Below are positions 1 through 64,000 of a DNA stretch of 64,000 nucleotides, piece after piece. The notes under the pieces are model-generated. The model did no database searches, was not told the origin of the DNA, and worked only from the letters and a program-made list of their open reading frames with translations. How positions within the stretch are numbered: position 1 is the first letter of the stretch; each line of letters opens with the position of its first letter. A program made the translations under genes and the position numbers. The stretch is taken from assembly GCA_043808095.1 (NCBI GenBank), contig JAZDFF010000040.1:1908-65907 (forward strand), written 5' to 3'. Source of the DNA: Candidatus Omnitrophota bacterium. GTDB taxonomy: Bacteria > Omnitrophota > Gorgyraeia > JAZDFF01.

Positions 1-149
1 GTGAGAATACCAACTTCTTTCTAAATCTCATCTTTTCCATTTATTTTCAATTATATTTTAAAACAAAACCCTACGCAAGTATTTTACTTACATAGGGTTA
101 TGTTTTAGTGGCTCCCCCGCGAGGACTCGAACCTCGGACATGGTGGTTA

Positions 150-510
150 CAAGTGACCCGAAATTGCTTTCGGACTTGGACTATCTCTTTACCATGACTA
201 ACGAAGCGGCTCCCTCGCTTTCGCTCGGGATAAAACTGTACTTCGTCCAGTTTTAGGTAGTGGGTGCATAGTCTCTGCACCTGCCTTCGCTAAAGCATCG
301 GCAGGCAAGCCTTCTGCCTGCTAGCCTCATGCGAGGATCGGCTCAGGATTACCCCAGCTGTTTCGTTTTGCTGCGCAAAAGCGAAACAAAACGACAGGGG
401 CTTCCCTGAATTCTCCCACAGTTTCAACTACGGTTTCCCGTAGAAGCTGCGCTTTGTAAGATCCTTCGGGTTTCGCCCTCAGGATGCTCGTCCGCCTTCG
501 GCGGACTCGC
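150..510 (-). ncRNA. Group I self-splicing intron (361 nt) in the anticodon loop of tRNA-Asn, between nt 35 and 36.
   Basis: The 5' exon ends in U and the intron ends in G (omega-G) immediately before the 3' exon. The conserved P7 core strands are present: GCAGAGACTA (R element) and AAGAGATAGTCC (S element). GNRA-type capped helices are also present. No ORF lies inside the intron. Confidence 0.75.
345..396 (-). repeat. A roughly 48-nt imperfect palindromic module (CCCCnGCTGnTTCGTTTTGCTnCGCAAAAGCGAAnCAAAACG..GGGG) inserted in a peripheral loop of the group I intron.
   Basis: A second copy lies at 43982..44033 in the same orientation and carries compensatory substitutions that preserve the hairpin. 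Confidence 0.6.
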
Positions 511-592
511 ACAGCCACCCGCTCTACCAACTGAGCTACAGGGGAATATTAAAAAATCAAATATCAAAAATCAAAAATAAAAATTATAAATA

Positions 593-1192
593 TTAAAAAT
601 CGCGCCTTGACTCTAACGCCTTGGACAAAGTCGGAGAGTCAATGTATTCTAAATTTGCACCCAAAGGAATGCCTACGCCGATACGGGTAAGTTTTACGCC
701 ATACGGCTTGATTACCTTACTTAAATAAAGCGCGGTGGTCTCTCCTTCTGTATCCGCATCAGTAGCAATAATTACCTCTTTGACGTTATTCTGTTTTAGC
801 CGGCTTAAAAGCCCTTCTATGGCCAAATCCCCCGGCCCTCTTCCTTCAAGCGGAGCGATGCTGCCCAATAATACATGGTACAACCCCTTAAAAGACGAAC
901 TGTTCTCAATGGAAATAACATTCTTGGGCTCCTCAACTACGCACAGAAGCGACCTGTCACGGCCCTGGTCCTGACAGATCTTACAGGTATCCTGTTCGCT
1001 TAAATTATTACAGACCTTGCAGAGCCTGGTTTTTGCTTTTGCCTCTGTTATCGAAGAGGCAAGTCCCTCGGCCTGATCTTTGGGGCTGTTTAAAAGATAA
1101 AAGACTATCCTTTCGGCGCCCCTCTTGCCGATACCGGGCAGTTTTACTAATTTTGCGATCAGCCTCTCTATGGAATCAGGATAGTTGGACAT
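593..1192 (-). CDS. recR: Recombination protein RecR.
   Basis: It has the RecR N-terminal HhH region, a C4 zinc finger (CKVCNNLSEQDTCKICQD) and a Toprim domain. It follows dnaX as in the conserved dnaX-recR arrangement. Confidence 0.93.
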   Translation of the reverse strand: MSNYPDSIERLIAKLVKLPGIGKRGAERIVFYLLNSPKDQAEGLASSITEAKAKTRLCKVCNNLSEQDTCKICQDQGRDRSLLCVVEEPKNVISIENSSSFKGLYHVLLGSIAPLEGRGPGDLAIEGLLSRLKQNNVKEVIIATDADTEGETTALYLSKVIKPYGVKLTRIGVGIPLGANLEYIDSPTLSKALESRRDF

Positions 1193-1196
1193 CTGT

Positions 1197-2849
1197 TTAT
1201 TCCCTTCTAAAGACCCTGCCTCTAAAGGTCTCCAGTGCAGATTTAATGAATGACTCGTCTTCTTTTCTCTCGGTACTGCCTGTTTTTCCTATCTCTGTAG
1301 TTGTAAAATTAATGCGTAATTTTGTATTAAGCAGGTTATTGAGGGTATTCTCAATCAAAGACTTGTTGTCATTCTTCTCTAAAACTTCCCGATGAAGCGA
1401 CGCAGATTTAGCAAAACCAACGGTAAGAAGGCTCTTTTCTATCTTTAACGGCGCGCCTTCCTGAAGATAAGTTGCCGTAGACATTTTAACCTTACCTAGC
1501 TCATTAATCAAGTCCGGCCAGACATTTTTAATCTGGGCGATATCAGTTATATGGGTATTGGCCTCTTCTGCCTTGGGCTCATTTGGACTGTGCGGCTCTT
1601 CGAGAGGCTCCACCAATTTAGCCGCGTTGATTTTAGGCTCCATAATTTTCGGGATGCTCGTTGGGTTTACCGGATTATTCCGGGCCTTCGGCTGTTGGGG
1701 CATTTTAATCGAAGATAGGGTATGGGGGTTATTTTCCTGTTTTTCTTTTAAGGCGCTTGGGCCCGAGTGCGTAAGTTTAACCAATAAGACCTCAAGAGGA
1801 ATCCTCAAAGTCTCTAATCTCTTAGTGGTCTCTCCGGTAGAAATAATAAGATTCATGATATTTAGGAGTTCGGATATAGAGAAAAATTGCGACTGTTTAT
1901 AAATTGTTTCCTGATTTTCTGCGGTCAGATCAATCAGCCCCTTTAGTGAATCTTTGCCGATTTTAGCCACTAAGATATTGCGGAAATGCTCTAATAAATG
2001 GGGAATAAATTGCGCTGTATCTTTACCTTCATTTATCAGCCTATCTAATAATTTCAAGGCACCGAGCGAATCCTTCTTAATAATATATTCCGTTAACTCA
2101 AATAACGACTCTTGCTCCAATATACCAAGAAGAGAGACTACGTCGCTTACCTGTAATTTCTCTTTAGAGAATGATACGAGCTGGTCAAGAATGGATTCTG
2201 CGTCCCTTATGGAGCCGTCAGAGGCCCGGGCAATCGCAAAGAGCACCCTTTTATCGACATTCAATTTTTCGCTTGCCGTTATCTTCTCTAATTTCTCGGT
2301 AATCTTCAAAGCAGGCACGCGCCTGAAATCAAAACGCTGGCAGCGGGAGATTATCGTCGAGATTATCTTATGCGGTTGGGTAGTGGCAAAGACGAATTTT
2401 ACGTGAGCAGGCGGCTCCTCCAGAGTTTTAAGCAAGGCATTAAAGGCGGCATCAGAGAGCATATGCACTTCATCAATGATATAAATCTTAAACCTGCCAT
2501 TAACCGGGGAAAATTTGACGTTTTCGCGTAGTTGCCTTACATTATCGATGCCGGTATTAGAGGCACCGTCTATCTCGATAACATCAAGGCTGCGGCTTTC
2601 GGTAATCTCGCGGCAGGCGACACATTTCTGGCAGGGCTTTACAGTCGGGCCTTTCTCGCAGTTTAAGGACTTGGCGAAAATTCTTGCGGTTGAGGTCTTA
2701 CCTACCCCGCGCGGGCCGCTAAATAAGTAGGCATGGGCCAGGCGGTTATTAAGAATGGCATTCTTTAAAGTTTTAGTGATGTGATCTTGGCCTATTACCT
2801 CATCGAGTTCCTGAGGCCGCCATTTACGTGCGAGGACTATGTAGGACAT
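1197..2849 (-). CDS. dnaX: DNA polymerase III subunit gamma/tau.
   Basis: It has an AAA+ clamp-loader N-terminus (GPRGVGKTS Walker A), a Cys-rich zinc module (CEKG..CQKCVAC) and a SRC motif. Confidence 0.93.
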   Translation of the reverse strand: MSYIVLARKWRPQELDEVIGQDHITKTLKNAILNNRLAHAYLFSGPRGVGKTSTARIFAKSLNCEKGPTVKPCQKCVACREITESRSLDVIEIDGASNTGIDNVRQLRENVKFSPVNGRFKIYIIDEVHMLSDAAFNALLKTLEEPPAHVKFVFATTQPHKIISTIISRCQRFDFRRVPALKITEKLEKITASEKLNVDKRVLFAIARASDGSIRDAESILDQLVSFSKEKLQVSDVVSLLGILEQESLFELTEYIIKKDSLGALKLLDRLINEGKDTAQFIPHLLEHFRNILVAKIGKDSLKGLIDLTAENQETIYKQSQFFSISELLNIMNLIISTGETTKRLETLRIPLEVLLVKLTHSGPSALKEKQENNPHTLSSIKMPQQPKARNNPVNPTSIPKIMEPKINAAKLVEPLEEPHSPNEPKAEEANTHITDIAQIKNVWPDLINELGKVKMSTATYLQEGAPLKIEKSLLTVGFAKSASLHREVLEKNDNKSLIENTLNNLLNTKLRINFTTTEIGKTGSTERKEDESFIKSALETFRGRVFRRE

Positions 2850-3051
2850 GATTTCATTCCCGATGGTTTAAGCAAAACAACGCAGAAATACAAAATTTTA
2901 GTATTCGAACGGCGCCGCGCTCGCTGCGGCTCCTGTCATGTAAGACTCTGGCTCGGGCGGAGCCTCGCCAGAGTCCGTTGTTTCTTTTCTAGTTGTTGTG
3001 AAAAATTATCTTCCTTGCGGGTTGATGATTTTTCGCTTAAGGTAGAAACAA

Positions 3052-3141
3052 CGGAGGAGTTGGGATTTGAACCCAAGGGCCCAGTTTACCCAGGCCAACT
3101 CTTTAGCAGAGAGTTGCTTTCAACCACTCAGCCACTCCTCC
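3052..3141 (-). tRNA. tRNA-Ser(GCU), type II with a long variable arm.
   Basis: Reverse complement: GGAGGAG TG GCTGAGTGGTTGAAAGC AACTCT CTGCTAA AGAGTT + variable arm + GGGTTCAAATCCC AACTCCTCC G. Confidence 0.85.
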
Positions 3142-3154
3142 AAAGAAATTATTT

Positions 3155-4159
3155 CTAGTTATAAAAGCTCTGATAAGCCAAAAGTAAACGTTCGTTGTTA
3201 GAACCTATTTCTTTGAAATAACGTTTTATCTCTAATAAATCATAAATATAAACCCTATTTCCATTTTTTATTTTTGGCGTAAAACCTAAGTTTCTGAATA
3301 TCAGTACTACTGATTTGAATAAAGGTTTAGAACAATTCGTAAAACAAATTCTCAAATATCTATATTGCTTTTCGTTAATCTTGTATGTATGAAAATAAGT
3401 ACCGCCATCTGTATCCATAAGGCCTTTTAAACATGCCCGTTGAAATTCCTTATTTTTTTTAATCCAATTCGGAATATCAATCTTATTTCTGATTTTATCT
3501 CCTATTTTAAACCCCTGGCTATTTAAGAATTTCACTAATTCTACGCTTGAAACAATTATATCAGCTCCATTATTTCCTCTATTAATATGGCGTGTTGAAT
3601 CAAGTAAAAATAATTCTTTTATCAGTTTTGCACAATAATCAGAATAATTTTTATCTTTTATATTATTATATGATATTGCAATCTGGTATTTACTCTTAAC
3701 CCCTCCATCTCCCATAAATATGCCGATAAACTCAGCTAATTTAATAGAAGGAGACGGATAAGAAATTATTTTTTTTACCGTAACCCCAAATCTTTTAAAA
3801 TATTCCGGATTTGTTTTTATTAATTCTTGAGTAGTTAAGCCGCCCTTTTTTCTTCCTTCATAAGTACCCGGATTTCCATATAACTTAAGCCTGGCTTTAG
3901 CGCCTAATCTTCCGGCATTAGAAGAATTCCAAGATTCTGGTAGAAAATTAGCAGTTTTGGGTATTAAAATTCCCGTCAGTTTCTCTAACTTTAAGGCAGA
4001 TTCATAACTCATATTAAATTTTTCTCTTTCCCAATCACATAATGTCCTTGGGTGAATATTACAAATCTTGGTTATCCCGACCCGATGTTTAACTAATTTT
4101 GATTTATTCCTTATTATAAATTCTCTCTGTTTGCCCTTTGGAAATGATAATCTAGCCAT
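3155..4159 (-). CDS. Free-standing double-motif LAGLIDADG homing-endonuclease-like protein with an N-terminal HTH-like region.
   Basis: Two LAGLIDADG motifs are present: LAEFIGIFMGDGGV and ACLKGLMDTDGGTY. The stop codon lies 13 nt upstream of the 5' end of tRNA-Ser(GCU) on the same strand. Confidence 0.75.
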   Translation of the reverse strand: MARLSFPKGKQREFIIRNKSKLVKHRVGITKICNIHPRTLCDWEREKFNMSYESALKLEKLTGILIPKTANFLPESWNSSNAGRLGAKARLKLYGNPGTYEGRKKGGLTTQELIKTNPEYFKRFGVTVKKIISYPSPSIKLAEFIGIFMGDGGVKSKYQIAISYNNIKDKNYSDYCAKLIKELFLLDSTRHINRGNNGADIIVSSVELVKFLNSQGFKIGDKIRNKIDIPNWIKKNKEFQRACLKGLMDTDGGTYFHTYKINEKQYRYLRICFTNCSKPLFKSVVLIFRNLGFTPKIKNGNRVYIYDLLEIKRYFKEIGSNNERLLLAYQSFYN

Positions 4160-4206
4160 TTTTACAACGTTTTTTCTTTCCCGCCTTGCGCTTAGTGCCT
4201 ATTGTG

Positions 4207-4218
4207 GCGGGATCCCGC
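4207..4218. promoter_or_regulatory. GCGGGATCCCGC palindrome, one copy of a six-member intergenic palindrome family.
   Basis: The same 12-mer, or its CGGGATCCCG core, recurs at 40723, 49147, 51631, 53061 and 28752, each 20-100 bp 5' of a minus-strand gene start. Confidence 0.4.
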
Positions 4219-4221
4219 CAA

Positions 4222-4680
4222 CTATTTAGTGCGTTTGCGGGAAAAAAAATCTTTCAGTAAAGAGCTGCTCTCTCTTTCTAAAACACCCTTCGTAACTTTT
4301 ATGCGATGATTTAGTTTTTTGTTGTCTACTATATTGATTACTGAGCCGCACGCCCCTGCCTTAGGGTCGGCTGCGCCGTAAATTAGGCGCTTAATCCGCG
4401 CTAAAACAAGTGCGCCTGCACACATACTGCAGGGCTCAATTGTAACATATAATGATGCCTCGGGCAACCACTTACTAGCCAGGTAATTTGTAGCACTGGT
4501 AAGGGTAATCATCTCGGCATGGGCAGTTGAATCTTTGAGTCTTTCTACCTGATTATGGCCCCGGGCAATGATTTTCCGGTCATGGACAATGACGCAGCCA
4601 ACCGGGACCTCGTCTTCTTCGGCTGCAATATACGCCTCCTTAAGCGCCTCTTGCATATAAATCTCATCAATCTTGCCCAT
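4222..4680 (-). CDS. tadA: tRNA-specific adenosine(34) deaminase TadA.
   Basis: It has the CDA-fold zinc motifs HAE and PCxxC (HAEMITL, PCSMCAGAL). It lies directly beside tRNA-Arg(ACG), which is its substrate. Confidence 0.9.
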   Translation of the reverse strand: MGKIDEIYMQEALKEAYIAAEEDEVPVGCVIVHDRKIIARGHNQVERLKDSTAHAEMITLTSATNYLASKWLPEASLYVTIEPCSMCAGALVLARIKRLIYGAADPKAGACGSVINIVDNKKLNHRIKVTKGVLERESSSLLKDFFSRKRTK

Positions 4681-4713
4681 AACCCTTAGTTCTTAGTTCT
4701 TAAATCTGAAGTA

Positions 4714-4760
4714 ATGCGCCCGGCTGGAATCGAACCTGCAACAACTTGCTCCGCCCCTCG
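4714..4760 (-). pseudogene. Degenerate 3' portion of a tRNA-Arg(ACG)-like gene: variable loop, T-arm and acceptor 3' strand.
   Basis: Reverse complement GGAGCAAGTTGTTGCAGGTTCGATTCCAGCCGGGCGCA aligns with positions 36-73 of the intact tRNA-Arg, with a mismatch in the T-stem. It is preceded by a CCTCG..CGAGG hairpin. Confidence 0.55.
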
Positions 4761-4800
4761 CTTTTACATTTAGCGGAATCCCGAGGTTTTATCAATAAAG

Positions 4801-4874
4801 TGCGCCTGGCTGGATTTGAACCAGCAACAACCAGCTCCGTAGGCTGATGCTCTATCCAGTTGAGCTACAGGCGC
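4801..4874 (-). tRNA. tRNA-Arg(ACG).
   Basis: Reverse complement: GCGCCTG TA GCTC AACTGGATA GAGC A TCAGC CTACGGA GCTGG TTGTT GCTGG TTCAAAT CCAGC CAGGCGC A. No CCA is encoded. Confidence 0.88.
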
Positions 4875-4899
4875 ATTAAAATTATTACAAATAACTAAC

Positions 4900-5092
4900 T
4901 CAGCTCGGGACGGAGTGCAAATAAAAACCGAGGGACTCCGTAGGCTGATGCTCTATCCTTCGCCGTAGGCGAATCCGCCTGCGGCGGAAATTGCCCGCCA
5001 CTAAAACTTTGCCGCCACAAATCTTAGGCGGCTCGCCAATGAATTGTGGCGAGGCGGGTCCGCCAATCTTTGTGGCGGAAGCTACAGGCGCA
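4900..5092 (-). pseudogene. tRNA-Arg(ACG)-like 5' portion carrying two inserts: a 120-nt insert in the D-loop and a 32-nt insert after the anticodon loop. It has no T-arm.
   Basis: Reverse complement: TGCGCCTGTAGCT [120-nt insert] GGATAGAGC A TCAGC CTACGG [AGTCCCTCGGTTTTTATTTGCACTCCGTCCCG] A GCTGA. The insert pairs with the anticodon (ACGGAGT/ACTCCGT), as pre-tRNA introns do. Confidence 0.55.
4960..5079 (-). repeat. A 120-nt multi-hairpin insertion element, copy 1. It is built from CCGCCA-loop-TGGCGG hairpins.
   Basis: It is near-identical (about 3 mismatches) to 16212..16331, and both copies interrupt the D-loop of a tRNA-Arg-like 5' fragment at exactly the same position. Confidence 0.7.
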
Positions 5093-5103
5093 AACGTAAT
5101 TAT

Positions 5104-5397
5104 TTAGCCAAATTTAGCCAGCTGAATCAAATTAATACAATTGACTAAAGATAACGCTGCAAGTATCGGGCCAAATATAGCCCTTTTTTCAAATATCCAG
5201 TCATCAATAACATTAATCTCGCCTTCGATTGACGATAAAAGTATTGTCCCTGAGCCAAAATTTATATTGAGAATCTCTTCTAATTTCGTATATGTCTTAG
5301 GCGAAAACATATAAATCAAAATTAATACAAATGAGGCCATGGAGGCCAGGAAAAGAAACACCGTTAACATCTGCAAGATACTATCTATGCCAAACAT
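5104..5397 (-). CDS. Small hypothetical membrane protein with two or three predicted TM helices.
   Basis: It is an ORF with hydrophobic segments, and I found no recognisable domain. Confidence 0.4.
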   Translation of the reverse strand: MFGIDSILQMLTVFLFLASMASFVLILIYMFSPKTYTKLEEILNINFGSGTILLSSIEGEINVIDDWIFEKRAIFGPILAALSLVNCINLIQLAKFG

Positions 5398-5452
5398 ATA
5401 ATTTTACCTTAAATTTAATTTGAAGCAAATTTTCCCTTTTCGGAAAAATCAG

Positions 5453-5540
5453 CGGAGGGAGTGAGATTCGAACTCACGTGAGCCTTACGACCCAACCGCT
5501 TTTCGAGAGCGGCCCGTTATGACCACTTCGGTATCCCTCC
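5453..5540 (-). tRNA. tRNA-Ser(CGA), type II.
   Basis: Reverse complement: GGAGGGA TA CCG AAGTGGTCATAA CGG G CCGCT CTCGAAA AGCGG + long variable arm + GAGTTCGAATCTC ACTCCCTCC G. Confidence 0.82.
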
Positions 5541-5897
5541 GAATTTGTCGCGGTTTTCCCCTCGTCACTTCGTTCCTCGGGACTCCGCTCACTCCGTTCG
5601 CTTCGCGAGACCGCTAATTTGCCTTTGTTTAACCCATGCAAATTATCCCGAGATTATCGAGGGGCGCATTCGACCGCCCGCCATTAATACTTTGGCGGGC
5701 GTCCGCCTAAGTTTTAGTGGCGGACGCTCTGCCAACTCTCCAAAAATTTATTTCATGAATTTTTGGATCCTGAATCCCGATATAATCGGGATGAAAGATC
5801 TTTCAAAACTCTTGGCTTACCGTTCGGCTACCCTCGCTGCGTAGATCCTTCGCTTTCGCTCAGGATCCGATTTGCTTTCCATTAAGGGAGAAAAAAT

Positions 5898-5984
5898 CGG
5901 AGGCGGAAGGATTCGAACCCTCGGTGGACTTACGCCCACAACGGTTTTCAAGACCGCCGCTTTCAACCGCTCAGCCACGCCTCC
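5898..5984 (-). tRNA. tRNA-Ser(UGA), type II.
   Basis: Reverse complement: GGAGGCG TG GCTGAGCGGTTGAAAGC GGCGGT CTTGAAA ACCGT + variable arm + GGGTTCGAATCC TTCCGCCTCC G. Confidence 0.82.
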
Positions 5985-6058
5985 CAAAAATTGCTTTTTA
6001 ATTTTTGGGACTTCGAATCCCGCCATAGGCGGGACGAGAAGTCTTTGCTGAATGTTTT
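5985..6058 (-). promoter_or_regulatory. Conserved tRNA-proximal 5' element: a GTCCCGCC-loop-GGCGGGAC hairpin followed by a CCAAAAATT..AATTTTTGG palindrome.
   Basis: It directly abuts the 5' end of tRNA-Ser(UGA). Near-identical copies lie at 7770..7842 and 8201..8277, and a diverged copy at 5745..5822. It is probably a promoter or leader region. Confidence 0.5.
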
Positions 6059-6081
6059 TTAGATCTCTCTATTCGTTATAA

Positions 6082-7419
6082 CTACATCAGATCTTTCCTC
6101 TTACAGCCTATAGATTTCAAAGCCCCTTCAGGATCATCATTATAGGCGCGGCAAAAAGTTGTTACATCCTTCATCAGGCGGATATTTTTATCTTTTAGAA
6201 TCCTCAATATCTTAGCGCGTATATTGGTTTCCTCTATTACCTCTCTGGGGCTTATCCCCTTAATCTCAGAAAGCCTCTCGCGGAACATCCCGCTTACGCC
6301 GCTATTTACAAATTCTTTTTTTGCAAAATCAAATGACCAGATGCAGGTAAGTAATACCATCTTCTTTTCCATGCCTCCGGTCTCATGAATTTCGGCAACC
6401 ACCCGATGAATTCCGTGCTCATCCTGGAATCTTCTCATTACCACCAACACATCTATCAAACTCACTAATGCCTCAGGCACATTCATGGGTTCATTCTGAA
6501 GCCTGATAATAGTCTCTCTGGCAGTGCTGGCGTGTATTGTGCCGATACAGTATTTACCTATATTCATTGCCGTCATCATATCTTTGGCTTCTCTGCCGCG
6601 TACCTCGCCCACGATTATCCTGTCCGGACGCATCCTCAGGCTATTTTTAACCAAATCCTCAAGGCTCAGATGTTCATCGCTTTCTAAGCGCGAGCAATTC
6701 TCCTCTAAATCCGTATTAAGTTCTAAGGTATCTTCAATTATTACCAACCGTTCGCTGCGCGGGAGAAAACTCAAAATGGCATTTAAAAGAGTAGTCTTAC
6801 CCGAGCCCGGCCCGCCTGAAATAAGGATATTGGCCGGCTTCATAGCTAAACCCTCAACATAAATCCAGAAATGCGCGGCTAAATCATAGCTCAAGGTCCC
6901 GTTTTCGATAAGTTCGATAATACTTAGAGGTATTTCCTTCGCCCGGGTTATGGTGATTTGGGGGCCGTAAGGAGAAAATATGATATTAACCCTTCCTTTG
7001 ACATCCCTTAATTCAATGTTGTTGATTTTACGGATCTCGCTTCTTCCTGAAAATATCACCAATTTCTTGATAAATAGATTTAACTCATCATTATTTGTAA
7101 ACCCGGCCTCGGTCTTTACCAGGCCGTATTTGGTCTTATGGATAAATATGGGGCTTAAGCCATTAATGATAATATCCTCAACCTGAGGGTCATTTAAAAA
7201 TTCTTCGATAGGGCCGTAAGACAAAAATTTCTCAAAAAATGCCTCTATATCCAACCCCTTTATCTTCTTCAAGATGTTTTTGCCTTTGGCGGTATTGTAG
7301 ACTTCCAAAAAATGATTAAAGATTACGCCTTTTTTTTCTTGAGGATCCTGGTTTAAGGTAATTTTTCCGGCAACACGATCCAGAACTTCGTTTTCCATAT
7401 TTAAGAAATCTCTATCCAT
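6082..7419 (-). CDS. CpaF/TadA/VirB11-family type II/IV secretion ATPase.
   Basis: It has Walker A (GGPGSGKTT), an Asp box, and the His box and IIVGEVRG motif typical of CpaF/FlaI-type ATPases. It is an orphan gene between tRNA-Ser genes. Confidence 0.85.
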   Translation of the reverse strand: MDRDFLNMENEVLDRVAGKITLNQDPQEKKGVIFNHFLEVYNTAKGKNILKKIKGLDIEAFFEKFLSYGPIEEFLNDPQVEDIIINGLSPIFIHKTKYGLVKTEAGFTNNDELNLFIKKLVIFSGRSEIRKINNIELRDVKGRVNIIFSPYGPQITITRAKEIPLSIIELIENGTLSYDLAAHFWIYVEGLAMKPANILISGGPGSGKTTLLNAILSFLPRSERLVIIEDTLELNTDLEENCSRLESDEHLSLEDLVKNSLRMRPDRIIVGEVRGREAKDMMTAMNIGKYCIGTIHASTARETIIRLQNEPMNVPEALVSLIDVLVVMRRFQDEHGIHRVVAEIHETGGMEKKMVLLTCIWSFDFAKKEFVNSGVSGMFRERLSEIKGISPREVIEETNIRAKILRILKDKNIRLMKDVTTFCRAYNDDPEGALKSIGCKRKDLM

Positions 7420-7496
7420 ATTATCTCCTCAAATGACCCCGACGAAACGTCGGGGTTATACATTATTATATGTTTTAATCTGGCGCCTAATTATTA

Positions 7497-7685
7497 GTGG
7501 CGGCGCCGCGCTCGCTGCGGCATCCGCCAAAATTTTCCTTGTCGGAAAAAGCATTAAGGGTGCGGCGCCGAAACACATTGTTTCGGCATCCGCCAAAATT
7601 TAAATTGGCGAAAAACATTAAGGTGGCGGGGCCGAAATACATTATTTCGGCATCCGCCAAAATTTAAATTAATTTAAATTTTGGC
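7497..7685. repeat. Three tandem copies of a roughly 64-nt unit, each carrying two hairpins (GCCGAAACA..TGTTTCGGC and GCCAAAATTTAAATTGGC), located immediately 3' of tRNA-Ser(GGA).
   Basis: The periodicity is directly visible. The last unit merges into the tRNA 3' end (..CTCTCCGCCAAAATT). Confidence 0.7.
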
Positions 7686-7769
7686 GGAGAGGGAGGGATT
7701 CGAACCCTCGGACCCTTGCGGATCACATGTTCTCCAGACATGCCGGTTAAACCACTCCCGAACCTCTCC
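7682..7769 (-). tRNA. tRNA-Ser(GGA), type II, with CCA encoded.
   Basis: Reverse complement: GGAGAGG TT CGGGAGTGGTTTAACCG G CATGT CTGGAGA ACATG + variable arm + GAGGGTTCGAATCCCTC CCTCTCC G CCA. Confidence 0.85.
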
Positions 7770-7842
7770 AAAAAATTGCTTTTTATTTTTTGGATTTCGA
7801 GTCCGCCAATGCTTTAATGGCGGACGAGAAATCTTAATTACC
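7770..7842 (-). promoter_or_regulatory. tRNA-proximal 5' element, copy directly upstream of tRNA-Ser(GGA).
   Basis: It is near-identical to 8201..8277 and 5985..6058. Confidence 0.5.
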
Positions 7843-8100
7843 TTTGATCAACGCTAATTTCTTCTTACGGCTAAATCTCTTTACCTCTAATTCTCTTTTC
7901 CTGGCTAAATTATAATTTTCACACAATTCTTTATGTAGCAAAATCAAGGGCTTGCGAAAACGCGTGTAACGACATTTATTCGAAGTATTATGTTCATGAA
8001 TACGTTGTTCTACATTTATGGAAATACCTACATATAAGGTGTTATCTCGACATTCTGCTATATAAACGTACCAGGGTTTAGAATAATTAACCTTAGCCAC
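7834..8100 (-). CDS. Small GIY-YIG nuclease-domain protein of the YhbQ/UPF0213 type.
   Basis: It has the motif block WYVYIAECRDNTLYVGISINVEQRIHEHN. It sits between two copies of an approximately 85-bp direct repeat. Confidence 0.75.
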   Translation of the reverse strand: MAKVNYSKPWYVYIAECRDNTLYVGISINVEQRIHEHNTSNKCRYTRFRKPLILLHKELCENYNLARKRELEVKRFSRKKKLALIKGN

Positions 8101-8182
8101 GAATTTATATTAGAAACTATCTAATTTAGATCTCTCACCATGACTGTGTCAGGGTTCGAGAACATTTTCGTTTATGCGAAAA

Positions 8183-8277
8183 TGTCCACTCCCGAACCTC
8201 TCCAAAAAATTGCTTTTTATTTTTTGGATTTCGAGTCCGCCAATGCTTTAATGGCGGACGAGAAATCTATTTTCCCT
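8183..8277 (-). repeat. Second copy of the tRNA-Ser(GGA) 5' end (GGAGAGGTTCGGGAGTGG) plus the tRNA-proximal element. Together with 7752..7842 it forms an approximately 85-bp direct repeat flanking the GIY-YIG gene.
   Basis: The sequence identity to 7752..7842 is directly visible. The tRNA fragment is followed by an unrelated hairpin (ACATTTTCG..CGAAAATGT) rather than a D-arm. Confidence 0.7.
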
Positions 8278-8280
8278 ATC

Positions 8281-8949
8281 TCAAAAAAGCTGTTTAAATA
8301 CGGCGTATAGGATATTGTCAGCCACACGGATAAAATCAACGAAGAAATTGGTTAAAGAAAATCCATCAAAGATGAGTTTTATCAGAATGGCAAGTAATAC
8401 CAGGTTAAGGATATAAATTACAGAAAAACCGAAGACATAACTTACCCTTAGGAATTCTCCTTGTTTAGAACGTAGCGATTTCGCGCTAAAGACAAGATGA
8501 AGGCATATAGTAAAACCAAAAAGAAAGAAAAAATATTTAACCAGGTCTAAGGATTTAAATGTTAATGATAGTATTAAATACGCAAGAAACAGGACAATAG
8601 TATAAATGGGTAATAGATACGGCGCTACCTTTATCAATGGTTTAAAGAAACCAAACGTCAGCTCTAATAATTTCTGGCCCCTGGCATAAACAATTTGTGG
8701 CTCCCAGATGAATGCATAAATTATCAAAAAACTGACGAGCCCCGCCCAGAAATAATTCTGAAAAGGAGCTTCAATAACACTAAATTCACGCAAAAACGCT
8801 ACAGTTACGGAATAGACAAACGGCAAGAGGCACATCCCCAATAAAAACTTAACTACCGCAAAAATTTTGCCTGTCAAGCCGGATCTTTTGACTGATGCGC
8901 TATCTTCTTTTTTAGGAGATATTTTCTTTTCCATCTTAAATGAGCGCAT
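8281..8949 (-). CDS. Hypothetical polytopic membrane protein.
   Basis: Multiple hydrophobic helices are present. The first five codons (MRSFK) come from the family-A 5'-UTR repeat, so the true start is probably the downstream MEKK. Confidence 0.5.
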   Translation of the reverse strand: MRSFKMEKKISPKKEDSASVKRSGLTGKIFAVVKFLLGMCLLPFVYSVTVAFLREFSVIEAPFQNYFWAGLVSFLIIYAFIWEPQIVYARGQKLLELTFGFFKPLIKVAPYLLPIYTIVLFLAYLILSLTFKSLDLVKYFFFLFGFTICLHLVFSAKSLRSKQGEFLRVSYVFGFSVIYILNLVLLAILIKLIFDGFSLTNFFVDFIRVADNILYAVFKQLF

Positions 8950-9020
8950 AACTTACGGAGCGGAAATCCGCGAAGTAAGTTATTTGCGCGAATTTAATCC
9001 CTCACCTTTTTACCCTACAC
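8936..9020 (-). repeat. Family-A structured 5'-UTR repeat (AACTTACGGAGC..GCGAAGTAAGTT hairpin, then GCGCGAATTAATCCC).
   Basis: Other copies lie at 21786..21858, 38022..38110, 55944..56062 and 60150..60258. Each is within about 100 nt upstream of a gene start. Confidence 0.6.
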
Positions 9021-9070
9021 CTAAACTATCCTGGATAAAGGTGGGGGATAATAATAGGTTTTCTTTTTGA

Positions 9071-10396
9071 TTAAGATATCCTTTCCTTACCATCTAAATA
9101 TGGCCGCAATACTTCAGGGATAATCACCGCGCCGTCTTTCTGCTGGTAATTTTCTAAGATTGCTATCACGGTCCTTGCCAGGGCAATCCCTGAACCGTTT
9201 AAGGTATGCACAAAATCTATTTTTTTAGAATCCTTTCTTCTAAATCTTATATTCGCCCGACGGGCCTGGAAACTCTCTAAATTCGAGCAACTCGACACCT
9301 CAAGCCACTTGTCAATGCCCGCGGCATAGGCCTCAAGGTCATAGCACTTTCCGGCAGCAAAACTCAGGTCCTGTGTTGAAAGGGCAACTACCCTGTAAGC
9401 AAGGCCCAAGAGCTGTAAAACCTCCTCGGCATCTTTGACTAATTTTTCAAGCTCATCATAGGAAGTCTCGGGTTTTACGAATTTAACCAGCTCCACTTTA
9501 TCGAATTGATGCACGCGCATAAGGCCCTTGGTATCTTTCCCGTAAGAACCGGCCTCCCGCCTAAAACAGGCGGTATAGGCAGTGAGGTATTTGGGCAGGT
9601 CTTCTTCATTTAAGACCTCATCCCTGAATATGTTGGTAACCGGTACCTCAGCCGTAGGGATAAGAAATAAATCATCATCTTTTAACCGATACATATCTTC
9701 TTCTAATTTGGGAAGTTGTCCTGTCCCGGTCATTGATGCACGGTTAACCAAAAAAGGCGGAAAGACCTCAAGATATCCGTGTTTTCTGGTGTGTAAATCC
9801 AGCATAAAGTTAATAAGTGCGCGCTCTAATTTTGCGCCCCAGCCTTTAAAAAGGATAAAATTTGAGCCGGTAATCTTGGCGGCGCGGTTAAAATCAATGA
9901 TATCTAAGTGCTGGCTGATCTCTATATGAGTGACCGGCTTAAAATCAAATACAGGTTGCTTACCCCAGGAACGGATAACCTGATTTTTAGAAAGCCCCCC
10001 TACCGGCACAGATGTATGAGGCACATTAGGAATAATTAACAATAACTTATTAAATTCCTGGTCGGATTCTTTTAATTTGTCTTCCAGGGCGTCGATTTTT
10101 TCGGCGATGGTCTTCATTGAGGCGATTTTTGTTTTGGCATCCGCCTTCGCTGAAGCTTCGGCGGATAGTTCTTCGAAGCCTTGGCGAAGGAGAACATCCT
10201 TCTTCTCTTTCAATAACGCGGTGATCTCATCATTAGCCTTGTTCTTTTGGGCGCGCAGGGCCTCGACCTCATTTAAGGTTTTACGCCGGGAATCATCGAG
10301 CTTAATCAAACCTTCTAAATCAATTTTTAACCCGCGGTTTTTAATCGACTGCTTTACTAAATCCAAATTTTCCCGAATAAATTTTATGTCTAACAT
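9071..10396 (-). CDS. serS: Seryl-tRNA synthetase.
   Basis: It has the N-terminal coiled-coil arm and class II aaRS core motifs. It lies among four tRNA-Ser genes. Confidence 0.93.
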
Positions 10397-10485
10397 TTTA
10401 TCCTTTGATTACCCCCAATGGTCGCATCCTCCTTCGCTCTTTGATAAATTTTGTTGTCATTTTGACGAGCTTCGGAGGATTTCGT

Positions 10486-11949
10486 CTAGCCCTTTATTAC
10501 ACCTAAAGGCCTCATCCTGCAGACGCGTTTTGAAATGCCGGCATTATGCACTACATCTACCACATCATTTACATCTTTATAGGCCTGGGGCGCTTCTTCA
10601 ACAATAGTCCCCCGCCCGGTTGCCTTAACTGTAATGCCTTTTGATTCTAATTCCTTTAATAACGCACTCAAATCAATGGTTTTAAGCGCACCACTTCGGG
10701 ATTTAAGCCGGCCTGCGCCATGGCAGGTCGACCCGAAGGTCTCTTCCATTGCCTTTTGCGTACCCACTAAAAGATAGGAATTCCTGCCCATATCTCCGGG
10801 GATAATCACCGGCTGGCCGGTCTTTTTGTATCGGGCAGGTAATGCTGGATTTCCCGGGCCAAAGGCGCGCGTAGCGCCTTTTCTATGGATACATAGATTT
10901 TTCTCTTTACCGTCAACCGTATGCCTCTCCATCTTTGCGATATTATGGGCCACGTCATAAATTAAAAACATGCCCATATCCTGCCAGGAACGGTTAAAAA
11001 ACTTCTCAAATACCTCGCGGGTCAAATGCATCAGGCATTGCCGATTTGCCCAGGCGTAATTTGCCGCGCATCTCATGGCCCCAAAATAAGCCTTACCTTC
11101 GGACGAATTAACCGGAGCACAGGCAAGCTGCTTGTCCGGGACATTGATATTATATTTCGCCAGGCAATGAATCATGGTCTTGAGAGAGTCATCGCAGACC
11201 TGATAACCTAAGCCCCGTGAACCGGAATGTATCATAATCGTAATCTGGCCTTCGGTTAAGCCAAATTCATCGCAAAGATCGCGCTCATACAGCCGGTCAA
11301 TTACCTGGACCTCTATGAAATGATTTCCCGAGCCGAGTGTCCCGGATTGGGCCTTGCCTCTAACATAAGCCCTATCTGAAACTGCCGAAGGATCTGCTCC
11401 GGCAATTGCACCAAATTCTTCGGTACACTCTAAATCATCGCTAGTTCCGTAGCCTTTTTCAACCGCCCACTTTGCACCTTTTACTAAAATTTCTTTTTCT
11501 TCTCTGGTAGTGACCTTTATATCGCCTTTTGAACCTATACCTGTAGGTATGTCATTAAATAGGGCATAGACCAAATTCTTGATTTTATCTTTTATCTCAT
11601 CAAATTGAAAATTAGTTTTAAGGAGTCTTATCCCGCAATTTATGTCATAGCCCACGCCTCCGGGCGAAATTACTCCGCCTTCCTCAGGGTCAGTTGCCGC
11701 TACCCCTCCGATACAAAATCCATATCCCCAATGGATATCCGGCATAGCCAGGGAATAATTTACAATCCCCGGTAAAAATGCGACATTTGCCACCTGTTCC
11801 AGGGCTCTATCCTGGCGGATATCCTTTAGCAGTTTCTCATCGGCATAGATAATTCCCGGAACCCGCATTCCGGGTTTATAACTCTTGGGTATACGCCAAC
11901 GATAATCGTCAATCTTCTCTAATGGTACTTGCCCGATCTCAGACATCAA
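10486..11949 (-). CDS. rtcB: RNA-splicing ligase RtcB (3'-phosphate/5'-OH ligase).
   Basis: Conserved RtcB blocks are present: NCGIRLL, HSGSRGLG and CHGAGR. Confidence 0.92.
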   Translation of the reverse strand: MMSEIGQVPLEKIDDYRWRIPKSYKPGMRVPGIIYADEKLLKDIRQDRALEQVANVAFLPGIVNYSLAMPDIHWGYGFCIGGVAATDPEEGGVISPGGVGYDINCGIRLLKTNFQFDEIKDKIKNLVYALFNDIPTGIGSKGDIKVTTREEKEILVKGAKWAVEKGYGTSDDLECTEEFGAIAGADPSAVSDRAYVRGKAQSGTLGSGNHFIEVQVIDRLYERDLCDEFGLTEGQITIMIHSGSRGLGYQVCDDSLKTMIHCLAKYNINVPDKQLACAPVNSSEGKAYFGAMRCAANYAWANRQCLMHLTREVFEKFFNRSWQDMGMFLIYDVAHNIAKMERHTVDGKEKNLCIHRKGATRAFGPGNPALPARYKKTGQPVIIPGDMGRNSYLLVGTQKAMEETFGSTCHGAGRLKSRSGALKTIDLSALLKELESKGITVKATGRGTIVEEAPQAYKDVNDVVDVVHNAGISKRVCRMRPLGVIKG

Positions 11950-12364
11950 AAATCACCTCAGCCTGCCAACCTGATTTAAGTTCCCTTAATTGCAACTGGT
12001 GATAAGTAGCGGCCTTAATCTCAGTGTTTACTCTGTAATTATTCATATCTTCGCCAACGGCAGTTGCCTGCAGATTGTTTTTATCTAATTTTTCAATCTT
12101 AAAATCCGAGAAAATTAATTCTTTGGCGGCGGATAAAGAAAGTAATTCATTTAGCCAGTTTATGAAAAGCTCCTCTAAATTATCCGCCTTTTGTTTAACC
12201 GTGATATTTCTGGTATCTGGCATCTGGCATCTCGTATCTGGCTTTTTTTCAGCCATAATCTCAAACATTGCCGTGGCGGAATTTTTAAATAATTCTTTTA
12301 AATCTTTGGCCTTTACCCTGATACAGATATCGGCGGTGTGTTCGATTTGTTCGTAGTTTTTCAT
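11939..12364 (-). CDS. Archease, the RtcB activator.
   Basis: It has the N-terminal EHTADI motif. It overlaps the rtcB start as in archaeal and eukaryotic archease-RtcB pairs. It contains a short internal PDTR tandem duplication. Confidence 0.85.
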   Translation of the reverse strand: MKNYEQIEHTADICIRVKAKDLKELFKNSATAMFEIMAEKKPDTRCQMPDTRNITVKQKADNLEELFINWLNELLSLSAAKELIFSDFKIEKLDKNNLQATAVGEDMNNYRVNTEIKAATYHQLQLRELKSGWQAEVIFDV

Positions 12365-12503
12365 AACGCGAATTATCGCTAATCCCTGCCTGACGGTAGG
12401 CAGGAAACGCGAATTATCGTTAATATTATTAGCGTATATTTCCGCCGAAGGCGGATTAGCCTTTGGCTAAAGCGTTAGATTCGCGTAAATTAGCGTTTTT
12501 AAA

Positions 12504-12576
12504 TGAGCCGCGAAGGAATCGAACCTTCAACCCCCAGATTAAGAGTCTGATGCTCTACCGATTGAGCTAGCGGCCC
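12504..12576 (-). tRNA. tRNA-Lys(CUU).
   Basis: Reverse complement: GGGCCGC TA GCTC AATCGGTA GAGC A TCAGA CTCTTAA TCTGG GGGTT GAAGG TTCGATT CCTTC GCGGCTC A. Confidence 0.88.
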
Positions 12577-13240
12577 TTATTCTTTTTACGACACCCTCAA
12601 TCCAACCGAGTATTCTATATAAAAGATTCTTATCGCAGACTTCAATTTTTATTGTCCCTTGATATAAAATATTTTTGCGATGTCCCGTACCTTCTCTTTT
12701 AATATAACTTTTGCCAAATTGTAAAATTGGCAGACCAATTATATCTGACCAGAATTTTTTTATTTTTAATTCATCTTGTCCAGAATGAATATTGAGATAA
12801 ACTTTAAACCTCTCCTCAGGAATATTGCATATCTCCCTAAACCATCTCATCATAAAATGTATCAATTCGGGATCAGAATTAGAGACACCGACTCTATTCT
12901 TTTTATTTCCCTCTGCCCAATATAGCATTATACCAGCTAACTTAAATTCATTTTTGCTCAATAAATCGATGTCTAATTTTGCTTTTTCCTTGATTTCTAC
13001 AATCTCTTTATTTCTTCTTGCCTGCGTAGCTTTCGACCCAAGCAATCTCCCCCTATAACTGCCATCCTTAAAAAGCCTATCCAACCTATCTTTCTGCTTT
13101 GCCGTCAACTCTATATCCCTACACCAATCACTAATTGTACTTTTTGAGATACTGGACGGCATTCTCTGCCCTATCTCTTTATAACTCAAACCTTGCGATC
13201 TCAAGTTTCTAACTAACTTCTGTTTCCGCCAACTTTTCAT
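12539..13240 (-). CDS. Single-motif LAGLIDADG-like homing-endonuclease-family protein with an N-terminal HTH-like region.
   Basis: It has a LAGIMLYWAEGNK block and an HTH-like N-terminus (ISDWCRD) resembling the ORF at 3155..4159. The reading frame runs through the first 38 nt of tRNA-Lys and terminates at the UAA inside the tRNA anticodon loop. Confidence 0.5.
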   Translation of the reverse strand: MKSWRKQKLVRNLRSQGLSYKEIGQRMPSSISKSTISDWCRDIELTAKQKDRLDRLFKDGSYRGRLLGSKATQARRNKEIVEIKEKAKLDIDLLSKNEFKLAGIMLYWAEGNKKNRVGVSNSDPELIHFMMRWFREICNIPEERFKVYLNIHSGQDELKIKKFWSDIIGLPILQFGKSYIKREGTGHRKNILYQGTIKIEVCDKNLLYRILGWIEGVVKRIRAASSIGRASDS

Positions 13241-13329
13241 CGTTTAATATCTTCTACTCTGCCAACCCCGAATGAAATATTTCTGCGAAGTTATACTCCG
13301 GGACCCCGAAGCTTTACTTCTATGAATAA

Positions 13330-13346
13330 CTACATTCGGGATTGAG
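13330..13346 (-). repeat. A 16-17-nt duplicate of the tRNA-Lys(CUU) 5' end (GGGCCATTAGCTCAATC), located upstream of the LAGLIDADG-like gene.
   Basis: It matches positions 1-16 of the intact tRNA-Lys at 12576 with one mismatch and then diverges. Confidence 0.55.
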
Positions 13347-13620
13347 CTAATGGCCCGTTTGTCATATTTTAACACAGATTAGCACAGATGAAAAGAAACA
13401 GATTAGCACAGATGGAGGATAACAAAATACTTTTAAGCGTTTATTTTTCTGATAGATAGCCATTGTTACTCCCTCTCCCTCGACTTCGTCCTTCGACGCG
13501 CTCGCCTTTGGCGAGCTTGCTCAGGAAGACCCTGAGTTTGTCGAATGGGTCGCTCGGGATGGTGAGCGAAGTCGAACCACTAAACTGCTTAATTATTTTA
13601 TAATAAGACTGATAATAGCT

Positions 13621-14877
13621 TCATCGAATTTTTCTCAAAAATGGTTCCCAATTTAGTAAAAAGTCAACAATATCCTCAGCCATGCTGGCGTTTCCAACTT
13701 TATTAGGATGTGGATCAAAATTGTATCTTTGATACTGCCTTCGGGGCTCTATTAAAGAAATTTTGTTGCGTTCGCAAACTTCCTTCAAATCCCTCAAGGG
13801 TCTTTTTAAATCAATTAAATATTCTTGCCCTTTCCAAACTGAACGATCAACACCCCCCACTTGTTCTATTAAATTCCATCTCTCACTGAAGATTCTTAAA
13901 CCGTTTTCACCAGATTCTGAAAAAATTAAAAAGTCAGCATCTATCTTCTCGGAAATTTGTTTCATCTTAATACTTAAAACTTCAAATAAATCCCATGCCG
14001 ATAGCGATTCTTTTGAATGATTAAAAGAACTATGCCTATAAACTCCTTGGGGATTCATAAGAAAAGGTCCCCACTGAAACTTTATTTTTGCCATTTCTTC
14101 CTTAGAAAACCCCTTTACTTTCTCTTCATCTACCCTCTGCAGTGAAATCATTAATCTATTTTTTAATCTAATGGCGTGCCAAACTAAGGCACTTTTATTA
14201 AAAAAACTTCTTATTTTACTGGTTTCGGAAACTTTCTTAGTCTTGGGGTAAAGGTTAATTTTCTCTAACTTACCATCTATCATTTTGTATTTAAATACTT
14301 TGTTATTGTGTAATTTCGTAGAAATTCCTTTTTCGTATGGGAACAAAATTTCTTCGATATCATTTGCACAAAATTGATATATCACAATATCTGGCTGGTA
14401 TTTAATCCCCTCCCTACTTAATGCCTCCAATGCCTGATCAGTTGACCACCCCCCTACGCCTATGGTGATTACTTCAATATTGTCAAATCCTAATCTTTTA
14501 AATAATAGTTCTACTTTTCGAGTATACAAATCATCAATAGCCACAAAACCCCAAGTAATGGAATCACCCAAAAAAAGAATCCTGACAACGCCTTCAGGCT
14601 TTTCAAAGCTATGTTCCACATCCTTCCAACCTTGCGAATTAGTATAAAAATTTATTATTTCGTCAGTATCTGGATTGATAAATTGTATCCGACTGCGAGG
14701 TGGAGGCGCCCATCCGTAAATCTTAGCTTTTGGTGTTGCAGTTGTCCCAACGCCCACCTTTATCGGTGGTAATACATTCCAAAGAATAAACTCTATCACC
14801 AATAAGCTGATAAACACCGATATTGCAATAAGCAGTAAATTTTTGCTAATACTTTTAATCAAGAATCTATAGGCCAT
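13621..14877 (-). CDS. Membrane-anchored SGNH/GDSL-family hydrolase.
   Basis: It has an N-terminal TM helix and the GDSL block ILFLGDSITWGF. Confidence 0.7.
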   Translation of the reverse strand: MAYRFLIKSISKNLLLIAISVFISLLVIEFILWNVLPPIKVGVGTTATPKAKIYGWAPPPRSRIQFINPDTDEIINFYTNSQGWKDVEHSFEKPEGVVRILFLGDSITWGFVAIDDLYTRKVELLFKRLGFDNIEVITIGVGGWSTDQALEALSREGIKYQPDIVIYQFCANDIEEILFPYEKGISTKLHNNKVFKYKMIDGKLEKINLYPKTKKVSETSKIRSFFNKSALVWHAIRLKNRLMISLQRVDEEKVKGFSKEEMAKIKFQWGPFLMNPQGVYRHSSFNHSKESLSAWDLFEVLSIKMKQISEKIDADFLIFSESGENGLRIFSERWNLIEQVGGVDRSVWKGQEYLIDLKRPLRDLKEVCERNKISLIEPRRQYQRYNFDPHPNKVGNASMAEDIVDFLLNWEPFLRKIR

Positions 14878-15117
14878 AGACGCTTTATATAATTACCTAC
14901 ATTACAATGTGTTACAAAATAATTCCATAAAACTTTCATTATCGATTTCTTTCATAACTTAATGAAATATATAAAGTTAGATACAACACCTACGCTCCTG
15001 CCCAACCAACTATTAATTGTTTTTTATTCATTTAAACTGCTCCCTTCGACTCGGCTTCGCCTCGCTCAGGACTAAAAAGAGTCTTCGCTTTGGGGCGGAT
15101 TTGAATTTAACTATATT

Positions 15118-15804
15118 TCATCTATGTTCTTCAATTCCTTTTAATAATTGATTGACATAATCAAGATTACGCTGGTCTGCCAATTTAGTATATAACTCTT
15201 TTGCCTTTAATAAAACAGACTCTGCTGAATCATAATTATTAAGCATAATATAGGCATAGCCAAGATTTGAATAAATGAAAGATAAATGAACATCCTCTGG
15301 AATGCTGAGTGGTTTTAGCTGTGCTGCTTTCTCTAACGCCTTGACCGCTTCTGCATATTGTTGAGTTGTAACATATTCTTTCCCCAGATTTGAATACATC
15401 TCAGCATAGTTAGGATTCATCTCAATGGCTTTCTTATAATTCTTAATTGCCGAATCATAATCTTTCATTGAATTATAAACTGTTGCTAAATTACTATAAG
15501 CTTCAGTATAATTAGGATTTAAACTAATGGCTTTTTCGAAATTTTCTTTCGCTTTATCAAATTGGCTCAAAAATAAATAATTAATTCCTAGATTTAAGAA
15601 AACACCAGGGTCATCTGTTTTTAAAGCAACAGCCCTTTCCAAAAGCTCAATTGCTTTCCCATATGCTTTGTACTGATTTGTGTACACATAAGCTTCTTTT
15701 TTTAACTCTTGCACATTTTGGGTATTATCTGTTTCTGCAAATGCTACTGAAGACGCAAACAATAAAACAAAAAACAACAAAAACTTATTTTTCATATCCA
15801 TCAC
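15118..15804 (-). CDS. Secreted TPR-repeat protein.
   Basis: It has a signal peptide followed by tandem 34-residue TPR-like repeats. Confidence 0.75.
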   Translation of the reverse strand: MMDMKNKFLLFFVLLFASSVAFAETDNTQNVQELKKEAYVYTNQYKAYGKAIELLERAVALKTDDPGVFLNLGINYLFLSQFDKAKENFEKAISLNPNYTEAYSNLATVYNSMKDYDSAIKNYKKAIEMNPNYAEMYSNLGKEYVTTQQYAEAVKALEKAAQLKPLSIPEDVHLSFIYSNLGYAYIMLNNYDSAESVLLKAKELYTKLADQRNLDYVNQLLKGIEEHR

Positions 15805-16011
15805 ACCCTCCTTGTTATCTTCTTATTGCTACTTGCTACTCTCTACTCGCTACTTTACTCTATCTGTGCCCATCTTGTATCTCTTAATCTGTGATAATCT
15901 GTGTATTAAAAATGCGCCTAGCTGGTCTGCTTCGCTCAAATGTTTTCACTTTGAGCTCCGCAGAACCATTTCTACGAAGCTCCCGCATAAAAATGTTGGA
16001 GCGAAGTAGAA

Positions 16012-16034
16012 TGCGCCTGGCTGGACTCGAACCA
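16012..16034 (-). pseudogene. tRNA-Arg(ACG)-like T-loop and acceptor 3' fragment (GGTTCGAGTCCAGCCAGGCGCA) abutting tRNA-Arg(UCG).
   Basis: It matches positions 52-73 of tRNA-Arg(ACG) at 4801..4874, with T-loop variation. Confidence 0.5.
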
Positions 16035-16041
16035 ATTAAAA

Positions 16042-16115
16042 CGCCCCTGGAGGGAGTTGAACCCCCAACGCCTAGCTCCGAAGGCTAGCGCTCTATCCAG
16101 TTGAGCTACAGGGGC
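16042..16115 (-). tRNA. tRNA-Arg(UCG).
   Basis: Reverse complement: GCCCCTG TA GCTC AACTGGATA GAGC G CTAGC CTTCGGA GCTAG GCGTT GGGGG TTCAACT CCCTC CAGGGGC G. Confidence 0.85.
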
Positions 16116-16344
16116 TACTAATTATATCGCGATATCCAGTTCCGTCCCTCGACTTCGCTCGGGATGGAATCCTGAGTTAAACGAAGGATTCCTAAGACTG
16201 GCGCTCTATCCTTCGCCGTAGGCGAATCCGCTTGCGGCGGAAATTGCCCCCACTAAAACTTTGCCGCCACAAATCTTAGGCGGCTCGCCAATGAATTGTG
16301 GCGAGGCGGGTCCGCCAATCTTTGTGGCGGAAGCTATAGGCGCA
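16116..16344 (-). pseudogene. Second tRNA-Arg-like 5' portion carrying the same 120-nt D-loop insert (16212..16331) and a roughly 50-nt insert in the anticodon-stem region.
   Basis: Reverse complement: TGCGCCTATAGCT [120-nt insert] GGATAGAGC G CCAGT CTTAGGA[..GGAATCC..GGATTCC..] ACTGG. The architecture is the same as at 4900..5092. Confidence 0.5.
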
Positions 16345-16346
16345 TA

Positions 16347-17066
16347 CTATATTATCTCGGTTTTATCACCTAAAATCTCTTGAATTTTCTCTAGCTTCTT
16401 TTTATCTACCGCAAGGATCCCCGACTCTGCGGCTACGCGTACCGGCGAATTTAACTGAATCTTATCGGGGTTTATCATATCAATGGCTTCTTTTAATTTC
16501 TTAATCTGCCTTATGTCATCATTTATGCCACTAACTAACATTACCTCAAGCCAGATTTTGCCCTTGAATTCTTTTCTTAGGCTCACTAGGCCTTGAATAA
16601 TACCATCAAGCTTCAAATTTAGCTCGGGTCTATCAATCTTTTGCCAGATAGATACGGACACCGCATCAAGCGAAGGTACGATTAAATCCGCGCCAAGTAA
16701 TTGACTGCGCACCGAAGCCTGACTCAAAAAAGAGGAATTGGTAATAACGGCAACCGGTATATTGACAATCCTTTTAATTTGAAAAATAAATTCTCCTATA
16801 TTTACATTTAAAGTCGGCTCGCCCGAGCCGGAAAGGGTAATGTAATTTACGGTTTTTTGAATCTCATTATTGGCGCCTAACCAGGCCTTTAATTCGTTTA
16901 AGATCTCTTCGATTTTAATATATTCTTTTCTCTCAGTAGTTTTATGAGTCGTATCGCCCAGCTGGCAATATATGCAGTCGAAGGTGCAGGTTTTATAAGG
17001 CGTAAGACTTACGCCTAATGATAGGCCGAGCCTGCGCGATTTAACCGGTCCGTAAATATATTTCAT
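16347..17066 (-). CDS. Radical SAM enzyme of unknown specificity.
   Basis: It has the CxxxCxxC cluster motif CTFDCIYCQ after a GPVxSRRLG N-terminus. Confidence 0.75.
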   Translation of the reverse strand: MKYIYGPVKSRRLGLSLGVSLTPYKTCTFDCIYCQLGDTTHKTTERKEYIKIEEILNELKAWLGANNEIQKTVNYITLSGSGEPTLNVNIGEFIFQIKRIVNIPVAVITNSSFLSQASVRSQLLGADLIVPSLDAVSVSIWQKIDRPELNLKLDGIIQGLVSLRKEFKGKIWLEVMLVSGINDDIRQIKKLKEAIDMINPDKIQLNSPVRVAAESGILAVDKKKLEKIQEILGDKTEII

Positions 17067-17070
17067 AAAT

Positions 17071-17140
17071 CACCAATTATCACGAATTACACACTAATTT
17101 CCACTAATTCATTTTGTGTAAATTTGTGTTTTCTGCCTGT
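17071..17140. promoter_or_regulatory. AATTNGTG / TTTGTGTAAATTTGTGT repeat array immediately 5' of the radical SAM gene.
   Basis: Similar arrays lie at 45518..45603, 54660..54751 and 61197..61300, each directly upstream of a gene start. A related CAGATTAGCACAGAT family lies at 13370..13440, 15855..15910 and 53085..53290. Confidence 0.4.
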
Positions 17141-17228
17141 CGTTGGACAGAGATCAGTGTAGATTCGTGTGTCAAAAAAAGGGATAGATTTTCTATCCCC
17201 GGTTTTATTATGCAAGTTTAGTAAAGGC

Positions 17229-18032
17229 TTAAATACCCACAACACAAATATTATTTTTATCGGCCAAGTTTAGAAAGACGGACTTATCAATAATCAAGGT
17301 TTTTTCCGCCTCGATTGCCAGGCACCTCGCCTTCACTCTGGCTAAAGTCTTTATCGTGCGGGGCCCGACTACAGGAATATCAAAACGCATATCCTGCTGT
17401 GGTTTACTTACTTTAACCACTGCCACCTCGCCCCGGCCAAGCCTTCCGCCTCTAAGGATTGTGGCGTCTGTGCCCTCCATGGCCTCAACTGCAAGAATTG
17501 CCTTATTTTTTACCACAACGGTCTGGCCGATATCTAGGGCACCCATAATCTTGGCGATCTCCATGCCAAAGTAAATATCATTCCAATCATCAAATGTCGG
17601 CTGTTGCCTGCCTAATACGCCTTTTTTGGCCAAAAATTCATCAAGATATAGTGTCGAGTCGAGTAATTCAATGCCTTCAATCTTTAGTCTATCGGCAATG
17701 GACCTGAATATCGTATCTGCCTTTCTATTTTCAATATCTTTAAATATATTCTTGATGTCATCGTCCCATTTTATTTTTTTATCAAATAGATGTTTGGGCT
17801 TAATCTGACCTGCCATCACCACTTTTTTTAGGCCTTCATTTTTAAATATGTTAACTATCTCTTTAAACTCTCCCAGCCTGATCCAGGTAATCTTATCAAC
17901 AACTCGGCCTAGGTCCGGATGCGTCTCGCCTCTAATTGCAGTGGCAACGAGCCCGATGTTGCGGGATCTTGCGGCTTGAGCAAAGATTAAGGGAAATCTT
18001 CCGTTACCGGCAATGAGGCCTAAGCGTTCCAT
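17229..18032 (-). CDS. lpxI: UDP-2,3-diacylglucosamine hydrolase LpxI (DUF1009).
   Basis: It has the GLIAGNGRFPL N-terminus typical of LpxI and lies in the lpx cluster. Confidence 0.75.
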   Translation of the reverse strand: MERLGLIAGNGRFPLIFAQAARSRNIGLVATAIRGETHPDLGRVVDKITWIRLGEFKEIVNIFKNEGLKKVVMAGQIKPKHLFDKKIKWDDDIKNIFKDIENRKADTIFRSIADRLKIEGIELLDSTLYLDEFLAKKGVLGRQQPTFDDWNDIYFGMEIAKIMGALDIGQTVVVKNKAILAVEAMEGTDATILRGGRLGRGEVAVVKVSKPQQDMRFDIPVVGPRTIKTLARVKARCLAIEAEKTLIIDKSVFLNLADKNNICVVGI

Positions 18033-18048
18033 AAAATCTCTCTGGTTT

Positions 18049-18822
18049 TTATCTGGTTATGCCTCTTTCTGAGGCCTTGACGAAGTCGACGAGATGGGAT
18101 ACTTCTTTACAGCCAGTAATCTCTTTTTCTATTTTTTCTAAAGCATGCGGGATAGAAATTTGAGAAAAAAACAGTATCTTAAAGGCATGTTTTAAGACGG
18201 TTATGGTTTCCTTGGGAAAATCGGCTCTTTTTAAACCGACTATATTTATACCAAAGACCTTTGCCGGATGGCCGTCACAAGTTGAATAAGGCGGGATATC
18301 CTGGACTACTTTGGAACAGCCGCCAATAATAGAAAGTGTTCCAATGCGCACAAACTGATGGATCGCAACCAAACCTCCTATTACCGCCTTATCCTCAAGA
18401 GTGACATGTCCTGCTAAGGTGCCATTATTGGCAATAACACAGCCGTTGCCTACCTTACAATCGTGGGCAACATGTGAATAGGCCATGAGCAAATTATTAT
18501 TACCGATTTCAGTCTTGGTATTTTTTTCCGTCGAAAGATTAATCGTAACAAACTCTCTTATGATATTATCATCCCCGATAGAAAGATATGACTCTTCGCC
18601 TTTATATTTTAGGTCTTGAGGAATACTCCCGATAACCGCGCCAGTAAAAATATTACAGCGCGCACCGATAGTAGTATTGCCTTTAATGGTGCAGTGATTA
18701 AGTATTCTTGTGCCTTCGCCAATAATTACCGGATCTTCTATAATAGTATAAGGGCCGACGAAACAACCGTCGGCCAATTTTGCTTTTTTAGAAACAATTG
18801 CCGTGGGATGGATATTTATCAT
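18049..18822 (-). CDS. lpxA: UDP-GlcNAc acyltransferase LpxA.
   Basis: It has left-handed beta-helix hexapeptide repeats and the LpxA C-terminal helical domain. Confidence 0.9.
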   Translation of the reverse strand: MINIHPTAIVSKKAKLADGCFVGPYTIIEDPVIIGEGTRILNHCTIKGNTTIGARCNIFTGAVIGSIPQDLKYKGEESYLSIGDDNIIREFVTINLSTEKNTKTEIGNNNLLMAYSHVAHDCKVGNGCVIANNGTLAGHVTLEDKAVIGGLVAIHQFVRIGTLSIIGGCSKVVQDIPPYSTCDGHPAKVFGINIVGLKRADFPKETITVLKHAFKILFFSQISIPHALEKIEKEITGCKEVSHLVDFVKASERGITR

Positions 18823-18840
18823 AGAAACTTTTTTAGGATT

Positions 18841-20154
18841 CTATCCTTCTACTAACGCAAACAAAAGATCAGCCTCGGCAACGATTTTACCGTCAACCTT
18901 AGCCTGGGTATGGACCTGGCCGGTCTTTGACCTTACCTTCACCAACTCTACCTCTAGAACAAGCTGATCCCCGGGGACAACTGTCTTTCTAAATTTCGCA
19001 TTATCTATGGCCATAAAATAGGCAATCTTACCGGCATTTTGAGACTGAGATAGCATGAGTATCCCGCCGAGCTGAGCCATGGCCTCGATAATAAGCACAC
19101 CAGGCATAACCGGCCGCCCAGGGAAATGCCCGGTAAAGAAATTGTCATTTAGGCTGACGTTTTTAATCCCGACAGCGGATTTGCCTTCTTCAATAGAAAT
19201 TACCTTATCTACAAAAAGAAACGGATAACGGTGGGGTAAAATCTTCATTATCTCTTTTACGTCTAATTCTTTACCCTCGGGTATGTATCCTCCCTTAACT
19301 CCGCCTAATTCGTATCTTTGTTTCTGCTCGTAAATCCTGTTAATTAATTTAATATTAAGCGGGTGCCCGCTTTTTAGGGCTACAACATGACCACAAATAG
19401 GTTCGCCCAAAAGATACAAATCGCCGATTAAATCCAAGACCTTATGCCGGATGAATTCATCTTCACAGCGCAACTTATTTTTGACCACTCCTTTTTTACC
19501 CACGACAAGGGTATTTTCATAATTTGCGCCTTTGCCGAGACCCATATTAACTAAGTCATCTGCCTCATCTTCTAAACAAAAGGTCCGGCTTAAGGCAATA
19601 TTTTTCTCAAAACTATCCTTAGGCAGACTTAAAGATAAAAATTGGGCCTTTAATATAGGGAGTTCGTAATTTAAGGTATAAGAAATCTTAAATTCAGAGC
19701 TCGGTAAAATTGTGATTACCGCACCACCTTCTTCTTCTACAATCGGCTCTTTAATAGAAAAGTATTTACGCGGGATGTCTTGTTCTCTAAGGCCGGCTTT
19801 TTTAAGGGTATCAATAAAGCCGATAGCGCTTCCGTCGAGGCCTGGGACTTCGTTATTATCTATCTCGACTAAGATATTATCTATCCCCAGACCAGACAGT
19901 GCTGCCATCAGATGTTCTATGGTATGAACTTCACATCCGTCTTTTCCTATAGATGTACGACGAGGATTACGATGAATATCCAGGATATTTGTTATATCGG
20001 CCTTTATGGTCGGCCTGTCAGGCAGATCTACCCTGATGAAATTTATGCCTGTCTTAGGACTGGCGGGCTTGAAGGTCATATTTACCTTGTTTCCAGTATG
20101 TAAACCTGTCCCATTTAAACTGATTTCTTTATTTATTGTCTTTTGATATTCCAT
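18841..20154 (-). CDS. lpxC: Fused LpxC deacetylase and FabZ dehydratase.
   Basis: It has the N-terminal LpxC fold (LNGTGLHTG..) and a C-terminal FabZ hot-dog domain (FFTGHFPGRPVMPGVLIIEAMAQ). Confidence 0.9.
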   Translation of the reverse strand: MEYQKTINKEISLNGTGLHTGNKVNMTFKPASPKTGINFIRVDLPDRPTIKADITNILDIHRNPRRTSIGKDGCEVHTIEHLMAALSGLGIDNILVEIDNNEVPGLDGSAIGFIDTLKKAGLREQDIPRKYFSIKEPIVEEEGGAVITILPSSEFKISYTLNYELPILKAQFLSLSLPKDSFEKNIALSRTFCLEDEADDLVNMGLGKGANYENTLVVGKKGVVKNKLRCEDEFIRHKVLDLIGDLYLLGEPICGHVVALKSGHPLNIKLINRIYEQKQRYELGGVKGGYIPEGKELDVKEIMKILPHRYPFLFVDKVISIEEGKSAVGIKNVSLNDNFFTGHFPGRPVMPGVLIIEAMAQLGGILMLSQSQNAGKIAYFMAIDNAKFRKTVVPGDQLVLEVELVKVRSKTGQVHTQAKVDGKIVAEADLLFALVEG

Positions 20155-21181
20155 TTATCTTCTTCTCCAGTTCTTCTATTTTCTTTTTTAATTCATCTAT
20201 GGTCTTCATGGTCGCAGGTAATCTCTGAACACATGCATTTACCCGCTTGGCAATATTGTGAGGTTTGGCCGGATAGCCAGAAACTTTGGTATTGGCCGCT
20301 ACAGTCTTAGTAACCCCGGCCTGGGCTGCTACAATCGCGTTGTCTCCTATACTAATATGCCCGACGATACCGGCCTGTCCGGCCAGTATTACATTGTTCC
20401 CTACCGTAGTACTTCCGGACACGCCGGCCTGGGCAATAATAATAGAATTTTCCCCCACTACAACATTGTGGGCAATCTGCACAAGATTGTCAATCTTTGT
20501 GCCGCGCCCCACAACTGTCTTATCAAACCTGGCCCGGTCAATGGTTACATTAGAACCAATCTCGACATCATCCTCGATAACCACTATCCCAATCTGGGGT
20601 ATACGCTGATGTATGCCCTTAACCTTGGCAAAGCCAAATCCGTCAGAGCCGATAACTGTGCCGCTGTGAATAACCACCCTGTTTCCAATTGTCACCCTTT
20701 CCCTGATAGAAACATTGGGATATATTATGCTGTCCCTACCGATTTTCGTGTAATGGCCAAGGTAACAGCCGGCATAGATAATTGCATTATCGTCAAGTTC
20801 TACCTTATCACAAACAACTACATACGCGCCTAATGCCACGGCCTTACCTAATTTCACGCCCTCTCCGATAATGGCAGTAGGATGAATTCCTTGCGGATAT
20901 TTGACCTCAACAGGCACTACCAGAGACAACATTTTGGCAAAGGCCAAAGAAGGATTCTCGGTGCGGATAATAGGCTTAGGACCTCTTTCAATCTCGGTTG
21001 AGGTGATAATTGCCGAGGCCTCGGTCTCCTGCATAAGGCCTGCATACTTGGGATTAGCCACAAAGGTGATATCGCCTTTTTTTGCCTCTTTTATCCCGCA
21101 GACGCCGGTAATTACGGTTTGAGGGTTTCCAACAACCTCCCCATCCAAAAATTCGGCGATTTCTTTAAGGGTCTTGCGCAT
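20129..21181 (-). CDS. lpxD: UDP-3-O-acylglucosamine N-acyltransferase LpxD.
   Basis: It has the LpxD N-terminal domain, extended hexapeptide repeats and a C-terminal coiled coil. Confidence 0.9.
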   Translation of the reverse strand: MRKTLKEIAEFLDGEVVGNPQTVITGVCGIKEAKKGDITFVANPKYAGLMQETEASAIITSTEIERGPKPIIRTENPSLAFAKMLSLVVPVEVKYPQGIHPTAIIGEGVKLGKAVALGAYVVVCDKVELDDNAIIYAGCYLGHYTKIGRDSIIYPNVSIRERVTIGNRVVIHSGTVIGSDGFGFAKVKGIHQRIPQIGIVVIEDDVEIGSNVTIDRARFDKTVVGRGTKIDNLVQIAHNVVVGENSIIIAQAGVSGSTTVGNNVILAGQAGIVGHISIGDNAIVAAQAGVTKTVAANTKVSGYPAKPHNIAKRVNACVQRLPATMKTIDELKKKIEELEKKINGISKDNK

Positions 21182-21192
21182 AAAAAATATCT

Positions 21193-21714
21193 CTATTGTT
21201 TTTTCTTATAATTATTATTCAGTAGTTTAAGAACGCCTTCTGTGATATCTTTGGCATTATCGCCGTAGAGAAGCACCCTATCATTTAAAATGAAGGCGTA
21301 GTTATTACTCTTGGCAAAATCGCGTACCGCTCCTTCAATATCCTTTAAGATCTCTTTAATCTTTTCATCCCTGTCTTTTTTTATGTCCGTCTGCAACTGA
21401 TTATCCAATTCCATTAAATCTCTGCCCTTGGCATCAATAAGTTTCTGCTGTTTTTCTTTTTCTACGGCCTTTAATAAATCAAGTTTTGCCTGCAACCCTT
21501 TTAACTCATCGATTTTTTTCTTTCTCTCCTCTAATTTTGGACCTTGGGTGGCCTCTAATTTCTTTTCGTAATCAATGGTTTTCTGGTAAGAATCAAAAAG
21601 TTGGCTTAAGTCGACATAACCGATTTTTTCTGCTTCGGCAAAAGCACAACTCGTACCAACCGCCAGAGCCAAAACACATGCAAAAATCATAAGATGCATT
21701 TTAATACTGTTCAT
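21193..21714 (-). CDS. skp: Periplasmic chaperone Skp (OmpH).
   Basis: It has a signal peptide and a coiled-coil OmpH-like region. It lies between lpxD and bamA. Confidence 0.85.
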   Translation of the reverse strand: MNSIKMHLMIFACVLALAVGTSCAFAEAEKIGYVDLSQLFDSYQKTIDYEKKLEATQGPKLEERKKKIDELKGLQAKLDLLKAVEKEKQQKLIDAKGRDLMELDNQLQTDIKKDRDEKIKEILKDIEGAVRDFAKSNNYAFILNDRVLLYGDNAKDITEGVLKLLNNNYKKKQ

Positions 21715-21994
21715 TCCCCCTCCCCTTAATGAGTACTTGATTTATGGAGTCCAAGGGACGACATAAATCAATCTTCCATGAATAACTTCCTTGTTAGTAC
21801 GAATTAATCCCGAAGCTTAAGCTAAAATTATCGAAGAAAATTTTAGCTTGTTTTAAGCGAGGGATATGTCAACTTTGACCCCGTTAAAATAACGCTGCGA
21901 AAATTTATTCTAAATTTTCTTGCAGCTATCGGGGTAAGTTCGGACAGATAACTTATGGAGCCAGAATGGCGACATAAATTATAGTCTCATTTAC

Positions 21995-24325
21995 TTAAAA
22001 GAAACCGTGACTTATGCTAAAATGAAGTCTTCCCTGTCTTTTTGTCTCACCGGGTTCTTTATTTAAAGGATACCCGTAATCTAATCTTAGCGGACCAAGT
22101 GGCGTCTTTATCCTTAGCCCCAGGCCAACGCTTGATTTATATCCGCTCGACCCGAAGTCTTTAACCTTAGACCAGACATTACCCACATCAAAAAATGTTG
22201 CGCCTTTAATATACTCAACCAAAGGAAAAACATACTCTAAATTTCCTATAAGGAGCGCTTCGCCTCCTATGGGATCATCGGTAGCTGCATCTATCGGGCC
22301 CACCTTTCTTTCTCGGTAACCTCTAATAGTATCCGAACCACCGGCATAGAATCTTTCATAAATAGGCACCTCGTCAGAGCTTCCAAATGGCTGAGTGATG
22401 CCTGCGCGTATCTCTGATTGCAATACTGATTTTCTCGTGATAGGAATATAATTACTGAAGCTTCCGATAAATTTGGTAAAATTCTTATCGCCACCTAAAG
22501 GCCCGCCTGCTAATTCAGCTGCTCCAGATAATAACCTTCCTCTAGTCGGCTCAAAGATATTATCGCGAGTATCTCGGTCTAAACCAAACTCTGTGCTGAT
22601 GATTGTATTTTGCCCCTCTTCTTTTTTTAGGTCACTTGAGGCAGCTTCATCAATATTAGTAATCTCGATATTGTCAAATCGCCAAAATAGATGCGCCTTT
22701 AGATATTCGGATAATTCTTTGGCTAAACGCAAATCCCCGCCAGTCCGTTTTTCGTCGTAGGCATAACCTACGTCGGTGTCACGGTAATGTGATCTATTAT
22801 AAAGATCAAATCCGAAAGATAGCGGATAATCGAAAATCCAGGGCTCGGTAAAACTAAGACCGAATTCCTTACGTAAGCTTCCTAACTCGGCGCGAAGACT
22901 TAAATCCTGGCCGCCTCCGGTAAAATAAGGAAAATTTCTCCAGTCAAAGTTCTTCTGCTCAATCTGGGCAAAACCAATGAATTGATCGACGGAACTATAG
23001 CCGCCGCCAAACATAAATTCTCCGGTCTTAGATTCTTTTACCTGGACAATAAGATTCTTTTTGTTCGGTGCGCTGCCGGGCTCTGTGTCATAATTTATTT
23101 CTTCAAAGAAACCTAGGTTATTCAAACGCTCGCGGCTGCGTCTTAGTTTCTCGCCGCTAAACCGATCTGCCGGATAAATCCTTAATTCTCTTCTAATAAC
23201 CACGTCCTTGGTCTTGATATTACCTCTTATCTTAATCATATCCACATAGCCGATTTGGTTCTCAGCGATGTTATAGGTAATATTGACCCTGCCTGTTTGA
23301 GCATCTAAGGAAGTAGACTCTTTAACTTCGGCAAAGATGTAGCCCTTATCAAAGCAAAGGCTCTGGATGTTAGATACGTCCTGTGAAAGCCCATCCTGAC
23401 TAAAGACCTTCCCCGGCAGACATTCGCTTAAGTTGCTTCTGATCTCTTGTTCTTTAACAATACTGTTTCCTTCGATGCTGACCGTTCCCACTACATATTT
23501 AATTCCTTCTTTAATGTTAATAGAAACTGCGACCTTATTTTTCTTAAGTTTTTCTGTACTATATTCTACCTCAACATCCTGATAACCCCCGCGTTTATAA
23601 AATGCCCTGATCTTATCAATATCTTCTTTTAAGGTGCCTTCTTTATAGAGGCCGTTTCTTATGATGGTCAGGGGCCATATGAAAGGCCTGCGCGTCTTCA
23701 TAATACTTAGAACCTTTTTATAGCCGAATGCCGCATTGCCATTGATGGAGATTTTACTTACCATTAATTTTGTGCCTTCATCGATTAAGATGGTTACCTT
23801 AACCTTATTGGTATTTTCATCCAGGTCTGATTTTGAGTCTATGCTGACATGAGAAAAGCCTTTTCTTTGATAAAGCTTGACCAGCCCCTGGATATCATCC
23901 TTCAGCTTTGTCTGCTCTAAAAATTCATCTTTTTTTGTCTTCATTGCGCTTTTTAAGGCGTATTCGCCGATAGCGTGGCGGCCCTGGAAAATTATATTAT
24001 CCACAATCGGCAGTTCTTTAACTGTAAATATCACTTTAACGCCCTTTTCATAGTCTTGGGTATCTACCTCAATATCGCTAAAGAAGCCCAGGGAATACAG
24101 TTTTTTGATATCATCCTTGATCACCTGGTCAGAGAATGTCTGACCTAACTTTACCTTTAATTTAGACAGGATAGTAGCTGTACTGATGGTTTTATTACCA
24201 ATAATATCGATGGCGCTGACTCGCTGAGTCTTTTCTTGCACGCCAACCTGACCCTGGGCTATGACTATGGAATTTGACGCAAGATAGAAAATTCCTATTA
24301 AACTAAATATAATTATTTTCTTCAT
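21995..24325 (-). CDS. bamA: Outer-membrane protein assembly factor BamA.
   Basis: It has a signal peptide, five POTRA-like repeats and a C-terminal Omp85 barrel ending in an aromatic residue. Confidence 0.92.
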   Translation of the reverse strand: MKKIIIFSLIGIFYLASNSIVIAQGQVGVQEKTQRVSAIDIIGNKTISTATILSKLKVKLGQTFSDQVIKDDIKKLYSLGFFSDIEVDTQDYEKGVKVIFTVKELPIVDNIIFQGRHAIGEYALKSAMKTKKDEFLEQTKLKDDIQGLVKLYQRKGFSHVSIDSKSDLDENTNKVKVTILIDEGTKLMVSKISINGNAAFGYKKVLSIMKTRRPFIWPLTIIRNGLYKEGTLKEDIDKIRAFYKRGGYQDVEVEYSTEKLKKNKVAVSINIKEGIKYVVGTVSIEGNSIVKEQEIRSNLSECLPGKVFSQDGLSQDVSNIQSLCFDKGYIFAEVKESTSLDAQTGRVNITYNIAENQIGYVDMIKIRGNIKTKDVVIRRELRIYPADRFSGEKLRRSRERLNNLGFFEEINYDTEPGSAPNKKNLIVQVKESKTGEFMFGGGYSSVDQFIGFAQIEQKNFDWRNFPYFTGGGQDLSLRAELGSLRKEFGLSFTEPWIFDYPLSFGFDLYNRSHYRDTDVGYAYDEKRTGGDLRLAKELSEYLKAHLFWRFDNIEITNIDEAASSDLKKEEGQNTIISTEFGLDRDTRDNIFEPTRGRLLSGAAELAGGPLGGDKNFTKFIGSFSNYIPITRKSVLQSEIRAGITQPFGSSDEVPIYERFYAGGSDTIRGYRERKVGPIDAATDDPIGGEALLIGNLEYVFPLVEYIKGATFFDVGNVWSKVKDFGSSGYKSSVGLGLRIKTPLGPLRLDYGYPLNKEPGETKRQGRLHFSISHGFF

Positions 24326-24338
24326 TGTCTATAAGGTC

Positions 24339-25691
24339 TCATTCGAAGCTCGAAAAATTCTCAAAACGCATATATTCTTTGATAAAAGATAATTTCATAA
24401 TACCGACTGGGCCGTTCCTTTGCTTAGCGATATTTACCTCAGCAATACCTTTATTGTCTTCGTTAGGACTGTAATATTCTTCACGGAGCAACAAAACCAC
24501 TAAATCAGCATCCTGCTCAATTGCCCCTGACTCCCTAAGGTCTGAAAGCTGTGGCCGGTGATCTTGCCTTGACTCAACCGCACGGGACAGCTGGCTAATA
24601 GCGATTACGGGGGACTTCAACTCTCTGGCCAGGGCCTTAAGCGAACGGGAAATATCAGAAATTTCCTGCTGCCTGTTTTCGATGCGTCCGCTTCCGCGCA
24701 CAAGCTGGAGATAATCCAAGACTATCAGCCTTATATCATGCTGTGATTTAAGCCTTCTGGCCTTTGCCCTCAACTCTAAAACCGTCATCGCCGGTGTATC
24801 ATCTATAAAAAGAGAGGTCTCTGAGAGTTTGCTGGCGGCGGTAGTGAGCCTGGGCCAATCAGAAGGCGATAAAAATCCTGTCCTTACTTTATGGGCGTCT
24901 ACCCGGGCATGAGAACAAAGGATGCGCTGGGCGAGTTGCTCTTTAGACATCTCCAGGCTAAAAAAAGCAACCGGTAATTTTTCCGTTACCGCCACATACT
25001 CGGCGATATTAATGGCAAAAGAACTTTTACCCATCGAAGGCCTTCCGGCAATCACAATCAAATCCGAATCCTGCAGGCCTGCGGTTTTGGTATCGAAATC
25101 GATAAATCCCGTCGGAATTCCCGTTACATGGGCCTTTTTCTGGTATAACTGGTCGATCCTCTCGATCGTATCTTTTATGACATCCTTCATCGAGATGCTC
25201 GTGCCAGAAACCCGAAAATCAGATATCTCAAATATCAATCTCTCGGCGCGGTCAAGAATCTCATCGATATTATCCTGGGATTCGTAACTGTCGCTTACTA
25301 TTCTTGTAGCATGATTAATCAATAACCTCAGGAGGCTCTTTTCCTTAACAATGCTGGCATAATGTCCGACGTTTGCGGCGGTAGGAACGGTGTTGGTAAG
25401 GGCAGTCAGATATGCCGCTCCGCCGATCTCATCTAATTGGTTAAGACCGCGTAATTCGTCGCTTAAGGTAATAAGGTCTATGGCCTTACTATTGCTGTAT
25501 AGGTTTACTATGCAGGAAAATATTTTTTTATGCATATCCACGTAGAAACAATCCTCATCAACCATCTCCAGGGCCCGATGGATAGCATCTTCATCGATAA
25601 TCATAGAGCCTAATAAAGCCATCTCTGCTTCGATGTTTTGCGGAGGGATTTTTTCTAACAGGGTTATATTTGACATGCTATTAAAATCCAA
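24339..25691 (-). CDS. dnaB: Replicative DNA helicase DnaB.
   Basis: It has the DnaB N-terminal domain and a RecA-like core (GRPSMGKSSFAINIA Walker A). No intein is present. Confidence 0.93.
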   Translation of the reverse strand: MDFNSMSNITLLEKIPPQNIEAEMALLGSMIIDEDAIHRALEMVDEDCFYVDMHKKIFSCIVNLYSNSKAIDLITLSDELRGLNQLDEIGGAAYLTALTNTVPTAANVGHYASIVKEKSLLRLLINHATRIVSDSYESQDNIDEILDRAERLIFEISDFRVSGTSISMKDVIKDTIERIDQLYQKKAHVTGIPTGFIDFDTKTAGLQDSDLIVIAGRPSMGKSSFAINIAEYVAVTEKLPVAFFSLEMSKEQLAQRILCSHARVDAHKVRTGFLSPSDWPRLTTAASKLSETSLFIDDTPAMTVLELRAKARRLKSQHDIRLIVLDYLQLVRGSGRIENRQQEISDISRSLKALARELKSPVIAISQLSRAVESRQDHRPQLSDLRESGAIEQDADLVVLLLREEYYSPNEDNKGIAEVNIAKQRNGPVGIMKLSFIKEYMRFENFSSFE

Positions 25692-25843
25692 GAATTAAAA
25701 TGACATGTTAGAATCCACGTTTAAGGGATAGCAGGGTGTAGTAAGGGATAGTAAGGGTAAGAAAGGGGGATTTTTAAAATTTTTGCTAACCCCTTCTAAC
25801 CCGTCCTGACCCTTTCTAACCCTTAAATCTTTTGATTTTTGCA

Positions 25844-26287
25844 TTACTTTTTAACTACCCAGACCTTGATCTTGGTCTTGATATCATGGCCTAAATCTAC
25901 GTCTACATCATAAATCCCCAAATCTTCGATGGGGTCTTTTAAGAGAATCTGCTTCTTATCTATTGAAATGCCTTCTTGTCCTAAAACACGGGCAATATCT
26001 AAAGCAGCAACGCTTGCATATAACTTATCCTGTTCGTGGGTCTCAACGCTTATGGTATAAGAGGTATTAGAAATCTTCTGGGCAAGTTCTCGGGCATCAT
26101 TTTTTTCTTTCTCCTCTTTGGCAATTTTGAGCTTTTTTTCCATCTCCAGTCTTTTCACATTTGCCTGAGTCATCACCAAAGCAAGACCTTTGGGGATAAG
26201 ATAATTACGGGCGTAACCTTCTTTCACTATTACATTATCTCCAGTCTTGCCTAAATGCTCAATATCTTTTCGTAATATTACTTCCAT
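25844..26287 (-). CDS. rplI: Ribosomal protein L9.
   Basis: It matches the L9 N- and C-terminal domains and lies in the rpsF-ssb-rpsR-rplI operon. Confidence 0.9.
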   Translation of the reverse strand: MEVILRKDIEHLGKTGDNVIVKEGYARNYLIPKGLALVMTQANVKRLEMEKKLKIAKEEKEKNDARELAQKISNTSYTISVETHEQDKLYASVAALDIARVLGQEGISIDKKQILLKDPIEDLGIYDVDVDLGHDIKTKIKVWVVKK

Positions 26288-26289
26288 CT

Positions 26290-26553
26290 CTATCTTCCTG
26301 TATAAGATAAAACAGCTAGGTATCTAGCTCGTTTTATTGCCTCGGTAAGACGCCTTTGGTGTTTAGCGCAATTACCCGAAAAGCGACTCGATTGCATTTT
26401 CCCTCGCTCAGAAATAAATTTCTCTAATAATTTTATCTCTTTATAATCTATGACAATTTGTTTATCCCTACAAAATCTACAAAAGCGCTTTCTCAATGCC
26501 TCTTTTCCATAAAAACCTTCCCTCTTTTTTTTCTTCTTCTTAATTATCATCAT
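26290..26553 (-). CDS. rpsR: Ribosomal protein S18.
   Basis: It has the S18 core, including CRFCRD. Confidence 0.9.
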   Translation of the reverse strand: MMIIKKKKKKREGFYGKEALRKRFCRFCRDKQIVIDYKEIKLLEKFISERGKMQSSRFSGNCAKHQRRLTEAIKRARYLAVLSYTGR

Positions 26554-26566
26554 TGTCTCCTTAGAG

Positions 26567-27025
26567 CTAAATCTGACTTTTGTCTATATCTTCTTCGGCA
26601 GGAACATCCTCCTGCCATGGAGTCTCGGGCCCTGGCATGGCCTTGCCTTCCTCAGCAGGCCCCTCGACCATTCCGGTTCTGGCCTTTGTATCGCCAGGTG
26701 ACCCTAAGAATTGTATGCGCTCTCCCCTGACTTCTAATACATTTCTTTTTTTGCCCTCGTTATCTTCCCAGGAACGCGACTGCAGCCTCCCTTCAACAAA
26801 TAAGGGCTTTCCTTTCTGCAGATATTGGTTGCATACCTCGGCCTGTTTATCCCAGACCACAACGGTAAGAAAGCAGACATCAGTCTTTGCTTCTCCGGTC
26901 TTATCTTTGTATCGCCGGTTTACTGCCATCCTTAGATTAGCCACTGCTGTGCCCTGAGGCGTATAACGCAGTTCCGGATCCCGGGTAAGATTACCAATTA
27001 AAAATACTTTATTAAAATTTGCCAT
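26567..27025 (-). CDS. ssb: Single-stranded DNA-binding protein.
   Basis: It has an OB fold (FLIGNLTRDPELRYT..) and an acidic C-terminal tail. Confidence 0.9.
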   Translation of the reverse strand: MANFNKVFLIGNLTRDPELRYTPQGTAVANLRMAVNRRYKDKTGEAKTDVCFLTVVVWDKQAEVCNQYLQKGKPLFVEGRLQSRSWEDNEGKKRNVLEVRGERIQFLGSPGDTKARTGMVEGPAEEGKAMPGPETPWQEDVPAEEDIDKSQI

Positions 27026-27037
27026 TATGGTACCTCG

Positions 27038-27328
27038 CTATTTTGTATTTCTTAAAATCATAGATCTTAAGATATTCTCATTCATTAGAAATATTTGTTT
27101 TAATGTCAGCATAGCACTTGGCATAGCGGTAAAACGGGCAAGATAATAGGTGCCCTCGCTGGAACCTTTGATAGGATAGGCCAATTTCTTTTTTGCTGAC
27201 CAGACTTCGGCGCTTAAATTGGCCCCTGTATTCTTTGAAATTGCGTCCTGGATCTGCTTAAAAACTAAATTCAACTGGTCTTCCGCTAAACTCCCCTTTA
27301 CCACAAACATAGCTTCATAATTATTCAC
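27038..27328 (-). CDS. rpsF: Ribosomal protein S6.
   Basis: It matches the S6 family and is the first gene of the S6-SSB-S18-L9 operon. Confidence 0.88.
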   Translation of the reverse strand: MNNYEAMFVVKGSLAEDQLNLVFKQIQDAISKNTGANLSAEVWSAKKKLAYPIKGSSEGTYYLARFTAMPSAMLTLKQIFLMNENILRSMILRNTK

Positions 27329-27332
27329 TCTG

Positions 27333-27917
27333 TTAGACCTCCCTCTTTTGCCTCTGTTTTTTGTTGAACTGCGCCATTGCTTTTTCCGTGCCGTCTTTGA
27401 GCCATGCTAAACAACAATCGGCGGCATTTTCTAAAATCGGTTTAAGTCTTTTTTCCTCATCCGGGCTAAATCTGGATAACACATAGTCGCTTAAATCGCA
27501 GTGAACCGGTTTTCCGATGCCGATTTTTAAACGGGTAAACTCGTGGGTCCCTAAATTTTCGATAACTGACCTTAAGCCCTTGTGCCCGCCGGAACTCCCC
27601 TTGGGACGCAGGCGTAAAGTGCCCAAGTTTAAATCTACATCATCATAAACTACTAAGAGATTTTCGGGCGGAATCCTCTTCTTTGAGGTTATCGATCTTA
27701 CTGCCTGGCCCGATAGATTCATAAAAACAAGCGGCCTGGCTAAAATCACCGTCTTTCCGAAAAACCTGACCCTTGTGACAAAATTTTCTTTTGAGGAATC
27801 TTTCTGAAAAATAACTCCGGCTTCTTTGGCCAAGGCCTCAACAACCCGCGCGCCTAAATTATGGCGATTATCGGCGTAAGCCTTTCCCGGATTACCTAAA
27901 CCCACAATAAGATGCAT
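27333..27917 (-). CDS. pth: Peptidyl-tRNA hydrolase.
   Basis: It has the N-terminal motif LIVGLGNPG..Y..RHN. Confidence 0.92.
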   Translation of the reverse strand: MHLIVGLGNPGKAYADNRHNLGARVVEALAKEAGVIFQKDSSKENFVTRVRFFGKTVILARPLVFMNLSGQAVRSITSKKRIPPENLLVVYDDVDLNLGTLRLRPKGSSGGHKGLRSVIENLGTHEFTRLKIGIGKPVHCDLSDYVLSRFSPDEEKRLKPILENAADCCLAWLKDGTEKAMAQFNKKQRQKREV

Positions 27918-27923
27918 ACTTTA

Positions 27924-28652
27924 TTATTTTTCTGCCTTTTTCTCTTGCTTGGGGGTTGTCTCAGTCTTAGCTTGAGGTTTTTCCTCGCCAGCTTCTGGAA
28001 TTTCTTTCTTTTCCTTAATTACTTCGGGCTCTAATTTTTCTTCTGTGGCCAGTTCTACCTCTGCAGCCGGCACTTCTACCTTAGCAGGCGGCACAACGGA
28101 TAAAACTACTGCCTCTGGATCAGCTGAAACTTTTACTTTAGACGGTAATTTTAAATCTTTAATGTGTATGGCATCACCGATCTTTAAACCAGAGACATCC
28201 ACCTCAACATCCTTAGGCATATCTGTAGGCAAACATTCTATTTCTAGCTCCCAAAGTATGTGGTCTAATACGCCCCCGTCTTGCTTAACACCGACGGCCT
28301 CGCCTTTTGCAACGATAGGAATCTTAACCTTAATTTCCTTAGTCAAAGAAATCTGGCAGAAATCCACATGAACAACATCTTCTGTTAAGGGATGGTACTG
28401 GATATCCTTGATTAAAACCGGAATATCTTTTTGTTTTTTGGCGCCTTCTAAAATATTAAGATTTATAATTACGCTTTCTGCACTATGCGATTGCAGGAAG
28501 TGCATAAAATCCCTTTTGTTTATCTGGATAGCCTGGGATTCCTTTTTTTGCCCATAGACTATTCCAGGGATAAGACCCTTATGGCGCAATGCCGTAATTT
28601 TGCCCTTACCCAATTGATCTCTTTTTTCAACCTCTAGTTTTATTTCTTCCAT
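27924..28652 (-). CDS. rplY: Ribosomal protein L25 / general stress protein Ctc.
   Basis: It has the L25 N-terminal beta-barrel and a Ctc-like C-terminal extension with a Glu/Lys-rich tail. Confidence 0.88.
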   Translation of the reverse strand: MEEIKLEVEKRDQLGKGKITALRHKGLIPGIVYGQKKESQAIQINKRDFMHFLQSHSAESVIINLNILEGAKKQKDIPVLIKDIQYHPLTEDVVHVDFCQISLTKEIKVKIPIVAKGEAVGVKQDGGVLDHILWELEIECLPTDMPKDVEVDVSGLKIGDAIHIKDLKLPSKVKVSADPEAVVLSVVPPAKVEVPAAEVELATEEKLEPEVIKEKKEIPEAGEEKPQAKTETTPKQEKKAEK

Positions 28653-28820
28653 GTGCCCTCGCTGTGCTCGGGAGAAACCAGATAACTGAGCACAGAAACC
28701 AGAATTTTTCTCTGGTTACTGTCCCGAATGAAGCTATTTGATTAGCTATTCTTCGGGATCCCGAAGTGATGCTATAGTAGTTACTACATTCGGGATAATC
28801 TGGTTACTGATTACTCTTAA

Positions 28821-29759
28821 TTAATCAAAAAGACAACTCACTGACTCTTCGTTATGAATCCTTTTTATCGCCTCGGCTAACAAGCCTGCCACTGACAAGA
28901 CCTTTATCCTGGGATGTTTTTTGGAATCTTTAAGCGGGATAGTATCGGTAATGAGTAATTGTTTTAACGGAGATTTATCGATTATGGAGAATGCATTGCC
29001 GGATAAAACCCCGTGAGAAATGGCTGCATATATCTCTTTTGCACCGGCCTTTTTCAATGCCTCAGTTGCCTCAATAAGCGAACCGCCGGTTGCTATAAGG
29101 TCATCAACAATCACTACGCGGGCACCTTTAACCTCGCCGAGTATATTCATAACCTCGGCCTTGTCGGGAGAGATCCTGCGCTTATCCACAATCGCCAGTT
29201 GTACCCCTAATCTCTTAGCATAGGCCCTGGCCATCTTTATTCCGCCTACATCCGGTGAAACTACTACAAAATCTCTTAATTTCATCTTTTGAAAGTATTC
29301 TACAAAGATATTTACCGCAAAAAGATGATCTAACGGTATATCAAAGAACCCCTGGATCTGGCCGGCATGAAGATCCATGGTCAAAACGCGGTTTGCCCCG
29401 GCTGTAGTAATCAGATTAGCCACTAATTTTGCCGTTATGGGCACGCGCGGCTGGTCCTTGCGGTCCTGCCGGGCATAACCAAAATAAGGCACGACTGCAG
29501 TAATCCTTTGGCTGGAGGCGCGCCGAAGGGCATCAATCATAATGAGAAGCTCCATAAGATTTTCATTAACCGGCGGGCAGGTCGGCTGTATAACGAATAC
29601 GTCTTTGCCGCGCGCATTTTCATTAATTTTAACCCGCACCTCTCCCTCGCTAAAACGGGTCACCATCGCATCTCTTAAAGAAACTCCTAGGCGCTGGCAG
29701 ATATCTTTGGCTAATTTTGGATGGGCGTTACCTGTAAATACTAAAAGTTTATCTTTCAT
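28821..29759 (-). CDS. prs: Ribose-phosphate pyrophosphokinase.
   Basis: It has the Prs N-terminal domain and the PRPP-binding loop (VDDLIATGGS). Confidence 0.93.
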   Translation of the reverse strand: MKDKLLVFTGNAHPKLAKDICQRLGVSLRDAMVTRFSEGEVRVKINENARGKDVFVIQPTCPPVNENLMELLIMIDALRRASSQRITAVVPYFGYARQDRKDQPRVPITAKLVANLITTAGANRVLTMDLHAGQIQGFFDIPLDHLFAVNIFVEYFQKMKLRDFVVVSPDVGGIKMARAYAKRLGVQLAIVDKRRISPDKAEVMNILGEVKGARVVIVDDLIATGGSLIEATEALKKAGAKEIYAAISHGVLSGNAFSIIDKSPLKQLLITDTIPLKDSKKHPRIKVLSVAGLLAEAIKRIHNEESVSCLFD

Positions 29760-29762
29760 TTT

Positions 29763-30518
29763 TCACCTGTTCTTTTTTATTGGCTCATCTATAACTGAGC
29801 CATGTAAATAATTTGCTTGGAGAGTATTACTTCCGTCGTATTCTGCGATGATGTCTTCGTTGTCGTAGATATAGCGGGTAATTACTCCATTGACATTCTT
29901 TTCAATCCTTCTTCCTATGCCGTCGTAGGTGTACTCTGCAAAGGTTAAGTCAGGGAAGTCAATGCGGATTAACTGATTCTCGACATCGTAAGTATAGTTG
30001 GTAGTCTCTAAGGTAGATTTGTTCTGCTTAGAAATTAGATTCCCATTGTCATCATAGGCGTAAGTATAGTTATCATCTTCCAGTAGTCTATTGGCCTCAT
30101 CATAGACATAGGTTAAAGGATTGCGGTTACCTACTGGGTCATAGGTGTAGTTTTCAGTAGGAATTGTGGGGTGCGTAGCGCCGATTAGTCGGTATAAATC
30201 ATCATAGCCATAGTCGTGCAGGCCAGTTAAATCAGTCATATCTTCCCGGTTGCCGACGTTATCATAGGTGTAGGTGTATGAATTAATAGTAACCAGATTA
30301 CTGAGCACAGAAACCTGATTATCTGTAGATTCTAGATGCAAGATACCAGATGCTAGTTTATCTCTGGTGACCTTGTGACTTGGTGACGTGGTGACCAAGG
30401 TAAGTAATCTACTTGCTAAGTCGTAAGTGTAGGCGGTTTGAGTGCGATGAATAAGATGATAAAGGTAATAGCTATTGTCTAGGAGTTTATCGGTTGAGAT
30501 ATAGTTTAGGTCTTTCAT
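29763..30518 (-). pseudogene. Orphan internal Rhs/YD-repeat fragment, a diverged duplicate of part of the large rhs gene.
   Basis: Its protein aligns block-by-block with a roughly 250-residue internal region of the 31071..36635 product (YTYDxVGNRE..DLTGLHDYGYDDLYRL..DEPI). Shared DNA stretches include TTCTAGATGCAAGATACCAGAT. Confidence 0.75.
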
Positions 30519-30551
30519 AGATTATTTCGTAATTTAATATGATTTAAGGAG

Positions 30552-31061
30552 TTATCGCGTTCTGACACTGTTTTTTCTGTTTTTTATTTTGTAAAACTTT
30601 AATATTGGCACCAAAAGAAATTTAAATAACTTCAATGCCTTAAATAATCTACTAGTTAAAAAAACTTTCTTGGTAATCTCTTTACTATATTGTTCAGCGG
30701 TCTTTTCCCAACCTTCTTTTTTATAACCATGACCTATTCTCTGAACATGATGACCTATTTCGTGAAAGAGCGTAGTTGCAAGTAATAATTTAGGAATTAT
30801 TGGAAAAATAATAAAAAAAATCCGAGGCATCTTGTAGAACATCCCAGATACATTTAGAACTATCTCTATATTTTTAGCATTTTGATATCCATAATAGAGA
30901 CCCGCAGCATCTTTAACATTTCTCTCTACAGGATAGTCAATTATTGTTATTTTATTTATTTTATACAAATCCTCTTGAGGGACAAATTTGAGTAATTCTT
31001 CAATGTTTTTTCTAAAGTTAAATTTTATACTTTTGTCTAGATTAATGATCTCAATTATCAT
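30552..31061 (-). CDS. Small HExxH-motif protein (LFHEIGHHV) immediately downstream of the rhs gene. It may be an Rhs-associated immunity or accessory protein.
   Basis: The HEIGHH motif is visible. The position relative to the Rhs C-terminal tip is the only other support. Confidence 0.45.
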   Translation of the reverse strand: MIIEIINLDKSIKFNFRKNIEELLKFVPQEDLYKINKITIIDYPVERNVKDAAGLYYGYQNAKNIEIVLNVSGMFYKMPRIFFIIFPIIPKLLLATTLFHEIGHHVQRIGHGYKKEGWEKTAEQYSKEITKKVFLTSRLFKALKLFKFLLVPILKFYKIKNRKNSVRTR

Positions 31062-31070
31062 CTCTGCTAA

Positions 31071-34000
31071 TTAAATTCCAAACACATGACTTAACCATTC
31101 AGCTATATCATCAATCAGTTTTTTCCATTTATCAGGCGGAAGTGGAGGAATAGGATTATGAGTAGCAGGTATCGTTGGTGGAATTTTGTAATATCCTGTC
31201 CTTTTACCTTTACCAGCTCCAGGATATGGTTCAGGTGAAGGGCCTTTAATAGCTTGATACAAAGCGTATCCACCAACTGCGGCAATAATAGCAACTTTCC
31301 CAAACTGTGTAGGTTCGGATAATGCCATTGTCGTACCAACAATAATCCAAGGAGGCATACACATTACGTTACCATAAGGATCGACATAAATTACAGGATT
31401 ATTTAACACATAGGGATAAAGGTTTAATGTGAGGGAATTAGTAAGAAAACCTTTAAACGAGTCTTCCTGCAAAAACCTCCCTATCCTCGCATCATAATAC
31501 CTGGCTCGATAGTAATACAAGCCTGTTTCAGAGTCGAATTCACGTCCAGTATAGGTAAACGGATTAGACAGTGTGCCGGTTTGGTTTACGATATTGCCAA
31601 AGGAATCATAGGTATACGTTCGCACTACAGCGCCGGTATTGTCTGTCAGAGCTGTTATACTGCCTAAGCCATCTACGTGATAGTAGTAAAGTTGTCCTCC
31701 CCTCTCCATCCTCAATGGCTCATCTATCCCAGGGCCGTGGAGGTATTTGGCGGTTAGGGTGTTGGTTACATCATATTCAGCAAGGATATCCTCGTTGTCG
31801 TAGACATAGCGAGTAATTACTTCATTTACATTCTTTTCGATTCTTCTGCCGAGGCCATCATAAATATAGTCAATAGTCGATGGTCCATAGTCAATAGAAA
31901 TTAACTGATTCTCGACATTGTAACCATAGGTAGTAACATCTGACGGATTGCTCTTATTGGTTTTAGTGATAAGGTTGCCGTTGTCGTCATATATATAGGT
32001 ATAAGTCCCATCGTCTACCAGTCGATTAGCGACATCGTAAACAAAACTTGCCGGATTGCGGTTACCCACTGGGTCATAGGTGTAGTCTTCAGTCGGGAAG
32101 GTCGGATGAGTTGCCTGAGTTAGTCTATATAAATCATCATAGCCATAGTCATGCAGGCCGGTTAAATCAGTCATCTCTTCCCGGTTACCGACAGAGTCGT
32201 AGGTGTAGGTGTAAGAGTCAAGAGTTGATTGTGTATCTTTAGATTCTAGATGCAAGATACCAGATACTAGTTTATTGTGTGATTTGGGATTTAAACTTGT
32301 TACCATACTTAACAGCCGGCTGGCCAAGTCGTATCCGTAGGCAGTCTGGGTATTGTTGGCTAAGATTAAGGCAGTCCTGCGAGAAAGCTGGTCATAACCA
32401 AAATGACTAATCAGTTGATCAGCGGCGGTCTTGATGTCGATGAGACGGTTTAGGTCATCATAAATATACTTGGTAACAACTGATTGAGGGTCAGTTAAAG
32501 TAAGGCGATTAGAGTTTTTATCATAGGTATAGCTGATAGTAGTGGCTGGCTGATGTCCCAAATTCGCAGTGGTTGCTTGAGTGAGTCTACCAGCTAAATC
32601 ATAATTCATTGTCAGGCCTGAATCAGGATTGGTTACTGAGGTCAGATTATTTACAGAGTCATAACCATTGGTTACATTTAGACCTGGCCCGGATTTGTTA
32701 GTCAGACGGTTTATCTGGTCATAGGTAAAGCTAATGGTTTGGCCTTTAAAGTCAATGACAGTCCCTAAGTTTCTATTTAAGTCATAGCTAAAGGTCTTGG
32801 TCTTGGTTAGAGGGTTAGCGATGGTTTTAAGCTGGTTTATTTCATCATAAGTAAAGTTTGTTTCGTGGAGTTTCGAATCAATGATTTTTTTCAGGCTCCC
32901 TGCCTCATCGTATTGATACTGGGTAGTTTTATTATCAGCATCTACTACTTTTTTCAGGCGGTTCATTGAGTCGTATTCAAAGGTAGTGGTATTGTTGTCG
33001 GCATCAGTTGAGGAAGTAATGTTACCGGCGTTATCATAGGCCAGGGTAGTGGTATGGCTTAAGGGGTCAGTAATGGTTAAGAGATTTTCTGTAACCGGGT
33101 CATAGGTAAAATTAGTCTCATTTTGAAGCGGGGTGCCAAAGCCAGAGATAATCTTAGACAGAAGCGAATAAGGACTATTATACTCCATCTTGGTAATATT
33201 GCCAAGGGCATCGGTTATCTGGATGGGATTTCCTTTTGTGTCATAATCAATATCAGTAAGATTAGATTCTGGGTCTAAGATGCTAGATACTTGATTAAAG
33301 TTCGGCTCATAGGTAAAGGTAGTGGTGGCGGAGATTGCATTCTCAGTTGAGGTCCGCAGATTACCTTTAGCATCATAAGTCATGGTTACTGTAGAGCTGT
33401 TAGGCCGGGTAATTTTTGTGGGATTATTATTTACGTCCCTTTCGATTGTGGTAGTCTGATTTAAGGCATCAATAATTTTTGCATAAGAGCCGAATTTTGA
33501 GGTCTGGGAGGTGGTTGTGTAGCCTTTGCCGTCGATAATCGTTTCTACGATATCAGCCGGCCGCACTACCGGTGCGGGATTCTGTGGTGTGCCTACACCA
33601 GGCGCTAAATCATTAATCAGGCCTTGCACTTCAGAAGGAAAAAACTGAATTATCTCCTGAGGGCTATTTGGAAAAAGCATCCGATTTACCCGGCCATAAT
33701 TATCATATTGGTATTGGGTGGTGAGATTCCGCTCATTGGTAGCGGCAGTTAAAAAATGACTATTATAGGTAAATGCCTTGGTAGTAGTGTCTGGATTAGT
33801 TATTCCGGATAGGTCGCCACTGGCATCAATGTTAAACTGAGTAATTCTACCTGCAGGGTCTTTTATGGATTGGAGCTTGCCTGATGTATTATAGATAAAT
33901 TCATATTTGCCGCCAGCAGGTAAAATAATCTCACTTATCTCTTCGGCTCTTCCGTCAGAATTGGCATCTATATAAATATATTGCGTAGTGTTGCCATTTC

Positions 34001-36635
34001 GGTCAACCATAGAAGTTTCTAAACCTAGGGCATCAAAATTAATCTTGGTTGCGTCTTTCATTTTACGCACGGAAGTGCCGTCACTATTTAATACAAAGGT
34101 AGAATAATCACCTAAGGCAGTGGTAAAAACATCTTCGGTGGCAATATCTATACCATGTGGTCCGGCACCAACACTAATCCTTGTCAGGATTGAAAAATTA
34201 TCAATATCAATCACTGCTACGCGGCTTGCGTTTCCTTCAGTAACATAGGCGTATTTAGCGTCTGGGCTAAAGGCTAAGCCTATTGGACGCATAATATCCG
34301 GGATGGTTGCGATTACTTCATTGTTTATAGTATCTATAACAGAAACATTATTTGATGAAAAATTGGTTACTAAAACATATTTGTTATCCGGGCTAACTCC
34401 GGCGCTGAGCGGCTGTGAGCCCACGGCAATTGTTTTAATGACCTGCTGTGAAACCAAATCAATCACACTAACAGTATTGCTGGAATTATTCGGCACATAT
34501 AAGAACCTATCGTCATTTGTAATATCAATGACATTGGGATTATTGCCGGTATTTAAAGTGGCGATGACTTCCTTAGTCTGAGTATCAATTACTGAGACTG
34601 TATTACTGTTACGATTTGACACATAGAGCCTGCTTCCGTCGTGGCTATACACAGCGCCGCAGGGTCCGCTTCCCACGTTGATTGTCTGGGTAGGTTCAAA
34701 AGTAACCCCGTCAAGCAAACCCACCTTACCTGAGGCAAGGTCAGATACACATATCTCACCTGTGATAGGACTACTATTAATCCAGCAACTTTGCGATACA
34801 TTGGCATTAATAACTTTTTCTACCTTTTTGGTAGCCGTGTTAATTAAAGAGACATAGGGAGAATATACATGATTAATAAGCGCGTATTTACCGTCAGAAG
34901 TGACGCAAACTCCGTGAGGCGTTCCGCTGATAGGAATGGTGCTAATTACTTCATTCTCCTGGTAATCAATTACAGAGGAATTTCTGCTGGTCCAATTCCC
35001 GGTAAATGCTAGGGGTTGGGGATGTTGACGAATAATTATGGCTGAACCATCGCCCTCGGTCAGAAGAATTGCGCCATCCGGGGAGAAATGTAGGCGCTGT
35101 AAACCCTCTATGCTCCAGCCTGCACCAAAAGGAGAATCTTGCTGGCTGTTAATGGTAAGATACCCATTGACATTGCGTGTCATAGGCACTGGTTCAATAG
35201 TGAGCACGCCGGTATTAGCAATAGGTGCTCCCCCAAAATTAGCGGTGGTCCAATAAGTTGCATTCGTATAATCATTGGAGGCCTCTATGGTGTAAGGATA
35301 ACTTCCCGAGGTAAGTAGTTGGCCCAAAGCATCTTTTCCATCAAAAAGATAGGCGTATCTTACTTTGCCGCTTACTCCCTGATAGGTTGCCTGCGCTTGT
35401 CTACCAGCAATATCAACTTTAAAAGTAGTAGTGGCCGGAATATTGGTAGTAACCGGGTCTAAATCTGTCTCGATAGAGATAAAATTTGAAGGCTGAGCAG
35501 TCAAGGAAGTATAGACAAGTTTTAAGTCATAAGGCCTGCCTAATCGTTTGACTTGCGGCAGGGAATGTTCAAGAGTTAAACTGCCGGATTTAACGCCTAC
35601 ACCAGGGTCTTTTGCCTGCTGGGGTTGAATTTGCGCATCCTGGGTATTGTTTGCAGTCATATTTGATTTTCTATCCTGTGGCGGAGGTACTGCAGGTAGA
35701 TTCAAATCCCAGGGAGAAAAATGATTTATCTGGTATTCTAACCAAAGGCCATCTGCTGAGATATAACCCATAAGACCTGTGTCTTGCCATTGCCCGGTCT
35801 CTTCATTAAAGATACCCGCAGGGATAGGTATGCCGGCAGCAAAGCCGAGGGTATTGGCAACTCTCATAGTTACGGGCTGATTAAAGGTTGCGCCATCTGG
35901 TTGTAAGTCAACTGCATAGGTAAAGAAGGTAGTAGAAGGCAGTTCATCAGGAAGCGCCTGGGATTTTTCGTATTTGGTTGAGACCACATTGATCGGTTCA
36001 GTTACCGCACCTTCTGGAAAGATTAGTTGAATCTGACCTGTAGAGTTAATGTGCGTTCCACCGGAAGGAGTAATCTGAGTAACAACGGAGTCTTGAGGAG
36101 TTAAATATACAGGATTAACTGCAGAATGACGGCCAGTAACTACTTTTACTTGTCGTTGGCAACTGGTAAAGGAGGTTTTTTCAATCTTTATACTTGTAGT
36201 AAATTCATTAGAGCTAGGTGAGAGCTTTTCGATAGTTATAGAGAATCTTCCCTGGCTATCAGAGTAGGCCTGTTCGACCTGGTCAGGGGAGGTAATCAGG
36301 GCATCTTGTAGGGGAAGTTCGGTTGAGGCATCATAGACTATCCCATCCACAAAACCCCTCTTATAATAAGGCCGGCAAGGAGAGGGACCGTTTTTAAAGA
36401 GATAATTTATTAGATACACTACGTCCCCAACATCTACTTTGCCGTCTATATTAACATCGCCAGATTCTAATGGCGCAGGAGCAGGACCATTCTTAAAGAG
36501 ATAATTTACCAGATAGACTACGTCCCCAACATCTACCTTACCATCAGCGTTAGCATCACCGCAGACCCAGGCCCAGGATGGTTGAGCAACTAACAAAATT
36601 AACGCTATCCCCAAAAATAAGATACGCCTTTTCAT
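31071..36635 (-). CDS. Rhs/YD-repeat polymorphic-toxin-family protein (1854 aa).
   Basis: Domain order: signal peptide, two dockerin-like Ca-binding repeats (GDANADGKVDVGDVVYL x2), a carboxypeptidase-regulatory-like domain, tandem YVTN beta-propeller repeats, about 50 YD repeats, and an Rhs-core end (..YVDPYGN) followed by a roughly 100-aa hydrophobic C-terminal tip. Confidence 0.85.
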   Translation of the reverse strand: MKRRILFLGIALILLVAQPSWAWVCGDANADGKVDVGDVVYLVNYLFKNGPAPAPLESGDVNIDGKVDVGDVVYLINYLFKNGPSPCRPYYKRGFVDGIVYDASTELPLQDALITSPDQVEQAYSDSQGRFSITIEKLSPSSNEFTTSIKIEKTSFTSCQRQVKVVTGRHSAVNPVYLTPQDSVVTQITPSGGTHINSTGQIQLIFPEGAVTEPINVVSTKYEKSQALPDELPSTTFFTYAVDLQPDGATFNQPVTMRVANTLGFAAGIPIPAGIFNEETGQWQDTGLMGYISADGLWLEYQINHFSPWDLNLPAVPPPQDRKSNMTANNTQDAQIQPQQAKDPGVGVKSGSLTLEHSLPQVKRLGRPYDLKLVYTSLTAQPSNFISIETDLDPVTTNIPATTTFKVDIAGRQAQATYQGVSGKVRYAYLFDGKDALGQLLTSGSYPYTIEASNDYTNATYWTTANFGGAPIANTGVLTIEPVPMTRNVNGYLTINSQQDSPFGAGWSIEGLQRLHFSPDGAILLTEGDGSAIIIRQHPQPLAFTGNWTSRNSSVIDYQENEVISTIPISGTPHGVCVTSDGKYALINHVYSPYVSLINTATKKVEKVINANVSQSCWINSSPITGEICVSDLASGKVGLLDGVTFEPTQTINVGSGPCGAVYSHDGSRLYVSNRNSNTVSVIDTQTKEVIATLNTGNNPNVIDITNDDRFLYVPNNSSNTVSVIDLVSQQVIKTIAVGSQPLSAGVSPDNKYVLVTNFSSNNVSVIDTINNEVIATIPDIMRPIGLAFSPDAKYAYVTEGNASRVAVIDIDNFSILTRISVGAGPHGIDIATEDVFTTALGDYSTFVLNSDGTSVRKMKDATKINFDALGLETSMVDRNGNTTQYIYIDANSDGRAEEISEIILPAGGKYEFIYNTSGKLQSIKDPAGRITQFNIDASGDLSGITNPDTTTKAFTYNSHFLTAATNERNLTTQYQYDNYGRVNRMLFPNSPQEIIQFFPSEVQGLINDLAPGVGTPQNPAPVVRPADIVETIIDGKGYTTTSQTSKFGSYAKIIDALNQTTTIERDVNNNPTKITRPNSSTVTMTYDAKGNLRTSTENAISATTTFTYEPNFNQVSSILDPESNLTDIDYDTKGNPIQITDALGNITKMEYNSPYSLLSKIISGFGTPLQNETNFTYDPVTENLLTITDPLSHTTTLAYDNAGNITSSTDADNNTTTFEYDSMNRLKKVVDADNKTTQYQYDEAGSLKKIIDSKLHETNFTYDEINQLKTIANPLTKTKTFSYDLNRNLGTVIDFKGQTISFTYDQINRLTNKSGPGLNVTNGYDSVNNLTSVTNPDSGLTMNYDLAGRLTQATTANLGHQPATTISYTYDKNSNRLTLTDPQSVVTKYIYDDLNRLIDIKTAADQLISHFGYDQLSRRTALILANNTQTAYGYDLASRLLSMVTSLNPKSHNKLVSGILHLESKDTQSTLDSYTYTYDSVGNREEMTDLTGLHDYGYDDLYRLTQATHPTFPTEDYTYDPVGNRNPASFVYDVANRLVDDGTYTYIYDDNGNLITKTNKSNPSDVTTYGYNVENQLISIDYGPSTIDYIYDGLGRRIEKNVNEVITRYVYDNEDILAEYDVTNTLTAKYLHGPGIDEPLRMERGGQLYYYHVDGLGSITALTDNTGAVVRTYTYDSFGNIVNQTGTLSNPFTYTGREFDSETGLYYYRARYYDARIGRFLQEDSFKGFLTNSLTLNLYPYVLNNPVIYVDPYGNVMCMPPWIIVGTTMALSEPTQFGKVAIIAAVGGYALYQAIKGPSPEPYPGAGKGKRTGYYKIPPTIPATHNPIPPLPPDKWKKLIDDIAEWLSHVFGI

Positions 36636-36643
36636 TGATTAAC

Positions 36644-38029
36644 TTACCTTTTTGATTTTAATCTTTTGCTGGTTAGCCGGGAAATCTTTTTCTTTAAGAC
36701 CCTTGCCGGAACGCCTACTACAACCGAATAATCTTTAACATTACAACCGGCAGTCACTACGCTTCCTGCTCCGGTTACTGCTTTTTTCCCGACTTTTACC
36801 GGTGCAACTAAAACCGTATCCGAGCCGATAAAAGCGCCTTTTCCGATTTTAGTTACATTTTTCTTACGGCCGTCGTAATTTGCGGTAACAGTGCCTGCCC
36901 CGATGTTAACACTATCTCCTACCTTGGCGTCGCCAAGATAGCTGAAATGCCTTACCTTAGTAAACCTGCCGACTCGCGTGCGGTTCAGTTCCGTAAAATT
37001 TCCGATTGAGGCATCATCTTCTAAGACCGTGCCCGGCCGGAGATGGCTAAAAGGCCCGACGGAACAACGGCGACCGATAACTACATCGTGCTCTATAAAG
37101 GTATAGGGATAAATTACAGAATTCCCGCCAATCTTCACATTCGGATAAATATATGTATTATTGGGGTCTAAGATGTTTACGCCTTTTTCTATAAACCCAA
37201 CCAAAATTCTGCGGCGGATTATATCAGAGGCCTTGTTTAAATCTTCTCTCGTATTAACACCTTGGGCCTGGGTATCGTCTTCTATCCTTAACGCCTGGAT
37301 GTGATAACCCTGACTGTCAAGGCACTCGATTATATCCGTAAGATAATATTCCTTTTTCTGCTCGTTAAGTTTAATATGGCCCAGATTGGAAAATAAGACG
37401 TCCTTCTTAAAGCAGTATACGCCTGTGTTTATCTCGTTTATGCGTTTTTGTTCCGGCGAAGCGTCTTTCTCTTCGACGATCTTTTTGACATCATTATTTT
37501 TGTCTCTGATAATCCTACCGTAACCGGCAGGGTCACCAACCAAGGCAGTCAATAACGTGCAAGCGGCTCTGGTATTAGAGTGGACTTCAATAAGCGAAAA
37601 TAAAGTTTCTTTCCTTATCAGAGGATGGTCTCCGTAGAAGATTAGCACATCCGAAGCATCCTTCTTAAAAAGTCCGGCCGTCGCTTTTATAGCATCAGCT
37701 GTACCTAAAAGCCTCCTCTGAAGGCAAAGCCTTATATCTTTTTTCTTTTGATAATTTTTAATAAATACTTTAACTAAATCTTTTTTATAACCGATAACAA
37801 GAATAATCCTTTTTAATTTGCGGGTGGCGCTTAACAGGTCCAGGATATAGCCTAACATAGGCTTGCCAAAAATAGGCTGAAGGACCTTCGGGATTCCGGA
37901 TTTAAGTCTTGTGCTTTTGCCTGCTGCTAAAACAATTGCATCTAGATCTTGCATTTTAAAAACCTGATACCTAAGAGTTGATTTGTATATTTTAAAAAGT
38001 TGCCCGGTCTGGACTCTTAATGAGACCAC
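36644..38029 (-). CDS. glmU: Bifunctional GlcNAc-1-P uridyltransferase / GlcN-1-P acetyltransferase GlmU.
   Basis: It has an N-terminal nucleotidyltransferase domain (LAAGKSTRLKSGIPKVL) and a C-terminal hexapeptide acetyltransferase domain. The true start is probably the internal MQDLDAIV (about 37954), because the annotated N-terminus overlaps the family-A UTR repeat. Confidence 0.88.
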   Translation of the reverse strand: MVSLRVQTGQLFKIYKSTLRYQVFKMQDLDAIVLAAGKSTRLKSGIPKVLQPIFGKPMLGYILDLLSATRKLKRIILVIGYKKDLVKVFIKNYQKKKDIRLCLQRRLLGTADAIKATAGLFKKDASDVLIFYGDHPLIRKETLFSLIEVHSNTRAACTLLTALVGDPAGYGRIIRDKNNDVKKIVEEKDASPEQKRINEINTGVYCFKKDVLFSNLGHIKLNEQKKEYYLTDIIECLDSQGYHIQALRIEDDTQAQGVNTREDLNKASDIIRRRILVGFIEKGVNILDPNNTYIYPNVKIGGNSVIYPYTFIEHDVVIGRRCSVGPFSHLRPGTVLEDDASIGNFTELNRTRVGRFTKVRHFSYLGDAKVGDSVNIGAGTVTANYDGRKKNVTKIGKGAFIGSDTVLVAPVKVGKKAVTGAGSVVTAGCNVKDYSVVVGVPARVLKKKISRLTSKRLKSKR

Positions 38030-38141
38030 AACTTACGGAGCGTTAACGAACGTAAGTTGTCTGGTCGAATTAATCCCGAGTCCGCCATTGATTCAGTGGC
38101 GGACGAGGGAGAACCAGAACATTTATTTATGGTAAATTTAG

Positions 38142-38213
38142 TTGCCCGGTCTGGACTCGAACCAGAAAAGCGAGACCCAAATTCTCGTGTGTTACCAATT
38201 ACACTACCGGGCA
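38142..38213 (-). tRNA. tRNA-Gln(UUG).
   Basis: Reverse complement: TGCCCGG TA GTGT AATTGGTA ACAC A CGAGA ATTTGGG TCTCG CTTT TCTGG TTCGAGT CCAGA CCGGGCA A. The U1:A72 pair is typical of bacterial tRNA-Gln. Confidence 0.82.
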
Positions 38214-38225
38214 ATAATTTATATA

Positions 38226-38645
38226 TTAATAGCCCGGCTCTCCTAGGTCTTGCGAAGAAGAGACGCTAACTTTAGACTTATCTTTTTCATAGGCCTCCAG
38301 AACCTTTTTCTGCAAGACTTCTCTGAAGGTCTGAGTAATGGGATGGCAGATATCTTTATGCTCTGACTGCGCTGTCTGATTATCGCTTGAAACTGGCCTT
38401 GGGATTACAGGAAGCTGAGCTGCGCACTGGTTACAGAATTTGCTATGCAGTTCATTGCGGAACCCGCATTTAGGGCAAGGCGTCTTTAATCTCCTTGACG
38501 GCATAGCAATAAAAAGACCGCTGTTTCCCTGAATTACCTTGATGTTTCTTACCACAAAGGCGTTATCGAAAGTCACAGTTGCATAAGCTTTTAGTTTTTT
38601 ATCCGGACTTTCCTTCAAAAAAATCCTAACCTCAGTTATCTCCAT
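38226..38645 (-). CDS. spoVG: SpoVG-family protein with a C-terminal zinc-ribbon extension.
   Basis: It has the SpoVG N-terminal block MEITEVRI..KAYATVTFDNAFVVRNIKVIQGNSGLFIAMPS, followed by a CPKCG..CNQC ribbon. Confidence 0.85.
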   Translation of the reverse strand: MEITEVRIFLKESPDKKLKAYATVTFDNAFVVRNIKVIQGNSGLFIAMPSRRLKTPCPKCGFRNELHSKFCNQCAAQLPVIPRPVSSDNQTAQSEHKDICHPITQTFREVLQKKVLEAYEKDKSKVSVSSSQDLGEPGY

Positions 38646-38755
38646 GGCTAGCCCTCCTTATCCAAACCAAACGCAAATCTTGCTTCCTTCGCTTAACCCA
38701 ATAAACAATCCTCAAGCGAAGTCGAAGGATCTCATTTGTTGACAAAGATTTAGCG

Positions 38756-39706
38756 CTACCTAGTCTTTACCACATACGTCTGCCAATCCTTCTTCTGGTT
38801 AAGTACTGCTTGGTACTTCTCGGCCTCCTTTCTTGACTTCAGTATGGCATAAACTGCTGCGCCGCTTCCTGACATGCAGGCGGTATTTATGCCTAAATTT
38901 CGCAAATAATCCTTAATTTGGCCAACTTCAGGGAATTTTTCTAACGTTTCCGTCTCCAGGCTGTTATGGATATACCTAGGAAGGCCGCTAAAGTCTCTAT
39001 CCTTTAAGACACGGACTAGCATTTTAACATCTTTATTGCTATCTGTCAATCCTTCGGTTTTGTCCGGGATGGATTTGAAGTTTAGACCCTGGTAAATGGA
39101 TTTAGTGGAAACCGAAACCGAAGGAACCACCAGGAGATGCCAAAACCTACCTATGCCTCTTAAAGGCTTTATTTCATCTCCCCGGCCCCTTCCCAGGCCA
39201 AACCTATAGCCTAAGACAAAAAAAGCCACATCTGAGCCTAATATTCGTGCGTATTTTAAAAGCTGTTTTCTGCTTAATCTTAAACCCAAAAGCTGATTTA
39301 GGCCTAATAATGTGGCTGCGGCATTACTCGAGCCCCCTGCCAGGCCGCTACCTACGGGTATATTTTTCTTTATCTGGATATCAACGCCGGCTTTGAGACT
39401 AAAATCTTTCTTTAAGATTTCCGCTGCCTGAAAGGCCAGGTTTCTTGCACCTTGCGGCACAGCCTTATCAAGGCAACTGACCCGGATAAGCCCTGAAGAA
39501 TTTAGTTTAAGGCCGACCTCGTCGCAAAGGTCAATTCTTTCAAAGACGGTTTCAATATCATGAAATCCGTCTGCCCTTTTAGCTAATACATTCAGGTAAA
39601 GGTTTAATTTGGCGCAAGATGCGAGGACCAATTTCTTCATAAACGCTAAATCGCCTGCCTGACGGTGAAGCAGGCAGGGCATTTGGCGGTTTTGCGGTAT
39701 AGCCAA
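38756..39706 (-). CDS. ispE: 4-diphosphocytidyl-2C-methyl-D-erythritol kinase.
   Basis: It has the GHMP kinase motif PVGSGLAGGSSNAAA. The neighbourhood is the conserved ispE-spoVG-glmU-prs-ctc-pth arrangement. Confidence 0.88.
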   Translation of the reverse strand: MAIPQNRQMPCLLHRQAGDLAFMKKLVLASCAKLNLYLNVLAKRADGFHDIETVFERIDLCDEVGLKLNSSGLIRVSCLDKAVPQGARNLAFQAAEILKKDFSLKAGVDIQIKKNIPVGSGLAGGSSNAAATLLGLNQLLGLRLSRKQLLKYARILGSDVAFFVLGYRFGLGRGRGDEIKPLRGIGRFWHLLVVPSVSVSTKSIYQGLNFKSIPDKTEGLTDSNKDVKMLVRVLKDRDFSGLPRYIHNSLETETLEKFPEVGQIKDYLRNLGINTACMSGSGAAVYAILKSRKEAEKYQAVLNQKKDWQTYVVKTR

Positions 39707-39710
39707 GTTT

Positions 39711-40643
39711 TCATTTCTTATCTAATATCTTCTTTGCCTGCTTTACGATATCACCAGCAGTAAGATTATATTCCTTTAACAGCTCCTCGCACTCTCCGGA
39801 CTGGCCAAATCTATTTCTTACCCCTATCCTCTCAACCCGAGTAGGAAAATTTTCTAAGACTACATCGTCCACTGCCGAGGCAAGACCTCCAATAATCATG
39901 TGCTCTTCGCAAACTACAATACCTTTAGTCTGGCGAGTGGCATCAACAATGGCCGCTGTATCCAGTGGTTTTATAGTATGCATATTAATAACTCGGCAAG
40001 ATACGCCTTCTTTTTTAAGGATGGATGCGGCATCCAACGCTTCTTTTACCATGATGCCGCAGGCAACTATAGTTATATCCCTGCCATCTTCTAAAATATC
40101 AGCATGACCTAATTTAAAAGGACTCTTTCTTTCTATTGTAGGGACCTTGGGCCTGCCCAGGCGCACATAAACAGGACCGGGGTGTTTTACTGCGGCCATT
40201 ATGGCATCCTTGGTTTGGGGTCCATCGCAAGGCACAATTATTGTCATATTCGCAATTACCCGCATAATGGCAATATCCTCAATCGCATGATGACTTGAAC
40301 CATCGGGCCCGACAGTAATGCCCGCATGCGAGGCCACGATTTTGATATTAAAATTATTGAAACAGACGGTGTTTCGGATCTGCTCCCAGGCCCTGCCTGT
40401 GGCAAATATGGCAAAGGTTGAACAAAATACGGTCTTACCGCAACTAGCCAAACCTGCTGCCGCAGCCATCATGTTCTGTTCGGCGATACCAAAATTAAAA
40501 AATCTATCGGGAAATTCTTTGGCAAAAAGACTTGTGCGGGTTGAACTGGATAGATCCGCATCCAAGACTACAATGTCTTTATTTTCTTTGCCTAATTCAA
40601 CTAAGGTCTTACCGTAAATATCGCGCTGATATAGTAATTCCAT
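39711..40643 (-). CDS. Transketolase, C-terminal (pyrimidine-binding) subunit.
   Basis: It matches the split-transketolase B-subunit family. Confidence 0.88.
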   Translation of the reverse strand: MELLYQRDIYGKTLVELGKENKDIVVLDADLSSSTRTSLFAKEFPDRFFNFGIAEQNMMAAAAGLASCGKTVFCSTFAIFATGRAWEQIRNTVCFNNFNIKIVASHAGITVGPDGSSHHAIEDIAIMRVIANMTIIVPCDGPQTKDAIMAAVKHPGPVYVRLGRPKVPTIERKSPFKLGHADILEDGRDITIVACGIMVKEALDAASILKKEGVSCRVINMHTIKPLDTAAIVDATRQTKGIVVCEEHMIIGGLASAVDDVVLENFPTRVERIGVRNRFGQSGECEELLKEYNLTAGDIVKQAKKILDKK

Positions 40644-40789
40644 GGTTAAATTGCTATATTGTTAAATTGTTATACTGCTATCAATTTGACAATTTTCCCG
40701 CCCATCAATTTAATTACGTGACGGGATCCCGCCACTTTTTATAAAACTGTTTAGGCGGGAAACAGTTTGACAGTTTAACAATTTAAAAG

Positions 40790-41611
40790 TTACTCTAGTT
40801 CTTTAAGCGCCCTTTGGGCCTCTTCGGCAGTCGGTGCCCTGCCGTGAAAGTCTACTACATGCTCCATAAAAGAAACGCCTTTACCTTTTACCGTATGGGC
40901 AATTATGATCGTTGGTTTATCCTTAATCGTCTTGGCCTGGCTAAAGGCATCAAGGATCTGGGCGATATTATGTCCGTCTATCTCAATGGTATACCAGCCA
41001 AAGGCCTTCCATTTTTCCACTACCGGCTCAATATCCATAATGTCCTGGATTTTTCCGTCTATCTGGAAGCCATTGTAATCGAGCATAGCGCAAAGGTTAT
41101 CGCATTTAAAATGGGCTGCGGCCATGGCTGCCTCCCAGATATTGCCCTCTTGAATTTCCCCGTCTCCCATCAGACAATAAATATGGTAGTCCTTTTTATC
41201 GATTTTGGCAGCCAGACTCATCCCCAGCGCCACTGACAGACCCTGGCCTAAAGAACCGCTTGCTACATCTACTCCGCAAACGCCTCTGTCCGGATGACCT
41301 TGTAAGATACTGCCGAGTTTCCTTAAGGTCAGAAGTTCTTCTTTTTTGAAATATCCGCTCTCAGCTAAGACTGCATACCAGAGCGGACAACAATGTCCTT
41401 TAGAAAGATGAAACCTATCCCGGTCTGGCCAATCCGGTTTTTTCGGATCATGGCGCAATACCTTAAAATATAAGCAAGTAATTAAATCTGTAGCAGAAAG
41501 AGACCCGCCCGGATGACCAGAGCGAGCCTCGGCTAACATCTGGATAATCAGCCGGCGGATCTGTTTGGCTTTTGCCTCTAATAACTTGATGTCTTCTTTG
41601 GTATAACTCAT
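40790..41611 (-). CDS. Transketolase, N-terminal (TPP-binding) subunit.
   Basis: It has the TPP-binding motif GDGE..N and the HPGGSLS block. Confidence 0.88.
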   Translation of the reverse strand: MSYTKEDIKLLEAKAKQIRRLIIQMLAEARSGHPGGSLSATDLITCLYFKVLRHDPKKPDWPDRDRFHLSKGHCCPLWYAVLAESGYFKKEELLTLRKLGSILQGHPDRGVCGVDVASGSLGQGLSVALGMSLAAKIDKKDYHIYCLMGDGEIQEGNIWEAAMAAAHFKCDNLCAMLDYNGFQIDGKIQDIMDIEPVVEKWKAFGWYTIEIDGHNIAQILDAFSQAKTIKDKPTIIIAHTVKGKGVSFMEHVVDFHGRAPTAEEAQRALKELE

Positions 41612-41824
41612 TTTATTTACTGATAATTATTCTCAAACGCGAATTTTCGCCAATCAAACGCAAATAGTCGCTAATTTTATTCGCGACCATTAGCGTTCCC
41701 GCCACAAAGATTGGCGGGTCCGCCTCCGCCATAATAATTGGCGGATGCGCCAATATTTGTGGTGCAAAAGAATTGTGGCGGAAGATTCGCGACCATTAGC
41801 GTTAAGAAGATTTTTTCAAAGTAT

Positions 41825-42799
41825 TTATTTTAACTTTTCTATCTTCTCTTTTACTTTATCTTGTTCCGCATCTAATTCTAAAGATTTCTTCCAGCTTTCT
41901 TTGGCCAGGTCCTTGGAATTCAGCTTCAAATACGTATCGCCCAGATGGTCTAAGATAACCGGGTCCTTGACTAAATCCGTGGCCTTTTTAAGTTGTATTA
42001 GCGCCTCATTAAACATCCCTTTTTTATAGAGGGCCCAGCCCAAACTATCTATAAAGGCACCGTTTTGGGGATCTATCGCCAGGGCCTGGTCTATTAAATC
42101 AATCGCCTCATCCAGGTTAATTCCATTTTCTGCGTAAAGATAGCCGAGTGAATTTAAGGCATCGGAATGCTGAGGATTCAGCTCAATTGCCTTTTTTAGA
42201 TTTTTAATCGCCTCGCTGCGCTTGGCTTGTTCTTCATATAAAAACCCAAGATAAAAATAGGCATCGCTGCTTTTGGGGTCAATTTCCAGGATAAATTTAT
42301 ATTGATTAATGGCCATATCAAGTTTTTTCTGATAATAGTATAACTGTCCAAGCGAATGGTAGATCTGCAGGTTTTTAGGGTCTAATTTATTGGCCTTTTT
42401 TAAGACCTCTTCATATTGGCTGGCTGCTTCGTCGAACCTCTTTAAAGAAGCATAAAGGAGGGCAAGTAAAACTCTTGGCTCAATAGCATTGGGGTTAGAA
42501 TTTATTGTCTGTTTTAACTGAGTAATTGCCTGTTCGTACTTTTCTAGCCTGATGTAATCAACTGCCAGTCTTAAACTGATTGAAATAGCTTCGGCATCAA
42601 AGTTGCTGGCCTTTTTATATTCTTCTATGGCCGATTCTAAATCATCGGTTTGCTCATATAAAAGGCCCATCATATAATGGGCAAAGGCCCGGGAATCCTT
42701 TTTTGACTCAGGAGAAGCTTGAGCGCAACCGGTGAAGACAAAAAATATTGTAGCTATGATCCCTAATATAGGCAGGAATCGTCGTAGATTCGATGTCAT
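41825..42799 (-). CDS. TPR-repeat lipoprotein.
   Basis: It has a signal peptide with a lipobox-like Cys (FTGCAQA) followed by tandem TPR repeats. Confidence 0.75.
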   Translation of the reverse strand: MTSNLRRFLPILGIIATIFFVFTGCAQASPESKKDSRAFAHYMMGLLYEQTDDLESAIEEYKKASNFDAEAISISLRLAVDYIRLEKYEQAITQLKQTINSNPNAIEPRVLLALLYASLKRFDEAASQYEEVLKKANKLDPKNLQIYHSLGQLYYYQKKLDMAINQYKFILEIDPKSSDAYFYLGFLYEEQAKRSEAIKNLKKAIELNPQHSDALNSLGYLYAENGINLDEAIDLIDQALAIDPQNGAFIDSLGWALYKKGMFNEALIQLKKATDLVKDPVILDHLGDTYLKLNSKDLAKESWKKSLELDAEQDKVKEKIEKLK

Positions 42800-43033
42800 G
42801 ATTTATTTCTTGCTAAAGACGGATAGGACTTTAACCCCAGGCCCTCTTCTTGAGATGTCTGCGAAGTCTTCGCATCTTTTTTCTCTTGTGGGTGCGGATC
42901 TTTCTTCTTTTTCTTTTTCTACCGCAAGGCATTTTCCCCTCACTCCTTCGTCGTTCGGGAGTAACCAGATAACAGTCTCCAGTAACCTGATTAAATTAAT
43001 TTTTCTGGTTTCTGTAAACTGGTTTCTGGTTAC

Positions 43034-43906
43034 TTAATATATCACCTTATTCAACGGATATTCTACGATTCCCTGGGCGCCGGCCATTTTTAAAGCCGGA
43101 ATTAAATTGCGCACAACATTCTCGTCGATCACTGTCTCAATGGCACACCAGCCTTTTTCTGAAAGATCCGAAATGGTAGGCCTTTTTAAGGCAGGCAGTA
43201 GCGAAATTACCCTCTTTACATTGGTCTTTTTTATATTCATTTTAAGGCCGACCTTTGATTCCGCAAAGAGTGCACCTTTAAGCAAAATAGCAATCTGTTC
43301 AATCTTTTGACGCTTCCATTTATCCTGCCAGCTCTTTCGGTTGGCGATTAATTTTGTCGTCGATTCGCAGACTGTAGCAATCTCTCTTAATTTATTTGCC
43401 TTAAGGCTCCTGCCTGTTTCGGTAAGTTCAACAACGGCCTCAACTAAACCCTGGGCAACCTTAACCTCCGTAGCGCCCCAGCTGAATTCAACATCCGCCT
43501 TTACTTTATTCTTCTTTAGGAAACTCTTGGTGGCATTTACTAGTTCCGTGGCAATCTGTTTTCCTTTCAGGTCCTTTACCGATTTGATTGAAGAGCCTTC
43601 CGGAACTGCAATCACCCAGCGTACCGGCCTTAAAGACTGTTTGGCGTAGATAAGTTCTTCAACCCTAAGGACATTAGAGCCATTTTCCTTTATCCAGTCT
43701 TCGCCGGTGATTCCGCAGTCAAGGTCGCTCTCAACATAGCGGGACATCTCCTGGGCGCGCAGTAAGACCGGCTCAATCTCAGGGTCGTCTATCGATGGAA
43801 AATAAGAGCGCTCAGAGACCGAGATATTAAAACCTGCCTTCCTGAACATGACGAAAGTAGCTTCCTGTAAACTGCCCTTAGGCAGACCTAACTTCAATTT
43901 CTTCAT
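43034..43906 (-). CDS. hisG: ATP phosphoribosyltransferase, long form.
   Basis: It has the HisG catalytic domains and the C-terminal regulatory domain. Confidence 0.9.
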   Translation of the reverse strand: MKKLKLGLPKGSLQEATFVMFRKAGFNISVSERSYFPSIDDPEIEPVLLRAQEMSRYVESDLDCGITGEDWIKENGSNVLRVEELIYAKQSLRPVRWVIAVPEGSSIKSVKDLKGKQIATELVNATKSFLKKNKVKADVEFSWGATEVKVAQGLVEAVVELTETGRSLKANKLREIATVCESTTKLIANRKSWQDKWKRQKIEQIAILLKGALFAESKVGLKMNIKKTNVKRVISLLPALKRPTISDLSEKGWCAIETVIDENVVRNLIPALKMAGAQGIVEYPLNKVIY

Positions 43907-43981
43907 AGAATTTCACTCCTCTTAAAATGCCAAATTATTATACAATTTAACTTCCTGTATGTAAAGGAAAAATTAATGAGC

Positions 43982-44033
43982 CCCCGCTGCTTCGTTTTGC
44001 TACGCAAAAGCGAAGCAAAACGGTGGGGGCGAA
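43982..44033 (-). repeat. Second copy of the approximately 48-nt palindromic module found inside the tRNA-Asn group I intron.
   Basis: CCCCCGCTGCTTCGTTTTGCTACGCAAAAGCGAAGCAAAACGGTGGGGG. On the minus strand it is followed by a T-rich run. Confidence 0.6.
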
Positions 44034-44094
44034 TTATCCCGCCCTTTTTTAGTATTAATATTCTTTCTAAGGACAATTCTTTAAAAGATTCGGA

Positions 44095-44135
44095 ATGTGT
44101 AAAAGGGGCAGGGTCACCTGCCTCACCGGCAGGCA
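44095..44135 (-). terminator. Probable intrinsic terminator downstream of apgM.
   Basis: Minus strand: CCTGCCTGCCGGTGAGGCAGGTGACCCTGCCCC followed by TTTTAC. Confidence 0.45.
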
Positions 44136-44230
44136 GGAATTCAACCAATCCTTGACAAGCTTGTCAAAGAGGTTTCATTTGAGAAAAATCATCACTAAAT
44201 TATGAGCTTATGAATAACTTCGGCAGGAAC

Positions 44231-45514
44231 TTATCCATTGGCAAATTTCACCAGAAGCGGCATAAGGTCTTTGCCGAGGATTCCTTTTATAGAGCCTTCA
44301 GCACAAGTTTTTTCCGAAAAACTCTCCTGGCCATCAGGCTTAATGTTTTTACCGTAGATTAAAAGCGGCACAGGGTCGCTTGAGTGGGCTTTGAGGCTAC
44401 AAGGAGTGGAGTGGTCTGCGGTTACTGCAATGATTGAGTCCTCCTGATTCATCTTAGAAAGGAGGTTTTTAAAAAAATACTTGTCAATTAATTCGATAAT
44501 TTCTTTCTTTTTGCTAAAATCTCCGTCGTGGCCCGGTTCATCTGGGCCTTTGATGTGGATGTAAAGGCCGTCAAATTTTTCTATCTCATCAAGCGCCACT
44601 TTCGTCCAGACACTATAGTCAACATCAAGATGCCCTGTTGATGAAGGGACTTCGACTAGCGACATGCCGGTTAAAAGGGCAATGCCTTTTTCAACCGGCA
44701 TCTGGACAAATGAACCGAATCTCACTTTCAACAAATCCTCTAGCCTGGGAAATTTTGGCAGGTGATCCCCTGCATCGCGCGATAAAATAATATTTGCCGG
44801 CATTTTATTCCCGGAAATCCGCTTCTGGTTTATGAGAGACTCTAAAAGAACCTTGTGCGATTTCTGGGTAAACTCATTTAAAAGAAGGGCCGCCTCTTTT
44901 GCCGGAAGGCTATCTTCGTGGCCGGCCACGGGGCTGGATATAGAAACTAGGTTTTCAAATTTCTCTTTGGCCACGCCAAATACGCCTTCACGGTCATAGG
45001 CCGGGTCAGTATTGGTAATCCAGCCGGAAAGTTTTGAGTGCATGCCCCTTATAACCAATACCCCGCGGTGGCCGATGGTATTTTTGAATTCAAAGGTGGC
45101 ATTTGAAAGCGTGACCTTGGCATTTATCTCTTTAGAAAGGGCGGTCGCCTCTTCCGTAGTTAAATTTCTGCCTACCCGGCGGTCTTTGATGGTTTTCCCG
45201 TCGGAGTCAACCGTGGCAAAATTTACCCTGAGGGCAAGATTACCGTCTTCTACGGCCAGACCCTCGGCAAAGGACTCCAGCGGGCCTCTTCCGGTGTAAT
45301 ACTTACGCGCATCATAACCCAAGAGACTGATAACCGCAATATCCGACTCCGGGGCAATGCCTTTGGCTACCGGATAAAGCAGGCCGAGTTTGCTTTTCTT
45401 GGCTAAACCATCCAGAGTTGGCGTTGATGCGGCCTCAAGAGGAGTTTTATTATCCAAGGCTTTTATGGGAAGGTCACCTAAGCCGTCTAAAACTATGTAG
45501 AAGATTTTTTTCAT
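44231..45514 (-). CDS. apgM: Cofactor-independent phosphoglycerate mutase, archaeal type.
   Basis: It has the ApgM N-terminal block IVLDGLGD and the metal-binding C-terminal block (TADHSTP). Confidence 0.85.
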   Translation of the reverse strand: MKKIFYIVLDGLGDLPIKALDNKTPLEAASTPTLDGLAKKSKLGLLYPVAKGIAPESDIAVISLLGYDARKYYTGRGPLESFAEGLAVEDGNLALRVNFATVDSDGKTIKDRRVGRNLTTEEATALSKEINAKVTLSNATFEFKNTIGHRGVLVIRGMHSKLSGWITNTDPAYDREGVFGVAKEKFENLVSISSPVAGHEDSLPAKEAALLLNEFTQKSHKVLLESLINQKRISGNKMPANIILSRDAGDHLPKFPRLEDLLKVRFGSFVQMPVEKGIALLTGMSLVEVPSSTGHLDVDYSVWTKVALDEIEKFDGLYIHIKGPDEPGHDGDFSKKKEIIELIDKYFFKNLLSKMNQEDSIIAVTADHSTPCSLKAHSSDPVPLLIYGKNIKPDGQESFSEKTCAEGSIKGILGKDLMPLLVKFANG

Positions 45515-45603
45515 CTTTACACTAATTTACACTAATCAAACACTGATATTCACGAATATTTTATTTGTGTTTATTCGTGTGCAATTTGTGGTAATTCGTG
45601 ATT

Positions 45604-48600
45604 CTAACACTTAGAGAAACCACAGCCATGGCATTTGATACAGCCTTCTTCATGACGTAATGCTCCGCCGCAATCAGGGCAAACACCGACGATGTTTCCC
45701 CGATGGGCGCTGTGAACAAGATGCTCTTCGGATTTAAGCAGAGATTCGATTTCTTGGTTTACCTCTGATTCTTTTTGCTTATTATTAAGTAGCCTTTTTT
45801 CGATTACCCTGGCCATAGCATCGGCACAGGAAAAAATCCTCACACCCTTTTCCCAGGAAGGCGAAGGACACCTAATACCATGCAATTGGTCAATTATAGA
45901 CTTTACTTCAATCTCAGAGCGCAGCGCCAAAGAAACGAGCCTGCCTATAGCCTCAAGTTGGCTAGCTGCACATCCTCCGGCCTTACCCATCTGGGTAAAG
46001 ATCTCAAAAGGCCTACCTTCTTCGTCGCTATTTATGGTTACATAAAGATTACCGCAGCCTGTCGGCACCTTTGTAGTTGTTCCGTTAATTACCTCGGGGC
46101 GCGGCCGGGGCGTAATCTTATCAATCTCTGTCTTTTGTTCTTTACGGCCGATGTTTAGGACTTGTTCATCCCTGCTTCTGTCTCGGTAAATAGTCGCACC
46201 TTTACAACCGAGTTTATAGGCACTCATGTAAACCTGGCGCACGTCTTCAACAGTAGCATTTTCCGGGAAGTTCACGGTTTTACTGACTGCATTATCAGTA
46301 TACCTCTGGAATACTGCCTGCATCCTGATATGCCACTCGGGTGCAATATCATGGGCAGTGACAAAAACCCGCCTGATATCTTCAGGTATTTCTTTTAAAT
46401 CTTTGATTGAGCCTTTCTCGGCAACCTTAGACATCAATTCCCGGGAATAAAACCCTCTTTCCTTGGCTACCTCTTCAAATACTGGGTCTACCTCAACAAG
46501 TTTATCATTATCCATCACATTGCGATAATAAGAGACGGCAAATATCGGCTCAATACCCGAGGAGCACGGACCGGCAATAATACTTATTGTTCCGGTAGGG
46601 GCAATTGTGGTAAGAGTAGCATTTCTGAGTCTTAGGCTTTTTTTCTTATCATACATGCTACCAAGAAATGCCGGGAAAACCCCTCTTTCCTTGGCAAGCC
46701 GTATAGACTCTTCTCTTGCCTCTTTAAGGATAAAAGACATTATTGCATTACCGAGTCTTAAGGCCTCATCAGAATCATAAGGAATACCCAATTTTAAAAG
46801 AAGGCTACCCCAGCCCATTACACCAAGTCCGATTTTACGGGTAAGCTTGGTGTTCTCTTCAATTATCGGCACAGGGAATTTATTGATGTCGATGACGTTA
46901 TCCAAGAAATGCACAGCTCCATGAGTTATGTTTTTAAGTCTGGGCCAATCGACGCTAAGTCTGCCATTTTTCTCTTTGACCATTAAGGCAAGGTTAATTG
47001 AGCCCAGATTACAGGATTCATAAGGCAAAAGTACTTGCTCTCCGCAAGGATTAGTCGACTCGTACTTGCCTAATTCCGGTGTGGGGTTAAATTCATTCAT
47101 CCGGTCGATAAAAATTATACCAGGTTCGCCATTTTTATGCGCCTGTTTAACAATCAAATCAAAGACCTCTTTAGCATTCAATTGTTTCAAGGCCTTGGCT
47201 GTATGCGGATCAATTAAATCGTAGTTTTCTGCCTTAGCCACTTTATTCATAAATTCCTTGGTAATGGCAACCGAGATGTTAAAATTAGTGATATCACGAT
47301 TGGATTCTTTGCAGGTTATAAACTCCAAAATATCAGGATGATCCACCCGCAATATCCCCATATTGGCGCCACGTCTGGTGCCGCCCTGTTTTACCGCCTG
47401 AGTGGCTGAGTCGAAAACCTTCATAAAAGAAACCGGTCCCGAGGCAATCCCTCCGGTAGATTGTACGACGCTATTTTTTGGCCTAAGACGAGAAAAGGAA
47501 AAACCAGTGCCTCCTCCACTTTTGTGGATCAATGCAGTAGCTTTGAGTGATTCAAAAATGCTATCCATGGAATCATCGATGGGCAGGACGAAACAATTAT
47601 GAACGGAAACGAAATTCGCAGAATAGGAATGATCTTCTTCAACTTCTAAATTATAGACCTTGCCCTGATAAGACTGTTTTTCAATATAGTCAACAGGACT
47701 AAATAATATTCCCTCCCTCTCGATACTACGGATAAATTCAAAACCATTATGCGGTATTTCTGTTTCTAATAATTCGGCTACAATCTGAGAACCATATCTG
47801 CCCGAAACCTGACATTTCACTGGTCTAACCCGACCCAGACGAGGCATCGAATCAAAATTTAAAGCAGCAAAGGACCCCAAGCGCATCAACATCTGCCAAG
47901 CAGCATAAACCGCATTTGTATTACACATTACTAATTTTGTAGAAAAATTATTCCCATTCTTAAAGACACAACTGTCGCCTCTAAATAATCCGGCAAGAAA
48001 TCCTTTTTGCTTTTTGGCAGGTAAAAGAATAAACCATGGCGGTATAGATTTAGAAGCATAGCCTGTGTTAAATAATTTCAAAAAGAATTCAGCCAATATC
48101 TTAGAGTGAAATCTTAAAGAGATCCATCGACGTTGGGGAGAATCTGTAGTCTCAATTCTAGATGTTATCCCAAATTTATTTTTAACTATGCGCATAACGT
48201 CTTGTGCATATGATTCTTCTTCATTTGAGAAAGTAAATCTTAAAACCTCATTTTCACTAACACAACCCTCAGAAAAATAATATCCAAATAGTCTCATCAA
48301 AGATACATCTAATACTATTTCATTTCTTACGGGATGCACTTGTCTGGATATTTCTCCACTACGATTTCTATTTTGGGTATAAATAGTGCCGTCTTTCCTA
48401 ACATAATACCTAATATCTGCATTTCTTTGATAAAGAACCCCTTCTATTTCAATAAAATCGCTGTTATCAAGATAATCGGAGATTTTAATCGTCTCTCTAT
48501 CCATAGTTTCTTGGGGATAATTTAAAGCCACGTAGTCACCGACGCGCAGATCCGCAGCTTTTAACCAACGAATACTGCTCCCCTGTTTCCTCATAGCTAA

Positions 48601-49167
48601 TACCGGATGTTCACCCGTAACTTTCAAAGTCTGGGTAGGTAATTTGTATATTCCGATTATATACAACAAATCACTAGTCCGCTCAAATTTTTCCAAGACC
48701 CTTTTGAATCTATTTCTATGAGTTAAAATCTCATCTCCAATATTTATATCACTAATGGCCCGGGGGCCATCTTTAGTAATTATTAATTGGTCAGGATGAA
48801 AACACGCCGATAACTGACCGAGTTCTCTTCCCGCATTCATTAAGGTAGGAGAATTGGGCATGAATTCCAAAGAGGCCAATAACCCATAAAACTTCTCTTC
48901 TAATTTTCTTATCTGAGTGCCATTTTTACCATAGGCCCTGTCGGCAGAAGATATGGATTTGGCAATACGCCGAAACATCTGGTCGGGAGATTCAATCACC
49001 TTACCACTTGGGTCCTTTTTAAGATACCTTCTTTCCAGCACCGTTTTGGCATTTAGAGATAAGAACGGTTCCATATCAGGCTCCTTTAATGAACCCCGAC
49101 GTATCGTCGGGACAAATTTTCCCGCTTCAAATCTGTAAAACATAAAGCGGGATCCCGCCACCGTCAA
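45604..49167 (-). CDS. nrdJ: Class II (adenosylcobalamin-dependent) ribonucleotide reductase NrdJ interrupted by a 403-aa intein.
   Basis: The NrdJ blocks NPCGEQ..CNLGSINL and the C-terminal zinc ribbon are present. The intein is inserted at the conserved ..GQLSA|C..HN|CFVLP site. The true start is probably the internal MEPFLSL (about 49074). Confidence 0.9.
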   Translation of the reverse strand: MTVAGSRFMFYRFEAGKFVPTIRRGSLKEPDMEPFLSLNAKTVLERRYLKKDPSGKVIESPDQMFRRIAKSISSADRAYGKNGTQIRKLEEKFYGLLASLEFMPNSPTLMNAGRELGQLSACFHPDQLIITKDGPRAISDINIGDEILTHRNRFKRVLEKFERTSDLLYIIGIYKLPTQTLKVTGEHPVLAMRKQGSSIRWLKAADLRVGDYVALNYPQETMDRETIKISDYLDNSDFIEIEGVLYQRNADIRYYVRKDGTIYTQNRNRSGEISRQVHPVRNEIVLDVSLMRLFGYYFSEGCVSENEVLRFTFSNEEESYAQDVMRIVKNKFGITSRIETTDSPQRRWISLRFHSKILAEFFLKLFNTGYASKSIPPWFILLPAKKQKGFLAGLFRGDSCVFKNGNNFSTKLVMCNTNAVYAAWQMLMRLGSFAALNFDSMPRLGRVRPVKCQVSGRYGSQIVAELLETEIPHNGFEFIRSIEREGILFSPVDYIEKQSYQGKVYNLEVEEDHSYSANFVSVHNCFVLPIDDSMDSIFESLKATALIHKSGGGTGFSFSRLRPKNSVVQSTGGIASGPVSFMKVFDSATQAVKQGGTRRGANMGILRVDHPDILEFITCKESNRDITNFNISVAITKEFMNKVAKAENYDLIDPHTAKALKQLNAKEVFDLIVKQAHKNGEPGIIFIDRMNEFNPTPELGKYESTNPCGEQVLLPYESCNLGSINLALMVKEKNGRLSVDWPRLKNITHGAVHFLDNVIDINKFPVPIIEENTKLTRKIGLGVMGWGSLLLKLGIPYDSDEALRLGNAIMSFILKEAREESIRLAKERGVFPAFLGSMYDKKKSLRLRNATLTTIAPTGTISIIAGPCSSGIEPIFAVSYYRNVMDNDKLVEVDPVFEEVAKERGFYSRELMSKVAEKGSIKDLKEIPEDIRRVFVTAHDIAPEWHIRMQAVFQRYTDNAVSKTVNFPENATVEDVRQVYMSAYKLGCKGATIYRDRSRDEQVLNIGRKEQKTEIDKITPRPRPEVINGTTTKVPTGCGNLYVTINSDEEGRPFEIFTQMGKAGGCAASQLEAIGRLVSLALRSEIEVKSIIDQLHGIRCPSPSWEKGVRIFSCADAMARVIEKRLLNNKQKESEVNQEIESLLKSEEHLVHSAHRGNIVGVCPDCGGALRHEEGCIKCHGCGFSKC
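47596..48804 (-). mobile_element. Intein within NrdJ with an embedded double-motif LAGLIDADG homing-endonuclease domain.
   Basis: The intein begins with Cys after GQLSA and ends VHN, followed by extein Cys (CFVLP). The internal LAGLIDADG motifs are LFGYYFSEG and FLAGLFRGDS. Confidence 0.85.
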
Positions 49168-49342
49168 AAAACTATTGTGCGGGAAAATTTAACCCCTAAG
49201 ATTAATTAGAGGAATTATTTGTTGAATGGGAACAAATGCACTCTACCACAAACAAAATCCCATGTCAATATCTATATACAATATATTGTATATATTTTTA
49301 AAAAGGTACACAACTTATTGTATAACAATCGAATACTGATTC

Positions 49343-50353
49343 TTAGTTTGATTTGGGCGAGGAAGTTGAATCTCTGACCACTAATTTCGTCGGTAGCATC
49401 AGTTTTTTATTGTCTTCTTTAACCTTAGAATTTATTTGATTCAATAACTCTTTTACAGCTATCTGGCACATTTCAATCAAAGGTTGTTTCACGGTAGTTA
49501 ATGCCACCGGGCCAAAACAGCCAGCAGGGTTATCATCAAAACCCACAACTGAAATATCTGAAGGCACTTTTAGACTGTTCTCTATAATTACCCCCTCTAC
49601 CTCTAAGGCCATATCGTCGCTGGCGGCAAATATTGCAGTTGGCGGTGATTTTAGTTTAAGAAGTTCTAGGGTTAAGGTCCGGGCTGAATGCCGGGAATAG
49701 TCCGAGTGCTTGATATATTCTCTGGGCAGGTTAAAACCTTTATTAGATAAAACCTCTTTAAAACCTAAAAGTCGCTCTTCTGCCGCCTGGGTTTTTAAAT
49801 CACCGGTTATATGGGCGATTCTTTTATGACCTAAACTAATCAAATGTTCGGTTGCTTCCTTTGCCCCTTTTTTATTATTGATAGACACACTGGTTATTTC
49901 AAAGTCCTGGGCCGTGTTATTAATTACGACCGAAGGAATTCCTGCGCTAATGACTTCTTTAAGTTGTTCCGTCTCGCCCAGGATGTCTGCAAATATAACC
50001 CCGTCGATACTAGCCAGATTAATCGAGGTGGAGCCATCGGTCAGATGTAAAACCAAATCCAGTTTTTGTGCATCGCAGGCTGTGCCGATACCCCGGATAA
50101 TCTCAATGGCATAAAAAGAATAAAATATGCCTTCGAATCTGGGGATAACTAAGCCTAGGGCACCTTTTTTTCCGCCAGCCAGGCGCTGGGCACTGATATT
50201 GGGTCGGTATTTAAGTTTATGGATGGCACTTTCTACCTTAAGGCGGCTGGTTTTATTAACGGTGGGAATTTTGTTGATCACCCGTGAGACTGTAGTGGTA
50301 GAAACTCCAGCCAAACGGGCAACATCTTCGATCCTTGCTTTTTTAGTAACCAC
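49343..50353 (-). CDS. LacI-family transcriptional regulator.
   Basis: It has an N-terminal HTH (IEDVARLAGVSTTTVSRVIN) and a periplasmic-binding-protein-like sugar-binding domain. Confidence 0.88.
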   Translation of the reverse strand: MVTKKARIEDVARLAGVSTTTVSRVINKIPTVNKTSRLKVESAIHKLKYRPNISAQRLAGGKKGALGLVIPRFEGIFYSFYAIEIIRGIGTACDAQKLDLVLHLTDGSTSINLASIDGVIFADILGETEQLKEVISAGIPSVVINNTAQDFEITSVSINNKKGAKEATEHLISLGHKRIAHITGDLKTQAAEERLLGFKEVLSNKGFNLPREYIKHSDYSRHSARTLTLELLKLKSPPTAIFAASDDMALEVEGVIIENSLKVPSDISVVGFDDNPAGCFGPVALTTVKQPLIEMCQIAVKELLNQINSKVKEDNKKLMLPTKLVVRDSTSSPKSN

Positions 50354-50397
50354 TAGATTTTTAAAATTTAATATCCCGTAAGATTATACGGAATGAA

Positions 50398-51546
50398 TTA
50401 TCTGACTATATCTCCGACGCGGATACGATTATTGGATTCAACCTGCCTTATATCCAAAGCCGAAATATTCCTGCGGGTCTGGATAACTTCCACAATTGCA
50501 ACCTGTTTGTCGGCTCGATATACCTTAAATATATTCCCTATTCTCGCTCCATCAGCCTCGCCTAAATCAACAACGATAAAATTATTTTCTGTGTTTACGG
50601 CTATAACCTTACCTTCCTTGGCCACTACATTAACAGAAGCCCTAGGGCTTCCTTTAACCACGATAGGCGGCAACTCGACCGTCCTGGTACCCGAGGATTC
50701 TTCTTCGCCTTCTCTTGCCTCTTGTATTTCCTTTTTTATATTGACCATCTCGTCCATTTTGCTTTGTATGGCTAAATCCATATCCGTGATTCTGGAATCC
50801 AGAGTTTCCTTATCTGCCTCAATCTTATTTAACCTCTCCATAAGTGCAAGGTTTGCCTTCTCCTTAGTCTTTAACTTAGCACGCATTGCGGAATTGTCTT
50901 TCTGCAGTTCCTTTAATTGAGTAAGCAATGAATTCTTATCTAGTTTTTCCCTCACTAAATCGTTAGATAATGTCTTGGCTAATTTCTCATTGTATTCTAA
51001 CTTTCTCTCTAAATCTTCCCGTACTTTTTGCAGATTAGAAAACTCTAATTCTGTTGCTTGTTTTTCGTCTTTTACCTTGACCAGTTCTAGACGAGAATTC
51101 TTTAAGGCGCCATCTAAATCTTTTAATTGAATCTCGAGCCCCGCCTTCTCTTTAAGAACCTTGGCCCAATATTCATCAGCCATAGGGGCTTCTTTTGCGG
51201 TAGCCACTTCTGTTGTCACCCCGGGTTGTTTCTGTAATTCTTCGGCGAGAACCTCTTTTTCTTTATTAACAAGTTCGAATTTCTGTTTCCAGTCATCGCG
51301 TTCCCTGGCTAGCACATCTAAATCCTTCTGCACGGCTGCCATCTTATCTTGAAGCCGCAGCCTTTCTTGTTCCGCGGATGAAAGATTCTTTACCATATCT
51401 TCGTTTTCTTTTTGCCACTTCTTCTCTTTTTGAGCAAATTCGTTCTGGGAGACCTGTTTCTCATTATAAAGACGCAGCGATATGAATATGCTAACCACAA
51501 ACAATATTGCCAGACCGAAAACTATCACCCGCATCTTTTTATCCAT
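50398..51546 (-). CDS. Membrane-anchored coiled-coil protein, hypothetical.
   Basis: It has an N-terminal TM helix, about 250 residues of heptad-rich coiled coil, and a C-terminal beta-rich domain. Confidence 0.5.
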   Translation of the reverse strand: MDKKMRVIVFGLAILFVVSIFISLRLYNEKQVSQNEFAQKEKKWQKENEDMVKNLSSAEQERLRLQDKMAAVQKDLDVLARERDDWKQKFELVNKEKEVLAEELQKQPGVTTEVATAKEAPMADEYWAKVLKEKAGLEIQLKDLDGALKNSRLELVKVKDEKQATELEFSNLQKVREDLERKLEYNEKLAKTLSNDLVREKLDKNSLLTQLKELQKDNSAMRAKLKTKEKANLALMERLNKIEADKETLDSRITDMDLAIQSKMDEMVNIKKEIQEAREGEEESSGTRTVELPPIVVKGSPRASVNVVAKEGKVIAVNTENNFIVVDLGEADGARIGNIFKVYRADKQVAIVEVIQTRRNISALDIRQVESNNRIRVGDIVR

Positions 51547-51727
51547 ATTGTTTCCCCCTTATTTTTTATATTATACTTAAAGCAATATTTTTGATTACAG
51601 CGATTATCCCGAACAATAGTAAAATATACAGCGGGATCCCGCAAAGCGGGAAAAATCAGATTACAATGATTAGCTTACTTTTTTAAATCACTGTAATCTT
51701 CTTTCAAATCACGGTAATCATTTCCTA

Positions 51728-52957
51728 CTATAACCGGGCAAATATCTGACGAATAACTAGACTGGCCGCACCTAAGGCCACAGAATTTTCTCCTAATCGC
51801 GAAGGAATAATCTTTACGTCTTTGGCCATCTCATCGAATGCCCATTCATTAACCGACTGCCTGACTACATCAAAAAGGATATCGCCTGCCTCTTCAAAGC
51901 CTCCGCCGATAATAACCATCTCGGGATTTAAGAGATTAACCAAATAGGCAATCCTTACTCCAAGACGACTTGCGGCAGCGCGCATCAATTCTTCAGCTAA
52001 CTTATCTTGTTCTCTAACGGCCCTAAATATTTCTTTAAGGGTAATTTTCTCCGGATTGTTTTCGGCAAACTCAAATATTTTTGATTTCGTCCCCTGGTTT
52101 ATTAATCTCCTGGCATCTTCGACTAACCCTAGGTCTGACTCCCAGCGTTTCAATAAACAGGACTTGCCGAATTCACAATTAAAAAGAGCGTCTTGCTTTG
52201 GATTATTTATGGAGACTTCACCCGCAGCACCGGTTGCCCCGCGATAAATTTTTCCGTCTATCATTATACCACAACCAACGCCAGAAAACATGTAGATTAA
52301 ATTCTGGATTTTATAGTCTAAGGTAAGCCACTGTTCGCCAAAACAGGCAACCGTAGCATCATTTTCAATAAAGGCCGGGATGCCGAATTCTTTTTCTAAA
52401 ATCTCGCGCAGAGGTAAAAAGATCGAGGCATACACACAGCCGGTCTTGCCTACTTTTTCCGGCCAACGCACTGTCTCGCCATTTTTATCGATAATTCCGG
52501 CAATTCCGACGCCGATGCCTTTTATCTTTGACTTATCTTCCTTTGACCTTTTGATGATCTCTGAGGCAATATCTATAATTAGGGCTACTATCTCTTTTAC
52601 ACTCGCGGCTTGGCGCTCTCTTTTTACGCGCACAAGTATACGGCCGTCTAAATCTATCAGGACACCAATCATATTCATTAGATTGAGGCCGATACCTATA
52701 GAAATTCCGGCTGAAGGATTTATATCTAAAAGTAAAGGCCGCCTTCCGCCGGCAGATTGATCAAGTTCTTTTTCAAAGACGATTTTTTTGCGCAAAAAAT
52801 CATCAATATAATTTGTGACGGTTGCAACATTTAGGCCAACGAGTTTAGAGATGTCGCTTTTGCTTAAAGGCCCGCTTCTTCGTATCGCCTCTAATATGGC
52901 AAGATTTCTTCTGGCCCTCTCGCTTAACTCTTCGCCCTTAAAGGTAATTTCTTCCAT
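51728..52957 (-). CDS. ROK-family transcriptional regulator (NagC/XylR type).
   Basis: It has an N-terminal winged HTH and a ROK sugar-kinase-like domain (GIGVGIAGIID). Confidence 0.85.
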   Translation of the reverse strand: MEEITFKGEELSERARRNLAILEAIRRSGPLSKSDISKLVGLNVATVTNYIDDFLRKKIVFEKELDQSAGGRRPLLLDINPSAGISIGIGLNLMNMIGVLIDLDGRILVRVKRERQAASVKEIVALIIDIASEIIKRSKEDKSKIKGIGVGIAGIIDKNGETVRWPEKVGKTGCVYASIFLPLREILEKEFGIPAFIENDATVACFGEQWLTLDYKIQNLIYMFSGVGCGIMIDGKIYRGATGAAGEVSINNPKQDALFNCEFGKSCLLKRWESDLGLVEDARRLINQGTKSKIFEFAENNPEKITLKEIFRAVREQDKLAEELMRAAASRLGVRIAYLVNLLNPEMVIIGGGFEEAGDILFDVVRQSVNEWAFDEMAKDVKIIPSRLGENSVALGAASLVIRQIFARL

Positions 52958-53318
52958 TAAAATGTCATAATTTTTCCCGTGGCTTATGTTTTAATCAAAT
53001 TAAAACCACAGATTTTGTCAAAATATCCGTGCCCAGGCAGGCGTATCTTTTCCCGCCGTAGCGGGATCCCGCTGGATTTTTTTATTTTGGTGCGGGATAA
53101 TCTGTGCTAATCTGCGAAATTAAACGATATTTAATCTTTGTAACAAACAATAATTTCAATACCTTATAATATATTTCTTTAATTATAATACTTTTGTAAA
53201 AATAAAGCAAGAAATATTTAAAAAAACACAGATTAGCACAGATTTAGGTATCTGTGATCATCTGTGAAAACGTGAGTTTAACCCGAAATCTTGCGCTTAT
53301 CTGTGTAAATGTATTTTT

Positions 53319-54635
53319 TTACTTCAACCAGAGTTCTTCTAATATATAATATGCCTCTTTAGGAGTTCTTTTGTCTAAACCAGCAGTGTCGCCTGGAGAA
53401 AGCTTGATTATCCCCCACCATTCTTCATTCATATTAAGATTTTTGGGTGCGGCGATATCAAAGAAATATCCGCCATTTGACCAGGAGGCCTCGGTATCCT
53501 GTATTGTCCAGCTACCTGGTCCATATTTCCACCACTCATCCGTCCATTCAAAGAGGCAGGCGCCTAAACAATTACCCAATCCGTCATGGCGATCAAATAA
53601 ATTTTTTTCAATCTCCTTCCACTGGCTTCTTATAAATAAGGCCTGAGTGGCCTCAGAAGGTATGTTTTGTTTTGCATCAAAAGAATCGCATCCGAACTCT
53701 GTAAAGAAGAAAGGACGAGCCCAGGTTATATTAACCTGACGAAATAAAGAACCAAAAGATTTGCCTGCATAATTAGATATTCCTAAAAGGTCGACATCTT
53801 TACAGATAAGCGCTGCCGTATCAAGTCCTCCTAAACCTCCGTTTCCTAAAGCAATGGGGTGAATTTTATCAATCTTTTTTATTTCTCGGGCAATATCGTT
53901 AACGAAGGCATAATAAATCTCAGCCTGCTGTTTCCTCTTAAGATAAGGATCACAGATCTCTTCTAACTGCGGCGTGGTCCAGGGGTTTAAATTTTGCGGC
54001 CCGAAGGAATAATTATTTTCATTGCCCAATACCCACATAAGTATGCCCGGTTCATCTTTAAAGGTCCTGACCATTTCTAAACAATCGCTTTTTATTCGTT
54101 GCCTAAAGTCTTTATCCCCGTATGAAGAACAATGCCCTTCCCAGAAACCTAACCAGTGCCCGAGAATTGTGCGAATCCCGTATTTACGATAAAAATAACT
54201 AATCATCTTTTTGATATTTGCGATATCTTTCCCCGGATGATACAGACGGATAACATTAACCCCGGCCTCAAACATTAAGGGGGCATCTGTCTGCCAAGGC
54301 CGGTGTTTGTCTTGACTCAAATCATAGTCATAACCCTGACCAATTGGGACGGGATTATAACAGGCGCCTTTTATGATAAAGGGTTTGTTATTTACGAGGA
54401 ATTCGAAGTGACCATTAGTGAGTTTTTGGATGGTTATCTTGTCAACACTTCGTATACCCCGATTGGCTTGCTCGGGGCTTGCTTTCTGAATATTCGATTC
54501 TTGGGTATCCTCAGTGTTGACGGGAGCATTTGCCGCCGTAGCCAATAGGCCTGATGATGTCAAAACAAAAAAGAGGCAAGAAATCCAGATTAAATTTTTT
54601 ACCGGATTTCTTGCCTCAATTTTTTTTATATCCAT
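53319..54635 (-). CDS. Secreted glycoside-hydrolase-like protein with a TIM-barrel-type signature.
   Basis: It has a signal peptide and a conserved GNEN block (VLGNENNY). It is paralogous to the C-terminal half of the 56094..58439 product (FEWxDEWWK, EEWWGI). Confidence 0.6.
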   Translation of the reverse strand: MDIKKIEARNPVKNLIWISCLFFVLTSSGLLATAANAPVNTEDTQESNIQKASPEQANRGIRSVDKITIQKLTNGHFEFLVNNKPFIIKGACYNPVPIGQGYDYDLSQDKHRPWQTDAPLMFEAGVNVIRLYHPGKDIANIKKMISYFYRKYGIRTILGHWLGFWEGHCSSYGDKDFRQRIKSDCLEMVRTFKDEPGILMWVLGNENNYSFGPQNLNPWTTPQLEEICDPYLKRKQQAEIYYAFVNDIAREIKKIDKIHPIALGNGGLGGLDTAALICKDVDLLGISNYAGKSFGSLFRQVNITWARPFFFTEFGCDSFDAKQNIPSEATQALFIRSQWKEIEKNLFDRHDGLGNCLGACLFEWTDEWWKYGPGSWTIQDTEASWSNGGYFFDIAAPKNLNMNEEWWGIIKLSPGDTAGLDKRTPKEAYYILEELWLK

Positions 54636-54751
54636 ACTTTATCTGTAAGACTAGCGAGAAAATCATTTTGGCACGAATCTACACGAACCACACACAAATT
54701 TTCACGAATAAATTCGTGTAAATTAGGCTCTTAATTCGTAGGAATTCGTGT

Positions 54752-55954
54752 TTACTCGTATTTTATCTCATCCAGATAGAACGTTGCGCCTTCCGGATTT
54801 ACGTCTACGTTAGTTGCCCAGCAAAAACCGCCGATAATCGAAGAAAGATCCTTTCCTCTTAGATCGATGCTGTATTGCTTCCACTCCTTGGTCAATAATA
54901 CCGGACCAATACCAGCTGAATCACTGTCAGAATATTCGCCGGTAAGACCGCCAATCTTAAATTCTTCAATACGTTCTTTACCGGTGGCGCCTTTTGCCCA
55001 GAAGGTAAGCTTGGTGGCCTTTGTAAGATCATGGCCGGCATCAGTCTGGCCCCAGTTGTTTGCAGGATGCTGCCAGTATAAGCCAGCCCAACGCGCACCT
55101 TGGGAATTTTTCCCGGAATAAACAATCTTTATGCAATTATCTCCCAGATATGGATCTCCGGTTGACGCCTGGTCTAAGGCGATATCGCCGTAATCACCCA
55201 TCCAACCTGAGGGGATAAAATGATTACCCACGGAAGTGCTATCGGCATAAACATAGAAAGGCATATTTTGCGCAGCCTTTACCTGAGGCTTAAGATTAGG
55301 GTCATATTCGAATTTGATATTATCAAGATAAAAACCCATGCCCTTGGGATTGGCATTTGCGGAAGTAACCCAGCCGAATCCGCCGCTTATATAGGTAAGG
55401 TCTTTTCCGGTAAGATTAATGGAATATTGTTCCCATTGATCGCTTAATTCTATGGGGCCGGTCTCAACCTCTGCTGTATCTGGATAAATGCCTTTTATAC
55501 CGCCAACCATGAATTTTTCGATTATTTCACCGCCCTTTGCGCCTTTGGCCCAGAAAGTAAGTTTATTTAGGCCGGTTAAATTAAAACCTCCTTGGCGCGC
55601 CCCCCAGTTATTCGGAGGATTCTGCCAATAGACCCCTACCCAGCCTTGTTTTTGCGTCTTCTTACCAGAATAGGTAAATTTTATGCAGGTCGTGCCAGAA
55701 TGGGGACTATCCATATCTTGGTCACCCATGACAATATCACCGTGATCGCCCATCCAGCCAGCAGGGATGTAGTGATTGTCAGGTGATTTTTTGTCCGTGT
55801 AGACATTAAAAACCTTAAGACTACCCTCTCCCTTTTTGACCGGTTCATCAGTTACCGTTTGGGCAAAAATAGGACTAACCAACAACAGGACTAGCCCTAT
55901 CACTGCAACAAAAGCCAGACATTTTTTCATACTTCCTCCTTTTAATGAGCGCAT
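54752..55954 (-). CDS. Secreted protein made of two tandem, approximately 170-aa, beta-rich modules that may bind carbohydrate.
   Basis: An internal duplication is visible (IPAGWMGDHGDI..CIKFTYSGKK..LTFWAKGAKG versus IPSGWMGDYGDI..CIKIVYSGKN..LTFWAKGATG). The first codons (MRSLK) derive from the family-A repeat, so the true start is probably MKKCL. Confidence 0.5.
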   Translation of the reverse strand: MRSLKGGSMKKCLAFVAVIGLVLLLVSPIFAQTVTDEPVKKGEGSLKVFNVYTDKKSPDNHYIPAGWMGDHGDIVMGDQDMDSPHSGTTCIKFTYSGKKTQKQGWVGVYWQNPPNNWGARQGGFNLTGLNKLTFWAKGAKGGEIIEKFMVGGIKGIYPDTAEVETGPIELSDQWEQYSINLTGKDLTYISGGFGWVTSANANPKGMGFYLDNIKFEYDPNLKPQVKAAQNMPFYVYADSTSVGNHFIPSGWMGDYGDIALDQASTGDPYLGDNCIKIVYSGKNSQGARWAGLYWQHPANNWGQTDAGHDLTKATKLTFWAKGATGKERIEEFKIGGLTGEYSDSDSAGIGPVLLTKEWKQYSIDLRGKDLSSIIGGFCWATNVDVNPEGATFYLDEIKYE

Positions 55955-56093
55955 AACTTACGGAGCACAACGTGCGACGTAAGTTATCTGCGCGAATTAA
56001 TCCCGAAGCTTAAGCTAAAATTATCGAAGAAAATTTTAGCTTGTCTAAGCGAGGGACATGTTAATCCTGACACTAACGTATCTTCGGGGTCAT

Positions 56094-58439
56094 TCACCTC
56101 CATAATTCCTTATACGTAAAATAGCTCTTTCTCGATTGTCTTAAAAACGGGCTTAAAGAGCCGTTGCCTTGGCCGACTATACCCAGCCATTCCTCGTGCA
56201 TAAAGCCGTCGGGAAACGGGCCGGTAAACAGGCCTTTTGTATCATGGACAGATGGTTCATAGGCCTTCCACCATTCATCCAGCCATTCAAAGAGTATTGC
56301 GCCTAAGGCATTACCGAAACCGTCTTGGCCCGTCATATTCAAAGAGGTATCCTCCCATGCACTGCGATGATATTCTGCCTGCAAGGCCTCTGCCTCTTCA
56401 GTAGACTTTCCCTCGGCATAAGCCGAACAGCCATATTCAGAAATAAATGCTGGCTTATCCGTCTGTTCTTTAACCACCTGCCAAAAATCCACAAAACCAT
56501 AACCGCCCCGATAGACATTAGCAGCAAAGATATCTACATCCGGACAATTCTTGGCGAATCTATCTAAAAAGAGTGTATCTCCGTTGGCAATAGCGATGGG
56601 GTGATTTTTATCTATCTTTTTTATTTCTAAAGCTACTTCATTTACAAATTTAAAAAAGGCATCGGGGTCTTTATTGGCATTGCAGGCCACGCCGTAGACA
56701 TTCTCATTGCCCAATAACCACATTAAAACATAGGGCTCGTCTTTAAATTCCAAAACCAGCTTTTTAACCTCGTTTAACATATTCTCGCGGTGCTTGGGAT
56801 TATTGTAATCTGTACCTTCATACCAGCTTGCGCCGCTTCCGATAGCATACTTTCCCAAGAAATCGCCTAAGATTACTCTTATCCCGAATCTATTATACAT
56901 ATCTTGCAATAATTTCTTATCCAGCTTAAAGGGTTGGTGATAAAGCCTTATGGTATTAACTCCCATTTCCTTCATCAGGGTAAAATCGCCTAGTGCAGGC
57001 TCATTGATATCCTGTTTGTTGTTGCGATTTTTGTCGATAAAGGCATCATAAGGACCGTCGCATTTACCATTTTTATTATAATCATATTCCATCCAGTTCT
57101 TTAAGGTGCCGTCGTCAGGGCTCTGACCGACTTTTACCGGCGCATAAGTAATGCCTTTAATTACATAAGGCTTATTATCCACTAATAATTGCCAAGAGCC
57201 GTCGCTATATTGTACCAGACCAACCTTGCCCTGGCCGACTCTTCTTTTTACGGTTTTAAATTGGAATTTATTTAAGAGCGGTTTAAGTCTATCCCAAAAA
57301 GTAACTTCTACGAATCTACCTGGATTGGTAATTACAATATCGTTGTTGATATCGTTGTCAAAACCATTAATCACCTGAATTCGGGCCTCGACTAACTTTA
57401 TTTTAAGTTCGGGGTGTTTTCTGCAGAGATATTTTATCTTGGCTATCGCAGCAGAAGCCACATACCAAGGTGTATGCCAATAAGTCCAGCCGTAACTGTT
57501 CGGGAAGTTAACTACGATGGCATAATAGGCCTTGATGGCATGAGCAATTAGACCTGCGCGTTCTAAAACTAATCCAGTATAAAAAAGCCTTATTCCCTGC
57601 GGCTCGGAGGCGGTGGCCCATTTAAAGAAATTTGCCTGATTATCATCAGTATAAATAAAATCCCAATGGCTGCCGCTTAACCTTCCTTCCTCTTTGGCCT
57701 TAGCATAGGCAAGGTCCCAACGGATGGAGGTGGTATTAGGATAAATACCCTCTCCGACGGCAAGAGAAAGCCCTTCCTGATCTAAAATCTTATAGTGATA
57801 ATCCTTTGTCCCCATACCGGTAAACCTTCCGTATTTAGAATAATCTACAATTGATTCTCTTCCTGGGTCATTAAGGATGAGCGTAGTCTTTGGTCTCTTG
57901 GGTTTTGGGGTTTCTTTAGGTTTAGGCTGCTTTAGAGACGGTTGATTGGTTTGGGTTTCTAACAGTTTATCAATCTTCTCAATTGATAATTTACTTTTTT
58001 CTGCCACTGACCAATACCAACCCCTGGGATCCCAGGCCTCGGCATATTTATATTTTTGTATAATCAATCTAAAAACTACTTTTGCCTCTTCGAATTTGCC
58101 TTGACGCATATAAAACTCAGCCTGGATAAAATAACAAGTGGCGACGTTATTAAGCACATCGTATTTTGATTCTTCTCCTTTAGGCGGAAAATCAGTCATA
58201 TCTGAAGCAAGCCTATCGGACTCATCTTTATAAAGCTCGATGCATTTATTCGTATATTCCAACACCTTATCAAACTTTTTCTCGCCCAGCGCCTCCCACG
58301 CCTTGCCTACATAGTCCTTCGATGAGAGTTGTTCGTCGGAGAAAGCTACGTTGCTGCAAGAAAAACACACACACCAACACAGTAAAGATATTAAATAACG
58401 TGTTAGCCTTTGCATATATAGCGTACGTTGTTTCATCAC
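56094..58439 (-). CDS. Large secreted protein with an N-terminal TPR-like region and a C-terminal glycoside-hydrolase-like domain.
   Basis: It has a signal peptide. Its C-terminal approximately 350 aa are paralogous to the 53319..54635 product (GNEN block, FEWLDEWWK). Confidence 0.6.
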   Translation of the reverse strand: MMKQRTLYMQRLTRYLISLLCWCVCFSCSNVAFSDEQLSSKDYVGKAWEALGEKKFDKVLEYTNKCIELYKDESDRLASDMTDFPPKGEESKYDVLNNVATCYFIQAEFYMRQGKFEEAKVVFRLIIQKYKYAEAWDPRGWYWSVAEKSKLSIEKIDKLLETQTNQPSLKQPKPKETPKPKRPKTTLILNDPGRESIVDYSKYGRFTGMGTKDYHYKILDQEGLSLAVGEGIYPNTTSIRWDLAYAKAKEEGRLSGSHWDFIYTDDNQANFFKWATASEPQGIRLFYTGLVLERAGLIAHAIKAYYAIVVNFPNSYGWTYWHTPWYVASAAIAKIKYLCRKHPELKIKLVEARIQVINGFDNDINNDIVITNPGRFVEVTFWDRLKPLLNKFQFKTVKRRVGQGKVGLVQYSDGSWQLLVDNKPYVIKGITYAPVKVGQSPDDGTLKNWMEYDYNKNGKCDGPYDAFIDKNRNNKQDINEPALGDFTLMKEMGVNTIRLYHQPFKLDKKLLQDMYNRFGIRVILGDFLGKYAIGSGASWYEGTDYNNPKHRENMLNEVKKLVLEFKDEPYVLMWLLGNENVYGVACNANKDPDAFFKFVNEVALEIKKIDKNHPIAIANGDTLFLDRFAKNCPDVDIFAANVYRGGYGFVDFWQVVKEQTDKPAFISEYGCSAYAEGKSTEEAEALQAEYHRSAWEDTSLNMTGQDGFGNALGAILFEWLDEWWKAYEPSVHDTKGLFTGPFPDGFMHEEWLGIVGQGNGSLSPFLRQSRKSYFTYKELWR

Positions 58440-58614
58440 TTATCTTACTAACGCTCCTTGCGCTAATACCCTTCGCGATATACTTCTACATCAATTTATT
58501 CTACTTCGCTAAAGCTTCGTAGAATATTCTCGCCGGAATAATTCTCCGAAGCCTATACCATTGTTTACTATTGGTAAGGCGAAGGAGAATATTTTGGCGT
58601 TTTGATATCGAACC

Positions 58615-60135
58615 CTAGTCCCGTCTTTCTCCTTTTCGCCTTTCTTCTTCTCGTCTCTCTTCTGCTCGTCTTTCTTCTTTTCGTCTTTCTTCTCTTCGTC
58701 TTTCGACCTGCGCACGAATCTCATAGGCTTTATCTTCGGTGATTGAGAAAGTCTTAATGACGAAAATAGCCGCTGCAGAGGTCGCAATCGGAATACCGAT
58801 ATCGCACAAGCGCATATTCAACAACGTCCGCGCTGATTGGCCGAGGCCTAATGCAACATTGAAGCCGGTTAGATTCAAGAGGAATCCGGATATAACCGAT
58901 GAGAATGCGACTCCCACTTTTACCATCCACCAGTAAATAGCCCCAAACATACCTTCTCTGCGCGTGTCAGTGGTAAGTTCATCAAGGTCACAGACATCGG
59001 CTACCATGGAATTGACCAATGTAAAAAGCGATCCCAGGCCGAATGCCATGAATGGAGCAGCGATCAACAGTAAGTACGGATGCTGGGGGTTATATCCAAG
59101 CCATTTCAAAGCATAACCAATGATTGAAAGAGGAATAGTGATAAAAAAAGTGTTTCTTTTCCCAAGCTTTCTGGACAGCCATATGGTTACGTAAATGGCG
59201 CCCATAGTACAAATAGCGCTGAATGTTCCAAAACAACCAAGCAAAAGTCCGCCTCTTGCATAGGCTTGATCGAGAACAGGAGCATTTTTAAAGACATAAA
59301 AGAAAACAACATAAATGGTAAAAGCTGACGCACACATGAATCCGCCAAAGATCAGTAAGGTGAATATGCACAGCTTGAGAAATGGTTTACATTTAAGAGT
59401 AATAAAACCCCCACCAAAGAAGTTTTTCATCACATTCCAGGCACCCTTGATATCAGGCTTTGGTAAGTGGTGGAAGTATTCTTTATTAAAAATAGCTGGC
59501 AGGATTCCACATCCAACTATAATAATACCTATGATGATGGCAAGAAATCGTCCGCCATAAACGATATCTGGAAACCAGGCCTGGTTGTGCATAATAGCCC
59601 AACACCAAGGAGCGATGAGCCATGGCAACTGACCGCCAAAATTACTGGCCCCCTGCAGCCGTGTACGTTCATGATAATCGGGGGTCATCTCATAGCCAAG
59701 GGCAATCCAAGGGATAGAAAAACATGTAAATCCGATAAAATAAAGGGTCTGAATTATTCCGAAATACAAGACATAAAAAAGTTCGCTATGCCCTTTATAA
59801 AGTTGAAACATAAGAGTGTAACAAATCCCACCAGCAATCGCGCCAAAGAATATAAGCGGCCTACGGCGCCCCCAGCGGGTCCGCAGATTATCAGAAATGT
59901 AACCTGTTATAGGATCTGATATGGCATCAATAATACGAGGGAGAGCTCCTACCAAACCCACTAAAGCAGGATTCACGCCTAAGCCGAGGTTTAGAACAAT
60001 TACCATCTGTGAAATAAATGCGGCTTGAGCAGTATTCGCAAATGCCCCTATACTGTATATGGCTTTTTGAAAAAAAGGAATGCGGTCTTCGGGGGCTGTA
60101 ACATGGTGTTTTGACTGAGCAGTTGGTTGTTCCAC
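58615..60135 (-). CDS. MFS-family (GPH-like) sugar:cation symporter with a charged low-complexity C-terminal tail.
   Basis: It has twelve hydrophobic helices and a C-terminal tail RRREERRKEERRAEERREEERRKGERRD. The start is probably GTG. Confidence 0.75.
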   Translation of the reverse strand: MEQPTAQSKHHVTAPEDRIPFFQKAIYSIGAFANTAQAAFISQMVIVLNLGLGVNPALVGLVGALPRIIDAISDPITGYISDNLRTRWGRRRPLIFFGAIAGGICYTLMFQLYKGHSELFYVLYFGIIQTLYFIGFTCFSIPWIALGYEMTPDYHERTRLQGASNFGGQLPWLIAPWCWAIMHNQAWFPDIVYGGRFLAIIIGIIIVGCGILPAIFNKEYFHHLPKPDIKGAWNVMKNFFGGGFITLKCKPFLKLCIFTLLIFGGFMCASAFTIYVVFFYVFKNAPVLDQAYARGGLLLGCFGTFSAICTMGAIYVTIWLSRKLGKRNTFFITIPLSIIGYALKWLGYNPQHPYLLLIAAPFMAFGLGSLFTLVNSMVADVCDLDELTTDTRREGMFGAIYWWMVKVGVAFSSVISGFLLNLTGFNVALGLGQSARTLLNMRLCDIGIPIATSAAAIFVIKTFSITEDKAYEIRAQVERRREERRKEERRAEERREEERRKGERRD

Positions 60136-60352
60136 TAATCGATCTCCGTTTAATGAGCAGATAACTTACGCGAGCAATGTAAACGAGCGTAAATTATAGG
60201 CCGTCAGGCCGTCTGCGAATTAACCCCGAGCCTTCTAGGCGAGGGGTCTAGATAATTTACGCTAGTAGTGCGGCGGCCTTGTTCATTTGTGGCCGCATAA
60301 ATGTGGTAATTATAACAAATAGGCCTGGTGTAAACAAGATTAAACAATTTTT

Positions 60353-61219
60353 TCATCCAAATAGCGCGCCGGAAGTTACTCCTTTGACAATATACTTCTG
60401 CATCAGGAGGTAAACGACGATTATAGGCAGGGCCGTTATAGTAAGTCCTGCCATCAAAAGCGGGTAACGAGTCAGGAACTCTCCCTGAAACACCATCAAC
60501 GCCCGTTGAAGAGGCATCAGGTTTTTACTGTCAAACATTATCAGGGCCAGCACATATTCGTTCCAGACATTGAGCGCATTCAAGACCACCACGACCGCCA
60601 ATACCGGTTTGGCTAGCGGCAGGGCCACATGCCTCCAGATACCCAATTTTGAGCAACCGTCAATACGGGCCGCATCCTCTAATTCCTTGGGCATCTTGTC
60701 AAAAAAAGTCTTCAAAAGAAAAATACTCGTAGATAACCCTACGTTTATCATGCACAAGATATAGCCTATCGCAGTATTCCTCAGGTGCAATTTATTTAAG
60801 AGGACAAATAAAGGCACGAAGCTCCCTGGTATAGGAATCATCATCGCCGCCATAAACATAAAAAAGAGCAGGTTCTTCCCCGGGAAACGCAAGCGTGAAA
60901 AGGCATAGGCAGCCAGGGAGGCCACGATGATTATTCCGATTACTACCGAAACAGTATAAAAGATGCTATTTAAAAAATACCGGCCAAAGCCGCCCTGTTG
61001 CCAGGCGAGGATATAATTCTCAAAATGAAATTCCTTTGGGATTAAAGACATATCCTTGAATATTGTCTCCTGGGTCTTCAAACTTGATGATACCATCCAC
61101 AATAAAGGGCATAGGCAGGTGACTGCTACGGTAATCAAAAATAGATGGATTAATAAATTTATGCTTGTCTTTTTAATCTTGTAGTAAATGGCTGTCTTCA
61201 TCTTGGCACTAATCTCCAC
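60353..61219 (-). CDS. Carbohydrate ABC transporter permease (UgpE/MalG type).
   Basis: It has six TM helices and an EAA loop (DAARIDG..LAKP). Confidence 0.85.
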   Translation of the reverse strand: MEISAKMKTAIYYKIKKTSINLLIHLFLITVAVTCLCPLLWMVSSSLKTQETIFKDMSLIPKEFHFENYILAWQQGGFGRYFLNSIFYTVSVVIGIIIVASLAAYAFSRLRFPGKNLLFFMFMAAMMIPIPGSFVPLFVLLNKLHLRNTAIGYILCMINVGLSTSIFLLKTFFDKMPKELEDAARIDGCSKLGIWRHVALPLAKPVLAVVVVLNALNVWNEYVLALIMFDSKNLMPLQRALMVFQGEFLTRYPLLMAGLTITALPIIVVYLLMQKYIVKGVTSGALFG

Positions 61220-61316
61220 TAATTACACACGAATTCCCACCAATAAAATTCGTGTAAATTTGTGTGAAATTTGTGTTCATTTGTGTAGAAATATTGTTTT
61301 TAAACAGTTTAAATCT

Positions 61317-62195
61317 CTAAGCCTGGCGGTATTTCTTAGAAAATCTGTACTGAATAAATGAAATAATCACTAAAATCACTCCGAAAGTTATGCCCTGGGC
61401 GCAGGCATAACCAAAACGCGATGAACCGCGCATAGAAGCCAAAATCCTTAACACCGGCACCTGCGTATGGTATGCCGGCCCTCCGTCGGTCATAGCGATA
61501 ATCAAAATAAATCCCTGCATCGTGCCTAAAATCGTAAGTATAGCCACTAATACTGCCACGGGTATCATCGAGGGAAAGGTAATCTTTCTAAAACAATCCC
61601 AGGCATTGGCCCCGTCAACGCGCGCGGCTTCATAGAGTTCACGGGGAATAGTCTGTAACCCTGCCAGGAATATTAGGAAACCCCAGCCAAAACCTTTCCA
61701 CGAATGCACAATGGCAACAGTATTAAGTGCGGTCGCCGGATCAGAGAGCCAGTTCCTCGCCAGGTGAGCCAGCCCCAGGTTCGTTAACCAGTGGTTTAAT
61801 AACCCATAATTCCCATCCAGAATCCACTGCCAGACCAGTCCCACCACTACTCCGGATAAAACCGGCGGGATGAAAAAGATGAACCGATAGAAGCGTTTGA
61901 GTTTTATCTCGCGGTCGCAGGCCCAGGCCAAAAGAAAGGCAAGGGCGTTTTGAAAAGTCAGGGCAATCAAGGTAATGTATCCGGCATTGGCCATTGACTG
62001 CCACCAGATTTTATCTTCAAAGAATATTTCTTTAAAATTACCCAGACCCACGAAGGCCTTGGTAGGCAGTATCCCGTCCCATTCATACATTCCCAGTTGA
62101 AAAACCCAGATAAAAGGGATGATGTAGAATGTCACAAAGATTGCTACTGCGGGAAGGACGAATGTGTAATTTTCTAAGGTGGATTTGAGTCTCAT
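61317..62195 (-). CDS. Carbohydrate ABC transporter permease (UgpA/MalF type).
   Basis: It has six TM helices and the EAA motif YEAARVDGANAW. Confidence 0.85.
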   Translation of the reverse strand: MRLKSTLENYTFVLPAVAIFVTFYIIPFIWVFQLGMYEWDGILPTKAFVGLGNFKEIFFEDKIWWQSMANAGYITLIALTFQNALAFLLAWACDREIKLKRFYRFIFFIPPVLSGVVVGLVWQWILDGNYGLLNHWLTNLGLAHLARNWLSDPATALNTVAIVHSWKGFGWGFLIFLAGLQTIPRELYEAARVDGANAWDCFRKITFPSMIPVAVLVAILTILGTMQGFILIIAMTDGGPAYHTQVPVLRILASMRGSSRFGYACAQGITFGVILVIISFIQYRFSKKYRQA

Positions 62196-62316
62196 AATTT
62201 AGAGTATTGGGGTATTAGGATATCGGGATTTGGATATTGGGATATTTGGAAATTAGGAATATTTACCTGATCTCCTATTCTCCTAATCACCAAAACCCAA
62301 TTTCCCAATCACCAAA

Positions 62317-63621
62317 TCACCTTTTCTTTGCTAATTCCCGCTCTTTAATCTTCTGCGTTCCCTGCGCTATCTGAACAGGCGTCTTCTCGCCGATAATTAT
62401 TGACTGTATCCCTTTATTAAAGGTTTCTAAAACCTGGGGCGACTCGGATATACTCCATGCATTGGGATGCGTGGTAAGTTCAATATCATCGGCAAACTGC
62501 GCAAGAATAGGAGGAATCTTGCTTAACGCGTCTTTATTTGCCGGCGGGTTCGAAGTTGTTTCTGCTAAATATGCCTGCTGGTCCGCCCCGGTCAACCACT
62601 CTAAAAACTTTACTGCTTCCTCTTTATTCTGAGAGCGGGCATTAATAATAAAAGATGAGCCCGCCCCGCCCCAGATGGTCATGGGATATTTATCTGAAAC
62701 CTGCGGCGGCAACATCACGGCATAATTTAAACCGGGGTTCATGCCTTTATAGACATTTACGCACCATGAACCGTTAAAGGCAAAGACTGCTCTTCCGTTA
62801 GCAAAGAGCTGCTCAGCAGCCTTATTAATCATGATCACCAACCCATTGGACAAAACCCCCGAATCCTGCATCTCCTTAAAGAGCGTTAATACCCTGACCC
62901 AATCCGGGTCAGTATAGGGGACTTCTCCGCGAATGGTTGCCAGAACCTTATCTTCTCCCATAAGATTAAAGGCATAATTATTGGCCAAACATTCAATCAT
63001 CCACACCTCTCCCCATCCGGAAACCAGGCCCTGCATATTGGCCTGTTTAATCTTCTGGCCTATATCTAAGAATTCTTGAAAAGTCAAGGGCGGCTCATTC
63101 GGATCAAGCCCTAATTCCTTAAATAAATCCTTATTATAAAGCATCTGGATGGTCATGATATCTATGGGCGCGCCGTAAATACCCGTCTTGATACCGTAAC
63201 TATTACCGTCGGAAAATGCATTTACTGCCAGGGCCTTGCTAAAGAAATTATTTTTCCATTTACCCGAATCCGCCTCCATGTAGGGCGTTAAATCCAGGAC
63301 ATGTCCGGCCTTGATAAAGGAGGCGAAATCCCACATCTTACCTAATATCCCGAAGATATCCGGAAGGTTTTGCCCTTGCGCCGCAGCGCGCACTTTCTCC
63401 TCATAGGCATCAGAGGGCGCATAGAGTTCAAAATTTACTTTTACGCCGGTTAACCCTGCATATTTTTTAGCCAGCTCCTGGAATGCCGATTCCCTGTCCG
63501 TCATCCAGTGCCAGACGGTCAGCGTAGCCTGGGAGCTGCTTTCCTGTTTGGGCGCGCAACCCGCAAGAGCAAACAGGAAACAGGCAGAGACAAATATACA
63601 CCCCAAATAAAATCTTCTCAT
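62317..63621 (-). CDS. ABC transporter extracellular solute-binding protein, family 1 (sugar).
   Basis: It has a lipoprotein signal peptide (FALAGCAP) and an SBP_bac_1-like fold. Confidence 0.85.
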   Translation of the reverse strand: MRRFYLGCIFVSACFLFALAGCAPKQESSSQATLTVWHWMTDRESAFQELAKKYAGLTGVKVNFELYAPSDAYEEKVRAAAQGQNLPDIFGILGKMWDFASFIKAGHVLDLTPYMEADSGKWKNNFFSKALAVNAFSDGNSYGIKTGIYGAPIDIMTIQMLYNKDLFKELGLDPNEPPLTFQEFLDIGQKIKQANMQGLVSGWGEVWMIECLANNYAFNLMGEDKVLATIRGEVPYTDPDWVRVLTLFKEMQDSGVLSNGLVIMINKAAEQLFANGRAVFAFNGSWCVNVYKGMNPGLNYAVMLPPQVSDKYPMTIWGGAGSSFIINARSQNKEEAVKFLEWLTGADQQAYLAETTSNPPANKDALSKIPPILAQFADDIELTTHPNAWSISESPQVLETFNKGIQSIIIGEKTPVQIAQGTQKIKERELAKKR

Positions 63622-63718
63622 AGACCAGCTTCTCTTAATTTATATCAGATAATTTTTTGTCGATTTATGATCAGGATGCGTATGCACGAAAATTATTGGA
63701 AGGAAAAGGACAGGTACT

Positions 63719-63994
63719 TTATCTTCTCATCCATAATATACGCGCCAGGCCCATCAACTCGGCTTTCTCCAGGCGCACGCCCACACGCTGTCCTTCTCTT
63801 TCGCTAAAAGGCCCGGACCAAACTACTTCTCCGCGCGTATAAAGGGGTTCATGCTGGTCGGGAATATCCAGCCACATCTCTAAAGGCGTCCTGACGGATA
63901 AATTCTGCTGCGCCAGCAGGCCTAAGCCATTGGCGCTGATATCAATCGTATCTGCCCTGCCTTCCTGTCCGCTGGTAGAATCTAAAAATCTCAC
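63719..63994 (-). CDS. PilZ-domain protein, C-terminal part only; the gene continues past the window edge.
   Basis: It has the PilZ signature DISANGLGL and the RxxxR-region context. Confidence 0.55.
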   Translation of the reverse strand: MRFLDSTSGQEGRADTIDISANGLGLLAQQNLSVRTPLEMWLDIPDQHEPLYTRGEVVWSGPFSEREGQRVGVRLEKAELMGLARILWMRR

Positions 63995-64000
63995 AGGGAA

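Follow-up and report, generated by a model that had tools for sequence, protein, structure and literature searches.

A polymorphic-toxin-type Rhs/YD locus between glmU and prs of an Omnitrophota genome, with a candidate tip-zincin toxin/immunity pair

Organization of the inserted block and of the Rhs/YD protein

The window analyzed here, a stretch of 64,000 nucleotides from a Candidatus Omnitrophota genome, carries a block of 6.9 kb (29763-36635, on the minus strand, as are all features described below) that is wedged between glmU and prs. All three ORFs of the block lie on this strand and encode an 1854-aa Rhs/YD protein, a 169-aa HExxH protein and a 251-aa Rhs-core fragment. The block is flanked on one side by ispE, spoVG, tRNA-Gln(ttg) and glmU, and on the other side by prs, rplY and pth. 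The upstream insertion boundary is glmU (36644..38029; TIGR01173, E 2.9e-134), whose stop codon, as read from the junction sequence, is located 8 nt ahead of the Rhs ATG, and the downstream boundary is prs (28821..29759; NF002320, E 6.6e-141). In five relatives, including Omnitrophota MAGs (L007, L008, L009, L011 and L036; distant, with GlmU identity of 42-53%), glmU is followed, after a gap of 20-85 nt, by an uninterrupted prs-rplY-pth, and the Rhs homologues of other Omnitrophota are placed elsewhere, behind an aaRS gene or a HIT gene. Because glmU abuts prs in these relatives and the Rhs homologues occupy other sites, the block, judged from gene order, is a lineage-specific insertion in the roughly 30-nt glmU-prs spacer. 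The original prediction of a 6.9-kb insertion in this operon is thus borne out by both the ORFs and the contiguity of glmU and prs in the five relatives; the ancestral position of the locus that it considered as an alternative is disfavored by the lack of Rhs between the two genes in all five. The GC content is 0.32-0.35 across the tip and zincin coding regions versus 0.42-0.44 in the flanks, which points to exchange of this cassette; both this drop and the GC skew, which is inverted across the block, also favor an insertion. BamA is present, indicating an outer membrane and hence a diderm organism.

The Rhs/YD gene (31071..36635; RHS_repeat, E 1.3e-65; YD_repeat_2x, E 4e-51) encodes a protein that, by sequence reading, starts with a Sec-type signal peptide devoid of a lipobox (aa 1-22, MKRRILFLGIALILLVAQPSWA followed by W; 36570..36635; Kyte-Doolittle peak of 1.94 at aa 5-23). 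The dockerin that had been noticed next to it is confirmed as type I (aa 26-79; 36399..36560; PF00404, 38-41 bits, cut-off 22.9), with two Ca-binding repeats, DANADGKVDVGD and DVNIDGKVDVGD, that also show up at the DNA level as a direct repeat of 84 nt (81% identity; family D5). The proposed anchoring to a cohesin scaffold is weaker than claimed: the dockerin is there, but the ten other large ORFs of the window that were scanned yielded no cohesin-family match. In the closest Rhs homologues, P0155 and P0156, another N-terminal module replaces the dockerin, which is used promiscuously in these phyla; large surface proteins with dockerins are numerous in Omnitrophota, where they serve attachment (bioRxiv 10.1101/2023.11.21.568195). 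Of the remaining domains listed originally, Rhs/YD and YVTN are matched, like the dockerin, far above chance, but the carboxypeptidase-regulatory / transthyretin-like domain (aa 96-174; 36114..36350) stays below threshold (PF13715, 22 bits; PF13620, 16 bits; cut-offs about 32), although the region is also kept in P0155 and P0156. A ZU5-type autopeptidase domain (aa 187-310; 35706..36077; PF00791, 28.6-30.9 bits, cut-off 21) had been overlooked. This domain, which is known to act as an N-terminal processing peptidase in RHS toxins with beta-propellers (PMC3482391), ends here with the HFS motif of ‘INHFSPWD’ (aa 305-307; nt 35715-35723), where self-cleavage is predicted, and the HFS-containing HFSPWDLNLPAVPPP is kept in P0155. 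It is followed by a YVTN/YncE-type beta-propeller (aa about 555-835; 34131..34973; TIGR02276, E 2e-44, 4 repeats; PF21783, E 9e-25).

The C-terminal half comprises the YD-repeat shell (aa about 870-1675; 31611..34028; PF05593 in 8 stretches and a partial match to NF041261 RHS_core) and the Rhs-associated core, or aspartyl-protease plug (aa 1676-1756; 31368..31610; TIGR03696, E 4.9e-22, spanning aa 1676-1755). Under the PxxxxDPxG motif definitions of PMC8636562, the core ends with PVIYVDPYGN; the YVDPYGN named in the original prediction is located at aa 1750-1756 and leaves a tip of 98 aa. The first DPxG aspartyl-protease motif is degenerate (EDSFKGF). The assignment of the locus to the Rhs/YD polymorphic-toxin type is supported by these sequence features.

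The 251-aa fragment (29763..30518) shows 67% aa identity to Rhs aa 1425-1645 (E 1e-94; nucleotide identity 72-76%), and is an intact ORF that is cut off at both ends and lacks the Rhs-associated core and any tip; its stop codon, which overlaps the ribosome-binding site of prs, lies 3 nt ahead of the ATG of that gene. This corrects its original description as a decayed duplicate. The suggested recombinational tip switching has to be abandoned, because there is no alternative tip in the fragment and the repeats are in direct orientation, so that recombination would delete the tip together with the HExxH gene rather than exchange it. Similar orphan arrays are found in L044, L041 and L057. By its sequence, the fragment is a truncated orphan remnant of a further downstream cassette, the 3' part of which would have been removed by a deletion ending exactly at the prs ribosome-binding site.

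The C-terminal tip and its zincin-like partner

The tip (98 aa; 31074..31367), recognized by sequence and by related tips on other Rhs proteins, combines a hydrophobic insertion rich in Gly and Ala with the motif GPSPEPYPGAGKGK, a stretch rich in proline and an amphipathic helix at its end (KWKKLIDDIAEWLSHVFGI). The core of the tip family follows the order: short hydrophobic strand, G(R/K)GP..(Y/F)PG, basic residues, (R/Y)Y.xP, proline-rich run and W..L.D.A(D/E)LL helix. In agreement with the original description of an atypical tip, no Pfam or PDB relatives, no match to known toxin domains and no recognizable fold or catalytic motif were found for it. The tip represents a previously undescribed, proline-rich and probably non-enzymatic family of ~90-120 aa.

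The 169-aa partner (30552..31061), which occupies the immunity-gene position and begins 9 nt past the Rhs stop, was characterized by family alignment, AF2 modeling and Foldseek. It contains active-site-like residues, HEIGH at aa 100-104 plus E119. In the family, which comprises 241 representatives, P28, Y56, H100, E101, G103, H104, H105, E119 and A122 are near-invariant, HExxH and E119 being so over 134 members, and all 18 Rhs-linked members have HE[IV]GH. The partner is confidently modeled as a minimal zincin (pLDDT 94.9), although the Foldseek matches of the model to proteins with this fold (anthrax LF, YbeY, TTHA0227 and stromelysin) are weak (best E 0.014, TM 0.4-0.6). The best structural matches, Zincin_1/DUF1025 (TTHA0227, 2ejq; 3e11), YbeY and the catalytic core of anthrax lethal factor, share with the partner a beta-sheet followed by the HExxH helix and the glutamate helix, but none is significantly related to it in sequence, with 3e11 giving a weak profile match. 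In YbeY, an RNase, the site is H..H..H, in contrast to HExxH…E of the partner. No Pfam or NCBIfam family is reached at cut-off, and the partner has no signal peptide. The conservation of the active site suggests that this protein resembles an active metallopeptidase and might catalyze proteolysis.

Given the hydrophobic segment of the tip, VAIIAAVGGYALYQAI, the original prediction invoked a TM helix and a membrane-disrupting activity; the tip would then insert into the membrane, forming pores or causing depolarization, and the HExxH protein would be a membrane-associated immunity factor. Rhs and LXG proteins are known to include short membrane-active tips with glycine-zipper-like motifs; in the partner, the C-terminal helix is hydrophobic/basic and a strongly hydrophobic stretch (Kyte-Doolittle 2.2) lies ahead of HExxH. 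Nevertheless, we regard this mechanism as unlikely and the TM helix as not supported: the best 19-residue mean of the segment is 1.38, below the usual threshold of 1.6 that none of the compared tips reaches, and the segment is part of a ~40-aa insertion found only in the window-like subtype, the majority of related tips being devoid of any hydrophobic segment. The insertion is absent from 14 type-B tips (maximum <=1.14, mostly <0.75) that pair with the same zincin family; the conservation is strongest in the YPG motif, the proline-rich run and the terminal helix, and the Tox-WTIP pore-forming signature (RxxR, Wx[ST]IP; PMC3482391) is not matched by the tips.

Distribution of the tip-zincin cassette

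The zincin homologues P0002-P0004 and P0006 are each encoded 4-10 nt behind an Rhs C-terminus bearing a related tip. Among the close metagenomic zincin loci with enough upstream DNA, a tip or Rhs is directly upstream in 26 of 31 (L042 adds one more by eye), and the related tips are proline-rich and 90-120 aa long. The same holds for only 1 of the 43 distant loci, the other 42 having unrelated neighbors, and P0007, a family member outside Rhs loci, belongs to a lipid-biosynthesis cluster, which suggests that the zincin fold also has another cellular role. Rhs proteins of unrelated architecture bear the cassette, e.g. a teneurin-like 2452-aa protein in L045, and it forms either the main C-terminus or an orphan copy in Rhs arrays beside other CT/immunity cassettes. 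In the L044 array, the zincin takes the slot that is held after other tips by small membrane proteins, typical immunity candidates. The pairwise identities of tips and zincins are correlated (r = 0.80; Mantel 0/2000). Thus, tip and HExxH gene recur together as one cassette; the HExxH protein is specifically tied to the tip rather than being an unrelated peptidase, a possibility that had been raised originally. Association with unrelated Rhs cores, orphan copies in arrays and co-variation are the defining behavior of polymorphic-toxin modules.

The zincin could also be a trans-acting processing/maturation peptidase of the Rhs tip instead of an immunity protein, akin to the releasing peptidases built into other polymorphic toxins (PVC-metallopeptidase, HINT, caspase-like). 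The strictly conserved catalytic site is compatible with such a function, HEIGHHVQ…E fits the ‘HExxHxxQ-E’ signature of the PVC-metallopeptidase releasing domain (PMC3482391), and the strict genetic coupling suits an enzyme-substrate pair equally well as a toxin-immunity pair. We consider this role as improbable as membrane insertion, given that the zincin lacks a signal peptide, the Rhs protein is Sec-exported and the tip is expected inside the YD shell, so that contact between the two in the producer would be rare. Furthermore, with VDPYGN, Rhs is already equipped with an aspartyl-protease boundary, DUF4157 is missing from the best 25 of the 49 Pfam families of zincin members, and the slot of the zincin in L044 is that of the small membrane proteins. 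Even less probable is a non-toxin system, in which Rhs would serve as an adhesin or cage at the surface, ending in a non-toxic tail, and the zincin would be a housekeeping peptidase co-transcribed by chance: the tip without an enzymatic fold or known toxin motif, the zincin relatives in housekeeping contexts and the attachment role of Omnitrophota dockerin proteins would be in line with it, but the pair acts like a mobile cassette and its low GC content indicates exchange.

Comparison with known systems and proposed mechanism

Bacillus subtilis WapA-WapI is a Sec-dependent cell-surface YD toxin, with tips that are tRNases and immunity by binding. It shares with the window locus the signal peptide, an N-terminal surface-anchoring module, YD repeats, a DPxG-demarcated C-terminal toxin and an immunity gene immediately downstream, both putative in the window locus, but the window tip is proline-rich without a nuclease fold, and the window organism is a diderm. 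Abi/CPBP proteins are putative membrane metalloproteases that provide self-immunity to peptide bacteriocins and, as proposed for the zincin, are encoded beside a small non-enzymatic peptide toxin; they are polytopic membrane proteins with EExxxR/FxxxH motifs, in contrast to the soluble minimal zincin with HExxH…E, and the delivery differs. The ZU5/beta-propeller/RHS toxins (Zhang et al. 2012, PMC3482391) have the same N-terminal ZU5 autopeptidase, beta-propeller, YD/RHS shell and variable C-terminal domain, and a small gene and orphan cassettes likewise lie downstream; unlike the window locus, their N-terminal module is SpvB rather than dockerin, and the window tip falls outside the roughly 150 toxin families listed there, its zincin-fold partner likewise not being a known Imm family. 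In T6SS Rhs effectors (e.g. Photorhabdus Rhs1; PMC8636562), an aspartyl-protease plug likewise closes the YD shell, the boundary being PxxxxDPxG(L), and the GC content of the C-terminal region differs from that of the shell; the window protein, by contrast, has a Sec signal, dockerin and ZU5 instead of PAAR, VgrG or Eag-type N-termini, and its first DPxG is degenerate. Imm-ARG / ADP-ribosylglycohydrolase immunity proteins (PMC3482391) also combine a conserved catalytic site with the immunity position, which suggests neutralization by chemistry rather than by binding alone, but Imm-ARG reverses the target modification, whereas the putative chemistry of the zincin is proteolysis of the toxin itself.

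Altogether, an Rhs/YD polymorphic-toxin locus inserted between glmU and prs and carrying a new tip/immunity pair appears to be the best explanation, with a probability of about 0.68. We counted against it the weak Foldseek matches, the tip devoid of a recognizable fold or catalytic motif, the non-Rhs zincin members, the degenerate first DPxG, the outer membrane that Rhs would face beyond the periplasm and the distant synteny relatives, along with the near-absence of enzymes among polymorphic-toxin immunity proteins (PMC3482391).

According to this explanation, the Rhs protein would be exported through its Sec signal peptide, with an exchangeable N-terminal anchoring module, here the type I dockerin, and the ZU5 cut predicted between HF and S (aa 306/307) would make the anchor and the toxin cage separate chains. 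The YD shell, behind the beta-propeller, would enclose the tip, the payload of the undescribed family, which, by homology to characterized Rhs proteins, is likely released at the PVIYVDPYGN aspartyl-protease boundary. As suggested by gene position and co-variation, the tightly coupled downstream zincin, presumably cytoplasmic, may be the cognate immunity protein: it would bind the extended tip in its substrate cleft and, most likely, cleave it, thereby shielding the producer and kin cells. The tip-zincin pair would then be an undescribed cassette of the toxin/immunity type, with a putatively toxic tip, that is present in many environmental bacteria.

An insertion in the glmU-prs spacer

The Rhs gene of the window is embedded in a run of genes encoded on the minus strand in the order ispE (38756-39706), spoVG (38226-38645), the gene for tRNA-Gln (38141-38213), glmU (36644-38029), the 1854-aa Rhs ORF (31071-36635), a 169-aa ORF (30552-31061), a 251-aa ORF encoding a fragment of the Rhs core (29763-30518), prs (28821-29759), rplY and pth. 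The Rhs ATG lies 8 nt past the glmU stop codon, the 169-aa ORF 9 nt past the Rhs stop, the fragment ORF 33 nt further downstream, and the prs ATG 3 nt after the end of the fragment; the ribosome-binding site of prs and the stop codon of the fragment overlap. A scan for consensus promoters and terminators returned chance-level counts (37 versus 30±5 expected, and 9 versus 12±4) and was uninformative on separate transcription, so the block is probably read through from the operon.

In the five genomes closest by GlmU comparison (L007, L008, L009, L011 and L036, two of them, L008 and L036, carrying an Omnitrophota MAG label), prs-rplY-pth follows glmU after 20-85 nt, with no Rhs gene at this position in any of them; ispE-spoVG is also found upstream of glmU in L007 and L008. 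Comparison with these relatives, which are distant (GlmU 42-53% identity), shows that the adjacency of glmU and prs is the ancestral state and that the block (29763-36635) is an insertion into the spacer. The GC content is 0.32-0.35 over the Rhs C-terminal tip and the 169-aa gene versus 0.42-0.44 in the flanks, and the GC skew is inverted across the block. Mis-assembly was considered as the source of the insertion and rejected: it needs two chimeric junctions within one operon, and the repeats in the block are only 72-76% identical. Homologous Rhs genes occur elsewhere in two other Omnitrophota MAGs, in one of which (L122) the Rhs gene (194-2156) shares 16 nt with the end of a gene for a class II aminoacyl-tRNA synthetase (1-209) in the same orientation, and in the other (L121, 9510-11070) about 150 nt separate its start from a HIT-family gene upstream, the orientation again being the same. 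Together with the window, these loci suggest that such Rhs genes habitually travel in housekeeping operons. The original prediction of an inserted Rhs polymorphic-toxin locus is borne out, and the window provides a clear example of a predicted weapon locus carried inside an essential operon.

Several other features of the window have been recorded. SpoVG contains an inserted zinc-ribbon-like segment (aa 57-79; Zn_Ribbon_1 and DZR matches below threshold) that the Omnitrophota-type relatives L007 and L008 share and the Clostridium homologue (L012) lacks. A 1187-aa ribonucleotide reductase (45604-49167, minus strand) is split at about aa 122-524 by an intein that includes a homing endonuclease of the LAGLIDADG type, as judged from Intein_splicing, LAGLIDADG_3 and Hint_2 matches. 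Exact-sequence database look-ups of the window proteins and of protein P0001 returned no record.

The front end of the Rhs protein

Judged from hydropathy and sequence, the Rhs protein starts with a Sec-type signal peptide, followed by a type I dockerin (aa 26-79; PF00404, 38-41 bits versus a cut-off of 22.9) in which DxNxDGxxDxxD occurs twice, both repeats being visible as an 84-nt direct repeat with 81% identity. Further downstream are a TTR/CarboxypepD_reg-like region (aa 96-174, below threshold), a ZU5 domain (aa 187-260; PF00791, 28.6-30.9 bits versus 21), a YVTN/YncE propeller (aa about 555-835; E 2e-44), a shell of RHS repeats (PF05593, E 1.3e-65, eight stretches; TIGR01643 (YD), E 4e-51) and the Rhs-associated core (aa 1676-1755; TIGR03696, E 4.9e-22). 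The dockerin had been listed correctly from the sequence, the carboxypeptidase-regulatory-like domain corresponds to the sub-threshold match, and ZU5 had been missed.

The ZU5 region ends in INHFSPWD (aa 303-310, with HFS at aa 305-307), a stretch that is kept in P0155, the closest homologue (63% identity). HFS is the cleavage motif of the autopeptidases PIDD and Nup98, and the ZU5 domain is a predicted autopeptidase that would cleave itself between F and S of this motif. A second HFS tripeptide, in LQRLHFSPDG of a DUF6531-like region (aa 516-518; 35082-35090, minus strand), is probably not a cleavage motif because P0155 has HYS at this position. RHS toxins in which an N-terminal ZU5 autopeptidase serves in processing, and which have beta-propellers as well, have been described (PMC3482391).

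P0155 and another homologue, P0156, match the window protein from the TTR-like domain onward, with another module replacing the dockerin. The next 118 matches listed to the N-terminal 560 aa of Rhs have 8-16% coverage, nearly all carry the Dockerin Pfam domain, and they represent diverse secreted enzymes. This module swap and the presence of dockerins on diverse secreted enzymes suggest that the dockerin is an exchangeable anchor upstream of the predicted self-cleavage site. No Cohesin-family match was found among the ten other large ORFs of the window that were scanned. Two metagenomic proteins, P0157 and P0158, combine a cohesin domain with a dockerin 64-67% identical to that of the window, so cohesin-dockerin scaffolds exist in related communities. 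The window also encodes BamA/Omp85 with five POTRA domains (21995-24325, minus strand), which shows a diderm envelope, and a Sec signal alone is therefore insufficient to explain the arrival of Rhs at the surface.

At the other end of the Rhs shell, the boundary sequence PVIYVDPYGN fits the published rule PxxxxDPxGL, with N replacing L; by the same definition the aspartyl protease has two DPxGx motifs, of which the second supplies the catalytic Asp (PMC8636562). The window protein has an intact second motif (VDPYGN) and a degenerate first one (EDSFKGF); the first is likewise degenerate at locus L006.

A recurrent cassette of tip and zincin

The main content of the locus differs from what had been flagged: it is the dockerin-ZU5 front end and a widespread, uncatalogued cassette, consisting of the last 98 aa of Rhs (the tip, aa 1757-1854) and the 169-aa HExxH protein (hereafter the zincin). 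A word-index search with the tip as query gave no match, the index apparently lacking partial proteins at contig ends, and the tip family was reached solely via genes neighbouring zincin homologues. A search with the 169-aa protein returned three homologues with 64-72% identity, and an NCBI entry from a Candidatus Omnitrophota MAG matches it at 100% identity. For each of the corresponding groups (P0002, P0003 and P0004), and for P0006 (38% identical), there is a locus in which the zincin gene lies 4-10 nt past an Rhs C-terminus that ends in DPxG and bears a tip related to that of the window. In two contigs with P0003 (L002 and L005) a 5'-truncated tip abuts unrelated sequence, and each is an orphan copy or else an assembly variant. 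An IS30-like transposase gene (HTH_38 and rve) is found about 100 nt downstream of the cassette in L001 (747-1742) and L002 (868-1863).

A metagenome scan, run with a 15-sequence subset of the 134-sequence zincin alignment since the full set was too diverse, added 80 loci. Of the closest loci, 31 extend far enough upstream to be scored, and in 26 of these a tip or Rhs is encoded directly ahead of the zincin (one more, L042, being recognized by eye), versus 1 of 43 distant loci. The cassette is borne by unrelated Rhs architectures, including a teneurin-like 2452-aa protein (L045) and a DUF6531-RHS protein (L070), and also occurs as an orphan. The divergence of the tips correlates with that of their partners (r = 0.80, a value reached in 0 of 2000 permutations). 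The C-terminal domain varies and has been exchanged among Rhs cores; its GC content deviates, and orphan copies exist. Profile searches of the tips against Pfam and PDB sequences yielded chance-level matches only, and literature searches found no description of the cassette. These sequence comparisons show that the tip and zincin form a recurrent, widespread and uncatalogued cassette. Stop-codon read-through to an Rhs-zincin fusion was rejected: although the two window ORFs, 9 nt apart, share a reading frame, the frame relation varies across loci, with only 5 of 23 scored pairs in frame. Comparison of core and tip identity was uninformative as a locator of breakpoints, since every Rhs core is similarly conserved over its C-terminal 150-250 aa.

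At other loci the usual pattern is a main rhs gene followed by orphan units, each composed of an rhs fragment, a tip and a small gene. The array in L044 (156-8890) has three different tips: a main 1523-aa Rhs with a Gly-rich tip is followed by two small membrane ORFs, then by a first orphan unit (rhs fragment, zincin and a tip of type B, i.e. lacking the hydrophobic insertion of the window subtype) and by a second orphan whose tip resembles a glycine zipper (SQIVGGVIAIGGTGALIGF…) and precedes a 126-aa membrane ORF. The 251-aa ORF of the window matches Rhs aa 1425-1645 (67% amino acid and 72-76% nucleotide identity) and ends at …HGSVIDEPIKKNR, ahead of the Rhs-associated core, with neither tip nor partner gene. 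It is most plausibly what is left of the 5' part of an orphan unit that lost its 3' part in a deletion reaching prs. Since the repeats are direct and the fragment is tipless, recombination between them would remove both the tip and the partner gene, and the proposal that the internal repeat serves tip switching does not hold.

Possible roles of the tip and the zincin

A HMMER scan of 1.84 billion representatives identified 241 relatives of the zincin, mostly stand-alone proteins of 150-190 aa. In the alignment of 134 members, P28, Y56, H100, E101, G103, H104, H105, E119 and A122 are each at least 90% conserved, and HE[IV]GH is retained in 18 of 18 Rhs-linked members. The zincin has no signal peptide. 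Structure prediction, proposed earlier as a check on the HExxH ORF, gave a zincin fold: the AF2 model built from the family alignment (pLDDT 94.9, pTM 0.85) contains a mixed beta-sheet of four strands and three helices, namely one with HExxH (88-109), one bearing E119 (115-136) and a long one at the C-terminus that is hydrophobic/basic. Zincins head the list of Foldseek matches, none of them close: anthrax lethal factor (E 0.014), YbeY (probability 0.99, TM 0.55/0.60), TTHA0227 and stromelysin. With HExxH and a downstream Glu ligand in the model, the fold is predicted to be of the gluzincin type. In comparisons with Pfam, NCBIfam and PADLOC no family reaches its cut-off (the best, DUF3920, has 17.5 bits versus 27.3), and PADLOC gave no matches. 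One protein, P0109 (1115 aa), has 19 stretches matching the zincin profile and lacks HExxH, which gives it the appearance of a repetitive protein in which the family's helical C-terminal part is reiterated.

The aligned tips share, in order, a short hydrophobic strand, G(R/K)GP..(Y/F)PG, basic residues, (R/Y)Y.xP, a proline-rich run (12-25% proline in all but one) and a terminal helix with the consensus W..(F/L)L.D.A(D/E)(L/W)L. The two genes are linked (26-27 of 31 loci) and co-vary (r = 0.80); the tip is a predicted toxin and the zincin its putative immunity protein. Immunity proteins of polymorphic toxins are nearly always non-enzymatic binders, and a 2012 census contained one enzymatic immunity family only (PMC3482391), which makes a conserved catalytic site in the immunity slot unusual and hints at binding, perhaps followed by cleavage, of the tip in the protease cleft of the zincin. 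A more far-reaching reading, given a probability of about 0.2, is that the zincin may be a protease-type immunity protein cleaving a non-enzymatic, proline-rich peptide toxin delivered by Rhs, whose (R/Y)Y-x-P-P-R/T and YPG motifs may, by analogy with proline-rich antimicrobial peptides, bind an intracellular target. In our main reading the whole system operates as follows: Rhs would be exported by Sec and anchored by the dockerin; ZU5 would cut within HFS, separating the anchor from the cage; the tip, enclosed in the Rhs shell, would be released at DPYGN; and the released tip would be toxic, with the zincin protecting.

It is doubtful that the zincin acts instead as a trans-acting processing peptidase. 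A PVC-metallopeptidase-type HExxHxxQ…E signature is present (HEIGHHVQ…E119, with Q107 near-invariant; set A5), but the PVC-metallopeptidase/DUF4157 domain is located N-terminal to the toxin, whereas the zincin is stand-alone, and DUF4157 is not among the best 25 of 49 Pfam families listed for the 134 members. A membrane-active tip, as in the original prediction, also appears unlikely: the putative TM helix is a Gly/Ala-rich insertion of about 40 aa specific to the window subtype, in which the Kyte-Doolittle maximum is 0.92-1.38 (only 1.38 in the window tip), with 1.14 or less in type-B tips. Pore-forming Tox-WTIP C-terminal domains have two membrane-spanning helices and RxxR and Wx[ST]IP motifs (PMC3482391), and neither motif is visible in the window tip. 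The weakest alternative, a non-toxin Rhs adhesin next to an unrelated peptidase, is improbable given the linkage and co-variation, even though the zincin family is not confined to Rhs loci. One solo member, P0007 (35% identical to the window zincin; L123, 10001-10492), is encoded without Rhs or tip in a membrane-lipid cluster (Lnt, lipid A acyltransferase, CDP-diglyceride synthase and PlsC-like acyltransferases), and the position of a distant member directly after a SUKH/SMI1-KNR4 immunity-type gene (L101, 2644-3983) hints that some solo members reside in immunity-gene islands.

Polymorphic-toxin loci are a major reservoir of new antibacterial activities and new protein-protein and enzyme-substrate pairs. 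In the newly defined cassette, the payload resembles a short proline-rich peptide and the protein in the immunity slot is predicted to resemble an active zinc peptidase. Should the toxin be inactivated through cleavage by the zincin, this would constitute a new immunity principle and a compact protease-substrate pair. On the more far-reaching reading, the system would be the first among polymorphic toxins with immunity by toxin destruction, and its payload would be the first linear-motif peptide among Rhs payloads, as opposed to a folded enzyme or a pore-former. Omnitrophota are suspected of predatory or parasitic lifestyles, and to this phylum the locus would add a predicted dockerin-anchored, ZU5-released Rhs weapon.
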